From Octopus sinensis (taxonomy: Eukaryota): a stretch of DNA of 64,000 nt. The position numbers and the translations under genes are program-made. How positions within the stretch are numbered: position 1 is the first letter of the stretch; each line of letters opens with the position of its first letter. The DNA is taken from assembly GCF_006345805.1 (NCBI RefSeq), contig NC_043001.1, positions 90,644,001 through 90,708,000 of the forward strand. The letters run 5' to 3'. Positions 1-64,000 of the stretch are shown here, one piece after another. Below the pieces are notes generated by a model, which saw only the letters and a list, made by a program, of their open reading frames with translations, was not told the origin of the DNA and searched no databases.

Positions 1-208
1 TAATACACTTGTCAATGTTATTTAGTGGTTCTCTTTTGAGATGTGACATCAATCATTGCTTGTTACTGAAAGAACTCTGGTTCACACATAAAAACATTCA
101 CATATTTCCCTTGCTCATACACACACATACACACATATACTCACACAGGGTTGAAATGCTGTGAGATTTTTCTTTTCATCGTTGAATGTTCATCCTCCCA
201 CTTCCATT

Positions 209-243
<35 letters not shown>

Positions 244-495
244 CACACACATACACACACAATAATTCACATACCTCCCTTTTGCATACACATGGACATT
301 CTCACGTTGAAACGCCCCCACTATCTGTCTGCCACCAGTCCGTCCTTCCTTCTTTTCTCATTCATATGTTGTGACGGAGAAAAACGCCAGAGTATTATTA
401 TAGTAAATTCTTTGTGTTAAGAAAATATTAATGTAAAATATGAAATACAACATTTAACTATTTCAATTAATCAATATTCAAAATTTTTTCTACAG

Positions 496-1743
496 GTGAT
501 TTCGGCGAGGTGGGTGTATGGGTTGAACCTGTAACCAGTGCAAACCGAATTAGAAAGAATCTCAACAGTCTTACTACCGGCCATATCGAATCACTGAGAA
601 ATGCTTTCAAAGATATGACAACTGATGGTAGATACGAAGAAATTGCCGCATTCCACGGATTGCCGGCTCAGTGTCCTAACAAAGATGGTAGTAAAGTATA
701 TACATGTTGTATTCATGGTATGCCAACTTTTCCACACTGGCATAGATTATATGTTGCTCTAGTAGAGAACGAATTATTAGCCAGAGGTTCCGGTGTAGCT
801 GTACCTTATTGGGATTGGATACAACCATTTGATCAACTTCCAGCTTTGGTCAATGAAGCCACTTACTACAATTCAAGAACGCTTCACATCGAACCAAATC
901 CATTCTTTAAAGGAAAGATTTCTTTCTTAAATTCAGAAACCAAGCGAGATCCACAGCCTAAATTATTTGGTAACAAATACCTTTACGAACACACACTTTT
1001 CGTCTTGGAACAGACTGACTTCTGTGAGTTTGAAGTCCAGTTTGAAGTACTTCACAATACTATCCACTCGTGGCTCGGTGGCCGTGATCCTCACTCTATG
1101 TCGTCGCTGGATTTTACAGCTTATGATCCAATCTTCTTCCTTCATCATAGTAATATTGATAGGATATGGGCAATTTGGCAAGAATTACAACGTTACCGAA
1201 AGCTACCTTACAATGAAGCTAATTGCGCATTGCCTCTGCTTAATGTACCTATGCGACCATTCAGTAATACTACTGCAAATCATGATCGGATTACACTCAC
1301 TCATAGCACTCCAAATGATGTCTTTGACTATCAAAATGTTTTACACTACAAATATGACACTTTGTCCTTCTTTGATCTCACTATTACCCAGTTGGAACAT
1401 CTTATTGAAGAGAGAAAGGCTCATGACAGGATTTTTGCTGGATTCTTACTTCATGGTGTCAAAGCTTCGGCTGACGTACACATATACATTTGTGTACCTA
1501 CTTCTAAGCATGAAGAAAACTGTGCTCACGAAGCTGGTGTCTTCTCTGTCTTGGGAGGAGAGTCCGAAATGCCATGGCAATTTGACCGTTCCTTCCGATA
1601 TGAAATAACAGATCAGCTGAAGTTGTTAGGTCTCAACCAAAACAGCCATTTCCGTATTAAAACTGAAGTCATAGCTGTCAATGGATCATCAATCCATGCT
1701 AACATTTTCCCAAATCCAACTATTATTTATGTTCCAAAACAAG
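496..1743 (+). CDS. Hc: Hc gene 1 exon: FU-d
   Basis: Acceptor tacag|GT GAT TTC (GDFGEVGVWVEP), donor CAAG|gtaaga; phase-1 linker introns. Confidence 0.93.
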
Positions 1744-4700
1744 GTAAGAGATATATTGTTTTTTCTATTTTTATTCCATTTCCATTTTTATTCCAATCTC
1801 AAGCACAGAATGCGACGGCCTATTGTTCTGATGGCATTTGCAGCTGTTTGAGTCAACAGAAAATTCATTATTCACCCAGTAACCTAGCATAGTTTTTCAT
1901 GACTAAGATCATTACGAGCTAACGAGGCACTTCTCAGTTTTTCCCCCCTTTGATCTCTCCTTAGAGTTATGTATTATATGGCAGTTAGGCAGTTATTACT
2001 TGTTCCATTTGTTTTATGAAAGTTTACGAGACTAAGTGACAAACAATAGCATACGGTCTCACTTTTCTATTTAAGGAGTAATCTGCATATGTTAATTCTA
2101 AATAATCTAATATATTAATTCTACATAACAAGTAACAATAACTCTATTCCAATATCTTTTCAGGTCATTTAGCTGACTTCAAACATGAAGAAAGCAATGG
2201 AAATCTTGTACGAAAGAATGTTGAACGACTCTCTTTGTCTGAGATGAATTCATTGGTACATGCTCTCAAAAGAATGCAGAAAGACAAGTCATCTGACGGT
2301 TTTGAAGCAATCGCATCATTCCATGCTCTGCCTCCTCTTTGCCCAAATCCGACTGCCAAACATAGACACGCTTGTTGTCTTCATGGTATGGCTACGTTCC
2401 CTCACTGGCACAGGCTCTTCGTCGTTCAGTTTGAACAAGCTTTACATAGACATGGAGCTACAGTTGGTGTTCCTTATTGGGATTGGACCCGTCCTATTTC
2501 AGAGATTCCTGCTTTCATAGCCTCTGAGATGTATTCTGACCCTTTCACTAAGATAGAATCGCATAACCCATTTAATCATGGTCATATTTCTTTCATCAGT
2601 GAAGACACTATGACTAAACGTGAGGTCAGCGAATATTTGTACGAACATCCTGTATTGGGAAAACAGACATGGCTCTTTGATAACATCGCTTTAGCTTTGG
2701 AACAGACTGATTATTGTGATTTCGAAATACAATTAGAGATTGTTCACAATGCCATTCACTCTTGGATCGGTGGAAAAGAAGAACTTTCCTTGAACCATTT
2801 GCATTATGCAGCCTATGATCCATTATTTTTCCTACATCATTCTAATGTCGATAGATTGTGGGTTATTTGGCAAGAACTGCAGAAGCTGAGAGGTCTCAGT
2901 GCCTATGAATCTCATTGTGCTCTTGAGCTTATGAAAGTCCCATTGAAACCGTTCTCCTTCGGAGCCCCTTACAATTTGAATGCACTCACCACTAAATTGT
3001 CCAAACCTGAAGACATGTTCAGATACAAAGACAACTTCCATTATGAATACGACATCCTAGATACTAACAGTATGTCTATTAATCAGATAGAGGCATATAT
3101 CAGACACCAAAGAGAACACGATCGTGTTTTTGCTGGTTTTTTGTTGAGTGGATTTGGTTCATCAGCATATGCAACATTTGAGGTAAGTATAGAGACAAAT
3201 CTTATTATTTATCGAAAGAATTCTAAAACAATATCAGGTTTCTAAAATTATTTGCCAAAACCTTATTTAAGAATTGCATTAAATTTGTTTTTTCATAAAA
3301 TATAAAAGATTAAAGAAATTACTGAATACTGTAACACTTCCTTTTCTCAATTTTATAATTAGATTCCACCCAATTTCGGAGATATAAAATTTAATATATA
3401 AATGAATATTGAGATAATTATTCCACATTTTTCTTAAATGGATAATGTAATATAATTATTAGTACATCTTAGGTAAATTAATGACCTGTGTACATAAATA
3501 TATAAAGAGTGTATATATTTCGTCTCTCTTTTGATGTATTTTAGATCTGCGTTGAAGAAGGAGAATGTCACGAAGGAAGTCACTTTGCTGTGCTTGGAGG
3601 CAGTACAGAAATGCCATGGGCCTTTGACCGTCTCTATAAGATAGAAATTACTGATGTTCTTGCTAATAATAATTTAGCTTTCGATTCACCTTTCACAATT
3701 AAGACGAAAATAGTTGCTCAAAATGGAACCGAATTGCCAGCAGGCATTCTTCCTGAAGCAACTGTAGTAAGGATCCCACCAGCCAGTAAGTGCCTTTGCT
3801 TCCTATAATATATAAATACAAATATTTATGCATAAACAGGTCGACATTTCACACTAATTTTCTATTCTTTCAATTATCTTTTCAGAGAAAGACATTGATG
3901 TTGACATTCCACTAAATCATATCCGACGAAATGTTGATTCTTTGGACGAAAGAGATATCCAGAATCTTATGGCAGCACTTACACGTGTTAAGGAAGACAA
4001 AAGTGACCATGGATTCCAGACTATCGCTGGTTATCATGGTTCAACGATGTGTCCTAGTCCAGATGACCCAAAATATGCCTGTTGCCTACATGGAATGCCA
4101 GTCTTCCCACATTGGCATCGTGTTTATTTGTTACATTTTGAAGATTCTATGCGCCGACATGGCTCCAGTGTTGCCACTCCTTATTGGGACTGGACAGATA
4201 AGCTTACGAAACTGCCCAGACTTTTAGGAGATCCTGACTACTATGATGCTTGGACTGATAACGTAATCGAGAATCCTTTCCTTAGAGGCTACATTGAACA
4301 TGAAGACACCTACACAGTCAGAGACATAAGACCGGAACTATTTGAAATCAGTGGAGGAGAGGGATCTACACTTTACAGACAAGTACTTCTCATGCTTGAA
4401 CAAGAAGACTATTGCGACTTCGAAGTGCAATTTGAAGTTGTTCATAACTCTATTCACTATCTTGTTGGTGGTCACCAGAAATATGCCATGTCCAGTTTGG
4501 TTTATAGTTCCTTTGATCCTCTCTTCTACATTCATCATTCAATGGTAAATAGCAAATAATTCATATATTTACCTTCATTTCTAATAATATTGTCTTTCTT
4601 TCCATAGTTTTCAAAATTATAATATTATGAAGTAAAATTAAATCTTCTTTCATTATGCTACAATCTGCAAAGATCAACATCTTCTAACAGTCGCTCGTAT

Positions 4701-6857
4701 ATTACAGTCAGTTGGAACGAATATATTTTATAAATAGCTTGCTTGATTCACTTTGTTATTTCATCACATATTTTGGTGACGTTTTAAGTGATTTTCATCA
4801 TGTAAAGATCATTGTATCATTGTTCCGCCATAGAAGGACGTTTTTCCTATCTTTTCTTTCTCATTAAATTCAGGTTGATCGTCTCTGGGCTATTTGGCAA
4901 GCTCTCCAGGAACACAGAAAATTACCTTATGATAAAGCTTACTGTGCCCTAGAGCAACTGTCATTCCCGATGAAGCCGTTTTCTTGGGAAACCAACCCGA
5001 ATCTACATACACGAGCTGCAGCAACACCACAGCATCTATTTAACTACCATAAACTTGGTTATAAATATGATAATCTTGACTTCCATGGAATGGATATTGA
5101 TCAATTGGAGAAGACTATTCATAAACGCCAGAACACAGACAGAGTTTTTGCTTCATTCTTACTTTTTGGCATCAAAACTTCAGCTGATGTCCATTTGAAA
5201 CTCTGCAAAGACACAACTTGTGAAGACGCTGGTGTGGTCTTTGTACTTGGTGGCGACAATGAAATGCCATGGCATTTTGATAGAACATACAAGATGGATA
5301 TTACTCATGTTATCCATAAAATGCATATTCCTCTGGAAGACCTGTACGTTCACGGAAGCACTATTCACCTTGAAGTTGTAATTGAAACAGTTGATGGAAA
5401 AGTATTAGATTCCAGTTCTTTACCTGCTCCTACAATGATATATGTCCCAGCTAGAGGTTTGTTGAATATTGTATTCTCTTTCTAACCTTTTTCTCTTCTC
5501 TTTAACTTTACGTCAAATATCAAGTTATTTTTGTCAGTTGACTGTTAAAACTGTTACCGTCAAGGTTTGTCCATTTGTTCATATATTTCGACGAATCCAT
5601 TGTTCAAAACAGGTATTCATTTTTTGTTCTTCTACAGATTTCAAGAAAGAGGTACACAAGATAGCCGCAGAAGGTGCCATAATCAGGAAGAATGTCAATA
5701 GTTTGACTCCAACTGACATCAAAGACCTAAGAGACGCCTTAGCTAAAGTACAAGCTGACTCTTCTGACAATGGTTACCAGAAAATCGCTTCTTATCACGG
5801 AATACCTCTCAGTTGTCATTATCCCAACGGCACAGCTTACGCATGTTGTCAACATGGAATGGTAACTTTCCCTCACTGGCATAGATTGTTAGTTAAACAA
5901 ATGGAAGACGCTTTAGTTGCTCATGGTTCTCACATTGGTATTCCCTACTGGGACTGGACAACTACTTTCGCTCATTTACCTGTACTGGTCGCTGAGAAGG
6001 AAAACAACCCCTTCCACCATGCTCATATCGATGTTGCTAATAAAAATACAACCAGAGCACCGAGAGCTCAACTTTTTGATGATCCAGAAAAAGGAGATAA
6101 ATCATTCTTCTACCGCCAGATAGCACTTGCTCTGGAACAAACAGATTTCTGTGATTTTGAAGTCCAGTTCGAAATCGGCCATAATGCTATTCATTCTTGG
6201 GTTGGAGGTAGTACTCCATATGGTATGTCAACCCTTCACTATACTTCCTATGATCCTCTCTTCTACCTTCATCACTCCAATACTGACCGTATTTGGGCTG
6301 TATGGCAAGCATTGCAGAAGTATCGAGGATTGCCTTACAATTCTGCCAACTGTGAAATCAATAAACTTGCTAAGCCACTGAAGCCGTTCAACTTGGAAAG
6401 CAATCATAACGCTGTTACAAAGGCTCATTCAACTGGCAATAAAGCTTTCGATTACCATGAACTTGGTTATGATTATGACAATCTTAATTTCCATGGTATG
6501 ACCATTCCTGAATTGGAAGAACACCTTAAAGAAATACAACATGAAGACAGAGTATTTGCTGGTTTCTTACTTCGTACCATTGGTCAATCTGCTGATGTCA
6601 ATTTCGACATCTGCACCAAAGATGGTGATTGTGTGTTTGGAGGTACGTTCTGTATTCTCGGTGGAGAACATGAGATGTTCTGGGCATTTGACCGTCTTTT
6701 TAAATATGATATCACCTCAAGTTTGAAACAACTGCGTTTAGATGCTCATGATGATTTCGAAATAAAGGTTACCCTTAATGGTATCGATGGTGGTATCTTA
6801 CCACATGACTATCTCTCTCCCCCCACAGTTTTCTTCATGCCAAAGAAAGATCATTAA
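496..6857 (+). CDS. Hc: Molluscan hemocyanin gene 1, 3' part (FU-d, e, f, g; 6 exons in window; 5' part lies upstream of window)
   Basis: Type-3 copper FU motifs in each unit (FHG, CCxHG, FPHWHR, PYWDW, HNxIH, DPxFxLHH). GT-AG exons join in frame: 496-1743, 2164-3182, 3545-3785, 3886-4544, 4874-5456, 5638-6857 (TAA). The FU-g linker EGAIIRKNVNSL resembles the E. dofleini G-type FU-g as I recall it; the typing is tentative. Confidence 0.96.
2164..3182 (+). CDS. Hc: Hc gene 1 exon: FU-e part 1
   Basis: ttttcag|GTCAT (GHLADFKHEE...), donor GAG|gtaagt, phase 0. Confidence 0.93.
3545..3785 (+). CDS. Hc: Hc gene 1 exon: FU-e part 2
   Basis: tttag|ATC TGC (ICVEEGECHEGSHFAVLGG), donor GCCA|gtaagt. 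Confidence 0.92.
3886..4544 (+). CDS. Hc: Hc gene 1 exon: FU-f part 1
   Basis: tttcag|AGAAAGAC (KKDIDVDIPLNHIRRN), donor ATG|gtaaat after IHHSM. Confidence 0.92.
4874..5456 (+). CDS. Hc: Hc gene 1 exon: FU-f part 2
   Basis: ttcag|GTT GAT CGT (VDRLWAIW), donor AGAG|gtttgt. Confidence 0.92.
5638..6857 (+). CDS. Hc: Hc gene 1 terminal exon: FU-g
   Basis: ctacag|ATTTC (DFKKEVHKIAAEGAIIRK) to ...MPKKDH stop. Confidence 0.94.
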
Positions 6858-6931
6858 CATGTTCTTATCATGTACTTGATTAAATTTGCATAATTTTTTC
6901 TCGTTCTTGATGCACTTTGTTCTTTTTATTC

Positions 6932-6937
6932 AATAAA
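6932..6937 (+). terminator. Polyadenylation signal of Hc gene 1
   Basis: AATAAA 75 nt after the stop; gene 2 has one at a similar distance. Confidence 0.65.
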
Positions 6938-8599
6938 TGATATCTCAAGTATATAATTTTGTTTTCCTACTTACTTCCAGTTTTTTTGTGTCAGAATACT
7001 CTTTTCGCTTTTTTTTTGCATGACTTTACAGCGCCATCGACATGAAATTACACAACCATTTCTTATACCGTATAATTACTTTTACTTTGAGGCTTTAGAC
7101 TTCTATCTTTAAACTTTAGCACTGCTTCTCGATTTTATATTCGACAATCTAAAACATCCTATTTTTTAAAGTAATATATTCTGAAGGACGCAGAACTGAG
7201 TGAAAATTTAGATACATGCGTACTTTTGTGAATTCCCCTCCTTTTGAGATGAGTTTAAATGCCATCTTTGTTTAATGTCAAAGAGAATTTGTATTTTATT
7301 ATATCAATGACTGTCGGCAGCATTCCTTTTATTGGAACTTTTTCTCATAATGTCTCAAGGAAGGTTTAGTAAACAGCATCAGTTTACTAAAGGCATCTCC
7401 TTGTCAATGACTTAGCCAAATAGTAAATCTACGATATTTGCAGTCATTGGATTTTAAGCGATTAGTTTTACACATCTTCCTGTCGGCACACACATTTTTG
7501 CTCATCTAATCGCTCGTCAGACCTTACTTTAACAATATACTTAATCTTTATTTCTGAAGTGTCCATCTGCTTCATTTTCTTTCCAACCCACATTTTCCTA
7601 CAAACGTTGACTTATATCAACAGTATCAAACTCAGCAATATTGGACAAGCTATGAAGTCCATTATCACTACCCTTCGTTCTTGTCTGTACTATTAAAATT
7701 ATTGACGCTCACTTAATACTGAAATTGAAAAATAACCAGATGTGTATTATCACGTTTTTAACTGCTCATGTGTTATGGGTCTGTGACTCGCTATTAAAAC
7801 TGTTTTAAGAACCAAGACACTATATTAATCAATATAACCATATATTTTCCACGAGAAATCACAATAAAATGATTCAGTTAGTCCCTTTATTTCTACTCAC
7901 ATTATATCCTGTTACCATTTTATAGTTTTCTAATAAAAAAAAAGAAGAGTATATTCTTAATAACAATCGGAATATCCTACTTAACGTTGCATACTGTAAG
8001 AAATCTTAATATTGTGGTATTCGTCTTGAGGAAATATATTTTTATAGACGCGTAGCATTAAAAAGTACAGAAACAGCAGCAACTGACGAAAGTATACAGC
8101 ACCAGCGGCAGAACTGCCAGGTCACGTGATTTCTACCTAGTTACATGCCATCAGTAGTAGGTATCCGCTATCACTGCATGCTAGCATATAGAAAACAGTG
8201 ACTGATTGGTCACTGGTGCTGAAAATAGCTGGTTGGGCAAAAATCAGTTATTATCGACGGAAATAGCATCAGTACTGAACAGAAGTCCTTGTATCCTACT
8301 TAACGTGAATATACTTTAAGGGCGCCATAATACTGCGATATTCACCTTGAGAAATCCTCTCATATAGACGTATTTCTAAGAACCACAGAAATATCGGTAG
8401 CAAACGAAAAGTGTCTAGTCCTTTCTGTCGAAAAGCAAAACTACTTCCACTCGAATTCAGCCATCCTCACCATTGCATTAGCAAAGCAACCTTATTAATC
8501 GACTATATGTCATCCATAATTTGAATAACATCATTCTTTTTTCTCAAATAATTTTTACAGAGACAGTTGCTGCACTTATAGCCAATATTTAGATAGTGA

Positions 8600-9266
8600 A
8601 GGCGGTGATCTGGAAGAAACGTTAGCACGCCGGGCGAAATTCCTAGCGGTATTTCGTCTGCCGTTACGTTCTGAGTTTAAATTCCACCGAGGTCGACTTT
8701 GCCTTTCATCCTTTCGGGGTCGATAAATTAAGTACCAGTTACGCACTGGAGTCGATGTAATCGACTTAATCCCTTTGTCTGTCCTTGTTTGTCTCCTCTA
8801 TGTTTAGCCCTTCGTGGGCAATAACGAAATAAGAAACATTAGCACGCCGGGCAATATGCTTAGCGGCGTTTCGTCTGTTTTTACGTTCTGAGTTTAAATT
8901 GCACCGAAATCGACTTTGCCTTTCATCCTTTCGTGGGGTCGATAAATTACCAGTTGCGTAGTGGGGTCGATCTAATTGACTGTCTCCCCAAAAATGTTGA
9001 GCCTTGTGCCTAAAGAAGAAAAGAACATCCACACACACTTACATTTTAAGGGCAGCGAGCTGGCAGAAACGTTAGCACGCCGGGCAAAATGCTTAAGGGT
9101 ATTTCGTCTGTCTTTACGTTTTGAGTTCAAATTCCGCCGAGATCGACTTTGCCTTTTATCCTTTCGAAATCGATAAATTAAGTACCAATTGCATACTGAG
9201 GTCGATCTAATCTACTGAGCTCCTCCCCAAAAATTCCGGGCCTTGTTCCAGGAGTAGAAAAGAATA
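8600..9266 (+). mobile_element. Tandem cluster of three tRNA-derived SINEs (family 1)
   Basis: A-box-like GAGCTGGCAGAA, B-box GAGTTCAAATTCC, central TTTGCCTTTCATCCTTTCGGGGTCGATAAATTAAGTACCAG (resembles the Meta/Sauria-type SINE core as I recall it); many copies in the window. Confidence 0.8.
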
Positions 9267-9394
9267 TTTGGATAGCGTTTCAATAACGTTTTCACCTAAA
9301 GTAGGTAACGAACCTTCAACTCCTAGTACCAGAAACGCTCTAACAGAGTTTGATTTTACTGCAAGTGGGATAATTGTCGCAAATGTAGATGCAC

Positions 9395-9706
9395 TACAGC
9401 TTATATTCCAGCAAATAACATGTACTAAATACTCGGGTCGACTAAAGCCTTGTGAGTGAACTTGGTAGACGGAAACTGAAAGAAGCCTATCGTATATACG
9501 TTTATGTGTGTCTTCATGTCCTCACCACCACTTGACAACGGTGTTGGTGTGTTTACGTCCTCGTAGCTTAGCGTTTCGGAAGAAAGACCGTTAGAATATG
9601 CACCCGGCTTAACAAAAAATAATAGGGTTGATTAATTCGACTAAAGATTCTTCAAGGCGGTGCCCCAGCATGGCCGCAGTCCAATGACTGAAACAAGTAA
9701 AAGATA
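9395..9706 (+). mobile_element. SINE family 2 fragment
   Basis: AAAGCCTTGTGAGTG...GTAGACGGAAACTGAAAGAAGCC body also at 39310; 3' end GGCGGTGCCCCAGCATGGCCGCAG...AAGTAAAAGA. Confidence 0.65.
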
Positions 9707-10026
9707 AGTGGTGAAATATATATATATATATATATATATATAAACGTTCGCATAACATTTATATATTTGTCATGTGAACAATGATATTTTGAAAACAAAT
9801 GAGTTTGATATTTAATTTCATTTTAACTTCATATACTTATATTTGTGTATGAGAAACTGATGAACTACATACATTTTACGATAAAAACTTGCATTTTTAT
9901 TTTGATTAAATTCAGAACAAAACCTTTGAATGTTTTTCGTCTGCATTCAGCGTCTCTTACTGTCACTCATTCCCACTCCGTTTGTTGTTTTACACTTCTT
10001 TTTCCAGCGCGATCCAATCTCACCTA

Positions 10027-10548
10027 CCGTAAACCCTCGAGTATAATCCGCATTTTTTTCACAATATTTAAAGGTCAAAATCCCTCGTGCGTACTATATA
10101 CGAGGTTAAAAATGAAAAATATTTACTAAGCAATGTTCGAGTCTCTATTTGTTGTCCGGCAATGTTTATTCAAACGCATTTTATGATGTTGGGCGCGAAA
10201 CTACCTTAAGCTAAGCTTGAAAGCAATGAGGTCATAAAAGAATCATCCATAACTTGCAGTAAGCAATATTTATTAAAATAAAAGTATTCAGAGCACAGAA
10301 TAACATGTAGCAAAAACAATTTGCAAACATATTTACATTCCCATATAACAGTTAAGAAAATTACCATTATTATATTACGCATGCACAGAAGTGTTTGTTC
10401 GACTAGCTGCTGCTGGTTTAATTATGCACGACTCAAATTAGAGAATGGGTGCGTATTATACACAAGGTTTAGGTTTTTCAGACGTACAGCCCCCTAAAAA
10501 TCCCCTGCGTACTATACTCAAGAGCGGACTATACTCGAGGATTTACGG
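10027..10548. mobile_element. MITE, Tc1/mariner-pogo type
   Basis: About 26-bp TIRs CCGTAAAYCCTCGAGTATARTCCGC, TA on the left and TG on the right, subterminal repeat AAAATCCC..GCGTACTATA twice, no ORF. Confidence 0.8.
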
Positions 10549-10550
10549 TG

Positions 10551-11280
10551 TGTTTTCCAGCAAACTCAGTTGTGACTACATGGAATTGAGTGTATAGTCT
10601 CTTGTTGCGTAATACTTCTTTATGTCCTCTTTGTACTTCTTGCTTTGTCTTTTTTTCCTTTTTTTCTCTGCTTTCAATACTCCCTCATTCCTAACTAATA
10701 CTAGCAAGTTTTCCTTACTTTGGGATAGGTATCTCAGTAAGCTCCCGAGTTCGATACATATGCAGTCTTCCACATTAATCAGTCCCCTTCCTCCATTTGC
10801 TCTCTTCATGTATAGGCGATCAGTGCTGTACGTGGATGATGAGCTCCAAGCATCGTTAAGAACTTTCTTGTCCTCCTGTCCAACTCGTTTAGCTCCTTTT
10901 CTGTCAACTTCAGAATTCCAGCGTCATACCGAACTACTGCGACTGCGCGCGAGTTTATTACCGAAATTTTGTTCCTAGCATTCAGCTTTGAAGCCAATAT
11001 TTTTCTCACTCACTTTTCCTTCATATTTTTGTGTTAAAATCCATCTGCCTCAAGTATTCCCAAGTATCTGTATCTGGATTCAGGTTCAATTGCCTTCAGC
11101 ATTTCACCACTTGGCATACATATGCCTTGTGTCCTGACAAGCTTTCTTCGTCTCATCACCTTCGTAGCACATTTTGAGAGTCCTGACTCCATCCTGGTAT
11201 CATTCGAGAAAATTCACGCAGACTGGACTAGGGTGTCAAGTTCTGCCTCGCTTTTATAAACTACTTCAACTCATCCATGA
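10551..11280 (-). mobile_element. R4/Dong non-LTR retrotransposon fragment (RT C-terminus/thumb)
   Basis: ASKLNARNKISVINSRAVAVVRY; KRANGGRGLINVEDC; frameshifted; homologous to 14628-15131. Confidence 0.8.
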
Positions 11281-11299
11281 ATAGCAAGTGGTTCAGTTT

Positions 11300-11499
<200 letters not shown>

Positions 11500-12141
11500 T
11501 TCTTTCGTAACACAGTGTAGGTTAAAATGCACCGGAGTCTTTAGTCAGCTGTCAAGTCACAACAAAGACCTCAGACAGATAATATTTTCCTGTAAGGGTA
11601 CGTTTTGCAAGACGCCAATCTTGCAGTGGATTTCCAGTTGCCTTAAGAAGTTTTGAAGTTTCAATGGGATTGGGCCCAAAGCTCCGATCACCACTGGTAT
11701 CACTTTTACATTACCCTCTCGCATTCCATACAGTCTTATTTCCACTTTCAATTCGGAGTACATGGTGATTTTTTTTTACTCATAACATTCATGTCATTTG
11801 GTATGGCTACATCAATGGTCTGACAGTATCTGTCTCTCTTATTCAATATGACAATATCCAGTCAACGGTGTTCGATTACACGATCTGTCTGAAAACATAG
11901 TCCCTGAGTTTCGTTATTTTTCCATCCTTCTGTATAACTTTACTTGGTACATGCTCATGCAAGTTCTCTGGTATTAATGGCATAAGAGCTAATGAAGATA
12001 CATACACACTTTATCGTCGCGGCGCTTTTATTCTTTTTGTGCAAGGCTCTCGCATCCACTTACCAACTGGGTCGCATTTTCTTTCCCTGTGAGATATCTA
12101 AACTTCTGGTAACTATTACCCCTCCTGCATAGATCAATAAG

Positions 12142-13086
<945 letters not shown>

Positions 13087-13641
13087 GAGTGAGAGAGCAG
13101 TTCATGCCATCAAAGTGACACTGGGGTAAAATATACGAAGCCCAATATACCCATCATGACTACCCGTCTGATAAAGGTACACCAGGCACATGCATCACAA
13201 CCATATGTGCGCGACATGGTGATCTCATATCAAGATAAACAGCACATGACCTTGCAGGTGGAGCCCAGTTAGAATTTTCTTCAAGTTGAGTAGCCCATCC
13301 CGCTCAAACGGTCCCTGAATAAGGGTTGTTTAAGGATGTTGAAAGAACCACCCATGTTTCCAGAGGTGAACTATTCAAACCCCAAAGAATCCCTCTCAAC
13401 ACATGGCTATGATGATCCCCCACTACTTCTGCTCGTGATCAGAGATGCACATATCGTCAGCCACTGAGGGACATGCTCAACTGGTTACGGTCAAACAACT
13501 GACAGGCAAATCTGTGGTATTGAGTAGAATATTTGCTGTAGCCCATCTTTTATACCAAGACAAAACAATGTACATGATAACACTTCCAATCAGTTAAGAT
13601 CAGAAGCCATGAGAGCCACTGCCTGGTACTGCATCAGGGCA

Positions 13642-13642
<1 letters not shown>
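13087..13642. mobile_element. Non-coding ~556-bp interspersed element embedded in (ATT/TAA)n
   Basis: Second copy at 44223-44752; bounded by (ATT)n on both sides here. Confidence 0.8.
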
Positions 13643-13723
<81 letters not shown>

Positions 13724-16700
13724 TTGCTCTTTATCACATGTTATGTTGGTGCTCCTGGAGTCTTGCATGCGTAGCGGGCTTACTACCTGCAGCCTACGGT
13801 ACCATGCTATCCGTCCTTTTCAGCTATCTAGTATTTTCCTGATTATTCTGGCCGTGCCAGGGACGCAACCCTTTTGTAACAGTTCTACTGGGCACGCTAT
13901 TCCAATTTCCTTTATATTCCCCTTGATGCCTTTTGATACTGTTTCCAAGGACCCAAGATAGTACCAAGGTATTGGCACTATCTTCACCTTCATTTTCCAT
14001 AGCCGGGCTATTTCGTACATAAGATGGTTGTATCTATCTTTTCATCTCCCTTCTTGACTATTTGTGGGTCAAAGGGACATGCAACGTCAACTATGCATAT
14101 GCAGTCTTCCACATTAATCAATCCCCTTCCTCTATTTGCTCTCTTCGTGTATAGGCGATCAGTGCTGTACGTGGATGATGAGCTCCAAGCATCGTTAAGA
14201 GCTTTCTTGTCCTCCTGTCCAACTCGTTTAGCTTATGCGGTGCACCTTGTCCATCACCACTAGATCCAGTCTCTTATGTTCTAGCACCTGATCTGTTTGG
14301 AGTGGGAAATCCCAGAGAATTTTGCTATTCTCCGAACCTGCCACTCTCAGCAGTGTGTTCTCATACCACGTCTCGCCTTTCCCTAACCTCCACTTTTCGC
14401 ACAGTTTTTTCGATACCTGGTCGTGTCGCCACAACGTGTAGTGGTTTTGGGCAAGTCTAGGGCATTCGTTCGTGATATGAGCAATGGTTTCAACCATTCT
14501 ATGTCAGATGCGACACAGCGGAGACACTTGCTCATTCCTAAGGTTAACTCTCTAGTCCGTAGTGAAATCTTGGTCTTGCGCTGCCAGTATAGTGTTCTCG
14601 GTCTCTTTGTGGTGGGGACTCCTATTATCAACCAATCCCACCTATTTTTCCAGCAACTTCTGTTGTGGTTACATGTAACTGAATAGGCAGTCCCTTCTTG
14701 CATAATTCTTCTTCATGCCCCTTTTGTACTTCATTCGTTTTCCCTTTTTTCTCTGCTCTCAATACTTCCTCGTTCCTAACTGTCACTAGCAAGGTTTCCT
14801 TACTTTGGGCTAGGTATCTCATTAAGCTCTCGAGTTCGATACGCACACAGTCTTCCACACTTATCAGTCCCCTTCCTCCGTTTGCTCTTTTCATGTATAG
14901 GCAATCAATGTCTGCACATGGATGATGGGTTCCATGCATCGTTAGGAGTGTTCTTGACTTCCTGCCCATCTCCTTTAGCTCCTCCTCTGTCCACTTCAGA
15001 ATTTCAGCATCATACCGAACTACTACGTCTGCGCACGAGTTTATTGACGAAATTATGTTTCTGGTATTCAGCTTTGAAGCCAATATTCTCTGCACTCGCC
15101 GCAGGTACTCTCTTTTTGTCTTTTCCTTCATTTCGAGGTGTTTGATTCCATCTGTCTCAAGTATTCCCAGGTATTTATAACTAGATTGAGGTTAAGTTTC
15201 TTTCACTATTTTACCACTTGGCAACCAAATGCCTCCTGTCCTGGCAAGCTTTCCTCGTCTCATCGCTATTTTGAGAGTCCAAACTCCATCTTAATATCAA
15301 TGGAGAAAATCCGCACAGACTGTACTAAGCTATCCAGTTTTCCCTCAGGTCATCAATGAATAGCAAGTGGTTTAGTTTTTCCTTACCACTTCCCAGATCA
15401 TACCCCAACTTTGTTTTCTGTAGTGTTTCACTCGAGGAGATCGTTCCCAACACGATTATCAGTGGAGACACACTGTCCCCCTTGAAGACTCCTCTCTTGA
15501 TTTTTACCTCTCTTAATACTTACTTCCCTGCTATCAATTACGTTCGCCAGCATTTCATGCTATTCCATATAAGGCTTCTCATATTCTCTGCTACTCCATG
15601 CATTTCCATTGTTCTTATTATCCAAGAGTGTTATATCATATCGTATGCTTTGCGATAGTCAACCTATACCATGTATGTCTTCTCCTGCAGTTCCTGATAA
15701 TTAGATTATAAATTAAGAGCTAATCCTTCGTTCCCCGGCTCCTTTTTCGGCACCCTTTCTTTTCAATGGGTATCAGCCCACTTTTTCCAAGTACCCATAC
15801 AGTTCACTGACCAAAGCACCTGACATTAATTTCCAAATTAGCGGGAGGCATGCTATTGGCCTAAAGTTGGATGCAACAGTTCCCTTTTTAAGATCCTGGC
15901 CACATAATAATGTCTTCCCCTTTGTCATCTAGCTGGGTTCTGCACCTTCCTGCAAGCACTCATCTAGTTGTTGTGTTATCCATTCATCGAGCCCTCTCAG
16001 CTTCTTCATCCAATAACCTTGGACCCCATCTGGTCCTGGACTCTTCCAAATTGGGAATTTCCTCATTGCCTTTTTATTATTTCTGTAATTATCTTTATTG
16101 TCTTCTTGGACTTCGTATCTATCTTGAATTTCATGCAACCTCTCTGCTTCATCATTATGTTCACAGGTTGGTCCCAGGTACCTCTCCAGGATGCCTTATT
16201 TTCCTCTCATCTGTTATCATTGTTACGTATATTTGCCCATCTACTTCCTGAAACAGTTTCTTCTGATTTACTTCAAACAATCTATTTTGCTTGAACCGTT
16301 TTTTTTTTCTATTGCCATATCTTTCCAGTTTTGCTTTAATTGCTACTACTCTTTCTTCCAATTATTCCAATATCACATCATAACCTTTATCTCTTATTCT
16401 ATATGTTCTTTCCAGCATTATTCTTCTGTTTTCGTTCTGAAATTTCCCATTTCTCAACCTATCAACTTGTCCTAAATGTCTTTTTAACCTTGTTTGTTTC
16501 TCACAAATTCGTCTACGCCAGTATGGTTCTTTACGTTCTGTTTGTTCTTTTCTTTTGTATCCAACTCTGTCTGTAGCAACCATAGCTGCAGTCCAAATAA
16601 TCTTGTCAGTCTCAGTTATATTTCTCGTCTGGAATAGCCCAAGAAACGAATCTATCTTTTCGGTTTCAACTTTGAGCTTGCGTCGATCAATGTACCTCAG

Positions 16701-17830
16701 GTTGGGAGTGGGTGCTTGATCCTGGTCTTCTCTAATATATTGGCAGAGCGTCCTCACTATGTCTTGATGGTCATCATCGTATTCTTGTGATATAGCTCTT
16801 CCTATTAATTCTGCATCATTTGCTGGGAATGCATTTACTTTTACACTTTGCTCTACGTCTTCACTGCTGCCTTCCATTTTTCTTTTCTTACTGGGCACGA
16901 TGTTATCTGTTGGTAAAGTATTATTTCTATCTTCTACTTTCCTTTTTATCTCTTCTATTTCCATGTCTGTTAACTACCCTTTTGCTCTTATTCCTCTAGC
17001 CTGATCGGCTACCCATTGCTCACTATCTCATCCCATTTTACTTTCATTCGATGTCGGAATCCCCTTCTGTTGAGTTCACTCCTGATCCAGTATTCAATTA
17101 CCGTTCGGTTGGCCTCCTTATTTCACCTTCATCTCTGCCTCTCGCTTTTTGTACAAGCAGTCTCTGGATGACGACTGGGCCTGCCACACAGCACCTGCCG
17201 GGCGAAAGGCTTTCACCTTTGGCTCCAGCATCATTAACACCATTATTTGATACATTTGCATTAGACATTTTCGTCAACATTGAGGTATATGTTTTAAGGT
17301 TAGCCGCCAACCGGTATTTTTATCTAGACACCATCTCTAGTAAGATTGTCAACCAAGACAGCAGTGCTCTTACTACCCATAAGTTGGGTCTGTTCCCTTC
17401 GCATTTCTGTATATTGAGGATCATGATCGTGATTCTCACTAGGAGACAGGTGAGCGTAGGTTGATCCCTTATCTTCATACAAATATTGCTCAGGAGTTAA
17501 GCCCACTTCGCGATTCATTTGCCTTCATCCCTGGCGTGGAGCCGTTGGACACTGACAGGTTGACACCACTGTAACTAAGGTGTCCTATCTACTCCAGTTT
17601 TATATCAAAGTGTTCTTTCTCCAAGACAGACTATCAACCAAAGCTCACGAAATCTATCTACCCGTTTTCGGAAAGGCCATTAACTCTTTTGAGTTTCTCT
17701 GCTCTTTGCCGAGTTTTGTTTTTAATCCCACAAGGTGTCGAAAATCCACCCTCCTCACCAAGCAAGCTTAGTGGGGTTGCCAGTTTAGTCGCCGACGACT
17801 CGACGGCTCTACAACGCCGCATGTTAATCA
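13724..17830 (-). mobile_element. R4/Dong non-LTR retrotransposon, near full length, degenerate
   Basis: N-terminal EPYWRRRICEK; RT KSPGPDGVQGYWMKKL; thumb KRANGGRGLISVEDC; CPRLAQNHY; RLE KILWDFPLQTD..LEHKRLDLVV / IVDVACPFD / RLWKMKVKIVPI; 3' UTR followed by (TAA)n. Confidence 0.88.
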
Positions 17831-18079
17831 TTCTGGGTAATTATCAATCTGGATAATTATTTACTTGGTTACTATTATAGTTTCACTATTACTACTATAA
17901 TCCCTATCTTGTTATTTACTTGTTCACTACAATAGTTTCACAATTATCACTATACTTATATCATTACTATAAGGCTTAGAGGTCCTAATATTATCTCCCC
18001 TGATTTCTTTAGGCAACAAATGATGACAGATTTACGGCTGTTGGTTTAGTTACTGATGATGCTGCGGCGCTAAATGGAA

Positions 18080-18465
18080 GAGTGAGCTGGCAGAATCGTT
18101 AGGACGCCGGGCGAAATGCTTAGCGGTATTTCGTCTGCCGTTACGTTCTGAGTTCAAATTCCGCCGAGGTCGAATTTGCCTTTCATCCTTTCGGGGTCGA
18201 TAAATTAAGTACCAGTTACGTACTGGGGTCGATATAATAGACTTAATACCTATGTCTGTCCATGTTTGTCCCCTCTATGTTTAGCCCCTTGTGGGTAATA
18301 AAGAAATAGGTATTTCGTCTGCCGCTACGTTCTGAGTTCAAATTCCGCCGAGGTCGACTTTGCCTTTCATCCTTTCGGGGTCGATTAAATAAGTACCAGT
18401 TACGCACTGGGATCGATATAATCGACTTAATCTGTTTGTCTGTCCTCGTTTATCCCCTCTGTTAT
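18080..18465 (+). mobile_element. SINE family 1 dimer carrying the Tx1-like tail
   Basis: A/B boxes; unit ends GCCCCTTGTGGGTAATAAAGAAAT then restarts at GGTATTTCG. Confidence 0.82.
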
Positions 18466-18651
18466 AAACTTGAAACATACTAGAATATCATAGATTATAT
18501 ATATCAAGTCATTCAATCAGTTCCGTCCAATTTTACCTTTTTTTAGATTTGAATGAAATTTAATAGTATTTTCAAATGTCTAATTCAATTAAAAATTATT
18601 TTTATGCATTTGTGTACGTTTAAACTAATTAAATATTGTTTTACAAAATAA

Positions 18652-19706
18652 TAGACGGTGTCCACAAAGTCTGCGTACATGGGGATTAACACATACTTTT
18701 AAAACAAAACAATTTTATTTAATTATAATGTTAATAAGTAATATTTTCAAAGTGATTTCCATCATTTTCAATGCATAACTTGATGCGCCTTGCAAAATTC
18801 AGGTGAACTTGATTAATAAGTCTACATTGCCATCAATTTCAGCACACTGACTGGTAATGCGTTCTCTCGTGTGTTTTAAATCTAATCTTTTTTGAGTAAA
18901 CTTTCTCTTTCAACATACCCCAGAAAAAGAAATCAAGGGGAGAAAGGTCTGGTGAACGAGGGTACCATTCCATATGCCCCCTTCTTCCAATCCAACGAGG
19001 AAAAGTGTCATTAAGCCAATATCTAACAGTTATGGCAAAATGTGTAGGGGCCCCATCCTGCTGAAACCCATTCGGAAGGCCCTCGCCTAGGCGCTCAATT
19101 TAAGATATTAATTTGTCTCTCAATATGTTTACATAAGTCTTATTCGTTATATGTTCAATGAAGAAGGGTCCTAAAACATGAGCTTTCCACAAACCACACC
19201 ACACCATCACCTTTTTGCTGCCTTACTGTTTGGATGGATCCATCCAATGTAGATTACCTCGAGACCAGTATAGAAGATTCTGTCTGTTGACCTCGAGACC
19301 AGTATAGAAGATTCTGTCTGTTGACCTCACCATTTACATAAAACGTAGATTTGTCACTGAACAACACAAAGTTTTTCGTAAAATTGATACTTTCATCCAA
19401 TTTATCTGAAAACTATTCGCACGTCTACATTCGTCTATCAGGGTTGTCTTCATTTAAGTGATGCAATATCTGTAGGTTGTATCGATGAAACTTTTCCTCA
19501 ACCAGCATTTTGTGGATGGTTGGTTTTGGAACACCGAACACCGTAGATGTCTGACGAAGTGATTTCTTTGGGCTAGCAGAAATTTTAGCCATGACAGCCT
19601 CTTTCGTTTCATCTGCGTGGAAGTTATACTCGGAGATTGGTCAATATAAAGATCGGCAAGAAATAGAACTTTTATCATCAGTCTTTAATTTATTTTCGCC
19701 AGTGGG

Positions 19707-19787
<81 letters not shown>

Positions 19788-19853
19788 GTATATGATACGG
19801 GAATTTTAATGGAGATAACCTGCAGTATATCGTACATTTTTTGTCTCCGTATA
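18652..19853 (-). mobile_element. Degenerate Tc1/mariner transposon
   Basis: Minus strand PRSPDLSPLDFFFWGMLKEKVYSKK (about 18890-18965); degenerate TIRs TA-GACGGTGTCCACAAA / TA-TACGGAGACAAAAAA; internal 34-bp tandem duplication near 19256 and a (TA)n tract. Confidence 0.7.
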
Positions 19854-20013
19854 TGAGCTAAGTATTAATAAAATGTGGTATACTATAAAAATTTCGGATA
19901 TATGTGTCTTAAAACATTCAGACAAGAAAATTCAGATGTAGCACATGAGGTATTATTCCTTACGAATATCCACATATCTATATTAAAAGTTTCACGATAA
20001 AAATATAGAAATA

Positions 20014-20563
20014 TTGGGCTGTCCGGAAAGTTCGTGCCGATTTATAGTAGCTTATATTTCGACTTATTTTAGAACATGTTTGAGTCCATAAAATAGGATT
20101 TCACTACACCTCCATTTAGAGCACAGTTTAAGCTATCTTTTCGTGGAAGAAGGTTTATGTTCCTATAACCTGTGTTAATTCTGTAACCCTTTAAAATAAA
20201 AGATGAGAAAGTTCATTTTCGGCACTTGATGCTTTGGGAACCAGACAAAAATTGCTGCAGCTCGGCTGGGATGTGTTACCAAAGATATTGTTCCTTCGGA
20301 TTTCCACTTATTCAGGTCTCTGAAGAATAGTCTTAATGGTGAACATTTCAATTCCTAAGATGACGTAAAAAGATACCTTGATGAATTCTTTGCCTTGAAA
20401 TCACTCCAATTCTGGGAAGAGGGTATTTTTAAGGTAAAGGAAAGATGGAGACGTATAGTGAAATGAAATGTTTCAGATTTGGTTCATTAAAAATGTAATG
20501 GCAAGTATTTAGTGACCTTTTACTTTCCTTTAAAAATTGGAACGAACTTTCCGGACAACCCAA
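20014..20563 (+). mobile_element. Internally deleted mariner
   Basis: TIRs TTGGGYTGTCCGGAAAGTTCGT with TA duplication; transposase C-terminus DIVPSDFHLFRSLKNSLNG...FWEEGIFK..ERW. Confidence 0.85.
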
Positions 20564-20627
20564 TATAAACATAACAATGAAATACGAATATAAACATGAG
20601 AAATAAAAACCTAAATTGTAAGAGGCG

Positions 20628-21987
20628 ATTAACCCATGATACTTTTCTTGTTTTCCTTATTATTTCGTTCATTTCAGGGCAGTCCCTGTATATTACTAAT
20701 GTTCCATAAAATTGGTGTCCCCATTTCGAAACTGTGGTTTCTGTTGAGTGTTCCCTTGTCTTCCTTTTAGGGCTGATTACTTCTTTATTCTCTTCCCTTG
20801 GTTTCTCCCTTTCTCTCTTCTTTCTTTCCATATTTTCTTTTTCTTTCGGTATATTGTTTTTTTCCTTTCTCCTGTCTCTGTTCTTTCTTGAGCTCATTTT
20901 CTGCTGTTTCTCTACTTTGTTTCTTTTGTTCTTTTCCTGATGTTTCTTTTTCCTTGTTTTCTTTCTCTTTCAGTGCATTGTTTTTTTTCCATTCTCCTGT
21001 TCTTTTTTTTCCTCTCTCTGTTCTTCTTCTGTAGTTTCTCCGCTCTGTGTCTTATTTTGTTCCTTTTCTGTTGTTTCTTTCTCCACTGTAAATTCATATA
21101 ATGGGCATTCTGCCCTTATATGACCTCTTGTTCCACATAAGTAACAATTCGGCCTTCTTCCCTCTGCAATTACGCCAATTGTCCTTCCATTTTCCACCTC
21201 TATCTGAAAGGGAATTCGCTCGATATTTTCTATTGTGGCCATCAACCACAACTCCACACCGAATCCCTTCCAGTTCACGACATTGGTTTCTGTGATCGGC
21301 CCAAGTTCTATTTCATCTTCAGCCGACCCTAGAATGGCTGTCACCAGCCATTCTGTCTTTATCTCCGGCGGTACGTTTGAGATCTTAACCCTTACTCCTC
21401 GTCTACCTTTGTATGTAGGTAGCATTATAAAATTTTCCGCTCTGAGTACAGTGGAAGAAGGCGAGGCTGCCTCTTCACTTGTTGCACACCTCACTTCCAC
21501 CGTACCATATTTCTTCCCTCTGCTTACATACGTCGCTTTGTCCATTATGTCACCAAGACACTTTTCTATATCTTCTATCGATATTCGCATTAGTTTCCTT
21601 GAGTTCTTGTCCTGTGTCCTGTATATTATCATTTTGTTGTCTCTCTCCTCCGTTGTTTCTGCTGGAGGGATCAGCTTGACGCTTTCACCCTCCCTTTTTA
21701 CATATTTCTCATACTCCTTCATTTCTTCCCTCTTGAAAGTTGCGTCTCTTATCACAAGCGATGATCCACTCTTCGTTGCGGCAACCCCCGTATATGTCTC
21801 CATGACTGAGGGTCGACGTTCCTACTATGAAAAGTAACGACAAGCAGCGGCAAGCGCCTCGCGCGATTCGATCCTGTTTCGTCTCTCTCTACAATTTTTC
21901 ACTCTTCTTCACACAAAAATAACATCCGACTGCGGCACTACATGGTGAGTATTCAGTTGGTGAAAGTTCAGTTGTTGAGTATCGATG
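20628..21987 (-). mobile_element. Tx1-array unit A: ORF1-only element, 3'-truncated
   Basis: ORF from 21803: RRM-like VKISNVPPEI, CCHC CYLCGTRGHIRAEC, K/E-rich tail continuing in the 20520-20897 frame; paralogous to unit C. Confidence 0.8.
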
Positions 21988-21989
21988 AT

Positions 21990-23716
21990 GATTTTTTATT
22001 ACCCACAAGGGGCCAACAAAGAAGGGACAATACAAATCGGGGAACTTAAAAATAACAAAAGTGGATGAAAATAAGACGAAGACAAATTAAAAAATAATGA
22101 ATTATGAAGATATTACAATGAGGTGCAATGTCCACTCGATCCCCGAAATCGAGTGGTTACATTTTTGTCAGTCTCTCCCATATTGATTTTTTCAAAAATT
22201 TTACACAATTCACAAAGTTTATCGCACAAAAATTTCATAGAGTTTCAAAATACCTTTTGCTAACAGAATTTTCGGGGGTTTTTTCCTTCTTTTCCACAAA
22301 TTTAAGTGTATTCTATCTCGTGCACCAGTGTGTCGTATCTCTCCATGCGAGATGGACGCACTTTCAATCGACACTTCCATTGATCCACCACGTACTTCCC
22401 GGTGACCTCCATGTGTTAGCTGGAAGGGGTTGGGGAATTTTTTGCTGTTGTTCATGTGTGCTTGTAGTTTTTCTTTTTGTTTGGGGAGGGGAGTCCGGGG
22501 TGCTTTCTTTTTTACGCTTGTACGTTACCGTTACGTATTCCACCTGTTCGTCTTCCTTTTGTTTTTTCTCGTCTTCTTTTTCTGTTCTTCATTCTTTCTT
22601 CCGCTTTCTTTTTTCTCCTCCTTCTGTTTTCCAATTTGTTTTTTCTTTCCGTCTTCATCGCTCTCCTGCCTCACAGCAGTTTTTTGGGGGGGAGGGGGGG
22701 ACTTCAACTGCTGTTGTTTTTTTTTGGTACAAGTAGAGCAAACGTGGCCCTTCTGCCCACACTTAAAGCATCTGGGCCTACGTCCCTCTACCGACTCACG
22801 AATTGTGTGTCCCTCCCCTACGTCGATCCTGTCGGGCAAACTTTCAAGGGTTTGGTTGTCCCCTTGAACAACCATCTCCAAACTCTGACCCTTCCAGTTC
22901 GTCTCCTCTTTCATCCTCATGCTTAGTATTAATACCTTAGCTTCCACGTCGTACACGACTGCTGTTGCTGCCCACATCACATCATAACCGGCCGGTATGT
23001 CCTCAACTGTGATTTTAGCGGTTCGCCGCCCTAAATAAGTCGGTAACAACATAATTTCCTCATTTTTGAGAGTCCTCGTGGATATCTCCTTTGCTACGTT
23101 AGCCGACCCGAACTGTGCTTCAACTGTAGCACTTCGCACACCTCGGCTAACGTAGCGTACTCTGTTCCAGATGGGAGCCATGCATCGCTCCACCACTTCG
23201 TTCTTCACCTCTGCAATTCTCTTCTCCTTGATGTTGAATACCTTGCATACGACAGTTTTCTCTCGTATAGCCTGGACAGTTTCCTGGGGAGGTACCAGCT
23301 TAGTCTCTTCGCCATTTTTTACAATGTATTGTCTGAACTGGAAGAGCTTGTCCATTGCTACTTCCAGTTCGATAACTTTGCCACCTACTGCAGCTGAAAA
23401 GCTTGGTTTGTCCTTGTTGACCGTTTCGTTTCCGATATTTTTAATTGTTCCCATCTCGGGAAAATCCTTTTTTGACGCAAGGTCACACTCCATCGTATCC
23501 AAAAAATAAATAACCTTGTCGCAACTGACAAGAAATAATTATAAATGCAGGAATTTTCTGCCCCATAGGGCGAAAATTACTGTATGTCGTGAGACAACAG
23601 TTCAAAAACAAATACACAGTAAACACAAACTGGGACGAACTCACAATAACAAATAAGCAGCAACGAGGTACACGCGCAGTCGAGAATAAAGCAACCGGAG
23701 CCTAAGGGTATCGATG
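21990..23716 (-). mobile_element. Tx1-array unit B: ORF1-only element
   Basis: ORF from 23502: LLPTYLGRR, VEGRRPRCFKCGQKGHVCSTC; no ORF2; ends in the shared tail plus AATAAA. Confidence 0.82.
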
Positions 23717-23724
23717 AATAAGTG

Positions 23725-25723
23725 AATTTTTTATTACCCACAAGGGGCCAACAAAGATGGGACAATACAATCGGGAAAAATAAAAAAAGACGAAGACAAA
23801 TTTTAAAAATAATGAATTATGAAAGGATGTACAAATGCGGTGTCATGCCCACTCGATCCCCGAAATCGGGTGGTTACATTTCGTCAGTTCTGTTCACAGG
23901 GTTTCAAAATACATTTCACCAAAAATACATTTCACAAAATTTTCAAAATACATTTTCATAAAAAACATTTTACAGAATTTTAAAATACTTTTCACCAAAT
24001 TTCAAAATACATTTCACAAAGTTTTCAAAATACATTTTCAAAAAACATTTTACAGAATTTCAAAGTACATTTCAAAACTACATTTCGTTTAACAAGGTTT
24101 TTCTTTTCTAATTCTTTTTTTCCCATAATTTTAGATAAATTCCATTACCTCTACCGGATCATGGTAATACTCCATTGTACGTGGAAATTTTACCAGTCGG
24201 CACCTCGCGTGATTTACCACGTTCTTACCGGAGGTCTCGACGAACGCATCGGCGCTGTCTTCATGGATTAGTGCACCCGTTTCCTCCCACTTAGTACCCA
24301 TCTTAACCCATGAATATCCTTCTGTTCTGTCTATTAATTCCTCCATTTCCTCACTACACTTGTGTTGGACCAATGTTCCATAGAATTTATACCGCCTATT
24401 CAATCCTGTGTTTTCTCTTGTCTTCCTTTTAGGACTTATTTCTTCTTTACTCTCCTCTCTTGGTTTCTCTCTTTCTCTCTTTTTGCTTTCCTTTTTTTCT
24501 TTTTCTTTCTCTTGTCTTTTTAGTTCTTTGTCTGTTGTCTCTCTACCTTGTGCCTTATGTTCTTTTCCTGTTTTTTCTCTTTCCTTCAGTGTACTATCCT
24601 TTCCTTTCTCTTGGCTCTGTTTTGGTTCTTTTTCTATTGCTTCTCTACCCTGTGAATTTTGTTCTTTTTCTGTTAAATTTTTCCCTTTGTTTTCATTCTC
24701 CTTCAGTGTACTGTCATTTCCTTTCTCTTGTCGTTTTACCGTTATTTCTTTTTCCTTGTTTTCTTTCTCCTTTAGTGCACTGTTTTTTCCTTCGTGTTCT
24801 TTTTTCTCCTCTTTTTTGTTTTCTTCTGTTGTCTCTCCACTCTGTGTCTTATTTCGTTTCATTTCTTTCTCCACTGTGAATTCGTATAGTGGACACTCTG
24901 TTCTTATATGCCTTCTTGTTCCGCATAAGTAGCAGTTTGGCTTTCTTCCCTCTACAATTACGCCAATTGTTTTTTTCATTTTCTACTTCTATCTGAAAGG
25001 GAATTCGTTCTATATCTTCTATTGTGGCCATCAGCCACAACTCCACACCGAATCCCTCCCAGTTTACGACGTTGGTCTCTGTGATCGACCCTACTTCCAT
25101 TTCCTCTTTAGCCGACCCTAGAATGGCTGTCACCAGCCATTCCGTCTTTACTTCCGGCGGCACGTTTGGGATTTTAACCCGTACTCCTATTTTTCCTTTG
25201 TATGTAGGCCACATACTAAAATTCTCTGCTCTGAGTACAGTGGAAGATAGCGAGGCCGCCTCTTCTCTTGTTGCGCACCTCACTTCCACCGTACCATATT
25301 TCTTCCCTCTGCTCACATATGTTGCTTTGTTCATTATTTCACCGAGACACTTTTCTATCTCTTCTATCGCTATTCTCATTAGCTTCCTCGTGTTCTTGTC
25401 TTGTGTCCTGTAAATTATTGTCTCTCTCCTCCATTGTTTCAGCAGGAGGGATCAGCTTAACGCTTTCACCCTCCCTTTTAACGTATTTCTCATATTCCTT
25501 TAATTGTTCTTTCTTGAATGTTACTTCTCTTATTACAAGCGACGCATCACTCTTCGTTGCGGCAACACCCGCGTAAGTCTCCATGACTGAGGGTCGACGC
25601 TCCTTCTATAAAAGTACTTACACGCAGCGACAAGCGCCTCGCGCGATTCTGTCCTGCTTCGTCTCCTTCTACAATTTTCCTCTTTCACACAATAATAACG
25701 TCTGACTCTAAAGAGTATCGATG
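23725..25723 (-). mobile_element. Tx1-array unit C: ORF1-only element
   Basis: ORF1 25584 to 24131 (2 frameshifts), CYLCGTRRHIRTEC; AT-rich tandem repeats 23900-24090 in the 3' UTR; shared tail. Confidence 0.82.
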
Positions 25724-25725
25724 TA

Positions 25726-28700
25726 TTTCTTTATTACCTATAAAAGGCTACATAGTGGGGGACAGAACAATCACTAATGATTTTACAATTATGATGCATT
25801 TTGGGATCGATAAAAATTTGGATGATAGTTATACAGTTTCGAATGATAGTACATATACATTGGACAATTTTTAGAAATGGAGTGGGGCAGGTCTACGGAT
25901 CCCACGAACCCCGCCACGACACTTGGTCTTACGTTTTTTTTTCTTTTTTTTTCTCCGTCCTATCTCGTATTTATGAGGGACCTTTTACTCACGACATTTT
26001 TCCTTTCATTGAACACTTTCTTACTCAGGCTCCTCCTCTCTAGTTCTATTTGTCTTTTCATGTGGAATTTAAAAAAGACCACCAGACTAGAACCAGAGAT
26101 GAAGTCGCCTGTTATCATCCCTATCATCCTTGTCTTCCATACTACTTGTTTCGCAGTTGAAACTACAGAAAGAAAACAATTCTTACCTTCTTTCGTTAAG
26201 AAATCCGGTGGTCTGATTTTTACAATTGATTCAGCTGACAGCTGTACTCCTCCTCCATCTGACAACAGCTGTTCGGCAAAAACCCACATATCTGCCACCT
26301 CCGAACACTGTACGATCGCGTGCGAGACGGTTTCCTTGTCTCGCCCACACCTGGGACAGGTCGGGCTGACTTGGTATCCATGCCTTGCGAGTTTGTCCCG
26401 AACAGGTAAGGCACCTCGGTAACACTGCCAAGCCAAGGACTTCTGAAAATTATCCAGGGTCCCCGGCCCAAATGTACGTTGGAACAGACTGGCCAGCTGA
26501 TTATCGTCGAAACCTAGGGTCTCCCCTAGCGTATCATGGCAACCGGCCTCTACAAACCCTCTATAGAAAATAGCGGTAGAACCACTGCCGCAGGCATTGC
26601 CCGAGCGGCGGAATAGGCGGAGTGCCTTGCGACACTCCGTATACCATGAACCCAACTTCGATCTACGATTATACCAGTCTTCCCGTCCACCGAAACTGGT
26701 GAACCTGGGGAACATCTGTTTCGCCAGCGGAGACCACACCCGTTCACCATCCAGATGGATCCACATTAGCCACGGCATCCCTAGTCCACCCTTTAACGGT
26801 TTTTGACAACAAATAGAGTGTCTCACAAGTGGATTCGAGCCCTTCCACAAGAAGAGGAAGAGCTGTCTTTCCAACCTGGTCAACCATGAATCCGGGCGAG
26901 GCACGACGGCAAGGCGGTGGGTGATCACCGATGCGATAAACACATTGGCTACCTCCGTCCTACCTTTCAGGGATAACCACCGCCAAGACCAGGTCTTGAC
27001 TACTGCGGCCACCCTGCTCGATACTTCGCTCCAGTTCTTCTCTATTTGGAGGTCTGGTCCAAACCAAACCCCGAGCAACTTAATCGGACCCTCCGTCCAA
27101 CGTCCCAACTTTTGCTCCTGTCACCGTCTCGTAAACCTCTATGGCCTTGCCTACTTTACGTAGGAGGTCCACTTCGGTCATGATGATAGTAATGTCATCC
27201 GCGTACGCCGAAACCGACATTCCACGACCTGGCTGCCTCGGGATGCCGCTCAGTTTTCGCAGCAGCGGCTCAAGAGCCACTACATACATAAGCGGGGAGA
27301 GCGGACATCCCTGACGAACCGAGCATTTGACCTTGAACGGCTTAGAAAGAAAGCCGTTCACCCGAACTACCGAGTCGATGTTGTCGTACATTTCGATGAT
27401 CCACCTGAGGAAGCCAAGACCCAGGCCGAACTGAGCCAGAACGGACACCAGGTAGTGATGGTCGACCCTATCGAAAGCTTTTGATTGGTCTAAATGGACC
27501 ACTGCCCCTCCCTTGCGGGGATCGTTATTAATTCCCTCTATAGTGTATCTAATGAGATGGAGATTATCCTGAATGGACCTGCCCGGTACGGCACACGTTT
27601 GTGCTTTCCCAATCAGTCCACTCGCGACACGCGCCAATCTGTTCGATAACACTTGGGCCAAAATCTTCAGCTCTGCGTTAAGCAGAGTGATGGGCCTAAA
27701 ATTATCAATGACATCCCCCTTACTCGGGTCCTTCCTGACTAGTGTCACCACTCCCCGACGCACAGATCTGGGAATAAACCCATTCTGTTGCCAGTTCGCG
27801 TAGACGTTCGCCAGTAAGTCCCCGAACAAGTCCGGCATACTCTTGTAAAGCTCGTAGAGTAGACCATCCAGTCCCGGTGCCTTACCTGCACCGCAGTCAG
27901 CCATGGCCTCTATCACTTCAAAACCAGCCTCTTGACCTTCACCTGGGCCTCAGTGCCAGTTCGTATTGCTTCCTCTAAGTCCTTGACTAGTGTTGATTCC
28001 TTTCTAGCCTCTCTAGCTACAAGATCTATACTATACCTAATAGACTCGTATCGGATGGCTCGCTTGAGGGCATACCACCATTTGTTGTTAATAATGGATC
28101 CGGTCATGGCCCTCTGAATAATTAACCTAATCCTGTCACTGTACTCCTTAATCGCCAAGAGGGACGTATTAAGTTTCCAGTAACCAGAACCTCTATTTGT
28201 CTTATCTATGTCTAGCCTACAGGTGACTATCTTGTGGTCACTGTAGCTGACCATGTGGAGCTGTGGACTCTTAGCTAGGTTTCTATCTACCTTTCTAATT
28301 AATATCCTGTCTAAGTATGACTTGGAAGATCCGCCGTCTCTTGACCATGTCCACAATGGCACGTTCGGATGTTCCAGCCTATATGGATCTACCAGCTCAA
28401 AACGTCTTAGTAGATCCAGGAAGCAAGCATTTCCTTTCCTATCTGTACGCGAGCCTTCACAGTCTACCCGCGCATCGCATACTGTGTTGAAGTCTCCTAA
28501 CATTACTAAAGGATGCGTTGTACTCGGAAAATTACCGAGGTTACGAAAATAATCACTTTGCCCTTTGTTTTCGTTGGGTGCGTAAATCGCACCCAGGCTG
28601 ATTGTCTTACGACTACTGAACGTCAAATCAACGACGACCAGCCTACCCTCTGGATCTGCAAAAATCAACTTTTTCTCAGAAACCCGGTTCTTTTTACACA

Positions 28701-30690
28701 GGACCAACACCCCGCTTCCGCCGGACGACGGGTTCGGAGAGATAATTCTCTCGTAACCGTCGAACAGCGGGAGCAGATCTCTTGGCCCCTTTAACCGGGT
28801 TTCTGTGGCAACAACAACATCTAAATCTCGTGACCTGATGTCATTTAGGAGGCGCCCTTGCTTCCAGTTCGACATCAGGCCACGCACATTTATACACCCT
28901 ACACAAATACGAGACATTTCTTACCTTTTTAAAAAGTGTTCTTTATATCCCTGTTGGTCGTGGGGGGGAAGTCCGCCTTAAAAAATAACTCGTGCAGGTC
29001 GAGTCGCGGACCCCTGACATCCCCCGAGTACTGCGCACTTATGATATTGTAGTTTAACATGTCCATCTTGTATACTTCCACGTTTTTTGGCAGTTTTTTA
29101 AAGGTCTGCACTTTTTCTGCAGTTGGTATGTTTTCCATTTCGCTCTTTAGTCTATCGTTTTCTTTGTTTATTGCGGCGAAATCTGTCTGGAACTCGGTAA
29201 TTTTGGGGGGGCTTTGTGGGGGTGATGGGGAGGACAGCGGAGAGTATGATGGGGGGGGAGCACTGGGATATGTTTGGGAGGGGAGAGTATTGCTCGGCAC
29301 TGAGGGGTGGGGGTGGTTCGGGTTGGACTGGGGGGTCTTTTCTTTTTTACCTTTTTGTGGGGAACCGTGGTTGGGTGGGGTAGGTTTCCACCCTGGGTGT
29401 TAGTCTTCTTTGTATATGGAATGGGTGGGTTTGAATCACTATTTTTCCTTTTTTTCTTTTGCCTCGGTGTTATGAAGGCATCTTCCTCTTCCTGTTTCTT
29501 CTCTTCTTTTGTCTCTGTGTTCTTCTTCTTCGCCTCTTCTTCGGCTTTTTTCCTCTTCCTCTTTCTTGCGGGTGGGGCATTCCGCTCGGATGTGGCCCTT
29601 TTCGCCACACCCGTAGTATCTTGGCTTTCGCCCTTCTACCACCACCCGCAAGTTTATTTCTTCATCGAAGTTTATGTTTTCTGGCACCTCCTCTAGAGTT
29701 TCTGGGGCCGCCTGCACTAGTATCTGTAGTGTTTGGCCTCTCCAGTTCTCTTTTTGCATGTTTACTATGTTTAAAATGTTTATTTTATTTTCTAGCCCTA
29801 TTAATAGGGCTGGAATGAGGCACTTCACCTCAATTTCAGGGGTAATTTCTTCAATTCTTATTTTTGATGTCCTTCGTCCCATATACGAAGGTAGGAGAAT
29901 TATTTCCGTTGTTTTTATGGGGTAAATAGAATGCTTTTTTGCCTGCTCTTCTTTGAAATATACTGTTATTGTAGCATACTTCTTGCCCCATGTTACATAG
30001 TCTATGTCTCTCCATATCGGCTGGAGACATTTTTCAGCTTGTTCCTTTGTAACTTTATCAATTTTTTTCTCTTTTATAATAAAAGATTTGTATATCACTG
30101 TTCTTCTCAATGTGCTGTTTTTAATCTCTTTTGGGAGGGTGGCCTTTACGCTGTTCCCCTCCCTTGTAAACATTGCTTTGTATTTATCAAATTCTATGTC
30201 TTCTACTTTTATTTCTTCAGATTTCCTGCCGGCTGTGGCTGCAAAGTTGTACATCTTTTTTTCTTTCTCGGTTTCACCCGCAGGTGAACTATCACATACT
30301 GTTTTTGGTTTGGACGCATCCATTTCTTTTTTAGACTGTATGGTTTTCTTTGTAGGTGAACCTACAATGGTTTCCCTTGAAGGTGAACCTTCGTCGGTTA
30401 CATCTTCATACATCCTTTCGGAAGAAAGAACGTTTTCTTTATTCATTTCAGCAAAAATGAGTGGGGGGTTGGGTGGGGGGGTTCTATGCTACAAAGCACA
30501 CTTTCCCTTCCTTATAGGAGGGGACTAACAATATTTTCCTGGTCAAACACCAGGTGAATAACAGTTCAATTAACAATTTTTAAAAAGAGTTTAACACCAC
30601 TTCAATATCCAAAAACAGATAAACATTTACTTACAAGCAATATAACATATGACAAAATCCAGTGTTACTGAGTTCTAAAGAGTATCGATG
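25726..30690 (-). mobile_element. Tx1-array unit D: L1/Tx1-clade LINE with ORF1 and ORF2
   Basis: ORF1 30446 to 28929 (frameshifted; ..GCGEKGHIRAEC); ORF2 starts 12 nt later. Confidence 0.92.
25960..28917 (-). pseudogene. ORF2 of unit D: AP endonuclease, reverse transcriptase, C-terminal Zn finger (frameshifts, apparent EN-RT linker deletion)
   Basis: CINVRG, ATET, LGDFN, SYLDRIL, SDH (EN); KAPGLDG, RPITLLN, DQSKAFDRV, RQGCPLSP, YADD (RT); CPRC..KETVSHAIVQC. Confidence 0.92.
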
Positions 30691-30691
30691 A

Positions 30692-32362
30692 TTTCTTTAT
30701 TACCCACTAGGGGCGACATAGAGGGGACACTACAAGACATTGGGGACATAGAACATTATAAAATAAAAGTATGTGAGATGAAATTTTGCAAATGATAATA
30801 TGAAAGTGATGCTAACGGCCCAATCCGCCAGCACCACTTACCTGTCCTTCATAACCCATCGTCATTTATCATCTTCAATCAAAAGCCCATATGTCTTTAT
30901 CATTCTCTCAGTCTTCCTTTCAATCTCTTTCACCGTCTCGTCCGCAAATGTTACCTTAATCACTTTCACACCCTCATTTACACACTTCGCCATAATTCCC
31001 TCCATTTGTTCCCTAGGCCCCACCGCATAACTCCCTTCTGCTCTCTCATACCATGAATAATTGTTTATTATGTCTTTCGAATCCTCAGTGTCCTCTCTTT
31101 TTACGAAACATAAAATATGGGGCTGGGATCTTGTTTACTTTGTGTGTCTGCGTTGTTTTTTGGTTTTCTTGTAGGCGGGGAATGGGTGGAATCACTGTTT
31201 GTAGGGGAAGGATGGGACTCAGAGGGTGCGGGTGGTGTTGGGGTGGGTTGGGGTTCACCATAATTCGATTTTCTTCTCTTTTTTCTCTTCTTTCTTGCAT
31301 CTTCCCATTTAGTCTGAGCTTCCTCCTCCTCGGTTCTTCCTCCTCAACTTGTTTTTGCTCCACCTCCTCCTTTTCCTGGTTCACAGTTTCCTTTTGTGGG
31401 GGAGGGCAGTTATCTCTTATGTGGCCCCTCAGGCCACACTTATAGCATCTTGGTGCTCTGCCCTCCACCCATACTCTCATTACAATATTTCCCATGTTTA
31501 CGTTGTCGGTCATTCTTTCGAGTGTACCCTCCTCCGCTTGTACACTCATTTCAAGCGTCTTACCTCGCCAGCCTTCACTCTTTACGGTAGCCTGCAAGAT
31601 GTCTACCTACTCTTCGACTTCTTTTATTACCGCTGCAACAACCCATTCACCTTCTATGTGGGCGGGGGGTTATCTCTTCCACTCTTATTCTTGTGGTTCT
31701 CTTGTTCATATATGTTGGTAATAAGATTACCTTTTCTGTTTTGATCGCCTTTGCTGCCATTTTTCTCGCCATATTCTTACTTCCAAACTGCACCATTATC
31801 GTTCCGTACTCACTACCTCTCGCCACAAATACAATTTCTTCTTCCACTCTCCTTAACGCCTCCTCAATATCTTCCATTTTTATCATCTCCACTCTCTTGT
31901 TATCATTTACATATGTCCGGTACTTAATAAATCTTTTCTCAAACCATTCACTACGTTTTTCTGGTGGTAATAGTTTTACCTCTCCTCCTTCCTTCATCAT
32001 ATATGCCTGAAAGCCTGGCAACTTTTCCAGGTCTCTCTCCTTTTCTTCTGTCTTCCTTGCTGCTCCATCATACGTCTTACCGACCTTTACATCCATTTTA
32101 TTGACGGCACCAATTAGCTCGTCCTCGGAGGTCGATGCCTCCGATATACTCTCGAATAGCCTTTCTTCTGCCGTCTCTCCCATTAGGGAGGGGCGGTCCA
32201 TCACTTTTTGTCTGTCTCAATACAGACAGACAACGGCCGACAGACCGAAAACAGTGTAACAAAGTCGTATAACAAAACGTATAATTCAACAGCAAATAAT
32301 TGGCAACTTACAATAAAGTCTAAAAGAGAGAGTTTTTGAGTATCCTCTAAAGAGTATCGATG
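30692..32362 (-). mobile_element. Tx1-array unit E: ORF1-only element
   Basis: ORF1 32204 to about 31085 (frameshifted): LLPTYMNKR, VEGRAPRCYKCGLRGHIRDNC; shared tail. Confidence 0.82.
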
Positions 32363-32363
32363 A

Positions 32364-32527
32364 TTTCTTTATTACCCACTAGGGGCGACATAGAGGGGAC
32401 ACTACAAGACATTGGGGACATAGAACATTCTAAAATAAAAGTAAGATGAAATTTTGCAAATGATAATATGAAAGTGATGCTAACGGCCCCATCCGCCAGC
32501 ACCACTTACTTGTCCTTCATAACCCAT
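32364..32527 (-). mobile_element. Tx1-array unit F: 5'-truncated 3' end of the unit-E family
   Basis: Nearly identical to 30692-30859. Confidence 0.85.
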
Positions 32528-32819
32528 ATACGATGTGTTCTATGGTGTTGATTCAGTAATTATCGATCATCGTTAATTATACTCAATGTTAGACTGTATG
32601 AGGTGGTTAATGTATGATGCTAATGTCGTGGATTTTTTTATATAGTGGTGAATAAATGAATTCTTGCGTCCCCTATATCTATTTCTAAAATCAGTAGTAC
32701 TCCCTATATAAATTTTCCTAAGTCCGGAGCGTTAAACTAATAAACCTGTTTGCTGTTTACACACCCGTCTTCGTCTTTTGTTCGTTTCTTTTGTAAATTC
32801 CAAATATATATTTATATAT

Positions 32820-32861
<42 letters not shown>

Positions 32862-32958
32862 CGGGAAGCTTTATGAAAATAAACAAAAGACGAAGGCAGG
32901 TGGAAAACAAACGAACAATTGTATTAGTATGGCGCTCAGGAAATATAAATAAAACAAG

Positions 32959-32996
32959 TCTTTAACGTTTCGAGCCTACGCTCTTCAACAGAAAGA
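32959..32996 (-). ncRNA. Minimal hammerhead ribozyme motif (PLE repeat 1)
   Basis: UCUUU-CUGUUGA-A-GAGC-GUAG-GCUC-GAAA-CGUU-AAAGA: stems I and II form, palindromic ACGU stem III, A6U core variant. Confidence 0.7.
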
Positions 32997-33826
32997 TACA
33001 CAGAGAGAGAAAAACACAGAAAGAAGGAGAGAAAAAAAATGCGTGCAGTAGCTAACGAATCAACATGGCGATCTGATTTCGGCCAGAGGTCAAAGATCAA
33101 ACATGAGACGCGAGAGCGAAATAAGGGGAGATAATAGGGTTGATAAATGGGTTGAGGGACCAGCTAAAAGTGCGTGGGAGGGGTCTGGATGTGTGTTTGT
33201 ATAGGGTTGGTGTATGTATTAGTATGTATAAGGGTGTGTGTGTGTGTGTGTGTGTGTATGAGAGAGTATTAGTGCGTAAGATTGGTCTGGACATGCGTAT
33301 GTATGGGGTTGGTGTATGTATTAGTATGTATTAGTATGTATTAGTACGTATTGGTATGTATAGGTGTGTGTGTGTGTGTGTGAGAGAGTATAAGTGCGTA
33401 TGCGGGGTCTGGACGTGTGTATGTATAGGGTTGGTGTAAGTATTAGTATGTACTAGTATGTATTAGTACGTATTAGTATGTATTAGTTGGTGTGTGTATT
33501 AGTATGGCACATCATATGTGATGTGATGTGTAAAGTCATGTGGTGTAGTGAGGAGAAGAGGGGGACGGGGAGAAGAGGGGGACGGGGAAAGAGGGGGGAG
33601 AAAGGGAGGGGAAGAAGAGGGGGAGGAGAAGGGGGAGAGGAGAGGATGGGGGAGAAGGAAGGGGATGAGGGGGAGAGAGAAGGGGAGAGAGAGGGAGTGA
33701 GGGAGCAGAGGGAAGGGGAAGAGGGAGGGAGAAAGAGGGAGAAGGAAGGGGAGTAGGGGTGAAAGGATGAAGGACTGAAGAAGTAGGGGTCGGGGGGAGA
33801 AAGGATAGGTGAGGAGGGGGGTGAGG

Positions 33827-36786
33827 TTAGATGAGGAGGGGGGGAGAGTTGAGACCAAATGGCGTATAAGAGCGAAGAGAGAAGATTAATTCCTGTTCAC
33901 GGCGCAAACGGGAATCCGGATGGCCTCTGTGTAAGGACAAACCGAACACAGATAGGTGTTGCAAGGAGTGACCGGTGGAGCGGAAATGGCGTGAGACCGG
34001 TGTGTCGTTCGCAAGGTGGATGTCACGAAGGTGTTCCGCGAACCGGTCAGCCAAGCGGCGTCCCGTTTGTCCGATGTACAAGGAATTGCAGAGAGAGCAA
34101 GAGATGCAATAGATAATATTGCTGGAGGTGCAGGTGAAGGAGTGGATGATGGGATAGGGTCGATGGTGGGTGCTAGTGAGGCGGGTGGTGTTGGAGAGGT
34201 AAGGGCAAGTGCGGCAACGTGGGCGGGAGCAGGGGAACGAGCCGGGTTGGGAGGTAGGGTCAGGGAAGGAGCTATGGACCAAAAGGTCTCGAAGGTTGTG
34301 GGCTCGTTTGAAAGAGGGGAGGAGTCGGTTAGGGAAGAGGTGTGAAGTGGACGGGTCGGACTGGAGATGACGGAAAGCTCGAAGAATGGTGCGTTGGAGA
34401 CGTAGGGTCGTGGGGTGGTAAGTGAGGGGAAAAGGGAGGCGGGAGACTACAGGGCGGGTTCGGGGAGAGAGAGCAGATACACGGTCCACGGACCGTGCTC
34501 TGGCAAGGGCGGTGTGGATAGTGGTGAGGGGGTATCCACGTAGGGTGAAGTGGTGAGCCATACGTTGAGACTGAGTCTCAAGTCATGGTCGTCACTACAG
34601 AGCCTACGTAGACGGAGGAATTGGGAATAGGGGATGGAAAGCTTGGTGTGTTCTGGGTGGGAGGAAGAGAAGTTGAGGTATGAGTGTGAGTCTGTGTGTT
34701 TGTAGTGAATGGAGGTGGTAAGAGTGGAGTGAAGAATGCTAACCGAAATGTCGAGGAAGGAGACAGAGGTGTTGGAGATAGTGGAAGTGAAGTGGAGGGC
34801 TGGATGGAAAGATTGGACGAAAGAGAGGAAGGAATCTAGATGTTCGCGGGAGAGTGAGGTGGCACCGATAATGTCGTCAATATAACGACCATATAGTTCA
34901 GGAGTGGGACCAGTGAAATTAGAGAATATTTGGGCCTCAACATAGCCAACGAACAGGTTCGCATAGTTGGGGCCCATTCGCGTTCCCATGGCCACTCCCG
35001 AGACCTGATGGTAGAACTCGCCCGCGAACGAGAAGCAGTTCAGAGTAAGGACAAGTTCGGCCAGACGAATGAGTGTGGAGGTGTCAGGTACAGGTTAGAG
35101 CGGAGGTCAAGAAAGTGTCGAAGGGCCTGCAGTCCTTCGTGGTGAGGGATAACAGTATAGAGGCTTTGGATGTCCATAGTAAAAAGGATTTTGGAGGAGC
35201 CGGGAGGAAAGGAGAAAGAGTTGAAAAGCCGGAGAGCATGGTTGGTATCGTGGATGTGGGAGGGAAGAGATGCCACTAGGGGGGCAAGGACACGGTCGAG
35301 GTATTTAGAGATGAGCTCCGTGGGGCAGTTACAGGCGGAGACGATGGGGCGGCCAGGGTTGTTGGGTTTGGGGATTTTGGGGAGGAAGTAAATGGTGGGG
35401 GTACGTGGGGTTCGCACAATTAGGTTGGATGCGGTGCGGGGGAGACGGGAGGACGAGATGAGGTCTTGGACAGTAGAGGATACCGTCTGTTGGTAGCTAC
35501 GTGTGGGGTTAGAGGGCAGAGGGGAATAGAAGGAGGTGTCATTGAGTTGGCGGAAAGCCTCGGCCCTATAGAGGTCCGCGCGCCACACCACTACAGCTCC
35601 ACCCTTGTCAGCCGGTTTGATGATAATGTCAGCGCGCCGTTGGAGGGAACGAAGAGCCAAGAGCTCAGCCGGGGAGATGTTGAGGCGGCGTTGGCGCCTG
35701 GAGAAGTTGAACCGCTCCAATGCACGCTGACAAGCGCCCGCGAAAAGATCCACTGCTAGGATCTGGCCAGGGGCAGGCGTCCACGGGGATGGTCGGCGGC
35801 CCAGGCCAGTGAAGCAGTCGTCCTCTTCGTTGGGTGTGGGTGGCGAGTCGTGGTAATGCGCACACAACCGGACACGGCGCACAAAGCTGTGGACATCAAC
35901 TCGCGTCTGGAATTCCTTACAGGATGGAGTGAGGGGGATGAAACGCAGACCCCTACCAAGGACGGAGCGTTCAGCCGCAGAGAGGGGAAGATCGTGGGGA
36001 ATGGTAACAACAGACGGAAGTGGAGAAGGGGTGGATGGAATAGAAGTAGGAGGGGTGGTAGGTCTCGTGGAGGTCTGAGGGGGAGGGATTGGAGAGGTGT
36101 GTGGGGGGGTGGTTGGGCGGGGCAGTAGGGTTAGGTGTAGGTGGATGGAGCCTAACGGGAGGGGAGAAGGGGTTGTAGGGAGGGGCAGTGGGGTTAGGTG
36201 TGGGTGGATGGAGCCTATCGGGAGGGGAGAAGGGTGGTGGAGGAGTTGGGGTAGTGGCGTCGGGTAGGGTGGAATGGAAGAGTGATTGGAGTTTACGAAG
36301 TTTGGTATCAGAAAGAAATTGATGGAAGAGTTGATTCAAATGGATAATGAAGCGTAGCGTGTTTGGAGCATAGAGAGGCGGCAGAGAGGAGAAGAAGGTG
36401 GAGAAAGCAGGAGGAAGAAGGCGGTTGATGGCATGTAGTTTGGAGAGATTGAAGCGAATGGTGGCCCGCATAAGGCGGTAAGATGTGGTGCGGAGTATGG
36501 GTAAGATGGAAGAATCCGAGTGGAGAGCAGGGTGGAAGTGGAGGCGGAAACCTTTAGGGATGAGTCGGTGATGTAGGCAGCGGCTTAGGAAAGAGACATG
36601 GCTAGAGAAGCGGGTTTTTTTAAAAAGAAGTAGAGAGAGATTAACGGACGGCTGAAGGCAATATACAGGAAGCGAACGTAGATGATCCTTCAAACGGTGA
36701 TGGAGAGTGAGGAGGTAGGACCTAGGATCCGGCATGATGGGATAGCGGAAAAAAAACGTTCGAAAAAAAAAAAAAAAAAAAAACAA
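33827..36786 (-). pseudogene. PLE ORF (RT plus GIY-YIG endonuclease), split by about 3 frameshifts
   Basis: ORF-track pieces 35971-36786, 35040-35882, 34447-34995 and 33827-34561 are collinear. Confidence 0.9.
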
Positions 36787-37455
36787 AAATTATCGTATGA
36801 AAAAAATAGAAAAAAAGGATAGCGAAAAAAGGGGAAAAAACAAACGTTCAAAAAAACAAAAAAATAATAATCGTATGAAAAAACTAGATAAGTAAGCGAT
36901 AGGGGCAGAAAAGACGGGGCAAACGGAAAAGGGAAAGAAAGAAGGGAAGCAGAGAGAGGGGGAGGCAAAAAAAGGGGGGTGCAGGCAGAGGAAACGGAGT
37001 ATGGACATCCAGAGAGGGAAGAAAGACGGAAAGGAGAACAAAAATTCAGGAAAATGTGGGAAGCATGAAATGAATGTAAAAAAAGTGGTAATATAAGAGG
37101 AAATAAAAATACAACAAACGGGACAGTTTATGCGAACAAGTTCAAGGTTGAAAGTTCAAGGTGAGAAATGTGTAGACGTCGTGGTATATTTTTTAAGGAT
37201 TTCACATCAATGCAAAGTCACTTTGATCCGCGAAAGAGAGGTGCAGCCAATGGTAAGTATCCAAGAGGTAAAGAAAATCCAAGGTAGAGGTAAGTGTTGA
37301 TAGTGGTATTGGTAGAATATAGGATGAAAGTGAGACCACGTGAGCGCGTAATATATAACGGGAAGCTTTATGAAAATAAACAAAAGACGAAGGCAGGTGG
37401 AAAACAAACGAACAATTGTATTAGTATGGCGCTCAGGAAATATAAATAAAACAAG

Positions 37456-37493
37456 TCTTTAACGTTTCGAGCCTACGCTCTTCAACAGAAAGA
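37456..37493 (-). ncRNA. Minimal hammerhead ribozyme motif (PLE repeat 2)
   Basis: Identical to 32959-32996. Confidence 0.7.
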
Positions 37494-38134
37494 TACACAG
37501 AGAGAGAAAAACACAGAAAGAAGGAGAGAAAAAAAATGCGTGCAGTAGCTAACGAATCAACATGGCGATCTGATTTCGGCCAGAGGTCAAAGATCAAACA
37601 TGAGACGCGAGAGCGAAATAAGGGGAGATAATAGGGTTGATAAATGGGTTGAGGGACCAGCTAAAAGTGCGTGGGAGGGGTCTGGATGTGTGTATGTATA
37701 GGGTTGGTGTATGTATTAGTATGTATAAGGGTGTGTGTGTGTGTGTGTGTGTGTATGAGAGAGTATTAGTGCGTAAGATTGGTCTGGACGTGCGTATGTA
37801 TGGGGTTGGTGTATGTATTAGTATGTATTAGTATGTATTAGTACGTATTGGTATGTATAGGTGTGTGTGTGTGTGTGAGAGAGAGTATAAGTGCGTATGC
37901 GGGGTCTGGACGTGTGTATGTATAGGGTTGGTGTAAGTATTAGTATGTACTAGTATGTATTAGTACGTATTAGTATGTATTAGTTGGTGTGTGTATTAGT
38001 ATGGCACATCATATGTGATGTGATGTGTAAAGTCATGTGGTGTAGTGAGGAGAAGAGGGGGACGGGGAGAAGAGGGGGAGGGGGAGAAGAGGGGGGAGAG
38101 AAAGGGAGGGGAAGAAGAGATATATATATATATA

Positions 38135-38880
38135 CTTGAGAACTACACAACCAATTTCATTCAAATTTTACACATGCCTTACTTAGGGTCCATGTAGTAT
38201 CATAGGCAAAAAAATTTCTAACTTCTTGCCTGGGGCGAGCCAACAGCAATATCATATCTTCTCCACTATTTCAGTCTATAAAGAACTTCATGTGATGTGT
38301 GAATATCCTCGTGCACTTTTGGGGTGCACAAAGCAATCACTATTTCATTCGTTAATTATCCAGAATCTCTACTAGTCAGAAACAACAGGACGCAGACGTA
38401 AAATATACATATAACTACTTTATTCTCTTTCTTGGTAAACAATAACAATAACTGTGTTATCTGATGTCCTTGATTCTGGGCGCGCAAGGCTGAAAGTTAA
38501 TAGATTGTAATATTTACAATCTTCAGCCCAAAACAGAAAGGGGTCAAGATGGCGTCGAACAATGGAGACGATGTTGGTCTGCAACAATTTTGGTTAAAAG
38601 TCTTCGGCCAAAGGACTGCTAGAATCAGTTCGAACGGAGAGAAAATATGCGTGACCGTCGCCGTCAATCGCTGGGTCCCAAGTCATTGGCTGCTGCTGCT
38701 AGCGGTCAAACGTTCTACGACCCCCTTGCCTCGCTAACTGCTACGTAGGCAATAGGGTCGTGCTACCGGTGGTTCGCGCATGCGCGAGAGGGGCCTTCCT
38801 TTCTGTGCCTTGGTAAAGGCACCAACACGCGCGAAATACAAATGGGCGGTGCGCGAGCGCGCGCCGTTGTCGGATCACTA
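38135..38880 (+). mobile_element. Possible non-autonomous Helitron-like element
   Basis: Between (TA)n tracts; 3' GC hairpin CGGTGCGC-GAGC-GCGCGCCG followed about 12 nt later by CTAC (canonical end is CTRR). Confidence 0.4.
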
Positions 38881-38938
38881 CAAGTCTTATGTATTAAAAG
38901 TGAAACAAAAACATCTCTATTGTATGTATATGGATGTG

Positions 38939-39016
<78 letters not shown>

Positions 39017-39204
39017 ATATATAGTTGTATATGTATACATGGATTTCTATAGATATACATGTATGTATAGATGTATATATATATAGATGTACATGTAATA
39101 TGCACACATATATATACACACATATATATGCATACATATATACACCCATACACACATACACACACCGATCCACCCCCACCACACACACACATACATAGGT
39201 ACAG

Positions 39205-39576
39205 GTGTGGCTGTGTGGTAACAAACTTGGTTCCAAAACACATGGTCCTCAGTTCAGTTCCACTGTGTGGTAACTTGGCATGTGTCTTCTGCTATAGCCT
39301 GAGACCAACCAAAGCCTTGTCAGTGGATTTTGTAGACAGAAACTAAAAGAAATCAATTGTATGTATATGTATGTATATATGTAAGTCTATGTGTGTGTTT
39401 TTGTGTTTCTCCCTCATCACTGCTTCACAACTGTTCGTTTATTTACATCCCCATAACTTACTGGTTTCACAAGAAGAAACTGATAGAATAAGTACCAGAT
39501 TTATCAAAATATAAAAAAGCACTACGCAGTGTCTCATATTTTTGTTTGCCCACTCAGTTGTATCTACCAATTTATC

Positions 39577-39670
<94 letters not shown>

Positions 39671-39759
39671 CATACATATATATATATGTGGATTTCGTAG
39701 ACAGGAACTGAAACAAATCAATCGTATATATATGTATGTATATATGTAAGTGTATGTGT
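39205..39759 (+). mobile_element. SINE family 2 with internal microsatellites and tandem partial duplication
   Basis: tRNA-like head GGCTGTGTGGTAA...GTTCAGTTCCACTG; body continues at 42641-42900 after the RTE insertion. Confidence 0.7.
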
Positions 39760-42640
39760 TTTGGTATTGGTAACATGAATGACAATGGTCAGAGACTACT
39801 TGAATTTTGCACATACCATAACCTGTGCATCACTAACACATTCTTTGCCAACAAGACATCCCACAAGGCATCTTGGAGACATCCAAGATCTCACCACTGG
39901 CATCAGCTGGATCTCATCATTACACGAAGATCCTTTCTGAATTCTGTTCAACTGACCCGTAGTTACCACAGCGCGGATTGTGACACAGATCATTCACTAA
40001 TAAGAAGCAGGGTGAAGATTCTGCCTAAAAAAGTCCATCAATCCCAGAAAATGGGCCGACCACTTCCAGAACCTCGGACCCTACACTGCGACAATGTTTT
40101 GCTGTTTCTATCAAGGTTGTCCTCAGTAGCTGCCCAATCTCCTCTGCTGAAAGTAGGTGGAATTATATCAGGGAAGCTTTGTATACCACATCAATAGATA
40201 CTTTCGGCATGAGAGAAAGGTAAAACCCAGATTGGTTCAATGCTGAGCTCTCAGAGCAGGAAACAGTTATCGAAGCAAAGCGTGCAGCTCTGATGCAATA
40301 CAAGAGTGATTCTTCTACAAAGTCACTCGAAGAACTCAGAAAGGCAAGAAATAAAACCCAACTGACTGCTAGACGTTGTGCAAATAGGTATTGGCAGGAA
40401 ATCTGTCAGAGTATCCAGTCAGCTGCTGACAGTGGCGATACCCGTGAGATGTATGCCGGTTTGAAGAAGGCCCTCGGTCCATCCGCAACCAAGTCAGCCC
40501 CTCTGAAATCAACTACTGGGGATCTCATCAAGGACCAAAGCAAGCAAATGGATACATGGGTGGAGTACTACCAGGTTCTCTACTCACGAGAGACCACGGT
40601 AGCCGAGGCTGCAATAGAGGGTATCAAGATCTTGCCAGTCATGTGTGAACTTGGCAGTCTGCCATCTATAGCAGAGCTCACCAAGTCTATTGACTCCCTA
40701 GCAAGTAACAAGGCTCCGGAAAAAGACGGCATCCCCTTAGAGATCATCAAAACCGGCAAAAACACCATCCTGCTTCGGCACATTCATGAGCTTCTGTGTC
40801 AGTGCTGGGAAGACGGTACAGTCCCTCAGGATATGGGGTATGCTAACATCATTACGCTGTACAAAAACAAAGGTGACCGTGGTGATTGTAACAATTACCG
40901 TGGAATATCTCTTCTAAGCACTGTTGGAAAGGCCTCTGCTCGCATACTCAACGGAGAGCTTGCTAGGGGCACTAGGTCTGTGGGAAGACCGTTCTTACGA
41001 TACAAGGATATTTGCAAAAGGGACATGAATGCCTGCAACATCAATATTAGCAGTTGCCAGCAACCGTGGAGATTGGCGACGTACCGTAAAAGAAACACAA
41101 AGGAGTGACATAGAGAGAGAGGAGAAATGGAAAGACAAGAAAAGGGTCCAGGCTGCAACTGCTTGCTTCTCGAATTTATCTAGAATCGCAGTGTGGCTTT
41201 AGAAGAAGCAGATCAACTATTGACATGATATTCTCCATACGCCAACTTCAGGAGAAGTCCAGAGAGCAGAAAATGCCATTATATATGGCCTTCATTGATC
41301 TGACAAAGGCCTTTGACTTGGTAAGTAGAGAAGGCCTCTTCATCCTGCTCCAAAAAATCGGATGTCCACCAAAGCTGCTGATGATCAAATCTTTCCATGA
41401 TGATATGCAAGGCACCATACAGCACAATGGTTCAACATCAGCCGCCTTCCAAATAAAAAATGGGGTAAAGCAAGGTTGTGTCCTTGCTCCTACAATATTT
41501 GGCATCTTCTCGCTGCTGCTGTCACATGCCTTTGAGACATCAGATGATAGAGTGTTTCTGCACAGTAGAAGTGATGGGAAACTGTTCAATCTCTCGCGTC
41601 TGCGTGCCTAGACCAAAATCAGAAGCGTCCTGATCAAGGAGATGCTATTTGCTGATGATGCCACTCTGGTATCACACGCAGAAGAAACCCTGCAAAGGGT
41701 CATCAACTGTTTTGAGCACGTATGTGGCACCTTTGGCTTAGTTATCAGCCTCAACAAGACCAACATCATGGGCCAGGCTACATCGGACATCCCAAACATA
41801 CATATTGGAGACCACAGACTACAGGAGGTGAAGAAGTTTACCTATCTTGGCTCTACCGTCACCTACAACCTATCCCTTAATGCTGAGCTCAATATATGCA
41901 TTGGCAAGGCAACTGCTGTGATGGCCCAACTCTCCAAACGGACATGGGACAACAATAAGCTGACCAAGACCACAAAAATGAAGATTTACCAGGCATGTGT
42001 ACTTAGCACTCTACTGTATGGAAGTGAAACTTGGACGCCATACGTCGCCTAAATATCTTTCACCTGCGCTGCCTCCGGAAAATCCTTCGCATCAAATGGC
42101 AGAATCATGTCTCCAACAAAGATGACCTCAAGCAAGCAGGAATACCAAGCATGTTTGCACTCCTCACACAAAGACGTATGAGATGGCTTGGACATGTTAA
42201 CCGTATGGAATATGGCAGAATTCCCAAGGACATACTCAACGGAGAGCTTGCTAGGGGCACTAGGTCTGTGGGAAGACCGTTCTTACGATACAAGGATGTT
42301 TGCAAAAGGGACATGAATGCCTGCAACATCAATATTAGCAGTTGCCAGCAACCGTGGAGATTGGCGACGTACCGTAAAAGAAGAAACACAAAGGAGTGAC
42401 ATAGAGAGAGAGGAGAAATGGAAAGACAAGAAAAGACGTCAACAAGAAACTATGAGATCACAACCAGCCAAGCAAAGTCTTCGCTACATTTGCGGCACCT
42501 GCCAGAGGGAGTGTTTGTCCAGGATAGGACTACACAGCCACAGCAGGAGATGTATTAGGACATGAAATGTAAAAGCCGGACTAGATTATTTTATGCATAA
42601 CTCCATTGTCTCCCAAGACAAAAAGGATGCCAACAACAAT
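39760..42640 (+). mobile_element. RTE (BovB-like) LINE, 5'-truncated, degenerate
   Basis: EN end NGQRLLEF..ITNTFF..SWRHPRSHHWHQLDLII; RT NYRGISLLS, ESQCGFR, FIDLTKAFD, GVKQGCVLAP, LFADD; C-terminal CGTCQRECLSRIGLHSH; tail CAACAACAA. Confidence 0.9.
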
Positions 42641-42979
42641 ATATATGGATTTGGAAGACAGGAACTGAAACAAATCAATCGTATATATATGTATGTATAC
42701 ATGCAAGTGTATGTGTGCGTCTTTGTCTCTGTGTTTCGCCCTCATCACTGCTTAACAATTGCTGTTCATTTATTTACATCCACATAACTTACTGGTTTCA
42801 CAAGAACAAACTAATAGAATAAGTACTAGGCTTATCAACATAAAAAAACACTAGGCTGTGTCTCATATTTTTGTTTGCGCACTCATTTGTATCTATCAAT
42901 TTATCTTTGTATGTGTGTGTATATATCTATATCTATATCTATATCTATCTATCTATCTATCTATCTATCTACCTATCTA

Positions 42980-43080
<101 letters not shown>

Positions 43081-44222
43081 TACATATATAAAATACCTTA
43101 ACTCCCAAATTTTAGTCATTTCTTTTATGGTCCAAAACTAGGTCAAAAGTACTGAATGGATCTTTATGAAATTTGGAAACTATATTCTATGCATAAGGGC
43201 CATAAGCCCCATGACAATTCATATATTTTTGCTGTTGATGAAATTTTAACCATAGATATTAGACACGAAGTAATATTTATAAAATTTCATCTTCTTACAA
43301 AGTTAGAAAGACCCCTCCATGGGGACTTAACACCCACAATTTTATCATTTTATCTAAGCAAAGACGAATACAGTTGTGCTCTTGGAAGCTGTAGGGTTAC
43401 CCGAGCATAAAAGTTGGGAATTATTTCTAATTGAATGGTACAACAGTGTAACAGTTTGCTTTGACATACACTTACATTGTGATTTCTGCAATGTGGTGCA
43501 TAAATTGTCAAGTAAATGAGAGGCATATTTGCCTCCACTGATTCAGTTGCAAAGTGTTGAGTAAAGTTATTTGATTGCAGACCTCCTTTCAGTCTTTTTA
43601 TTATCACTCGGTCACACATAGTCTCCAGATGGTAACATTGATTTCAAGGCCTTCCCAGATAAGTGACTGGTTATTCAAAGACATTTATAGATTTTAAATT
43701 TATTCTGTCCAGTTACGTATCAGTATAGTGGTCATTTGCAAACTCCAGAGGTGACACTTCAATTTATCCTTAGCCCTCACGTCACACAGTTGTTAGTGTT
43801 GATTTCAGTTGGGTCACGCCCTTCCAATTGCTATAGATTCGTAATGCATCTTACGGCTGTGCCTGTCACCTGGATGGTGAAGAATCCTACATTGGGAGTG
43901 GTAACGACTAGGGTAGGGTACCTGACTGCTTATTGTGATCATTCGTCTTTTGGTTTCCTGTAGCTTTGCTCTCTTTTACAAACCCAGTGAACATATATTT
44001 CCTCTTTCAAAGAAATTCAAACAATAGATATAAGACCCGAGTTTAAAATATTTTCAACAATTCAACTTCTCTGGTTGACATTAAGATGCCCACCCCCAAC
44101 AGGGGACTTAACTCTCACATTTTAGAGCTCCATGACCTTCATTTTTCAGGAGCAAAATCTTTTTAACAGGTTCAGTAAGACTGGAATCTTGGAATATGCG
44201 CATAAAAATCAGTAGTATGAAA

Positions 44223-44752
44223 ATCAAAGTGACACTGGGGTAAAATATACGAAGCACATTATACCCATCATTACTACCCATCTGATAAGGGTACACCAGT
44301 CACACGCATCACAACGATATGTGCGCGACAGGGTGATCTCATCAAGATAAACAACGCATGACCTTGCAGTTGGGGCCCAGTTAGAATTTTCTTCAGGTTG
44401 AGTAGCCCATCCCGCTCAAAAGGTCTCTGAATAGGATTGTTCAAGGATGTTGAACGAAACACCCATGTTTTCAGAGGTGAACTATCCAAACCTCTAAGAA
44501 TTCCTTTCAACACATGGCTATGATGCTCCCCCACTTCTTCTGCTCGTGATCAGAGGTGCACATATCGTCAGCCACTAAGGCACATGCTCAACTGGTTAAG
44601 GTCAAACAACGGACAAGCAAATCTGTGGTATTGAGCAGAATATTTGCTGTAGCCCATCTTTTATAGCAAGACAAAACAATGTACATGATAACTCTGCCAA
44701 TCAGTTAAGATCAGAAGCCATGAGCGCAACTGTCTGGCACTGCATCAGTATA
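44223..44752. mobile_element. Second copy of the ~556-bp (ATT)n-associated element
   Basis: Collinear with 13108-13642; followed by ATT-type repeats. Confidence 0.8.
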
Positions 44753-44774
44753 TTTATTATTATCATTATTATCA

Positions 44775-45375
44775 TGGCGACGAGGTAACAGAATCGTTAG
44801 CACGCCGGGCGGACGAAAAGCTTAGCAACATTTCGTCTGTCTTTATGTTCTAAGTTCAAATTCCGCCTAGAGCGACTTCGCCTTTCATCCTTTCGGTGTC
44901 GATAAATTAAGCACCAGTGAAACACTGCGGTCGATGTAATCGACTTAATCCGTTTGTCTGTCCTTGTTTGTCCCTTCTGTATTTAGCGTCTTGTGGGTAG
45001 TAAAGAAATAGGTATTTCGTATGCCGTTACGTTCTGAGTTCAAATTCCGCCGAGGTCGACTTTGCCTTTCATCCTTTCGGGGTCGATAAATTAAGTACCA
45101 GTTACGCACTGGGGTCGTTATAATCGTCTTAATCCGTTTATCTGTCCTTGTTTGTCCTCTCTGTGTTTAGTCCCTTGTGGGCAGTAAAGAAATAGGTATT
45201 TTGTCCGTCCTTACGTTCTGAGTTTAAATTCCGCCGTGGTCGACTTTGTCTTTCATCCTTTTGAGGTTGATAAAATAAGTACTAGTCAAGCACTGGGGTC
45301 GATGTAATCGACTAACCCCTCCTCCAAAATTTCAGGCCTTCTGTCTAAAATAGAAAGGATTACTATTATTATTAT
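44775..45375 (+). mobile_element. SINE family 1 trimer
   Basis: Three bodies, two Tx1-like tails, final end GGCCTTCTG...AAAGGATTACTATTATT. Confidence 0.82.
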
Positions 45376-45616
45376 TATACACACTGTGAAGTATATATTA
45401 TACCTATTGTATTATACTTTAGGTTTTCGAAGTGTTCCTGTTTTTGATAAATTGAAGTTTTTTACCGATGTGTGTTTAGTTAACTTAATACTACACCAGC
45501 TAGGCTTCGACATGAAATACTAACGAGATGATAGTCTGGGTTATAATTATCTCCTCAACTTTTAATATAATATAATATGTGTGTGTACATATATATACAT
45601 GTAATATACATGTAGA

Positions 45617-45693
<77 letters not shown>

Positions 45694-45699
45694 TTATAG

Positions 45700-46003
45700 G
45701 ATAGGAGCACTCCGTCGGTTACAACGACGAGGGTCGCAGCTGATACGATCAACGGAACAGCCTGCTCATGAAATTAACGTGCAAGTGACTGAGCAATCCA
45801 CAGACACGCGTACCCCTAATGTTGTTCTCAGGGAGATTCAGCGTGACACAGAGTTTGACAAGGCCGGCCCTTTGAAATACAAGTACAACTCATTTTTGCC
45901 AGCTGAGTGGACTGGAGCAACGTGAAATAAAGGACTCAACGCGTCGCCGGGAATCGAACTCACGACCTTATAATCGTGAACCGAATGCCCTAACCACGCG
46001 CCT
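45700..46003 (-). mobile_element. tRNA-derived SINE (family 3)
   Basis: Head GGCGCGTGGTTAGGGCATTCGG...GAGTTCGATTCCC; degenerate relative at about 61985-62170. Confidence 0.7.
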
Positions 46004-46029
46004 TCACTATATACATATAAATACACACA

Positions 46030-46157
<128 letters not shown>

Positions 46158-46691
46158 ATATATATTCTTAAACACTCACACACACGCATATAGGTTTCCG
46201 GTAAGACCTTCTTCCCAACCTCCCAGCAATCTTGGAGCCCCTAAACGAAACTTGACCACTCCCTTCTCACCTGACTAAAAGATTAAAGAAAAAAACTGCA
46301 TAAACAAGTTTTGCCAGTTTGCAGTGTTTTCTTCAAAGAAAAATTTTGCAGACGTCTTAGATGTTGGAAATTAGTCTCAACCGGGGATCGAAACCAATGT
46401 GAGTAGTAAACATTCTGAAAGTGTATCTCTTGCTTTATGGTTCTCACTACAATATAGATCACAATCTTAGCAACAGTGAAATACACAATTTAAGACGAAA
46501 TCCAGCTGGGGAATATAATGTTTCAGTTATACAACAACTGTACACTATAAAGTTACACATTGTTAAGAACAGTCTTCAAAAGAACAATTCTATGATAACA
46601 ATCTATCCTTTTGCAAAAGTTCTTCGATATATGGTTTTGGCTCTGTAGATAATGTCATATGTCATAATTATGATGTATTGTCTAAAAGACC

Positions 46692-46774
46692 AACACGTGT
46701 TATAAACACAGTTATTGCCAACAAAGCATTACTGAAATTGCTATAAAAGGGGAGCATTTCAGATTTCATCAGTG
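46692..46774 (+). promoter_or_regulatory. Core promoter of Hc gene 2: palindromic E-box AACACGTGTT (46692-46701), TATAAAA (46742-46748), Inr TCAGTG (+1 about 46771)
   Basis: TATA-to-Inr spacing of 29 nt; 44 nt from the predicted +1 to ATG. Confidence 0.75.
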
Positions 46775-46814
46775 TTGCCTTCAGCTGAAGTCTGAACACT
46801 GACTTGAAGAAGCC

Positions 46815-46853
46815 ATGATGAAGATTCCTTGTCTCTTTGCGATCGTCTTCGCC
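46815..46853 (+). CDS. Hc: Hc gene 2 exon 1: signal peptide MMKIPCLFAIVFA
   Basis: GCC ATG ATG context, hydrophobic, donor GCC|gtaagt, just downstream of TATA/Inr. Confidence 0.85.
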
Positions 46854-49800
46854 GTAAGTTAAACATAATTCTTTAACTTTCCATGTACGTGTCGAAATTA
46901 TCAACATTTCTTTCTTAATATTTTGCACATTGAAAGCAGCGAGTTGGCAGAATCGTTAGTACTCTGGGCAAAATGCTTAGCGACATTCTGTCCTTCTTTA
47001 TGTTCTGAGCTCGAATCACACGGAGGCTTATTTTGCCTTTCATCCTTTCGGCGTCGATAGAATAAGTACCACTTCAACAATGTGGTCGATGTAACCGACT
47101 TAACCGCTCTTCCGAAATTGCTGGCCTTGTGCCAAAATTTGAAACCAGTATTATTCTACTGTTAGGCCGCGAGCTGGCAGAATCACCACCGTACTTGGCT
47201 AAATACTAAGCAGCTTTCTCAAATTTCGTCCGTTTTTACGTTCTGAGTTCAAATCCCGCACATGTCAACTTTCATCCTTTCCAGGTCGATAAACACCGAG
47301 GTCTATCCAATCTACTTGCCACCTCCCCTGAAATTGCTGGCCTTGTGCCAAAATTTGAAATCAATATTTTGCACACTGAAGGCAGCGAGTTGACAGAATC
47401 GTAAGCACGCGGCGAGCTGGCAGAATCGTTAGCACGCCGGGCGAAATGCTTAGCGGTAATTCCGCTGCCGCTACGTTCTGAATTCAAATTTCGCCGAGGT
47501 CGACTTTGCCTTTCATCCTTTCGGGGTCGATTAAATAAGTACCAGTAACGCACTGGGGTCGATATAATCGACTTAATCCGTTTGGCTGTCCTTGTTCGTC
47601 CCCTCTGTGTTTAGCTCCTTGTGAGTAGTAAAGAAATAGGTATTTCGCCTGCACCTACGTTCTGAGTTTAAATTATGCCGAGGTCGACATTGCCTTTCAT
47701 CCTTTCGGGGTCGATAAATTAAGTACCAGTTACGCACTGGGGTCGATGTAATCGACTTAATCACTTTGTCTGTCCTTGTTTGTCCCCTCTTGTGGGCAAT
47801 AAAGAAATAAGAATCTTAAGCACGTCGGGCAAAATGCTTAGTGGTATTTCGTCCGCCTTTACATACGGAGTTCAAATTCCACCGAGGTTGACTTTGCTTT
47901 TCATGCTTTCGACGTCAATAAAATAAGTTCTAATTGAAAACTGGGGTCGATATAATCAACTTATCCATGAAATTGCTGCCTTGTGCCAACATTTGAAACT
48001 AATACTTTGCACATTGCAGGTCAGCGAATTGGCATAATCTTTAGTGTCTGATAAAATACCATCGATATTTCTTCTGGTTCTTAACTTTCTGAGTTAAGTC
48101 CCAATTAACCTTGCATTTCGTCATTTCGAAATCGATAAAAGAACTGGGAATGGCTGTACAAACGAAACCCTTCCCTCAAAATTCTGGTGTAGTTCCTTTA
48201 TTAGAAATCATTAAATTGTAAATGCTAGAAATAAGGATTTGCACATTTCTATTGCTTTGTCTTCTCAATTCATACTTGATGAAATTTTTAAATGTCTTAA
48301 ATCTAAATATGACCGAAAATATATTTCTATTTTTGTTGTTTATTTTAGTTCTGGCTTTGCGGACACATCGCAGAAGGTATTAAATATTTCCCTTTTATAT
48401 ATTATAATTGTCATATTGTTATTTGATATGCAAGCAATAAGAAGAGGGACCAGTTAGTTTGGCTAAATATTGACATGTAAATTTCTCAAAATATACTACA
48501 TAAAGAGGTGTTTTGGTCAGAGTGTGTCATGTTTGAATCCGTTAAATCTAAAACTATGACTGCTATTATAGTAAAGAAAGAAATCACTATTCACTCCGCT
48601 AAGCTGACTTTAACATAGATGTTATACTTCATTGCTCACATTTTCGAATCACAAATATATCATCGAAGTTCTGATACAAAACTATATCGCTTGGTAACAG
48701 TAACGAGCTGCATGTACAGTTATATAAGATATAAGTACAATGGGACCTGAATGAAACGCGTCGACCAAAGATTATTTGTTCCACAGAATATCATTCGAGA
48801 CACAACTAGTAATGAAGAGAAATCTCTATTGATATGAACCACACAGGCAGTACTAAATATCTGAAGTTGTCCCAAACTTCTTACGGTCTCGATCTAAGTA
48901 AATGCATACATTACAGTGAATTGTTTTGATAGAGCACAAAGCAGTTATTGCTCTAATCTTGCTTTGGAAATGATATTTAGATATTTTACAAACAAAAGAA
49001 GTACATATATTTTAAACTACGGTGCGTATCAGAATAGTTATCAATCATTTGAGATTCATATTAAGGAATTCTTTGAGTTTTTTTTTTTAAGAGTCATAAA
49101 AGACAACTACTGTTCTACAGGATAATTCTATTTTAGTTCAAATGTAGAACTTATTGCGTGTTTGTAACACAAAAATATGCAAACTTTGACTGACAGAGAA
49201 AATAAAAATTGCCTCAATGTAAGATTTGCAGATGAAATTGTATGTAAAGGATATTACTCAAATATATTTACACACGTAAACTCATTTCTGCACTTAACAA
49301 ATGGCATCCTTGAAATCTCATTCGAATTATCTGCCATCAGGATTCTGCAGAGTTTAAGATTATGCTGATAACGTTCACTGAGTAATTTATAACTATGTTT
49401 ATGGAAGCAGAGACAAAGGTTCTAAATATACCCTAAATTGAGTGAATAATAAATTACAGTGATTATAAAATTCCTTTCTTATATTGCTAAAAGAACAAAA
49501 AAAGTGAAAAAACAGGAGGGTTCAGATATGTAACTAGATACTTCATTGTATTAGATGTGGCAGTCTACACCTTCAGCCACTTCAACAATATTTAGATAAA
49601 AGATAATACTAATTATATTTTTTATTTCTAACCATTTCAGGTAATTTAATCCGTAAGAGTGTGGAAACACTAACAGAAGATGAAGTTCTCAACCTACAGG
49701 TAGCTCTCCGTGCCATGCAGGATGATGCATCTCCAACTGGTTACCAGGCCATCGCAGCCTACCATGGTGAGCCAGCTGACTGTAAGGCACCAGATGGAAG

Positions 49801-52800
49801 TACTGTGGTCTGTTGCTTGCATGGTATGCCAACGTTCCCTCTTTGGCATAGATTGTACCTTGTACAGTTTGAGCAAGCAATGGCAACTCATGGTTCCACA
49901 CTTGGTGTTCCTTACTGGGATTGGACTCAACCAGTGGATCATCTTCCTGAGCTCGTTAGCCATCCTCTTTTTATGGATCCCTCTTCTCACAAGGCTAAAA
50001 AGAACGTCTTCTACTCAGGCGATATCGCATTTGAGCAGAAGGTCACTGCTAGAGCCGTTGATACAAGATTGTTCCAATCTTCAAAGGGAGGAAAGAACTT
50101 CTTATTAGATGGTATTCTCTTAGCTTTAGAGCAAGAAGACTATTGCCATTTCGAAGTTCAGTTTGAAGTTGCTCATAATCCAATCCACTATCTCGTTGGT
50201 GGTCGCTTTGCACATTCAATGTCTAGTTTGGAGTATACTTCATACGATCCACTCTTCTTCTTGCATCATTCGAACGTTGAACGTCTGTTTGTTATTTGGC
50301 AAGCTCTGCAGAAGCATAGAGGTCTTGACGGTAGTGCCAACTGTGGCTTGAACATGTTCCATAAGCCAATGGAACCGTTTGGTCGTGACACCAATCCTAT
50401 TAGTCTTACTAAAGACCACGCCAAGGCTGTTGATTTGTTTGACTACAACGAATTAGGATATGATTATGATGATCTTCACCTCAATGGAATGGATATTCCA
50501 CAGCTAGATACGCTCATGAAAGAACACCAACAGCACCCGAGAGCATTTGCTAATTTCAGATTAGGAGGTATCAAGACCTCTGCCAACGTTCGAGTCGCAG
50601 TTTGTATTCCAACCGATGACAAAAGACACAGCGATAACTGCAACAATCATGTCGGTTCTTTCTTTATTCTTGGTGGTGTACATGAGATGACCTGGAACTT
50701 CGGTTATCCCTTCCTCTTTGAGATTACAGATGTTGTCAAATCTCTCGGTGTTCCTTTGGATGGCAACTATTACATTCATGCTGATGTTACTGCAATTAAT
50801 GGCACTCTCTTACCCGATGGCACAATCCCAAGACCGACTGTCACATATATTCCAGCTCATGACTTTAAAGATGGTAAGTAGAAATCATTTATATATTTAG
50901 AGAATTTTGAGAATTCTGTTTATATTGCCGTATAAACTGAATCTCCAATTACGTTCTAAACATAAAACTGAGTCACCAAATACCCATTGGGTTCATCGTC
51001 ACACCTTAAAATATTTCCAAACGGGAGATTCTTCATCATAGATGCAGAATAATTAAAGTAGGATCGTCAGAATAACAACATCCTTTAGAATCACTTGCTT
51101 AAATTTCATATTTATTTCATTTACTCCTTTTCAACAGCTATTCCTTTTTTTAAAAAACTGTCCAGTTTTCTACCAAATTTTGAAATTTATCTTCCTTTGT
51201 TTGTAACAATAATTCTGTATTATAAAACATGTAAATTTCTCGATTTAATATAAGACGAATACGTTGTAATGGACTTACATGAAAGTGAACCTGTGAAACA
51301 CCAATTATAGTATGAAAGTAATAGATATGATATGATACTTTCTTCAACATATGTTTTTAATTTTTCTTGACAACTTACAAACATTATAAAATGTATGTTT
51401 AACTTATATAACGCTTCTCCCTAGCGTCGTATTATATTGTATATGCCTTAAATCATTATCAAGAGAGGTCTCTTAAAGTGATGTAATTTCATACACAGAC
51501 ATAACTTCATACGCTGAACGGCCAGAGTATTAAAGCCATGTCCTACAAAGTTATATTTATTAATAAAGAACATTTGTCTTTTGCATTCTTCAAAAGTTAT
51601 CTCTTTGACTTTTTTATAGCTGATATGGCACCAGTAGATAAAACTAGTTTAACCGTCCGTAAAGATCTTCGCAGTTTAACGACAGAGGAAGAGCATGAAC
51701 TGAGAGTTGCCATGGAACGTTTCATGGATGATAAATCCATTGACGGTTACCAAGCCTTAGCTGAATTCCATGGTCTTCCAGCGAAATGTCCAGAACCTGA
51801 TGCTATCAACCGTGTTGCATGCTGTGTTCATGGAATGTCCACTTTCCCACACTGGCACAGACTTGTTGTCATGCAGTTTGAAGATGCTCTTATTGCTCGT
51901 GGATCCCAGATAGGTGTTCCTTATTGGGACTGGACGAAACCTAGCTCAGAATTGCCACATCTGGTTGCTGCTGAAACATATGAAGATCCTTACACAAAAG
52001 AAGTAAAACCAAATCCCTTCTTCCATGCACCAGTCGAGTTTTTGCACAATGATGTCTTTACTAAAAGAAGCGTTGATGCAAGGTTTGTAAATTTCATAAT
52101 ATTTTAGATATTGTATCCTGAAATAGCTTCATTCAAACATTTAACAATAAACCTTATTTTTCATCCTCTTCCAAAACCTAGTTTAATTAATAATTGGTAA
52201 TACAGCGTTTCTTCATCAATCACACAGAAATCTTTACGATATCTATAACTACAAAGGTAACAGCTAGGGCCACATGACGCTTTCAAGTTAGTAGATGTCT
52301 TCGGATAAAACATTGGAAATGTGTTATTGTTAAGTGTACAAATTTTAGGTTTGAATTTTTAATTTAATTTCTTCATCAATCACACAGAAACCTTTACGGT
52401 ATCTATAATTACAAAGAATCACATATTTTCAAGTTTCTAGATGTCTTGCGATAAAGCATTACAATTTTTCCAGTAATATAAAACTCAAATATATGTTACT
52501 GAAACTACTTCCCCAAAACGTTTGTGGTATCCTTCAAACACTCTAATATATACTTTTCACCCGGGACAGTATCTTTATTACTATTAAATGTATAAATGTT
52601 AGATCTGAATTTTAAATTTAATAGAAAACTTTAATGTTCCTATCTGTTTACGTCTCAATTCCTCACATTTAATAAATACCGCTGAGAAACGCGCAAAAGA
52701 TGGCGCTAATTCCTTCTAAATACATGTTAAACTACTTACCGGTCATAAATATAAAGCCCTAAATATGTTGTATGAGTTGTATTTTAGTTATTATTCGTAT

Positions 52801-55800
52801 ATGAATCTGTATAGATTTCATTACTTTCATATTTATGATCTGTTTTCATTCTAATTGATTAGATTGTTTGAGAAACCAACAAAAGGACATCACGGATATC
52901 TCTATGACGGTATGATGTTAGCCTTCGAAGAAGAAGATTTCTGTGATTTCGAAGTGCAGTTCGAAGTTACCCATAATGCAATTCATGCTTGGGTTGGTGG
53001 CAATGAACCTTATTCTATGTCGTCTTTGCATTACACGTCATTTGATCCCCTCTTCTGGCTACATCACTCACAAGTTGATAGATTGTGGGCAGTATGGCAA
53101 GCATTGCAGATCCATCGTGGAAAACCCTACAAACCATACTGCGCTCTTTCAGAGGTCCATCGTCCTTTGAAACCATTTGCCTTTGAACCACCACTGAATA
53201 ACAACAAACATACATATCGCCACGCAGTACCAACAGAGGTTTATGATTATCAGTCAGACCTTCATTACACTTATGATACGCTCTTCTTCGGAGGAATGTC
53301 CGTTAGAGAGCTTCAGAGACATATCGAAGAAGACAAGGCTAAAGATCGTGTGTTCGTTGGCTTCCTTTTGATGGGTATCAAAACATCAGCAAATGTTGAC
53401 ATCACTGTCGATAGTGCAGGTAACACATACAATGCTGGATCAATAACAATCCTTGGAGGCAGCAAAGAGATGGAATGGAGATTTGATCGACTTTACAAGT
53501 ATGAAATTACTGGAGCACTAGCTGAACTTGGTGTAGATATGCGCGCTGATTATAGCATAACCTTACAAATTACCGATATCAATGGAACAGCTCTTCCATC
53601 CACCGCAATTCCAGATCCAATTGTGATATTCACTCCAGGAAAAAGTAAGTGCTCTGAAATGTCTTCTCATTCTTGATTTATTCATAAAAATATATTCTAA
53701 ATATCAAACTAGATATAAACTGTATTCACCACACTCACTCGTTTTTATTATAATTTGATTTTGTTAATAACATTCTCATTGAAGTTAATTTTAATTTCAT
53801 AAACATAACAGGTTCAAGAATCTCATGACGATTTTGTTTTGGATTTTTTTCAGAGGAATCAGACGTTGTCTTTGACGAATTATATCGTTCCAGACGAGAC
53901 GTTTCTTCATTGACCCATGCAGATATGAATACACTGAGGAAGGCTTTACAAGCTTACGAAGACGATAAAAGTCCCAATGGATATCAGCAAGTAGCTGCTT
54001 TCCACGGTTCCACACAATGGTGTCCTAGCCCTGATGCTGCAGTCAAATATGCTTGCTGTCACCACGGAATGGCAACATTCCCTCATTGGCATAGATTGCT
54101 GACAATCAACTTTGAAAACGGTCTGCGAAGAAATGGTTATCAAAATGGTATTCCTTACTGGGATTGGACTCGCCCGATTTCGGAACTGCCTGCTCTGGTA
54201 AAAGAAGAAACATATCTTGATGAAAATGGGGAAGCTCACCCGAATCCATTCTTTAGTGGCGTTATTGATGAAGCTGGTGCTCAAACCACCCGAGCTCTTA
54301 ATCCAGAGCTATTTGTTCAACCTCCTTTCGGAGAATTCACTCCCTTGGCAAATGAAGTTATGTACGCTTTAGAACAAGAAGACTTTTGTTCGTTCGAAGT
54401 ACAATTCGAAATTGCTCATAATCACATCCATGCACTTGTTGGAGGTGGAGAACAGTATTCTATGTCATCACTTGAATACACAGCCTACGATCCTCTTTTC
54501 ATACTTCACCATTCAAATGTTGATAGAGTTTGGGCCATTTGGCAAGCTCTGCAAAAGTTCCGAGGACATCGATACAACAGTGCTAACTGTGCTATTGAAA
54601 CTCTACGTAAACCAATGTCTCCTTTTAGTCTCACCAGTGACATCAATGTTGATTCAATGACTCGAGAACATTCAGTTCCTTTTGATGTGTTTGATTACAA
54701 GAAGAATTTCCATTACGAATATGATGTTCTTGAATTGAATGGATTATCTATTCCAAAGTTACACAGAGAAATTAACAGACGTCGTATGAAGGGTCGCGTT
54801 TTCGCTACTTTCATGCTCGAAGGTATTAAACAGTCTGCATTAGTTGAATACTATATCAGGGCTCATGGTGCTACTGATCAGGTGAAAGCTGGAGAATTTT
54901 ATGTTCTGGGTAGTGCTAACGAAATGCCTTGGAAATTTGACCGAGTTTACAAAGCTGATATCACGAAGCAGATGAAGGAAGCACATCTACATTATAACGA
55001 CCAATATCACATCGAATATCACGTGAAAGACTTGGCTGGAGCTGAAATAGCCGATGTTAATCTTGAACCTGCAATTGTCTACGAACCAGGTCTTGGTAAG
55101 TATCCATTATTAAATGTAGAAGTAAAAAAAATTAATGATATAAGTTATTTTTCTCGAACGCTTATGTTTTATCATTAATTCCTTATATTAAGAAAATATT
55201 AATATAACATACGAAATACAACAAAAACATTTAACTAATTCAGTTAACCAATTTTCTTATTTTCTACAGGTGATTTCGGCGAGGTGGGTGTATGGGTTGA
55301 ACCTGTAACCAGTGCAAACCGAATTAGAAAGAATCTCAACAGTCTTACTACCGGCCATATCGAATCACTGAGAAATGCTTTCAAAGATATGAAAAATGAT
55401 GGTAGATACGAAGAAATTGCCGCATTCCACGGATTGCCGGCTCAGTGTCCTAACAAAGATGGTAGTAAAGTATATACATGTTGTATACATGGAATGCCAA
55501 CTTTTCCACACTGGCATAGATTATATGTTGCTCTAGTAGAGAACGAATTATTAGCCAGAGGTTCCGGTGTAGCTGTACCTTATTGGGATTGGATACAACC
55601 ATTTGATCATCTTCCAGCTTTGGTCAATGAAGCCACTTACTACAATTCAAGAACGCTTCACATCGAACCAAATCCATTCTTTAAAGGAAAGATTTCTTTC
55701 TTAAATTCGGAAACCAATCGAGATCCACAACCTAAATTATTTGGTAACAAATACCTTTACGAACACACACTTTTCGTCTTGGAACAGACTGACTTCTGTG

Positions 55801-58800
55801 AGTTTGAAGTCCAGTTTGAAGTACTTCACAATACTATCCACTCGTGGCTCGGTGGCCGTGATCCTCACTCTATGTCGTCGCTGGATTTTACAGCTTATGA
55901 TCCAATCTTCTTCCTTCATCATAGTAATATTGATAGGATATGGGCAATTTGGCAAGAATTACAACGTTACCGAAAGCTACCTTACAATGAAGCTAATTGC
56001 GCATTGCCTCTGCTTAATGTACCTATGCGACCATTCAGTAACACTACTGCAAATCATGATCGGATTACACTCACTCATAGCACTCCAAATGATGTCTTTG
56101 ACTATCAAAATGTTTTACACTACAAATATGACACTTTGTCCTTCTTTGATCTCACTATTACCCAGTTGGAACATCTTATTGAAGAGAGAAAGGCTCATGA
56201 CAGGATTTTTGCTGGATTCTTGCTTCATGGTGTCAAAGCTTCGGCTGACGTACACATATACATTTGTGTACCTACTTCTAAGCATGAAGAAAACTGTGCT
56301 CACGAAGCTGGTGTCTTCTCTGTCTTGGGAGGAGAGTCCGAAATGCCATGGCAATTTGACCGTTCCTTCCGATATGAAATAACAGATCAGCTGAAGTTGT
56401 TAGGTCTCAACCAAAACAGCCATTTCCGTGTTAAAACTGAAGTCATAGCTGTCAATGGATCATCAATCCATGCTAACATTTTCCCAAATCCAACTATTAT
56501 TTATGTTCCAAAACAAGGTAAGAGATATATTTTTTTTCTATTTTTATTCCATTTCCATTTTTATTCCAATCTCAAGCACAGAATGCGACGGCCTATTGTT
56601 CTGATGGCATTTGCAGCTGTTTGAGTCAACAGAAAATTCATTATTCATCCAATAACCTAGCATAGTTTTTTCTGAAGTGAAGAGCTTTTTCATGACTAAG
56701 ATCATTACGAGCTAACGAGGCACTTCTCAGTTTTTTCCCCTGTGATCTCTACTTACAGTTATGTATTATATGGCAGTTAGGCAGTTATTACTTGTTCCAT
56801 TTGTTTTATGAAAGTTTACGAGACTAAGTGACAAACAATAGCATACGGTCTCACTTTTCTATTTAAGGAGTAATCTGCATATGTTAATTCTAAATAATCT
56901 AATATATTAATTCTACATAATAAGTAACAATAACTCTATTCCAATATCTTTTCAGGTCATTTAGCTGACTTCAAACATGAAGAAAGCAATGGAAATCTTG
57001 TACGAAAGAATGTTGAACGACTCTCTTTGTCTGAGATGAATTCATTGGTACATGCTCTCAAAAGAATGCAGAAAGACAAGTCATCTGACGGTTTTGAAGC
57101 AATCGCATCATTCCATGCTCTGCCTCCTCTTTGCCCAAATCCGACTGCCAAACATAGACACGCTTGTTGTCTTCATGGTATGGCTACGTTCCCTCACTGG
57201 CACAGGCTCTTCGTCGTTCAGTTTGAACAAGCTTTACATAGACATGGAGCTACAGTTGGTGTTCCTTATTGGGATTGGACCCGTCCTATTTCAGAGATTC
57301 CTGCTTTCATAGCCTCTGAGATGTATTCTGACCCTTTCACTAAGATAGAATCGCATAACCCATTTAATCATGGTCATATTTCTTTCATCAGTGAAGACAC
57401 TATGACTAAACGTGAGGTCAGCGAATATTTGTACGAACATCCTGTATTGGGAAAACAGACATGGCTCTTTGATAACATCGCTTTAGCTTTGGAACAGACT
57501 GATTATTGTGATTTCGAAATACAATTAGAGATTGTTCACAATGCCATTCACTCTTGGATCGGTGGAAAAGAAGAACTTTCCTTGAACCATTTGCATTATG
57601 CAGCCTATGATCCATTATTTTTCCTACATCATTCTAATGTCGATAGATTGTGGGTTATTTGGCAAGAACTGCAGAAGCTGAGAGGTCTCAGTGCCTATGA
57701 ATCTCATTGTGCTCTTGAGCTTATGAAAGTCCCATTGAAACCGTTCTCCTTCGGAGCCCCTTACAATTTGAATGCACTCACCACTAAATTGTCCAAACCT
57801 GAAGACATGTTCAGATACAAAGACAACTTCCATTATGAATACGACATCCTAGATACTAACAGTATGTCTATTAATCAGATAGAGGCATATATCAGACACC
57901 AAAGAGAACACGATCGTGTTTTTGCTGGTTTTTTGTTGAGTGGATTTGGTTCATCAGCATATGCAACATTTGAGGTAAGTATAGAGACAAATCTTATTAT
58001 TTATCGAAAGAATTCTAAAACAATATCAGGTTTCTAAAATTATTTGCCAAAACCTTATTTAAGAATTGCATTAAATTTGTTTTTTCATAAAATATAAAAG
58101 ATTAAAGAAATTACTGAATACTGTAACACTTCCTTTTCTCAATTTTATAATTAGATTCCACCCAATTTCGGAGATATAAAATTTAATATATAAATGAATA
58201 TTGAGATAATTATTCCACATTTTTCTTAAATGGATAATGTAATATAATTATTAGTACATCTTAGGTAAATTAATGACCTGTGTACATAAATATATAAAGA
58301 GTGTATATATTTCGTCTCTCTTTTGATGTATTTTAGATCTGCGTTGAAGAAGGAGAATGTCACGAAGGAAGTCACTTTGCTGTGCTTGGAGGCAGTACAG
58401 AAATGCCATGGGCCTTTGACCGTCTCTATAAGATAGAAATTACTGATGTTCTTGCTAATAATAATTTAGCTTTCGATTCACCTTTCACAATTAAGACGAA
58501 AATAGTTGCTCAAAATGGAACCGAATTGCCAGCAGGCATTCTTCCTGAAGCAACTGTAGTAAGGATCCCACCAGCCAGTAAGTGCCTTTGCTTCCTATAA
58601 TATATAAATACAAATATTTATGCATAAACAGGTCGACATTTCACACTAATTTTCTATTCTTTCAATTATCTTTTCAGAGAAAGACATTGATGTTGACATT
58701 CCACTAAATCATATCCGACGAAATGTTGATTCTTTGGACGAAAGAGATATCCAGAATCTTATGGCAGCACTTACACGTGTTAAGGAAGACAAAAGTGACC

Positions 58801-61651
58801 ATGGATTCCAGACTATCGCTGGTTATCATGGTTCAACGATGTGTCCTAGTCCAGATGACCCAAAATATGCCTGTTGCCTACATGGAATGCCAGTCTTCCC
58901 ACATTGGCATCGTGTTTATTTGTTACATTTTGAAGATTCTATGCGCCGACATGGCTCCAGTGTTGCCACTCCTTATTGGGACTGGACAGATAAGCTTACG
59001 AAACTGCCCAGACTTTTAGGAGATCCTGACTACTATGATGCTTGGACTGATAACGTAATCGAGAATCCTTTCCTTAGAGGCTACATTGAACATGAAGACA
59101 CCTACACAGTCAGAGACATAAGACCGGAACTATTTGAAATCAGTGGAGGAGAGGGATCTACACTTTACAGACAAGTACTTCTCATGCTTGAACAAGAAGA
59201 CTATTGCGACTTCGAAGTGCAATTTGAAGTTGTTCATAACTCTATTCACTATCTTGTTGGTGGTCACCAGAAATATGCCATGTCCAGTTTGGTTTATAGT
59301 TCCTTTGATCCTCTCTTCTACATTCATCATTCAATGGTAAATAGCAAATAATTCATATATTTACCTTCATTTCTAATAATATTGTCTTTCTTTCCATAGT
59401 TTTCAAAATTATAATATTATGAAGTAAAATTAAATCTTCTTTCATTATACTACAATCTGCAAAGATCAACATCTTCTAACAGTCGCTCGTATATTACAGT
59501 CAGTTGGAACGAATATATTTTATACATAGCTTGCTTGATTCACTTTGTTATTTCATCACATATTTTGGTGACGTTTTAAGTGATTTTCATCATGTAAAGA
59601 TCATTGTATCATTGTTCCGCCATAGAAGGACGTTTTTCCTATCTTTTCTTTCTCATTAAATTCAGGTTGATCGTCTCTGGGCTATTTGGCAAGCTCTCCA
59701 GGAACACAGAAAATTACCTTATGATAAAGCTTACTGTGCCCTAGAGCAACTGTCATTCCCGATGAAGCCGTTTTCTTGGGAAACCAACCCGAATCTACAT
59801 ACACGAGCTGCAGCAACACCACAGCATCTATTTAACTACCATAAACTTGGTTATAAATATGATAATCTTGACTTCCATGGAATGGATATTGATCAGTTGG
59901 AGAAGACTATTCATAAACGCCAGAGCACAGACAGAGTTTTTGCTTCATTCTTACTTTTTGGCATCAAAACTTCAGCTGATGTCCATTTGAAACTCTGCAA
60001 AGACACAACTTGTGAAGACGCTGGTGTGGTCTTTGTACTTGGTGGCGACAATGAAATGCCATGGCATTTTGATAGAACATACAAGATGGATATTACTCAT
60101 GTTATCCATAAAATGCATATTCCTCTGGAAGACCTGTACGTTCACGGAAGCACTATTCACCTTGAAGTTGTAATTGAAACAGTTGATGGAAAAGTATTAG
60201 ATTCCAGTTCTTTACCTGCTCCTACAATGATATATGTCCCAGCTAAAGGTTCGATTAATATTACATTCTCTTTTTAACCTTTTCTGTTATTTTAACCTTA
60301 CATCAAATATTAGGTTATTTATTTCATTTAACTGTTGTAATTATTACTGCCTATGTCTATCCATATATTCTTATTTTGTAATAAATCGTTTTAGCTCTCT
60401 TGTTTAAAACAGATATTCATTTTTTATTCTTCAACAGATTTCGAAGAAGAGGAACGGAAGCAAGTCGTGAAAGGTACCCTAATGAGAAAGAATGTCAATA
60501 GTTTGACTCCATCTGACATCAAAGACCTAAGAGACGCCTTAGCTAAAGTACAAGCTGACTCTTCTGACAATGGTTACCAGAAAATTGCTTCTTATCACGG
60601 AATGCCTCTCAGTTGTCATTATCCCAACGGCACAGCTTACGCATGTTGTCAACATGGAATGGTAACTTTCCCTCACTGGCATAGATTGTTAGTTAAACAA
60701 ATGGAAGACGCTTTAATTGCTCATGGTTCTCACACTGGTATTCCCTACTGGGACTGGACAACTACTTTCGCTCATTTACCTGTACTGGTCACTGAGGAGA
60801 AAAATAACCCCTTCCACCATGCTCATATCGATGTTGCTAATAAAGATACAACCAGAGCACCGAGAGCTCAACTTTTTGATGATCCAGAAAAAGGAGATAA
60901 ATCATTCTTCTACCGCCAGATAGCACTTGCTCTGGAACAAACAGATTTCTGTGATTTTGAAGTCCAATTCGAAATCGGCCATAATGCTATCCATTCTTGG
61001 GTTGGAGGTAGTACTCCATATGGTATGTCAACCCTTCACTATACTTCCTATGATCCTCTCTTCTACCTTCATCACTCCAATACTGACCGTATTTGGGCTG
61101 TATGGCAAGCATTACAGAAGTATCGAGGATTGCCTTACAATTCTGCCAACTGTGAAATCAACAAACTTGCTAAGCCACTGAAGCCGTTCAACTTGGATAG
61201 CAATCATAACGCTGTTACAAAGGCTCATTCAACTGGCAATAAAGCTTTCGATTACCATGAACTTGGTTATGATTATGACAATCTTAATTTCCATGGTATG
61301 ACCATTCCTGAATTGGAAGAACACCTTAAAGAAATACAACATGAAGACAGAGTATTTGCTGGTTTCTTACTTCGTACCATTGGTCAATCTGCTGATGTCA
61401 ATTTCGACATCTGCACCAAAAATGGCGAATGTACATTTGGAGGTACGTTCTGTATTCTCGGTGGAGAACATGAGATGTTCTGGGCATTTGACCGTCTTTT
61501 TAAATATGATATCACCTCAAGTCTGAATAAACTACGTTTACATGCTCATGATGATTTCGAAATAAAGGTTACTATTAAAGCTATCGATGGTCATACCTTA
61601 CCAAATAAGTACCTCACTCCTCCCACGATTTTCTTTGTTCCGGCTAAATAA
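46815..61651 (+). CDS. Hc: Molluscan hemocyanin gene 2, complete: signal peptide plus FU-a to FU-g, 12 exons, 8751 nt, about 2916 aa
   Basis: All exons join in frame with GT-AG sites; seven FUs as in octopod hemocyanin (no duplicated d* unit). Confidence 0.96.
46935..48190 (+). mobile_element. Cluster of about 6 SINE family 1 copies in Hc gene 2 intron 1
   Basis: Repeated A/B boxes and core; Tx1-like tails at about 47578-47638 and 47762-47810. Confidence 0.8.
48349..48376 (+). CDS. Hc: Hc gene 2 exon 2: 28-nt micro-exon FWLCGHIAE-G
   Basis: ttttag|TTC...GAAG|gtatta; phase 0 in and phase 1 out, joining exon 1 to G-NLIRK of FU-a. Confidence 0.83.
49641..50873 (+). CDS. Hc: Hc gene 2 exon 3: FU-a
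   Basis: tttcag|GTAAT (NLIRKSVETL...), donor GATG|gtaagt. Confidence 0.94.
51620..52082 (+). CDS. Hc: Hc gene 2 exon 4: FU-b part 1
   Basis: tatag|CTGAT (ADMAPVDK), donor GCAAG|gtttgt, phase 2. Confidence 0.92.
52863..53644 (+). CDS. Hc: Hc gene 2 exon 5: FU-b part 2
   Basis: attag|ATTGTTT (RLFEKP), donor AAAA|gtaagt. Confidence 0.92.
53854..55095 (+). CDS. Hc: Hc gene 2 exon 6: FU-c
   Basis: tttcag|AGGAATCA (KESDVVFDELYRSRR), donor CTTG|gtaagt. Confidence 0.94.
55270..56517 (+). CDS. Hc: Hc gene 2 exon 7: FU-d
   Basis: Paralogous to 496-1743. Confidence 0.94.
56956..57974 (+). CDS. Hc: Hc gene 2 exon 8: FU-e part 1
   Basis: Paralogous to 2164-3182. Confidence 0.94.
58337..58577 (+). CDS. 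Hc: Hc gene 2 exon 9: FU-e part 2
   Basis: Paralogous to 3545-3785. Confidence 0.93.
58678..59336 (+). CDS. Hc: Hc gene 2 exon 10: FU-f part 1
   Basis: Paralogous to 3886-4544. Confidence 0.93.
59666..60248 (+). CDS. Hc: Hc gene 2 exon 11: FU-f part 2
   Basis: Paralogous to 4874-5456; donor AAAG|gttcga. Confidence 0.93.
60438..61651 (+). CDS. Hc: Hc gene 2 exon 12: FU-g
   Basis: caacag|ATTTC (DFEEEERKQVVKGTLMRK) to FVPAK stop. Confidence 0.94.
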
Positions 61652-61754
61652 TATTATTAAGTGATGTAATCATTCATATGATTTAGTAAATCTGTACATT
61701 TTTTCTCATTGATAATGAAGAATTTCTTTTTAGTTACTTTGTACATTTTCAATC

Positions 61755-61760
61755 AATAAA
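61755..61760 (+). terminator. Polyadenylation signal of Hc gene 2
   Basis: AATAAA about 100 nt after the stop. Confidence 0.6.
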
Positions 61761-62524
61761 TGATATATCCAGCGAAGAGCATTTTGTCATCTTTCTTTTT
61801 GTCTTTTGTATTATTATATTCTTGGACATTTCTTGCTTTTGTTAACGGCATGTTTTTAACGCAGCGTTAATAGAGACATTGTATTACATATATATTTTTT
61901 TTTCATGGAATCACGATATAATTACTTTGTTTAAACGATTCAAGGAATCAAAGCTCGAGAAGGAGCTTTGACTCATAAGCCGATGTTTCAGATTCTATAG
62001 TGTAATTCTGGACGAAATGCCGGTCCGTCGCAAGATTACTCATTTTTCCCATCAGAGTGTGCTGGAACAACGTGAAATGAAATGTTTTGCTCAAGAACTC
62101 GAGGCATCACCCAGTCCAGCCAAAGAAACCACAATCTCGCAATCATGAATGCCATACCCTAACCACTGCATCTTTACCTTTAAATGACTACCGCGTGTCT
62201 TTAATTTTCCATTCTGTGTGTAGTGCACAAGTTAAAGCATTTTAGTTTGGACTTTGTAATGAAAGAGGAATTCAAAAAGATACTCGGCATTACGCGTGGA
62301 CAGGAGATAAAATATTCTGTATTTGGCTAATTAGTTAAATTTGAAATCATGGTAATTCTGCAAAAATATATTATTTCAAACATAGCGTTTATATATCTTC
62401 CATAGGGAGTTATTTTACGCTAAAAAAAGTCTTACGAAATAAATTAACCGTTGTTACAAATAGTTGTTTATAATTTTGGCCTTGTGCCTAAATTAGGAAA
62501 ATACACTAAGATATTCCCGTTGTG

Positions 62525-63243
62525 ACAATCTTACTATAATGGGCATCATGTCCATCTGTCTGTCCGTCTGTCTGTTCCCCCTTCACGGTCAAGCGGCTGG
62601 ACCAATGGTCACGATGTTTTTCTGGATTACGAAGTGGGTAATCAGGAAGGCTTTTAGCGAAAAAAATGTGAAAAAATTATGACTATTTAGTGAATATTGA
62701 GCTTTGTATTAATAAATCACCTTAGATTTTTTTGTTAAAATTCCGGCGACGAGGATTGACTCTGGATTCCCCGCCTCTGGTATAGTTCGTAAATTTAGAG
62801 GGTTTAGATTTGTGATACTATCCCCTTATTTCCCATCGTAAATGGGCAGATTTGCGATCTTACTATAATGGGCGTTATGTCCCTCTGTTTGTCCGTCTTT
62901 TTGTCTGTTCCCTCTTCACGGCCAGACGGCCGGACCAATGGTTACGATATTTTTCGGGATTACAAAGACGGTCGTCAGGAAAGTTTTTAGCATTAAAAAA
63001 TCTGAAAATATGATTATTTCGTGGATATAGATTTTTGAATTGATAGAACAGTGAGAGGTAAGTCTTAGTTTGATTTTTTGCAACCCTAAAGATTCCGCTC
63101 GCGCTTTCACAGCAAACAAGGCACAGGGCCATACTTTAGATCGTATATGTGTATTTTTACCCACTTCGATATTTACACACGGCCAGTTATACGTTGCTAT
63201 GAGTAGAGCAACGGACTCCAGTAATTTAAAAATTAAATCCTAA
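62525..63243 (+). mobile_element. Helitron remnant: two tandem 5'-end-like units plus PIF1-type helicase C-terminus
   Basis: ATCTTACTATAATGGGC...GTCCGTCT units at about 62527 and 62857; 63103-63243 reads AFTANKAQGHTLDR...HGQLYVAMSR. Confidence 0.7.
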
Positions 63244-63559
63244 CCCTAAATTCCTTCCAAAAGGTATCTGCTGACATGGAGAGATGGGAACGAACTGCCG
63301 GTATCCAACAAGATAAGACAAAACCAAACCCAGAGGGACTTGCATTTCCTCACAGACCTGCAGTGAAGACCACTGAAAGTCTGAATGCAGAAGCATTGCC
63401 AGCTGCAACCATAAAACAGAAGCCTTTAAGTGTAGAAAAGAACATAGAGCAGTAGCTGGCATGGTTGCAAACAAAACTAAGCCATGCACACCCTCACATA
63501 CAAGACTGCCTCAAATAATAGACCCAGAATGGTCACCTTTGCTGCAAAGCCGGCAATCA

Positions 63560-64000
63560 CACCAATTCTTCTGATAAGTACCGAGGCCTCTTACAAAACA
63601 ACAGTAAGCGCAAAATTGCATACCTGAGACATCTTTCTGAATGCAGTCAAGCAATATGCATTGCACTTACGAAGACATCTGTCTGCAGATACAAATGATG
63701 CAGAAATACACATACTGGTGTATGTTGTATTCCGTGCAGACAGAAGAAAAGTTACGATGGAGTTGCACTGTACATCAGTAAAAATGTCACACCACTAACC
63801 CTGTTGTCACATTCAAACTCGGTCTGTGACGCACTCGTACAGCATTTAAAACAACTTGATATGGTAATATGCACGTTATGTATCTTATCCGATGCCTCAA
63901 AATCACGATGGCAAATTTGAGGAAAACTTTTTTAATGTACTTCTGATGGGTAACTTCAACTTCCCAAACATCAGTTGGTCAGAAGACAGCATAATTTTTG
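63560..64000 (+). mobile_element. Degenerate LINE AP-endonuclease fragment (CR1/L2-like)
   Basis: Remnants DAEIHI..YVVFRADRRK, GVALYI, LMGNFNFPNISW. Confidence 0.6.

What the first reader, a model, noticed from the sequence alone, without database searches (positions are those of the whole stretch)
18250..32400. An abundant SINE shares its 3' tail with the Tx1 array, including a stem-loop with a compensatory change
Seen: SINE tail TGTCCCCTCTATGTTTAGCCCCTTGTGGGTAATAAAGAAAT (18250-18307; also about 8775, 44950, 45135, 47578, 47762) aligns with unit E/F ends TGTCCCCTCTATGT--CGCCCCTAGTGGGTAATAAAGAAAT and unit B TGTCCCTTCTTTGTTGGCCCCTTGTGGGTAATAAA. All can form G-CCC[5-nt loop]GGG-T (a few SINE copies are mutated). 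LINE D has G-CCT[TTTAT]AGG-T, a C-G to T-A covariation. Known: SINEs share 3' tails with stringent LINE partners such as CR1, L2 and RTE, whereas mammalian L1 recognises only poly(A). Inference: this L1/Tx1 lineage uses stringent 3' stem-loop recognition and mobilises both the SINE and the half-elements.
Basis: partly seen in the sequence, partly recalled or inferred. Interest (0 to 1): 0.82.

Follow-up and report, generated by a model that had tools for sequence, protein, structure and literature searches.

The report
SINE and Tx1-like LINE share hairpin tail
A short octopod retroposon (SINE) ends in the same ~42 bases, including a tiny conserved RNA hairpin, as a neighbouring family of L1/Tx1-type LINE elements, so the LINE's enzyme most likely copies the SINE by recognising that hairpin; this is a textbook mechanism, but we found no published report of it for an animal L1/Tx1-type LINE.

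Summary
The window holds six SINE 3' ends (+ strand) and five LINE-unit 3' ends (- strand, 21989-32408) that share a ~42-45 nt tail. None is expected by chance.

The similarity is confined to the tail. Among LINE units whose ORF1 proteins are only 25-45% identical, the tail is the only alignable 3'UTR segment.

The tail contains a 4-bp stem with a 5-nt loop (CUUGU), placed directly before AAUAAAGAAAU. Related loci from Octopus vulgaris, O. sinensis, Argonauta hians and two unnamed assemblies give much more:
- In ten SINE/LINE lineages, 40 of 40 stem positions pair.
- All four pairs show double (compensatory) changes.
- The Argonauta SINE and LINE share a species-specific C-G to G-C swap.

Intact 1132-1133-aa ORF2 LINEs in O. 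vulgaris and O. sinensis carry the SINE's exact hairpin. SINE copies end precisely, have no poly(A), and two show target-site duplications.

Best reading: a stringent-type SINE/LINE partnership on an L1-superfamily, probably Tx1, LINE. It also serves ORF1-only derivatives.

The mechanism is well known. The partner clade is unusual: only three L1-clade pairs, all in plants or algae, were catalogued in 2012.

Not tested: function, genome-wide abundance, and formal clade placement.

The parts
18262..18308 (+). Type-1 SINE 3' tail (reference copy). Stem GCCC 18284-18287, loop CTTGT 18288-18292, stem GGGT 18293-18296, then AATAAAGAAAT 18297-18307.
   Evidence: covariance model 57.8 bits
8785..8831 (+). 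Type-1 SINE tail: GCCC[TTCGT]GGGC, stem kept, loop mutated.
44964..45010 (+). Type-1 SINE tail: GCGT[CTTGT]GGGT, one broken pair.
45148..45194 (+). Type-1 SINE tail: GTCC[CTTGT]GGGC, pairs changed but still paired.
47592..47638 (+). Type-1 SINE tail: GCTC[CTTGT]GAGT, second pair changed from C-G to U-A, compensated.
47764..47809 (+). Type-1 SINE tail with the 5' half of the hairpin deleted.
   Evidence: 34.8 bits
18075..18460 (+). SINE multimer: a full type-1 unit plus a unit joined at AGGTATTTCG (184-nt period). The last unit lacks the tail.
   Evidence: (D7, D9)
44770..45380 (+). SINE multimer: a full unit and an internal-junction unit, both with type-1 tails, then a unit with the type-2 tail.
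47381..48000 (+). A type-1 SINE dimer inserted into the head of a type-2-tailed SINE. The 30-nt head fragment lies at 47381-47410 and the remainder starts at 47809. The duplicated target is CAGAATCGTAAGCACGC / AAGAATCTTAAGCACGT (14/17).
8601..9030 (+). A type-1 SINE joined to a type-2-tailed SINE at the same head position. The duplicated AAGAAAC(G/A)TTAGCACGCC (17/18) carries shared rare variants.
25725..30690 (-). LINE unit D, the only full-length unit. ORF1 29439-30446 (CCHC), APE endonuclease 27913-28917, RT 27080-27916, zf-RVT C-terminus 25960-27108. ORF2 is broken by two frameshifts. Tail 25724-25770 with hairpin GCCT[TTTAT]AGGT at 25736-25748.
30691..32362 (-). Unit E: ORF1-only element (ORF1 split into 31647-32204 and 31085-31597). 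Tail 30690-30736, hairpin GCCC[CTAGT]GGGT at 30702-30714.
32363..32527 (-). Unit F: a 165-nt 5'-truncated copy of the E-type 3'UTR. Tail 32362-32408, hairpin at 32374-32386.
23725..25724 (-). Unit C: ORF1-only element (24849-25379 and 24131-24979, frameshifted). Tail 23724-23770, hairpin GCCC[CTTGT]GGGT at 23736-23748, identical to the SINE hairpin.
21990..23724 (-). Unit B: ORF1-only element (ORF1 22531-23502). Tail 21989-22035, hairpin GCCC[CTTGT]GGGT at 22001-22013.
20568..21989 (-). Unit A: ORF1-only element (ORF1 20970-21803). Its 3' part is interrupted by a mariner-type MITE, and no tail is seen.

Best explanation
This is a stringent-type SINE/LINE partnership.

An octopod LINE lineage of the L1 superfamily, probably the Tx1 clade, ends in a ~42-45 nt module. 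The module has a pyrimidine-rich stretch (TGTCCCCTCT), a mini-hairpin with a 4-bp stem and a C-U-U-G-U loop, and an A-rich terminus AAUAAAGAAAU(A). The element has an ORF1 with a CCHC knuckle. Its ORF2 has an APE endonuclease, an RT and a C-terminal CCHC 'zf-RVT' domain.

Proposed mechanism:
1. The ORF2 protein recognises the tail module on RNA.
2. It starts target-primed reverse transcription at a fixed position just 3' of the hairpin. This would explain why copies end precisely and carry no poly(A).
3. A roughly 230-nt SINE with a tRNA-like head, and ORF1-only internally deleted LINE derivatives ('half-elements'), carry the same module and are copied in trans.

What is shown:
- The shared tail.
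- Its confinement to the 3' end.
- Its conservation against a diverged background.
- Covariation of the stem, and co-evolution of SINE and LINE tails between species.
- Intact ORF2 LINEs carrying the same hairpin.
- Precise 3' ends, target-site duplications and 5' truncation.

What is inferred:
- That ORF2p binds the hairpin.
- That the hairpin is required.
- That these LINEs, rather than another clade, supply the enzyme.
For: 1. Tail identity. The motif occurs 10 times against 0 expected. A covariance model built from 25 tails hits only SINE 3' ends and LINE-unit 3' ends in about 200 kb. SINE-LINE BLAST similarity is limited to SINE nt 192-233, at 88-92%.

2. Selective constraint. ORF1s of the five units are 25-45% identical and their 3'UTRs are not alignable between subfamilies. 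The last ~45 nt align in all of them.

3. Structure.
- RNAalifold predicts exactly the 4-bp hairpin.
- It lies in the MFE fold of all 9 tails tested.
- In 30 tails, 94.2% of cells pair against 70% in shuffles, and at most 46% when the partners are slid. All 4 pairs show double changes. The covariation score is 0.644 against 0.224, exceeded by 0 of 500 shuffles.
- In 10 lineage representatives, 40/40 cells pair, 4/4 pairs are compensatory, and 0 of 500 shuffles reach the score.
- Hairpins with the CTTGT loop number 28, against at most 6 for any permutation of the loop.

4. Co-evolution. Argonauta hians LINE and SINE tails both read GGCC[CTTGT]GGCT, where octopus LINE and SINE tails read GCCC[CTTGT]GGGT.

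5. Autonomous partner. L006 (O. vulgaris, ORF2 6058-9456, 1132 aa) and L008 (O. sinensis, ORF2 6107-9508, 1133 aa) have uninterrupted ORF2s that are 75% identical to the window's. Each is followed by a tail with the SINE's hairpin.

6. Retroposition signatures.
- Ends are precise, at GAAAT(A) in the window and GAAATCTAT in Argonauta, with different flanks and no poly(A).
- There are two target-site duplications.
- Unit F and a second Argonauta 3'UTR copy are 5'-truncated.
- Adjacent SINE units are no more alike than units at different loci (82-92%), so the multimers are not recent local duplications.

7. Clade.
- Pfam finds Exo_endo_phos, RVT_1 and zf-RVT above threshold.
- The best solved relative is human L1 ORF2p, at E 3e-48 against 1e-23 for R2.
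- Octopus LINE classes in the literature include L1-Tx1 (PMC13282606).
- In gastropods the L1 superfamily is represented by Tx1 (PMC11203168).
- RRM/CCHC ORF1 variants in non-mammalian animals fit Tx1 (PMC5203782).
Against: - No functional data exist.
- The hairpin is very small. Folding energies of type-1 tails are not clearly better than shuffles (z -0.6 to -1.7 for the four window tails and -2.1 for the Argonauta SINE tail), so the support is comparative, not thermodynamic.
- The only ORF2-bearing unit in the window (D) is dead, with two frameshifts. It has the most divergent hairpin and loop.
- The SINE tail is closest to ORF1-only units and to LINEs from other species.
- Part of the tail alignment was anchored on the loop, and two Argonauta sequences were found by a hairpin scan, so there is some selection bias. 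The 10-lineage test excludes them.
- The sequences are related, so shuffle counts are not probabilities.
- The sample is about 200 kb, not a genome.
- Tx1 placement was not tested phylogenetically.
- Repbase and Dfam could not be searched, so a closer tail in another LINE clade, or a prior database record, cannot be excluded.
Confidence: 0.75

Rival explanations
1. The shared tail is mainly a 3'-end processing or stability module: an AAUAAA polyadenylation signal with an upstream hairpin. It would be kept for transcript formation, and the RT would prime on poly(A) or non-specifically, as in relaxed L1-type mobilisation. This resembles mammalian SINEs that carry AATAAA.
For: AATAAA sits immediately 3' of the hairpin in most type-1 tails. 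Related LINEs also place a hairpin just before AATAAA-like motifs. L1-clade elements are classically poly(A)-dependent (PMC3472496).
Against: Genomic copies carry no poly(A). They stop at a fixed nucleotide 5-10 nt after AAUAAA. A Pol III SINE has no obvious need for a Pol II signal. Several variants lose the exact AATAAA (AATAGAG in the Argonauta SINE, AGTAAAG in window copies) yet keep the hairpin. Type-2 tails keep the hairpin without AATAAA.
Confidence: 0.1
2. The similarity is by descent or recombination only. A SINE fragment was captured at LINE ends, or the reverse, by template switching or gene conversion. The hairpin would have no role, and the SINE would be moved by a different LINE clade.
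For: Template switching that swaps SINE tails is well documented (PMC4824008). The window's SINEs occur in chimeric multimers with two tail types. Octopus genomes hold very active RTE, CR1 and Dong-R4 LINEs (PMC13282606).
Against: The tail is conserved where everything else in the LINE units has diverged. The stem covaries in all four pairs. SINE and LINE changed together in Argonauta relative to Octopus. The same tail ends intact-ORF2 LINEs in two species. No other element type in about 200 kb carries it.
Confidence: 0.07
3. The conserved module acts at the DNA level, as a target or recombination site that nucleates head-to-tail arrays. New copies would land next to existing tails, or arrays would grow by unequal crossing-over. 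It would not be an RNA recognition element.
For: Every related LINE locus fetched is a direct tail-to-head array: the window, L003/L004, L006, L007, L008 and L009/L010. Type-1 SINE tails in the window always abut another SINE unit.
Against: The two resolved SINE insertions lie inside SINE heads and duplicate head sequence, not tail sequence. Seven Argonauta SINE copies end in unrelated flanks. L011 is a solitary LINE with the hairpin. Compensatory stem changes point to a folded single strand rather than a duplex site. Array growth and RNA recognition are also not mutually exclusive.
Confidence: 0.06

Closest known systems
UnaL2 / UnaSINE1 (eel, L2 clade), the experimentally proven stringent pair (PMC1636434 and Kajikawa & Okada 2002 as cited there)
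   Same: SINE and LINE share only the 3' tail. The tail holds a conserved stem-loop with a conserved loop sequence. Copies have no need for poly(A).
   Different: The LINE clade differs (L2 against L1/Tx1). The UnaL2 stem is longer and is followed by a short terminal repeat, whereas here there is a 4-bp stem followed by AAUAAAGAAAU. No assay exists for this system.
LINE1-1_ZM / ZmSINE2-3 (maize, sorghum) and L1-1_CR / SINEX-3_CR (Chlamydomonas), stringent L1-clade pairs (PMC3472496, PMC3747384)
   Same: An L1-superfamily LINE has a conserved 3' end, about 45 nt conserved against a diverged body. It forms a hairpin with compensatory changes and is shared with SINEs.
   Different: Those pairs are from plants and algae. 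Ohshima's 2012 survey catalogued no animal L1-clade pair. The loop and flank motifs differ (UCU loop and CGAG flank, against a CUUGU loop and AAUAAA flank). The maize and Chlamydomonas elements end in poly(A), and these do not.
Tx1-Mar LINEs and SINEU in crocodilians (PMC4494074)
   Same: A Tx1-clade LINE is inferred to mobilise a SINE. The elements pile up next to each other at preferred target sequences.
   Different: That partnership was inferred from shared target sites, and SINEU ends in poly(A) with no shared tail. Here the link is a shared structured tail, and a shared target is not shown.
Human L1 / Alu (relaxed type)
   Same: Among solved structures, the window's composite ORF2 is most similar to human L1 ORF2p. 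Non-autonomous elements use ORF2p in trans.
   Different: Recognition there is through poly(A), and Alu has no L1-derived tail.
Drosophila HeT-A with TART/TAHRE (own knowledge; PMC1636488 for the elements)
   Same: gag/ORF1-only non-autonomous LINE relatives sit in head-to-tail arrays beside RT-encoding relatives.
   Different: Those are telomere-specific, of the Jockey clade and poly(A)-ended. This array lies between two haemocyanin genes.

Membership tests
Stringent-type SINE/LINE pair (shared 3' tail) | SINE-LINE similarity confined to the 3' terminus | tested here: met
   BLAST: only SINE nt 192-233 match LINE units, at 88-92%. Alignment of unit ends.
Stringent-type SINE/LINE pair (shared 3' tail) | Tail conserved among LINE subfamilies that are otherwise diverged | tested here: met
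   ORF1 identity is 25-45%. 3'UTRs are not alignable except for the last ~45 nt.
Stringent-type SINE/LINE pair (shared 3' tail) | Stem-loop in the tail supported by compensatory substitutions | tested here: met
   all 4 pairs show double changes, with 94-100% of cells paired against 66-70% in shuffles.
Stringent-type SINE/LINE pair (shared 3' tail) | Precise 3' ends without a poly(A) requirement | tested here: met
   All copies end at GAAAT(A) or GAAATCTAT before unrelated sequence.
Stringent-type SINE/LINE pair (shared 3' tail) | Tail or hairpin required for retrotransposition by the partner's ORF2p | not testable with these tools
   Needs a cell-based retrotransposition or RNA-binding assay.
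tRNA-derived SINE | [quoted passage not shown] | tested here: inconclusive
   ARAGORN finds no tRNA and Rfam finds nothing. Box-like motifs TGGCAGAATCG and GAGTTCAAATTCC are visible by eye.
tRNA-derived SINE | Short, non-coding, multiple dispersed copies with target-site duplications | tested here: met
   Units of about 230 nt at four loci in the window, with homologues in Argonauta and O. sinensis. Duplications of 14/17 and 17/18.
L1 superfamily LINE | ORF2 with an N-terminal APE endonuclease, RT and a C-terminal CCHC (zf-RVT) domain | tested here: met
   Pfam Exo_endo_phos 2e-14, RVT_1 1e-27, zf-RVT 3e-10, all above the gathering score. The best PDB match is L1 ORF2p at 3e-48.
Tx1 clade | RT phylogeny grouping with reference Tx1 elements | not tested
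   No reference LINE library (Repbase/RTclass1) was available, and hits carry no clade names. Indirect support comes from the literature: PMC13282606, PMC11203168.
Tx1 clade | ORF1 of the RRM/CCHC type | tested here: inconclusive
   zf-CCHC scores 21.4 bits in unit A, against a cut-off of 20.8, and falls below the cut-off in D and E. The CCHC motif is conserved in the alignment. The RRM was not tested. The link to Tx1 comes from PMC5203782.
Tx1 clade | Target-sequence-specific insertion (typical, not universal) | tested here: inconclusive
   Two SINE insertions lie at the same nucleotide of SINE heads. The AGGTATTTCG junction recurs four times. Tail-to-head arrays occur at every related locus. 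No common target shared by LINE and SINE was shown.

The most novel reading that the evidence does not exclude
An animal L1/Tx1-type LINE lineage has kept, since before Argonauta and Octopus diverged, a minimal 3' recognition hairpin with a 4-bp covarying stem and an invariant CUUGU loop. Several LINE subfamilies, ORF1-only derivatives and at least two SINE tail families would share it. The window's second SINE tail, ...CCCCnAAAnnnnnGGC[CTTGT]GCC..., resembles the tail of a 40%-identical LINE in other assemblies. Under this reading, the lineage rather than RTE or CR1 would be a main engine of the octopus-specific SINE expansion. Its endonuclease would direct SINEs into the tRNA-like heads of existing SINEs, producing the multimers.
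Probability: 0.3. Interest if true: 0.65.

Novelty: new member of a known kind. Interest (0 to 1): 0.5.

Why it matters
SINEs make up about 11-12% of the O. vulgaris genome and most are unclassified, so their LINE partners are essentially unassigned (PMC13282606).

A SINE tied by a structured tail to an L1-Tx1 LINE would identify one driver of the octopus SINE expansion. It would also add an animal example to the very short list of stringent L1-clade elements: three pairs, all plant or algal, in the 2012 survey (PMC3472496).

That bears on whether stringent 3' recognition is ancestral in the L1 superfamily and was relaxed independently in mammals and flowering plants.

The hairpin is small, with an invariant loop and a freely covarying stem. 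Intact ORF2 copies exist in two species. The claim can therefore be tested directly with standard retrotransposition and RNA-binding assays.

Tried and rejected
- ARAGORN and Rfam on the window and on a SINE cluster found no tRNA or known RNA family.
It is an octopod by its relatives.
- I tried to name the LINE clade from database annotations. Cluster names were uninformative, such as 'hypothetical protein' and 'reverse transcriptase domain-containing'.
- An extended lower stem, in which UCU.UGUU pairs with AAUA.AGA, appears in single-sequence MFE folds. RNAalifold does not recover it, so it is not claimed.
- I considered CATCGATACTC(TTTAG), which follows each LINE tail, as a pure target-site duplication. 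Against this, L006 and unit A show the motif is part of a conserved 5' region. For it, unit E carries a second GATACTCAAAAAC just after the motif, and the 16 nt are identical between very diverged units. This is unresolved.
- I considered local tandem duplication as the source of the 184-nt SINE period. It is rejected as a recent event because adjacent units are 84-91% identical, no closer than units at different loci.
- BLAST does not detect the link between the type-2 SINE tail and the L003/L011 LINE tail. The resemblance is a motif of about 25 nt seen by eye and is suggestive only.
- Literature searches found no report of an octopus SINE/Tx1 tail pair. Repbase and Dfam cannot be searched here.

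Full report
**What is in the window**

The window is eukaryotic and octopod-like. The nearest named relatives of its proteins come from Argonauta hians, Octopus vulgaris, O. sinensis and O. bimaculoides. Both ends encode haemocyanin functional units.

Between them, on the minus strand from about 20.6 to 32.5 kb, lies a head-to-tail array of six LINE-related units.
- Unit D (25725-30690) is full length. It has an ORF1 with a CCHC knuckle, an APE endonuclease, an RT and a C-terminal zf-RVT domain. Its ORF2 is broken by two frameshifts.
- Units A, B, C and E hold only an ORF1.
- Unit F is a 165-nt 5'-truncated 3'UTR.

On the plus strand, four clusters hold copies of a roughly 230-nt SINE: about 8.6, 18.1, 44.8 and 47.4 kb.

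**Checking the observation**

The 17-mer GTGGGTAATAAAGAAAT, allowing up to 2 mismatches, occurs 10 times against none in shuffles. Six sites are at SINE 3' ends and four are at LINE-unit ends. Unit B adds a fifth LINE tail.

BLAST of the whole SINE against all fetched loci matches LINE units only over SINE nt 192-233, at 88-92% identity.

The ORF1 proteins of the array units are only 25-45% identical, and their 3'UTRs cannot be aligned between subfamilies. The last ~45 nt nevertheless align in all five. This is the classical signature of a functionally constrained LINE tail shared with a SINE.

**The hairpin**

The tail contains G-C-C-C [C-T-T-G-T] G-G-G-T directly before AATAAAGAAAT.

I fetched related loci:
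- Argonauta hians (L002).
- O. vulgaris (L006, L007).
- O. sinensis (L008).
- Two unnamed ENA assemblies with LINEs 40% identical in ORF2 (L003/L004, L009/L010, L011).
- A TARA scaffold (L005).

The stem differs between lineages but always pairs:

| Lineage | Hairpin |
|---|---|
| Octopus SINE and LINE units B/C, L006-L008 | GCCC/GGGT |
| Argonauta LINE and SINE | GGCC/GGCT |
| A second Argonauta SINE tail | GGCC/GGCC |
| The window's second SINE tail type | TGGC/GCCA |
| L003/L011 LINE | AGGC/GCCT |
| L009 LINE | TGGC[CATGT]GCCA |
| Unit D | GCCT[TTTAT]AGGT |

Individual SINE copies add GCTC/GAGT and GTCC/GGGC.

Quantitatively:
- On 30 tails, 94.2% of cells pair against 70% in shuffles and at most 46% with slid partners. 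All four pairs have double changes. The covariation score is 0.644 against 0.224, reached by 0 of 500 shuffles.
- On ten lineage representatives, none chosen by a hairpin scan, 40/40 cells pair against 66%, and all four pairs are compensatory.
- RNAalifold on 25 type-1 tails predicts this hairpin and nothing else.
- RNAfold places it in the MFE fold of all nine tails tested. The energies of the type-1 tails are unremarkable against shuffles. The case therefore rests on comparison, not thermodynamics.
- Hairpins with the CTTGT loop are 28 in all the sequence held, against at most 6 for any permutation of the loop.

**Co-evolution and an autonomous partner**

In Argonauta both the LINE 3'UTR (L002 12604-12650) and the SINE copies carry the G-C variant of the third pair. 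In octopus both carry C-G. The Argonauta and octopus SINE bodies are homologous, at 70-74% over nt 93-233.

tblastn with the window's ORF2 showed that L006 and L008 contain LINE copies at 73-79% identity. Each has an uninterrupted ORF2 of 1132 or 1133 aa (L006 6058-9456, L008 6107-9508). About 210 nt after the stop, each has a tail with GCCC[CTTGT]GGGT, the SINE's exact hairpin.

This fills the gap left by the window, where the only ORF2-bearing unit is dead and has a variant hairpin.

**Signs of retroposition**

- All type-1 tails stop at GAAAT(A). All Argonauta tails stop at GAAATCTAT and are followed by unrelated sequence. None has poly(A).
- At 47381 a 30-nt SINE head fragment is followed by a complete type-1 SINE. 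The interrupted SINE resumes at 47809 with a 17-nt overlap (14/17) that shares a rare TAAGCAC variant.
- At 8610/8831 the same head position is duplicated (17/18), with shared rare variants.
- Unit F and a second Argonauta 3'UTR copy are 5'-truncated.
- Adjacent SINE units are no more similar than units at different loci.

**Clade**

ORF2 has Exo_endo_phos, RVT_1 and zf-RVT above Pfam thresholds. Its best solved relative is human L1 ORF2p, at 3e-48 against 1e-23 for R2. That places it in the L1 superfamily.

Tx1 is the expected sub-clade for three reasons from the literature:
- Octopus LINE classes include L1-Tx1 (PMC13282606, PMC8967140).
- In gastropods the L1 superfamily is represented by Tx1 (PMC11203168).
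- CCHC/RRM ORF1 variants in non-mammalian animals fit Tx1 (PMC5203782).

No phylogeny against reference elements could be run, and annotations were uninformative.

**Comparison with what is known**

SINE/LINE tail sharing with a stem-loop is textbook for the L2, CR1 and RTE clades (PMC1636434, PMC4176376, PMC4824008).

[quoted passage not shown] All three were in maize or Chlamydomonas (PMC3472496, PMC3747384).

For Tx1, crocodilian SINEU was linked to Tx1-Mar by shared target sites, not by tails (PMC4494074).

I found no paper describing a cephalopod SINE/Tx1 tail pair. Repbase and Dfam could not be searched.

The finding is therefore a new member of a known kind, in an unusual clade.

**Verdict**

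Function, genome-wide abundance and formal clade placement remain untested.

The most likely mechanism is stringent recognition of the hairpin-plus-A-rich tail by ORF2p, with reverse transcription starting at a fixed site. SINEs and ORF1-only derivatives would be trans-mobilised in this way (confidence about 0.75).

Interest is moderate (0.5). The mechanism would not surprise a specialist. The clade, the very small covarying hairpin and the link to the octopus SINE expansion are worth following up.

Noticed in passing
window 8981-9030, 9216-9290, 45313-45380, 47100-47150, 47320-47372, 47961-48000, 62440-62520: A second SINE tail type reads ...CCCCnAAAnnnnnTGGC[CTTGT]GCCAAAATTTGAAAyCAATATT. It has the same loop and a covarying stem. 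Its C-rich tract plus hairpin resemble the 3' end of LINEs that are 40% identical in ORF2 from unnamed assemblies (L003 10120-10185, L011 9100-9165). The likeness is a ~25-nt motif that BLAST does not detect.
   Followed up: partly
window 8601-9030, 18075-18460, 44770-45380, 47381-48000: Type-1 SINE tails never meet unique flank. Each is joined to another SINE unit, either at AGGTATTTCG (four times, giving a 184-nt period) or at AAGAAnC near the SINE 5' end (twice, with 17-18-nt target duplications). In three of the four multimers the 3'-most unit has the type-2 tail. This suggests sequence-specific insertion into SINE heads. Template switching is not excluded for the internal junction.
   Followed up: partly
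window 21989-32408 (-); L003/L004, L006, L007, L008, L009/L010: Six of the eight distinct LINE loci fetched (L003/L004 and L009/L010 each counted once), plus the window, are direct tail-to-head arrays. Periods are about 6820, 6484, 5280, 3574 and 1780 bp. The other two loci, L001 and L005, are short contigs that each hold a single copy. The window array mixes subfamilies. L011 is a solitary copy. In the window each tail is followed by CATCGATACTC(TTTAG). Whether this is a conserved 5' end or a regenerated target duplication is unresolved.
   Followed up: partly
L003 10150-10185, L011 9125-9165, L009 9068-9110, L005 4775-4800: More distant LINE relatives have a second, longer hairpin between the CUUGU-type hairpin and the terminal AAAUAAA. 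It shows compensatory differences (CCTGT/ACAGG against CTGTG/CGCAG). L005 has a different 6-bp hairpin just before AATAAAG.
   Followed up: partly
window 510-6857 and 49661-61651 (+): There are two tandem haemocyanin gene segments. Each ORF of about 420-460 aa is one functional unit (Tyrosinase plus Haemocyan_bet_s). Stretches are 92-100% identical between the two copies, so the transposon array sits between recently duplicated haemocyanin genes.
   Followed up: partly
window 20020-20567 and about 18800-19650 (-): A mariner-type MITE with terminal inverted repeats (ggttgtccggaaagttcgt...) interrupts LINE unit A. A decayed mariner-like transposase remnant lies just downstream.
   Followed up: no
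window 32854-33153 and 37351-37650; 33180-33750 and 37687-38130: A direct repeat about 4.5 kb apart is 100% identical. It has strong G/C strand skew, GT/GTAT-rich and purine-rich low-complexity blocks, and long minus-strand ORFs (33499-36786) with no Pfam match. It may be a recent duplication or an assembly artefact.
   Followed up: no
window 11266-12937: A large block of trinucleotide microsatellites (ATT/ATC/GCA/GTA), arranged partly as a long inverted repeat.
   Followed up: no
window 40293-41108 (+): An ORF has weak RT-like similarity to the LINE ORF2 (28% over 100 aa, E 2e-4) and no Pfam hit. It is probably a remnant of another retroelement.
   Followed up: no

What the first reader, a model, noticed from the sequence alone, without database searches (positions are those of the whole stretch)
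20628..32527. 12-kb head-to-tail array of one Tx1-type LINE and several diverged ORF1-only (half-LINE) elements
Seen: six abutting minus-strand units. Only D has ORF2. B, C and E each carry a gag-like ORF1 (RRM-like segment, LLPTYxxR(R), (N)WxG, VEGRxPxCxxCGxxGHxxxxC, K/E-rich linker), then a short 3' UTR and a common terminal tail, with no ORF2 remnant; A has the same ORF1 but is 3'-truncated. The ORF1s fall into four very divergent families (A/C, B, D, E). Known: HAL1 half-L1 elements encode only ORF1, and Tx1-clade LINEs are often target-specific. Inference: octopods have a multi-family system of ORF1-only non-autonomous retroelements that borrow Tx1 ORF2p through a shared 3' end and pile up at one site. 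I am not aware of this being described in cephalopods.
Basis: partly seen in the sequence, partly recalled or inferred. Interest (0 to 1): 0.88.

Follow-up and report, generated by a model that had tools for sequence, protein, structure and literature searches.

The report
Octopus half-LINEs stacked at one site
This 12-kb stretch is a pile of six retrotransposon insertions at one genomic site, most encoding only the RNA-binding ORF1 protein and probably relying on the reverse transcriptase of related full-length elements, a kind of parasite-of-a-parasite known in flies, mosquitoes and mammals but which I did not find described for octopus.

Summary
Window 20630-32527 (minus strand) holds six abutting L1/Tx1-type units, F-E-D-C-B-A. 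Only D has an ORF2, and it is broken. B, C and E have ORF1 with no ORF2 trace. A has the same ORF1 but is cut at its 3' end. F is a 165-nt 3' fragment of an E-type unit.

The ORF1-only form is not a local accident. A/C-type and E-type units with the same layout recur on three Octopus vulgaris chromosomes. One copy has an intact 467-aa ORF1. ORF1 shows dN/dS of about 0.06-0.15. B-type ORF1-only was seen only here; it is a chimera of a B-type ORF1 and an A/C-type 3' module.

The shared tail (...GTGGGTAATAAAGAAAT) also ends ORF2-bearing elements and a tRNA-like octopus SINE. It contains a 4-bp hairpin with compensatory changes.

The 17 nt after each tail (CATCGATACTCTTTAGA) are not element sequence. 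They are a re-duplicated target site. Nested target duplications in an O. vulgaris locus show two families using one nick site. The array therefore most likely grew by successive insertions at one nick, A first and F last.

In kind this resembles HAL1, HeT-A and Ag-Sponge, so it is a new member of a known class and of moderate interest. Dependence on ORF2p in trans and Tx1 clade placement are inferred, not tested.

The parts
32528..32535 (-). Leftmost, partial copy of the target (CATCGTAT) just upstream of F
   Evidence: Read from sequence. It fits a short target-site duplication made by the last insertion, F. This is an inference.
32363..32527 (-). Unit F: 5'-truncated E-type copy, 3' UTR and tail only
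   Evidence: Together with the following target copy it forms a 186-nt block, 96% identical to 30674-30859 (ungapped sub-blocks 97-99%). It ends ...GTGGGTAATAAAGAAAT.
32346..32362 (-). Junction target copy CATCGATACTCTTTAGA (F/E)
30691..32345 (-). Unit E: E-type ORF1-only element. ORF1 runs 32204-31085 with one frame break near 31647-31597. A C-terminal peptide frame runs 31056-30862. The 3' UTR and tail end at 30691.
   Evidence: No ORF2 match. 56-61% protein identity to the O. vulgaris E-type ORF1-only unit in L003.
30674..30690 (-). Junction target copy CATCGATACTCTTTAGA (E/D)
25725..30673 (-). Unit D: full-length-type LINE. ORF1 30446-29439; inter-ORF coding piece 29300-28929; ORF2 with APE 28917-27913, RT 27916-27080 and zf-RVT C-terminus 27108-25960. 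The tail ends at 25725. D is defective.
   Evidence: Pfam Exo_endo_phos 2e-14, RVT_1 1e-27, zf-RVT 3e-10. About 100 aa are missing between APE and RT, and there is a frame break.
25707..25723 (-). Junction target copy CATCGATACTCTTTAGA (D/C)
23726..25706 (-). Unit C: A/C-type ORF1-only element. ORF1 25584-24131 with two frame breaks, a long K/E-rich repeat region and a C-terminal segment. 22-nt tandem repeats lie at 24086-23902. The 3' UTR and tail end at 23726.
   Evidence: No ORF2 match. About 70% nucleotide identity over the whole unit to the O. vulgaris L002 units.
23701..23725 (-). C/B junction: TCACTTATT followed by target copy CATCGATACCCTTAGG
21991..23700 (-). Unit B: chimeric ORF1-only element. 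It has a B-type 5' UTR and ORF1 (23502-22531, 323 aa open). It then has an A/C-type C-terminal remnant (22412-22302), 3' UTR and tail ending at 21991.
   Evidence: ORF1 is 61% identical to the ORF1 of a full-length O. sinensis element. The 3' ~200 nt are 78% identical to C and 82% to an O. vulgaris ORF1-only tail. No match to the full-length B-type 3' UTR.
21977..21990 (-). B/A junction: CAT followed by target copy CATCGATACTC
20630..21976 (-). Unit A: A/C-type copy. ORF1 runs 21803-20970, followed by the linker and the start of the C-terminal segment. The 3' end is lost at about 20630.
   Evidence: 84% nucleotide identity to C over 1013 nt. dN/dS against C is 0.16.
18070..18316 (+). tRNA-like SINE unit ending in the same tail (...GTCCCCTCTATGTTTAGCCCCTTGTGGGTAATAAAGAAAT). 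Other copies: 8605-8831, 44789-45018, 45011-45201, 47414-47646, 47639-47809.
   Evidence: The tail is 90% identical over 41 nt to the E/F tail.

Best explanation
The region is a stack of six non-LTR retrotransposon insertions of the L1/Tx1 type, all on the minus strand.

What the units are. B, C and E belong to ORF1-only, non-autonomous lineages. A is probably one too, but its 3' end is missing. These units keep a 5' UTR and an ORF1. ORF1 has two tandem RRM-like domains, a CCHC knuckle, a K/E-rich linker and a short C-terminal segment. They also keep a 3' UTR ending in a conserved tail: a small hairpin followed by AAUAAAGAAAU. They have no ORF2.

How they most likely move (inferred). They make their own ORF1 protein. 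Their RNA is probably copied into DNA by the ORF2 protein (endonuclease and reverse transcriptase) of full-length relatives. That protein would recognise the shared tail, which a tRNA-like SINE also carries.

How the array formed (inferred from the junctions). Each insertion duplicated 9-19 bp of target. That duplication restores the original nick site at the 5' side of the new copy. The next element was then inserted at the same nick (...AACA^CATCGATAC...). The order was A, B, C, D, E and finally the 5'-truncated F.
For: Same architecture elsewhere:
- O. vulgaris L002 has 8 head-to-tail A/C-type ORF1-only units of 1776-1782 bp, followed by a full-length D-type element.
- L003 has an E-type then a C-type ORF1-only unit.
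- L004 has an A/C-type and an E-type ORF1-only unit among 5'-truncated ORF2 elements and SINEs.
- Full-length B-type elements occur in O. sinensis L001 and O. bimaculoides L005.

Selection on ORF1:
- dN/dS in the structured part is 0.06-0.15 between ORF1-only copies.
- This includes units within the L002 array (u1 vs u7: 30 synonymous and 25 non-synonymous changes, Fisher p=3e-9).
- L002 unit 5 has an intact 467-aa ORF1.

No ORF2 remnant in A, B, C or E.

Shared tail:
- 26 tails from LINEs, ORF1-only units and SINEs were collected.
- In 15 representative tails the hairpin is 96.7% paired. Three of its 4 pairs show compensatory changes, and 0-1 of 500 shuffles reach that level.
- The same fold is the predicted minimum-energy structure in five families.

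Protein folds:
- The ORF1 model has tandem RRM-like domains; best Foldseek matches are IMP3 RRM12, NONO/SFPQ and UP1.
- ORF2 is closest to human L1 ORF2p (8e-42) and further from R2 (2e-25).

Same-site insertion:
- In L003 the order is SINE head | E-type | CAGAAACGTCAGCACGCCG | C-type | CAGAAACGTTAGCACGCCGGGCG... rest of the SINE. These are nested duplications of 11 and 19 bp.
- L005 has a 19-bp and L001 a 17-bp flanking duplication.
- O. vulgaris E-type tails stop at GAAAT without CATCGATAC, so the window's 17-mer is not element sequence.
- The junction 17-mer is identical at F/E, E/D and D/C, matches 14/17 at C/B and only the first 11 nt at B/A. Only CATCGTAT remains left of F.
Against: - Mobilisation in trans was not and cannot be tested here.
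- No intact autonomous helper was seen. D is broken, L001 has one frameshift, and the other ORF2 elements are truncated or run off the locus.
- A's 3' end is missing, so the duplication expected after the oldest unit cannot be checked. A itself could have come from a full-length element.
- All internal units of the window array have full 5' ends, and only the outermost unit (F) is truncated. A single-event template-jumping concatemer predicts exactly this pattern.
- The L002 array also shows a neighbour-similarity gradient, which is typical of unequal crossing-over.
- The loci compared were found through annotated ORF1 proteins. They are a small and biased sample of octopus genomes.
Confidence: 0.72

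Rival explanations
1. Single-event concatemer. One target-primed reverse transcription started on unit A's RNA. At each 5' end the reverse transcriptase jumped to the 3' tail of another tail-bearing RNA (B, C, D, E, F) and stopped inside F.
For: Only the outermost unit (F) is 5'-truncated, and E, D, C, B and A all keep their 5' UTRs. At each junction the only constant element sequence is the tail of the upstream unit.
Against: The 17-nt CATCGATACTCTTTAGA between units is not part of the E-type element in O. vulgaris. A jump would therefore not place it at every junction. L003 shows nested target duplications, which implies separate insertions. L004 has 5'-truncated units inside an array. A and C differ by 16% while the E and F tails differ by 1-4%, which suggests different ages.
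Confidence: 0.1
2. Tail-targeted insertion. New copies enter directly after an existing tail because the primer must pair with the RNA 3' end. On this view CATCGATAC... is a species-specific 3' extension of the tail rather than target DNA.
For: Almost every tail in about 170 kb of sampled octopus DNA is followed within 0-70 nt by another retroelement. A similar TTCATCGCTACC follows the tail of the O. sinensis element.
Against: In L001 the same 17-mer also precedes the 5' end, where there is no upstream tail. In L003 the junction sequence is plainly SINE target DNA that continues into the SINE body. The A and C 5' UTRs begin at different distances from the motif.
Confidence: 0.12
3. The ORF1-only units are dead, random internal-deletion products. 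Alternatively the array is a DNA-level duplication or an assembly artefact.
For: C and E carry frameshifts. The L002 units show a neighbour-similarity gradient.
Against: The same ORF1-only layout recurs at four loci in two or more genomes at 56-73% protein identity, with dN/dS well below 1. The window units belong to four families with under 40% protein identity, so they are not duplicates of each other. Similar mixed arrays exist in three independent assemblies.
Confidence: 0.04

Closest known systems
HAL1 (half-L1) of mammals (Bao & Jurka 2010, as cited in PMC5786205)
   Same: A non-autonomous derivative of an L1-superfamily LINE. It keeps ORF1 and the ends, lacks ORF2, and forms its own long-lived lineages.
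   Different: Here ORF1 is the RRM-plus-CCHC type rather than the mammalian coiled-coil/RRM/CTD type. The 3' end is a specific structured tail rather than poly(A). Several unrelated ORF1 families share it, and the copies stack at one site.
HeT-A / TART / TAHRE of Drosophila telomeres (Jockey clade; PMC5786205, PMC5537684)
   Same: A Gag-only element (HeT-A) coexists with RT-encoding relatives in mixed head-to-tail arrays in one orientation.
   Different: The Drosophila arrays grow by addition to chromosome ends. The octopus arrays are internal (for example at 64 Mb of a 226-Mb chromosome) and carry target-site duplications at the junctions.
Ag-Sponge (CR1 clade, Anopheles; Biedler & Tu 2003, as cited in PMC5786205)
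   Same: An ORF1-coding bipartite non-autonomous LINE.
   Different: It belongs to a different clade. No shared SINE tail or same-site stacking was reported in what I read.
Stringent-type LINE/SINE pairs with a common 3' tail (Ohshima & Okada, cited in PMC4824008; the eel UnaL2/UnaSINE1 stem-loop is from my own knowledge)
   Same: The LINE, its non-autonomous derivatives and a tRNA-like SINE share a conserved 3' tail containing a small stem-loop.
   Different: That behaviour is classically described for L2, CR1 and RTE-type LINEs. Here the partner belongs to the L1 superfamily, whose best-known members use poly(A).
Tandem TE dimers and arrays from double insertion at one target site (R1 array with 33-nt rDNA duplications; P-element dimers; McGurk & Barbash, bioRxiv 10.1101/158386)
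   Same: Head-to-tail units are separated by a copy of the target-site duplication. 5'-truncated units mark independent insertions. Such arrays can later expand by unequal exchange, as may have happened in L002.
   Different: Here up to six insertions from four families share one nick site.

Membership tests
L1 superfamily LINE, Tx1 clade | ORF2 with an N-terminal APE endonuclease, an RT and a C-terminal zinc-binding domain | tested here: met
   Pfam Exo_endo_phos, RVT_1 and zf-RVT in D. ORF2 of the relative in L001 matches human L1 ORF2p at 8e-42 and R2 at 2e-25.
L1 superfamily LINE, Tx1 clade | ORF1 with RRM domain(s) and a CCHC knuckle | tested here: met
   zf-CCHC in A; sub-threshold matches in D and E. 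The AlphaFold model has two RRM-like domains (pLDDT 88-92 over residues 50-240). Foldseek matches tandem-RRM proteins.
L1 superfamily LINE, Tx1 clade | Phylogenetic placement of the RT inside Tx1 rather than L1 proper | not tested
   No reference Tx1 sequences were available. The homologue search returned unnamed proteins. Published octopus annotations list 'L1-Tx1' as the only L1-like group (PMC13282606).
L1 superfamily LINE, Tx1 clade | Sequence-specific target choice, seen in many Tx1 families | tested here: inconclusive
   The same nick was reused by several families (window; L003). The window's target is 11/12 identical to the L001 duplication. Other targets differ.
ORF1-coding non-autonomous LINE (the HAL1 / HeT-A / Ag-Sponge kind) | Encodes an ORF1 homologous to that of autonomous LINEs | tested here: met
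ORF1-coding non-autonomous LINE (the HAL1 / HeT-A / Ag-Sponge kind) | No ORF2 at all, with both ends retained | tested here: met
   tblastn finds no ORF2 in B, C or E. Their 5' UTRs and tails are present.
ORF1-coding non-autonomous LINE (the HAL1 / HeT-A / Ag-Sponge kind) | Multiple dispersed copies with the same structure | tested here: met
   A/C-type occurs at L002, L003 and L004, and E-type at L003 and L004, on three O. vulgaris chromosomes. B-type ORF1-only was seen only in the window.
ORF1-coding non-autonomous LINE (the HAL1 / HeT-A / Ag-Sponge kind) | ORF1 kept under purifying selection | tested here: met
   dN/dS 0.06-0.28, Fisher p from 1e-5 to 3e-26.
ORF1-coding non-autonomous LINE (the HAL1 / HeT-A / Ag-Sponge kind) | Mobilised in trans by the partner's ORF2p | not testable with these tools
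   Inferred from the tail shared with ORF2-bearing elements.
HAL1 proper | Derived from mammalian L1, with a type II ORF1 and a poly(A) end | tested here: not met
   ORF1 has a CCHC knuckle, and the units end in a specific tail without poly(A). This is an analogue of HAL1, not a member.
LINE/SINE pair with a common tail | The same 3' terminal sequence in LINE and SINE | tested here: met
   87-90% identity over 40-41 nt between the SINE tail and the B, C, E and F tails (82% over 39 nt for D).
LINE/SINE pair with a common tail | A conserved RNA structure in the tail | tested here: met
   The 4-bp apical stem has 3 pairs with compensatory changes. The lower stem is conserved in sequence with no covariation.
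Double-insertion tandem array | A target-site duplication lies between adjacent units | tested here: met
   L003 has nested 11- and 19-bp duplications of SINE DNA, and L005 has a 19-bp duplication. In the window this is inferred from the 17-mer at five junctions plus a partial copy upstream of F.

The most novel reading that the evidence does not exclude
Octopus genomes may carry an L1-superfamily (Tx1-type) retrotransposition system that recognises a specific structured 3' tail instead of poly(A). This system would be exploited at two levels. Several old ORF1-coding half-element lineages keep their own RNA-binding protein under selection and swap 3' modules. A tRNA-like SINE family carries the same tail, which would make this LINE group a driver of at least part of the large octopus SINE expansion. 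Because each insertion restores its own nick site, the system would also seed mixed tandem arrays that can grow into satellite-like repeats.
Probability: 0.35. Interest if true: 0.7.

Novelty: new member of a known kind. Interest (0 to 1): 0.5.

Why it matters
- ORF1-coding non-autonomous LINEs are listed from only three clades: Jockey HeT-A, L1 HAL1 and CR1 Ag-Sponge (PMC5786205). This would be a fourth case, in a mollusc.
- It would involve several ORF1 families that are under selection, which bears on why some parasitic LINE derivatives keep ORF1.
- It gives a concrete candidate LINE partner and a candidate recognition element (hairpin plus AAUAAAGAAAU) for an abundant octopus SINE.
- It provides a clear natural example of tandem TE arrays built by repeated use of a regenerated target site.
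- Practically, these units are being annotated as octopus genes ('uncharacterized protein LOC...'). They should be masked as transposable elements.

Tried and rejected
- Rfam and tRNA scans of the window found nothing, so the tail and junction are not a known RNA gene target.
- I considered that the peptide after the linker in B and C might be an ORF2 C-terminal remnant. tblastn gave no support. Full-length relatives also have a C-terminal ORF1 segment after the linker, though it showed no detectable similarity to that of the ORF1-only units.
- I considered that CATCGATAC might be part of the tail or of a common 5' end. O. vulgaris E-type tails lack it, and the A and C 5' UTRs start at different distances from it.
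- I looked for an unoccupied copy of the target, or for A's missing 3' end, in the window and the fetched loci. None was found.
- The RT homologue search returned mostly unnamed ENA proteins at about 50% identity. It gave no clade name and no octopus loci.
- The lower stem of the tail fold shows no covariation, so only the apical hairpin is claimed.
- The species of the window could not be fixed. Its ORF1s are 56-73% identical to Octopus relatives, and its SINE is up to 94% identical to O. vulgaris copies.

Full report
**What is in the window**

On the minus strand between 32527 and about 20630 there are six abutting retroelement units, named F, E, D, C, B and A from 5' to 3'.

A and C are 84% identical in DNA. 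B, D and E are 27-36% identical to A in protein.
- Only D has an ORF2, with Exo_endo_phos, RVT_1 and zf-RVT domains.
- tblastn with ORF2 proteins from D and from a full-length relative finds nothing in A, B, C or E.
- F is a 165-nt 3' fragment. With the following 17-nt junction copy it forms a 186-nt block, 96% identical to E's 3' end, so it is a 5'-truncated E-type copy.
- A loses homology to C at about 20630 and has no 3' UTR or tail.
- D is not functional. Compared with three relatives it lacks about 330 nt between the endonuclease and the RT. It also has a frame break at the RT/C-terminal boundary.
- An AlphaFold model of B's ORF1 has pLDDT 88-92 over residues 50-240. It shows two tandem RRM-like domains followed by the knuckle, and its best structural matches are tandem-RRM proteins.
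- After the K/E-rich linker, the ORF1-only units encode a further short conserved C-terminal segment before the 3' UTR.

**The ORF1-only form recurs elsewhere**

Protein searches with the B and A ORF1s found only a few annotated Octopus proteins. The DNA around them was informative.

- O. vulgaris locus L002 has eight head-to-tail A/C-type units of 1776-1782 bp. Each has a 5' UTR, ORF1, linker, C-terminal segment, 3' UTR and tail. A full-length D-type element follows directly.
- Locus L003, on another chromosome, has an E-type ORF1-only unit followed by a C-type ORF1-only unit.
- Locus L004, on a third chromosome, has an A/C-type and an E-type ORF1-only unit. They sit among 5'-truncated ORF2-bearing elements and SINEs, all in one orientation.
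- These copies are only 56-73% identical in protein to the window's (about 70% in DNA), yet they have the same layout. The ORF1-only architecture is therefore old and inherited, not a set of random deletions.
- B-type ORF1 was otherwise found in full-length elements: O. sinensis L001, and two elements in tandem in O. bimaculoides L005.
- The window's B is a chimera. Its 5' UTR and ORF1 are B-type. Its last ~200 nt (3' UTR and tail) match the A/C-type by BLAST. The C-terminal remnant and repeat region upstream resemble C by eye. Nothing matches the full-length B-type 3' UTR.

**Selection on ORF1**

- In the structured part of ORF1, dN/dS is 0.15 between A and C. It is 0.06-0.11 between window C and the O. 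vulgaris units.
- It is 0.14 even between units 1 and 7 of the L002 array. Over the whole aligned ORF (377 codons) that pair shows 30 synonymous against 25 non-synonymous changes (Fisher p=3e-9).
- Unit 5 of L002 has an intact 467-aa ORF1.
- The differences between copies were therefore mostly acquired in lineages that needed a working ORF1.

**The shared tail**

- All units end in ...GTCCCCTCTATGT(n)GCCCCTTGTGGGTAATAAAGAAAT or a variant of it.
- The same tail ends the ORF2-bearing elements of L001 and L004.
- It also ends a tRNA-like SINE present six times in the window and many times in the other loci.
- In 15 representative tails, a 4-bp stem with a 5-nt loop sits just before AATAAAGAAAT. 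It is paired in 96.7% of cells, and three of its four pairs show compensatory changes. Between 0 and 1 of 500 shuffles reach that level.
- Five families fold into the same extended stem-loop. The lower stem does not vary, so it gives no evidence either way.
- A tail shared by the LINE, its ORF1-only derivatives and a SINE is the classical signature of recognition of the template's 3' end by the LINE reverse transcriptase.
- That the ORF1-only units and the SINE are copied by ORF2p in trans is an inference from this signature. It was not tested.

**How the array formed**

- In the window each tail is followed by CATCGATACTCTTTAGA. This is identical at F/E, E/D and D/C. It reads CATCGATACCCTTAGG at C/B and CATCGATACTC at B/A.
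- CATCGTAT lies just upstream of F.
- This 17-mer is not element sequence, because E-type tails in O. vulgaris stop at GAAAT and are followed by other sequences.
- L003 shows what the 17-mer is. There the order is SINE head, E-type unit, CAGAAACGTCAGCACGCCG, C-type unit, CAGAAACGTTAGCACGCCGGGCG..., and then the rest of the SINE.
- So two different families entered the same nick in a SINE, leaving nested target duplications of 11 and 19 bp.
- L005 and L001 show 19- and 17-bp duplications.
- A long duplication restores the original nick site on the 5' side of the new copy, so the site can be cut again.
- I therefore read the window array as six successive insertions at ...AACA^CATCGATAC..., with A first and F last.
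- This is the double-insertion route to tandem TEs described for R1 and P elements (bioRxiv 10.1101/158386). The L002 array may have grown further by unequal exchange.
- A single-event template-jumping concatemer and tail-directed insertion remain possible for the window. They fit the junction evidence less well.

**Comparison with what is known**

- ORF1-coding bipartite non-autonomous LINEs are listed as HeT-A (Jockey), HAL1 (L1) and Ag-Sponge (CR1) (PMC5786205).
- Recent octopus repeat papers list L1-Tx1 families but do not mention ORF1-only derivatives (PMC13282606, PMC8967140, PMC9115989).
- The octopus elements work like HAL1 or HeT-A but are not HAL1 members. Their ORF1 is the RRM-plus-CCHC type, and the 3' end is a specific tail rather than poly(A).
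- Placement in the Tx1 clade itself was not tested. ORF2 is closest to human L1 ORF2p among solved structures.

**Verdict**

There are four main corrections: D is dead, the last 17 nt of the 'tail' are target DNA, B is a chimera, and the tail is shared with a SINE. This is a new member of a known kind and of moderate interest.

Noticed in passing
window 8605-9211, 18070-18460, 44789-45313, 47414-47963 (+ strand); L004 13546-13708 and 17467-18318: SINE units that carry the LINE-type tail are always followed directly by another SINE unit. That next unit starts at SINE position ~13-23 or ~56. The last unit ends with a different tail (...cccctccccaaaat.gctg.gccttgtgcc). These are either composite SINE families or hot nick sites inside the SINE head. 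The position-13 site is the one used by the LINEs in L003.
   Followed up: partly
window 32854-33619 and 37351-38119: A 769-bp direct repeat, 99.1% identical and 4.5 kb apart, brackets minus-strand ORFs at 33827-34995. By eye these include a GIY-YIG-like motif (YIGQTGRRLADRFAEH). It looks like a Penelope-like element with terminal direct repeats, lying just upstream of the array. No domain search was run on these ORFs.
   Followed up: partly
window 20011-20566: 36-nt inverted repeats (20011-20046 and 20531-20566, 89% identical) delimit a ~556-bp element with mariner-like ends. It lies 64 nt beyond the point where unit A loses its 3' end.
   Followed up: no
window ~22160-22136 and ~23876-23852 (minus strand); also L002, L003, L004: The 3' UTR of B- and C-type ORF1-only units holds a conserved block, CTGAC(A/G)AAAATGTAACCAC(T/C)CGATTTCGGGGATCGAGTGGGCAT. 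It can form a 9-bp hairpin (CCACTCGAT / ATCGAGTGG). It may be a second RNA element.
   Followed up: no
window 23902-24086; L003 ~11880-12080: A tandem array of a ~22-nt unit (TGAAATGTATTTTGAAAATTTT-like) lies in the 3' UTR of C-type units. It is conserved as a feature between the window and O. vulgaris, and is reduced to one or two copies in B.
   Followed up: no
window junctions (e.g. 23716-23705) and L001 9730-9741 / 15274-15285: The window's reused target (TTCATCGATACC at C/B) is 11/12 identical to the 17-bp target duplication of a solitary full-length element in O. sinensis (TTCATCGCTACCTGGTG). This may be a preferred endonuclease motif.
   Followed up: partly
window 31056-30862; L003 ~9897-10040: In E-type units the conserved C-terminal peptide (...YE.(A/G)E..YAV...) lies in a different reading frame from ORF1, both in the window and in O. 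vulgaris. This is either shared decay or a programmed frame change.
   Followed up: no
window 14628-16964 (minus strand) and 12159-13061: ORFs from another minus-strand element, apparently unrelated to the array, lie at 14628-15131 and 16362-16964. A 900-bp ATG/ATA/CAT-type low-complexity tract reads as a 300-aa M/I/H/Y/D-run ORF at 12159-13061.
   Followed up: no
L001, L002, L003, L004, L005: NCBI and ENA gene models in three Octopus genomes annotate these ORF1s as 'uncharacterized protein' or 'hypothetical predicted protein'. Some models fuse parts of two adjacent units: P0004 joins an E-type C-terminus to a C-type ORF1, and P0001 spans 23 kb.
   Followed up: partly
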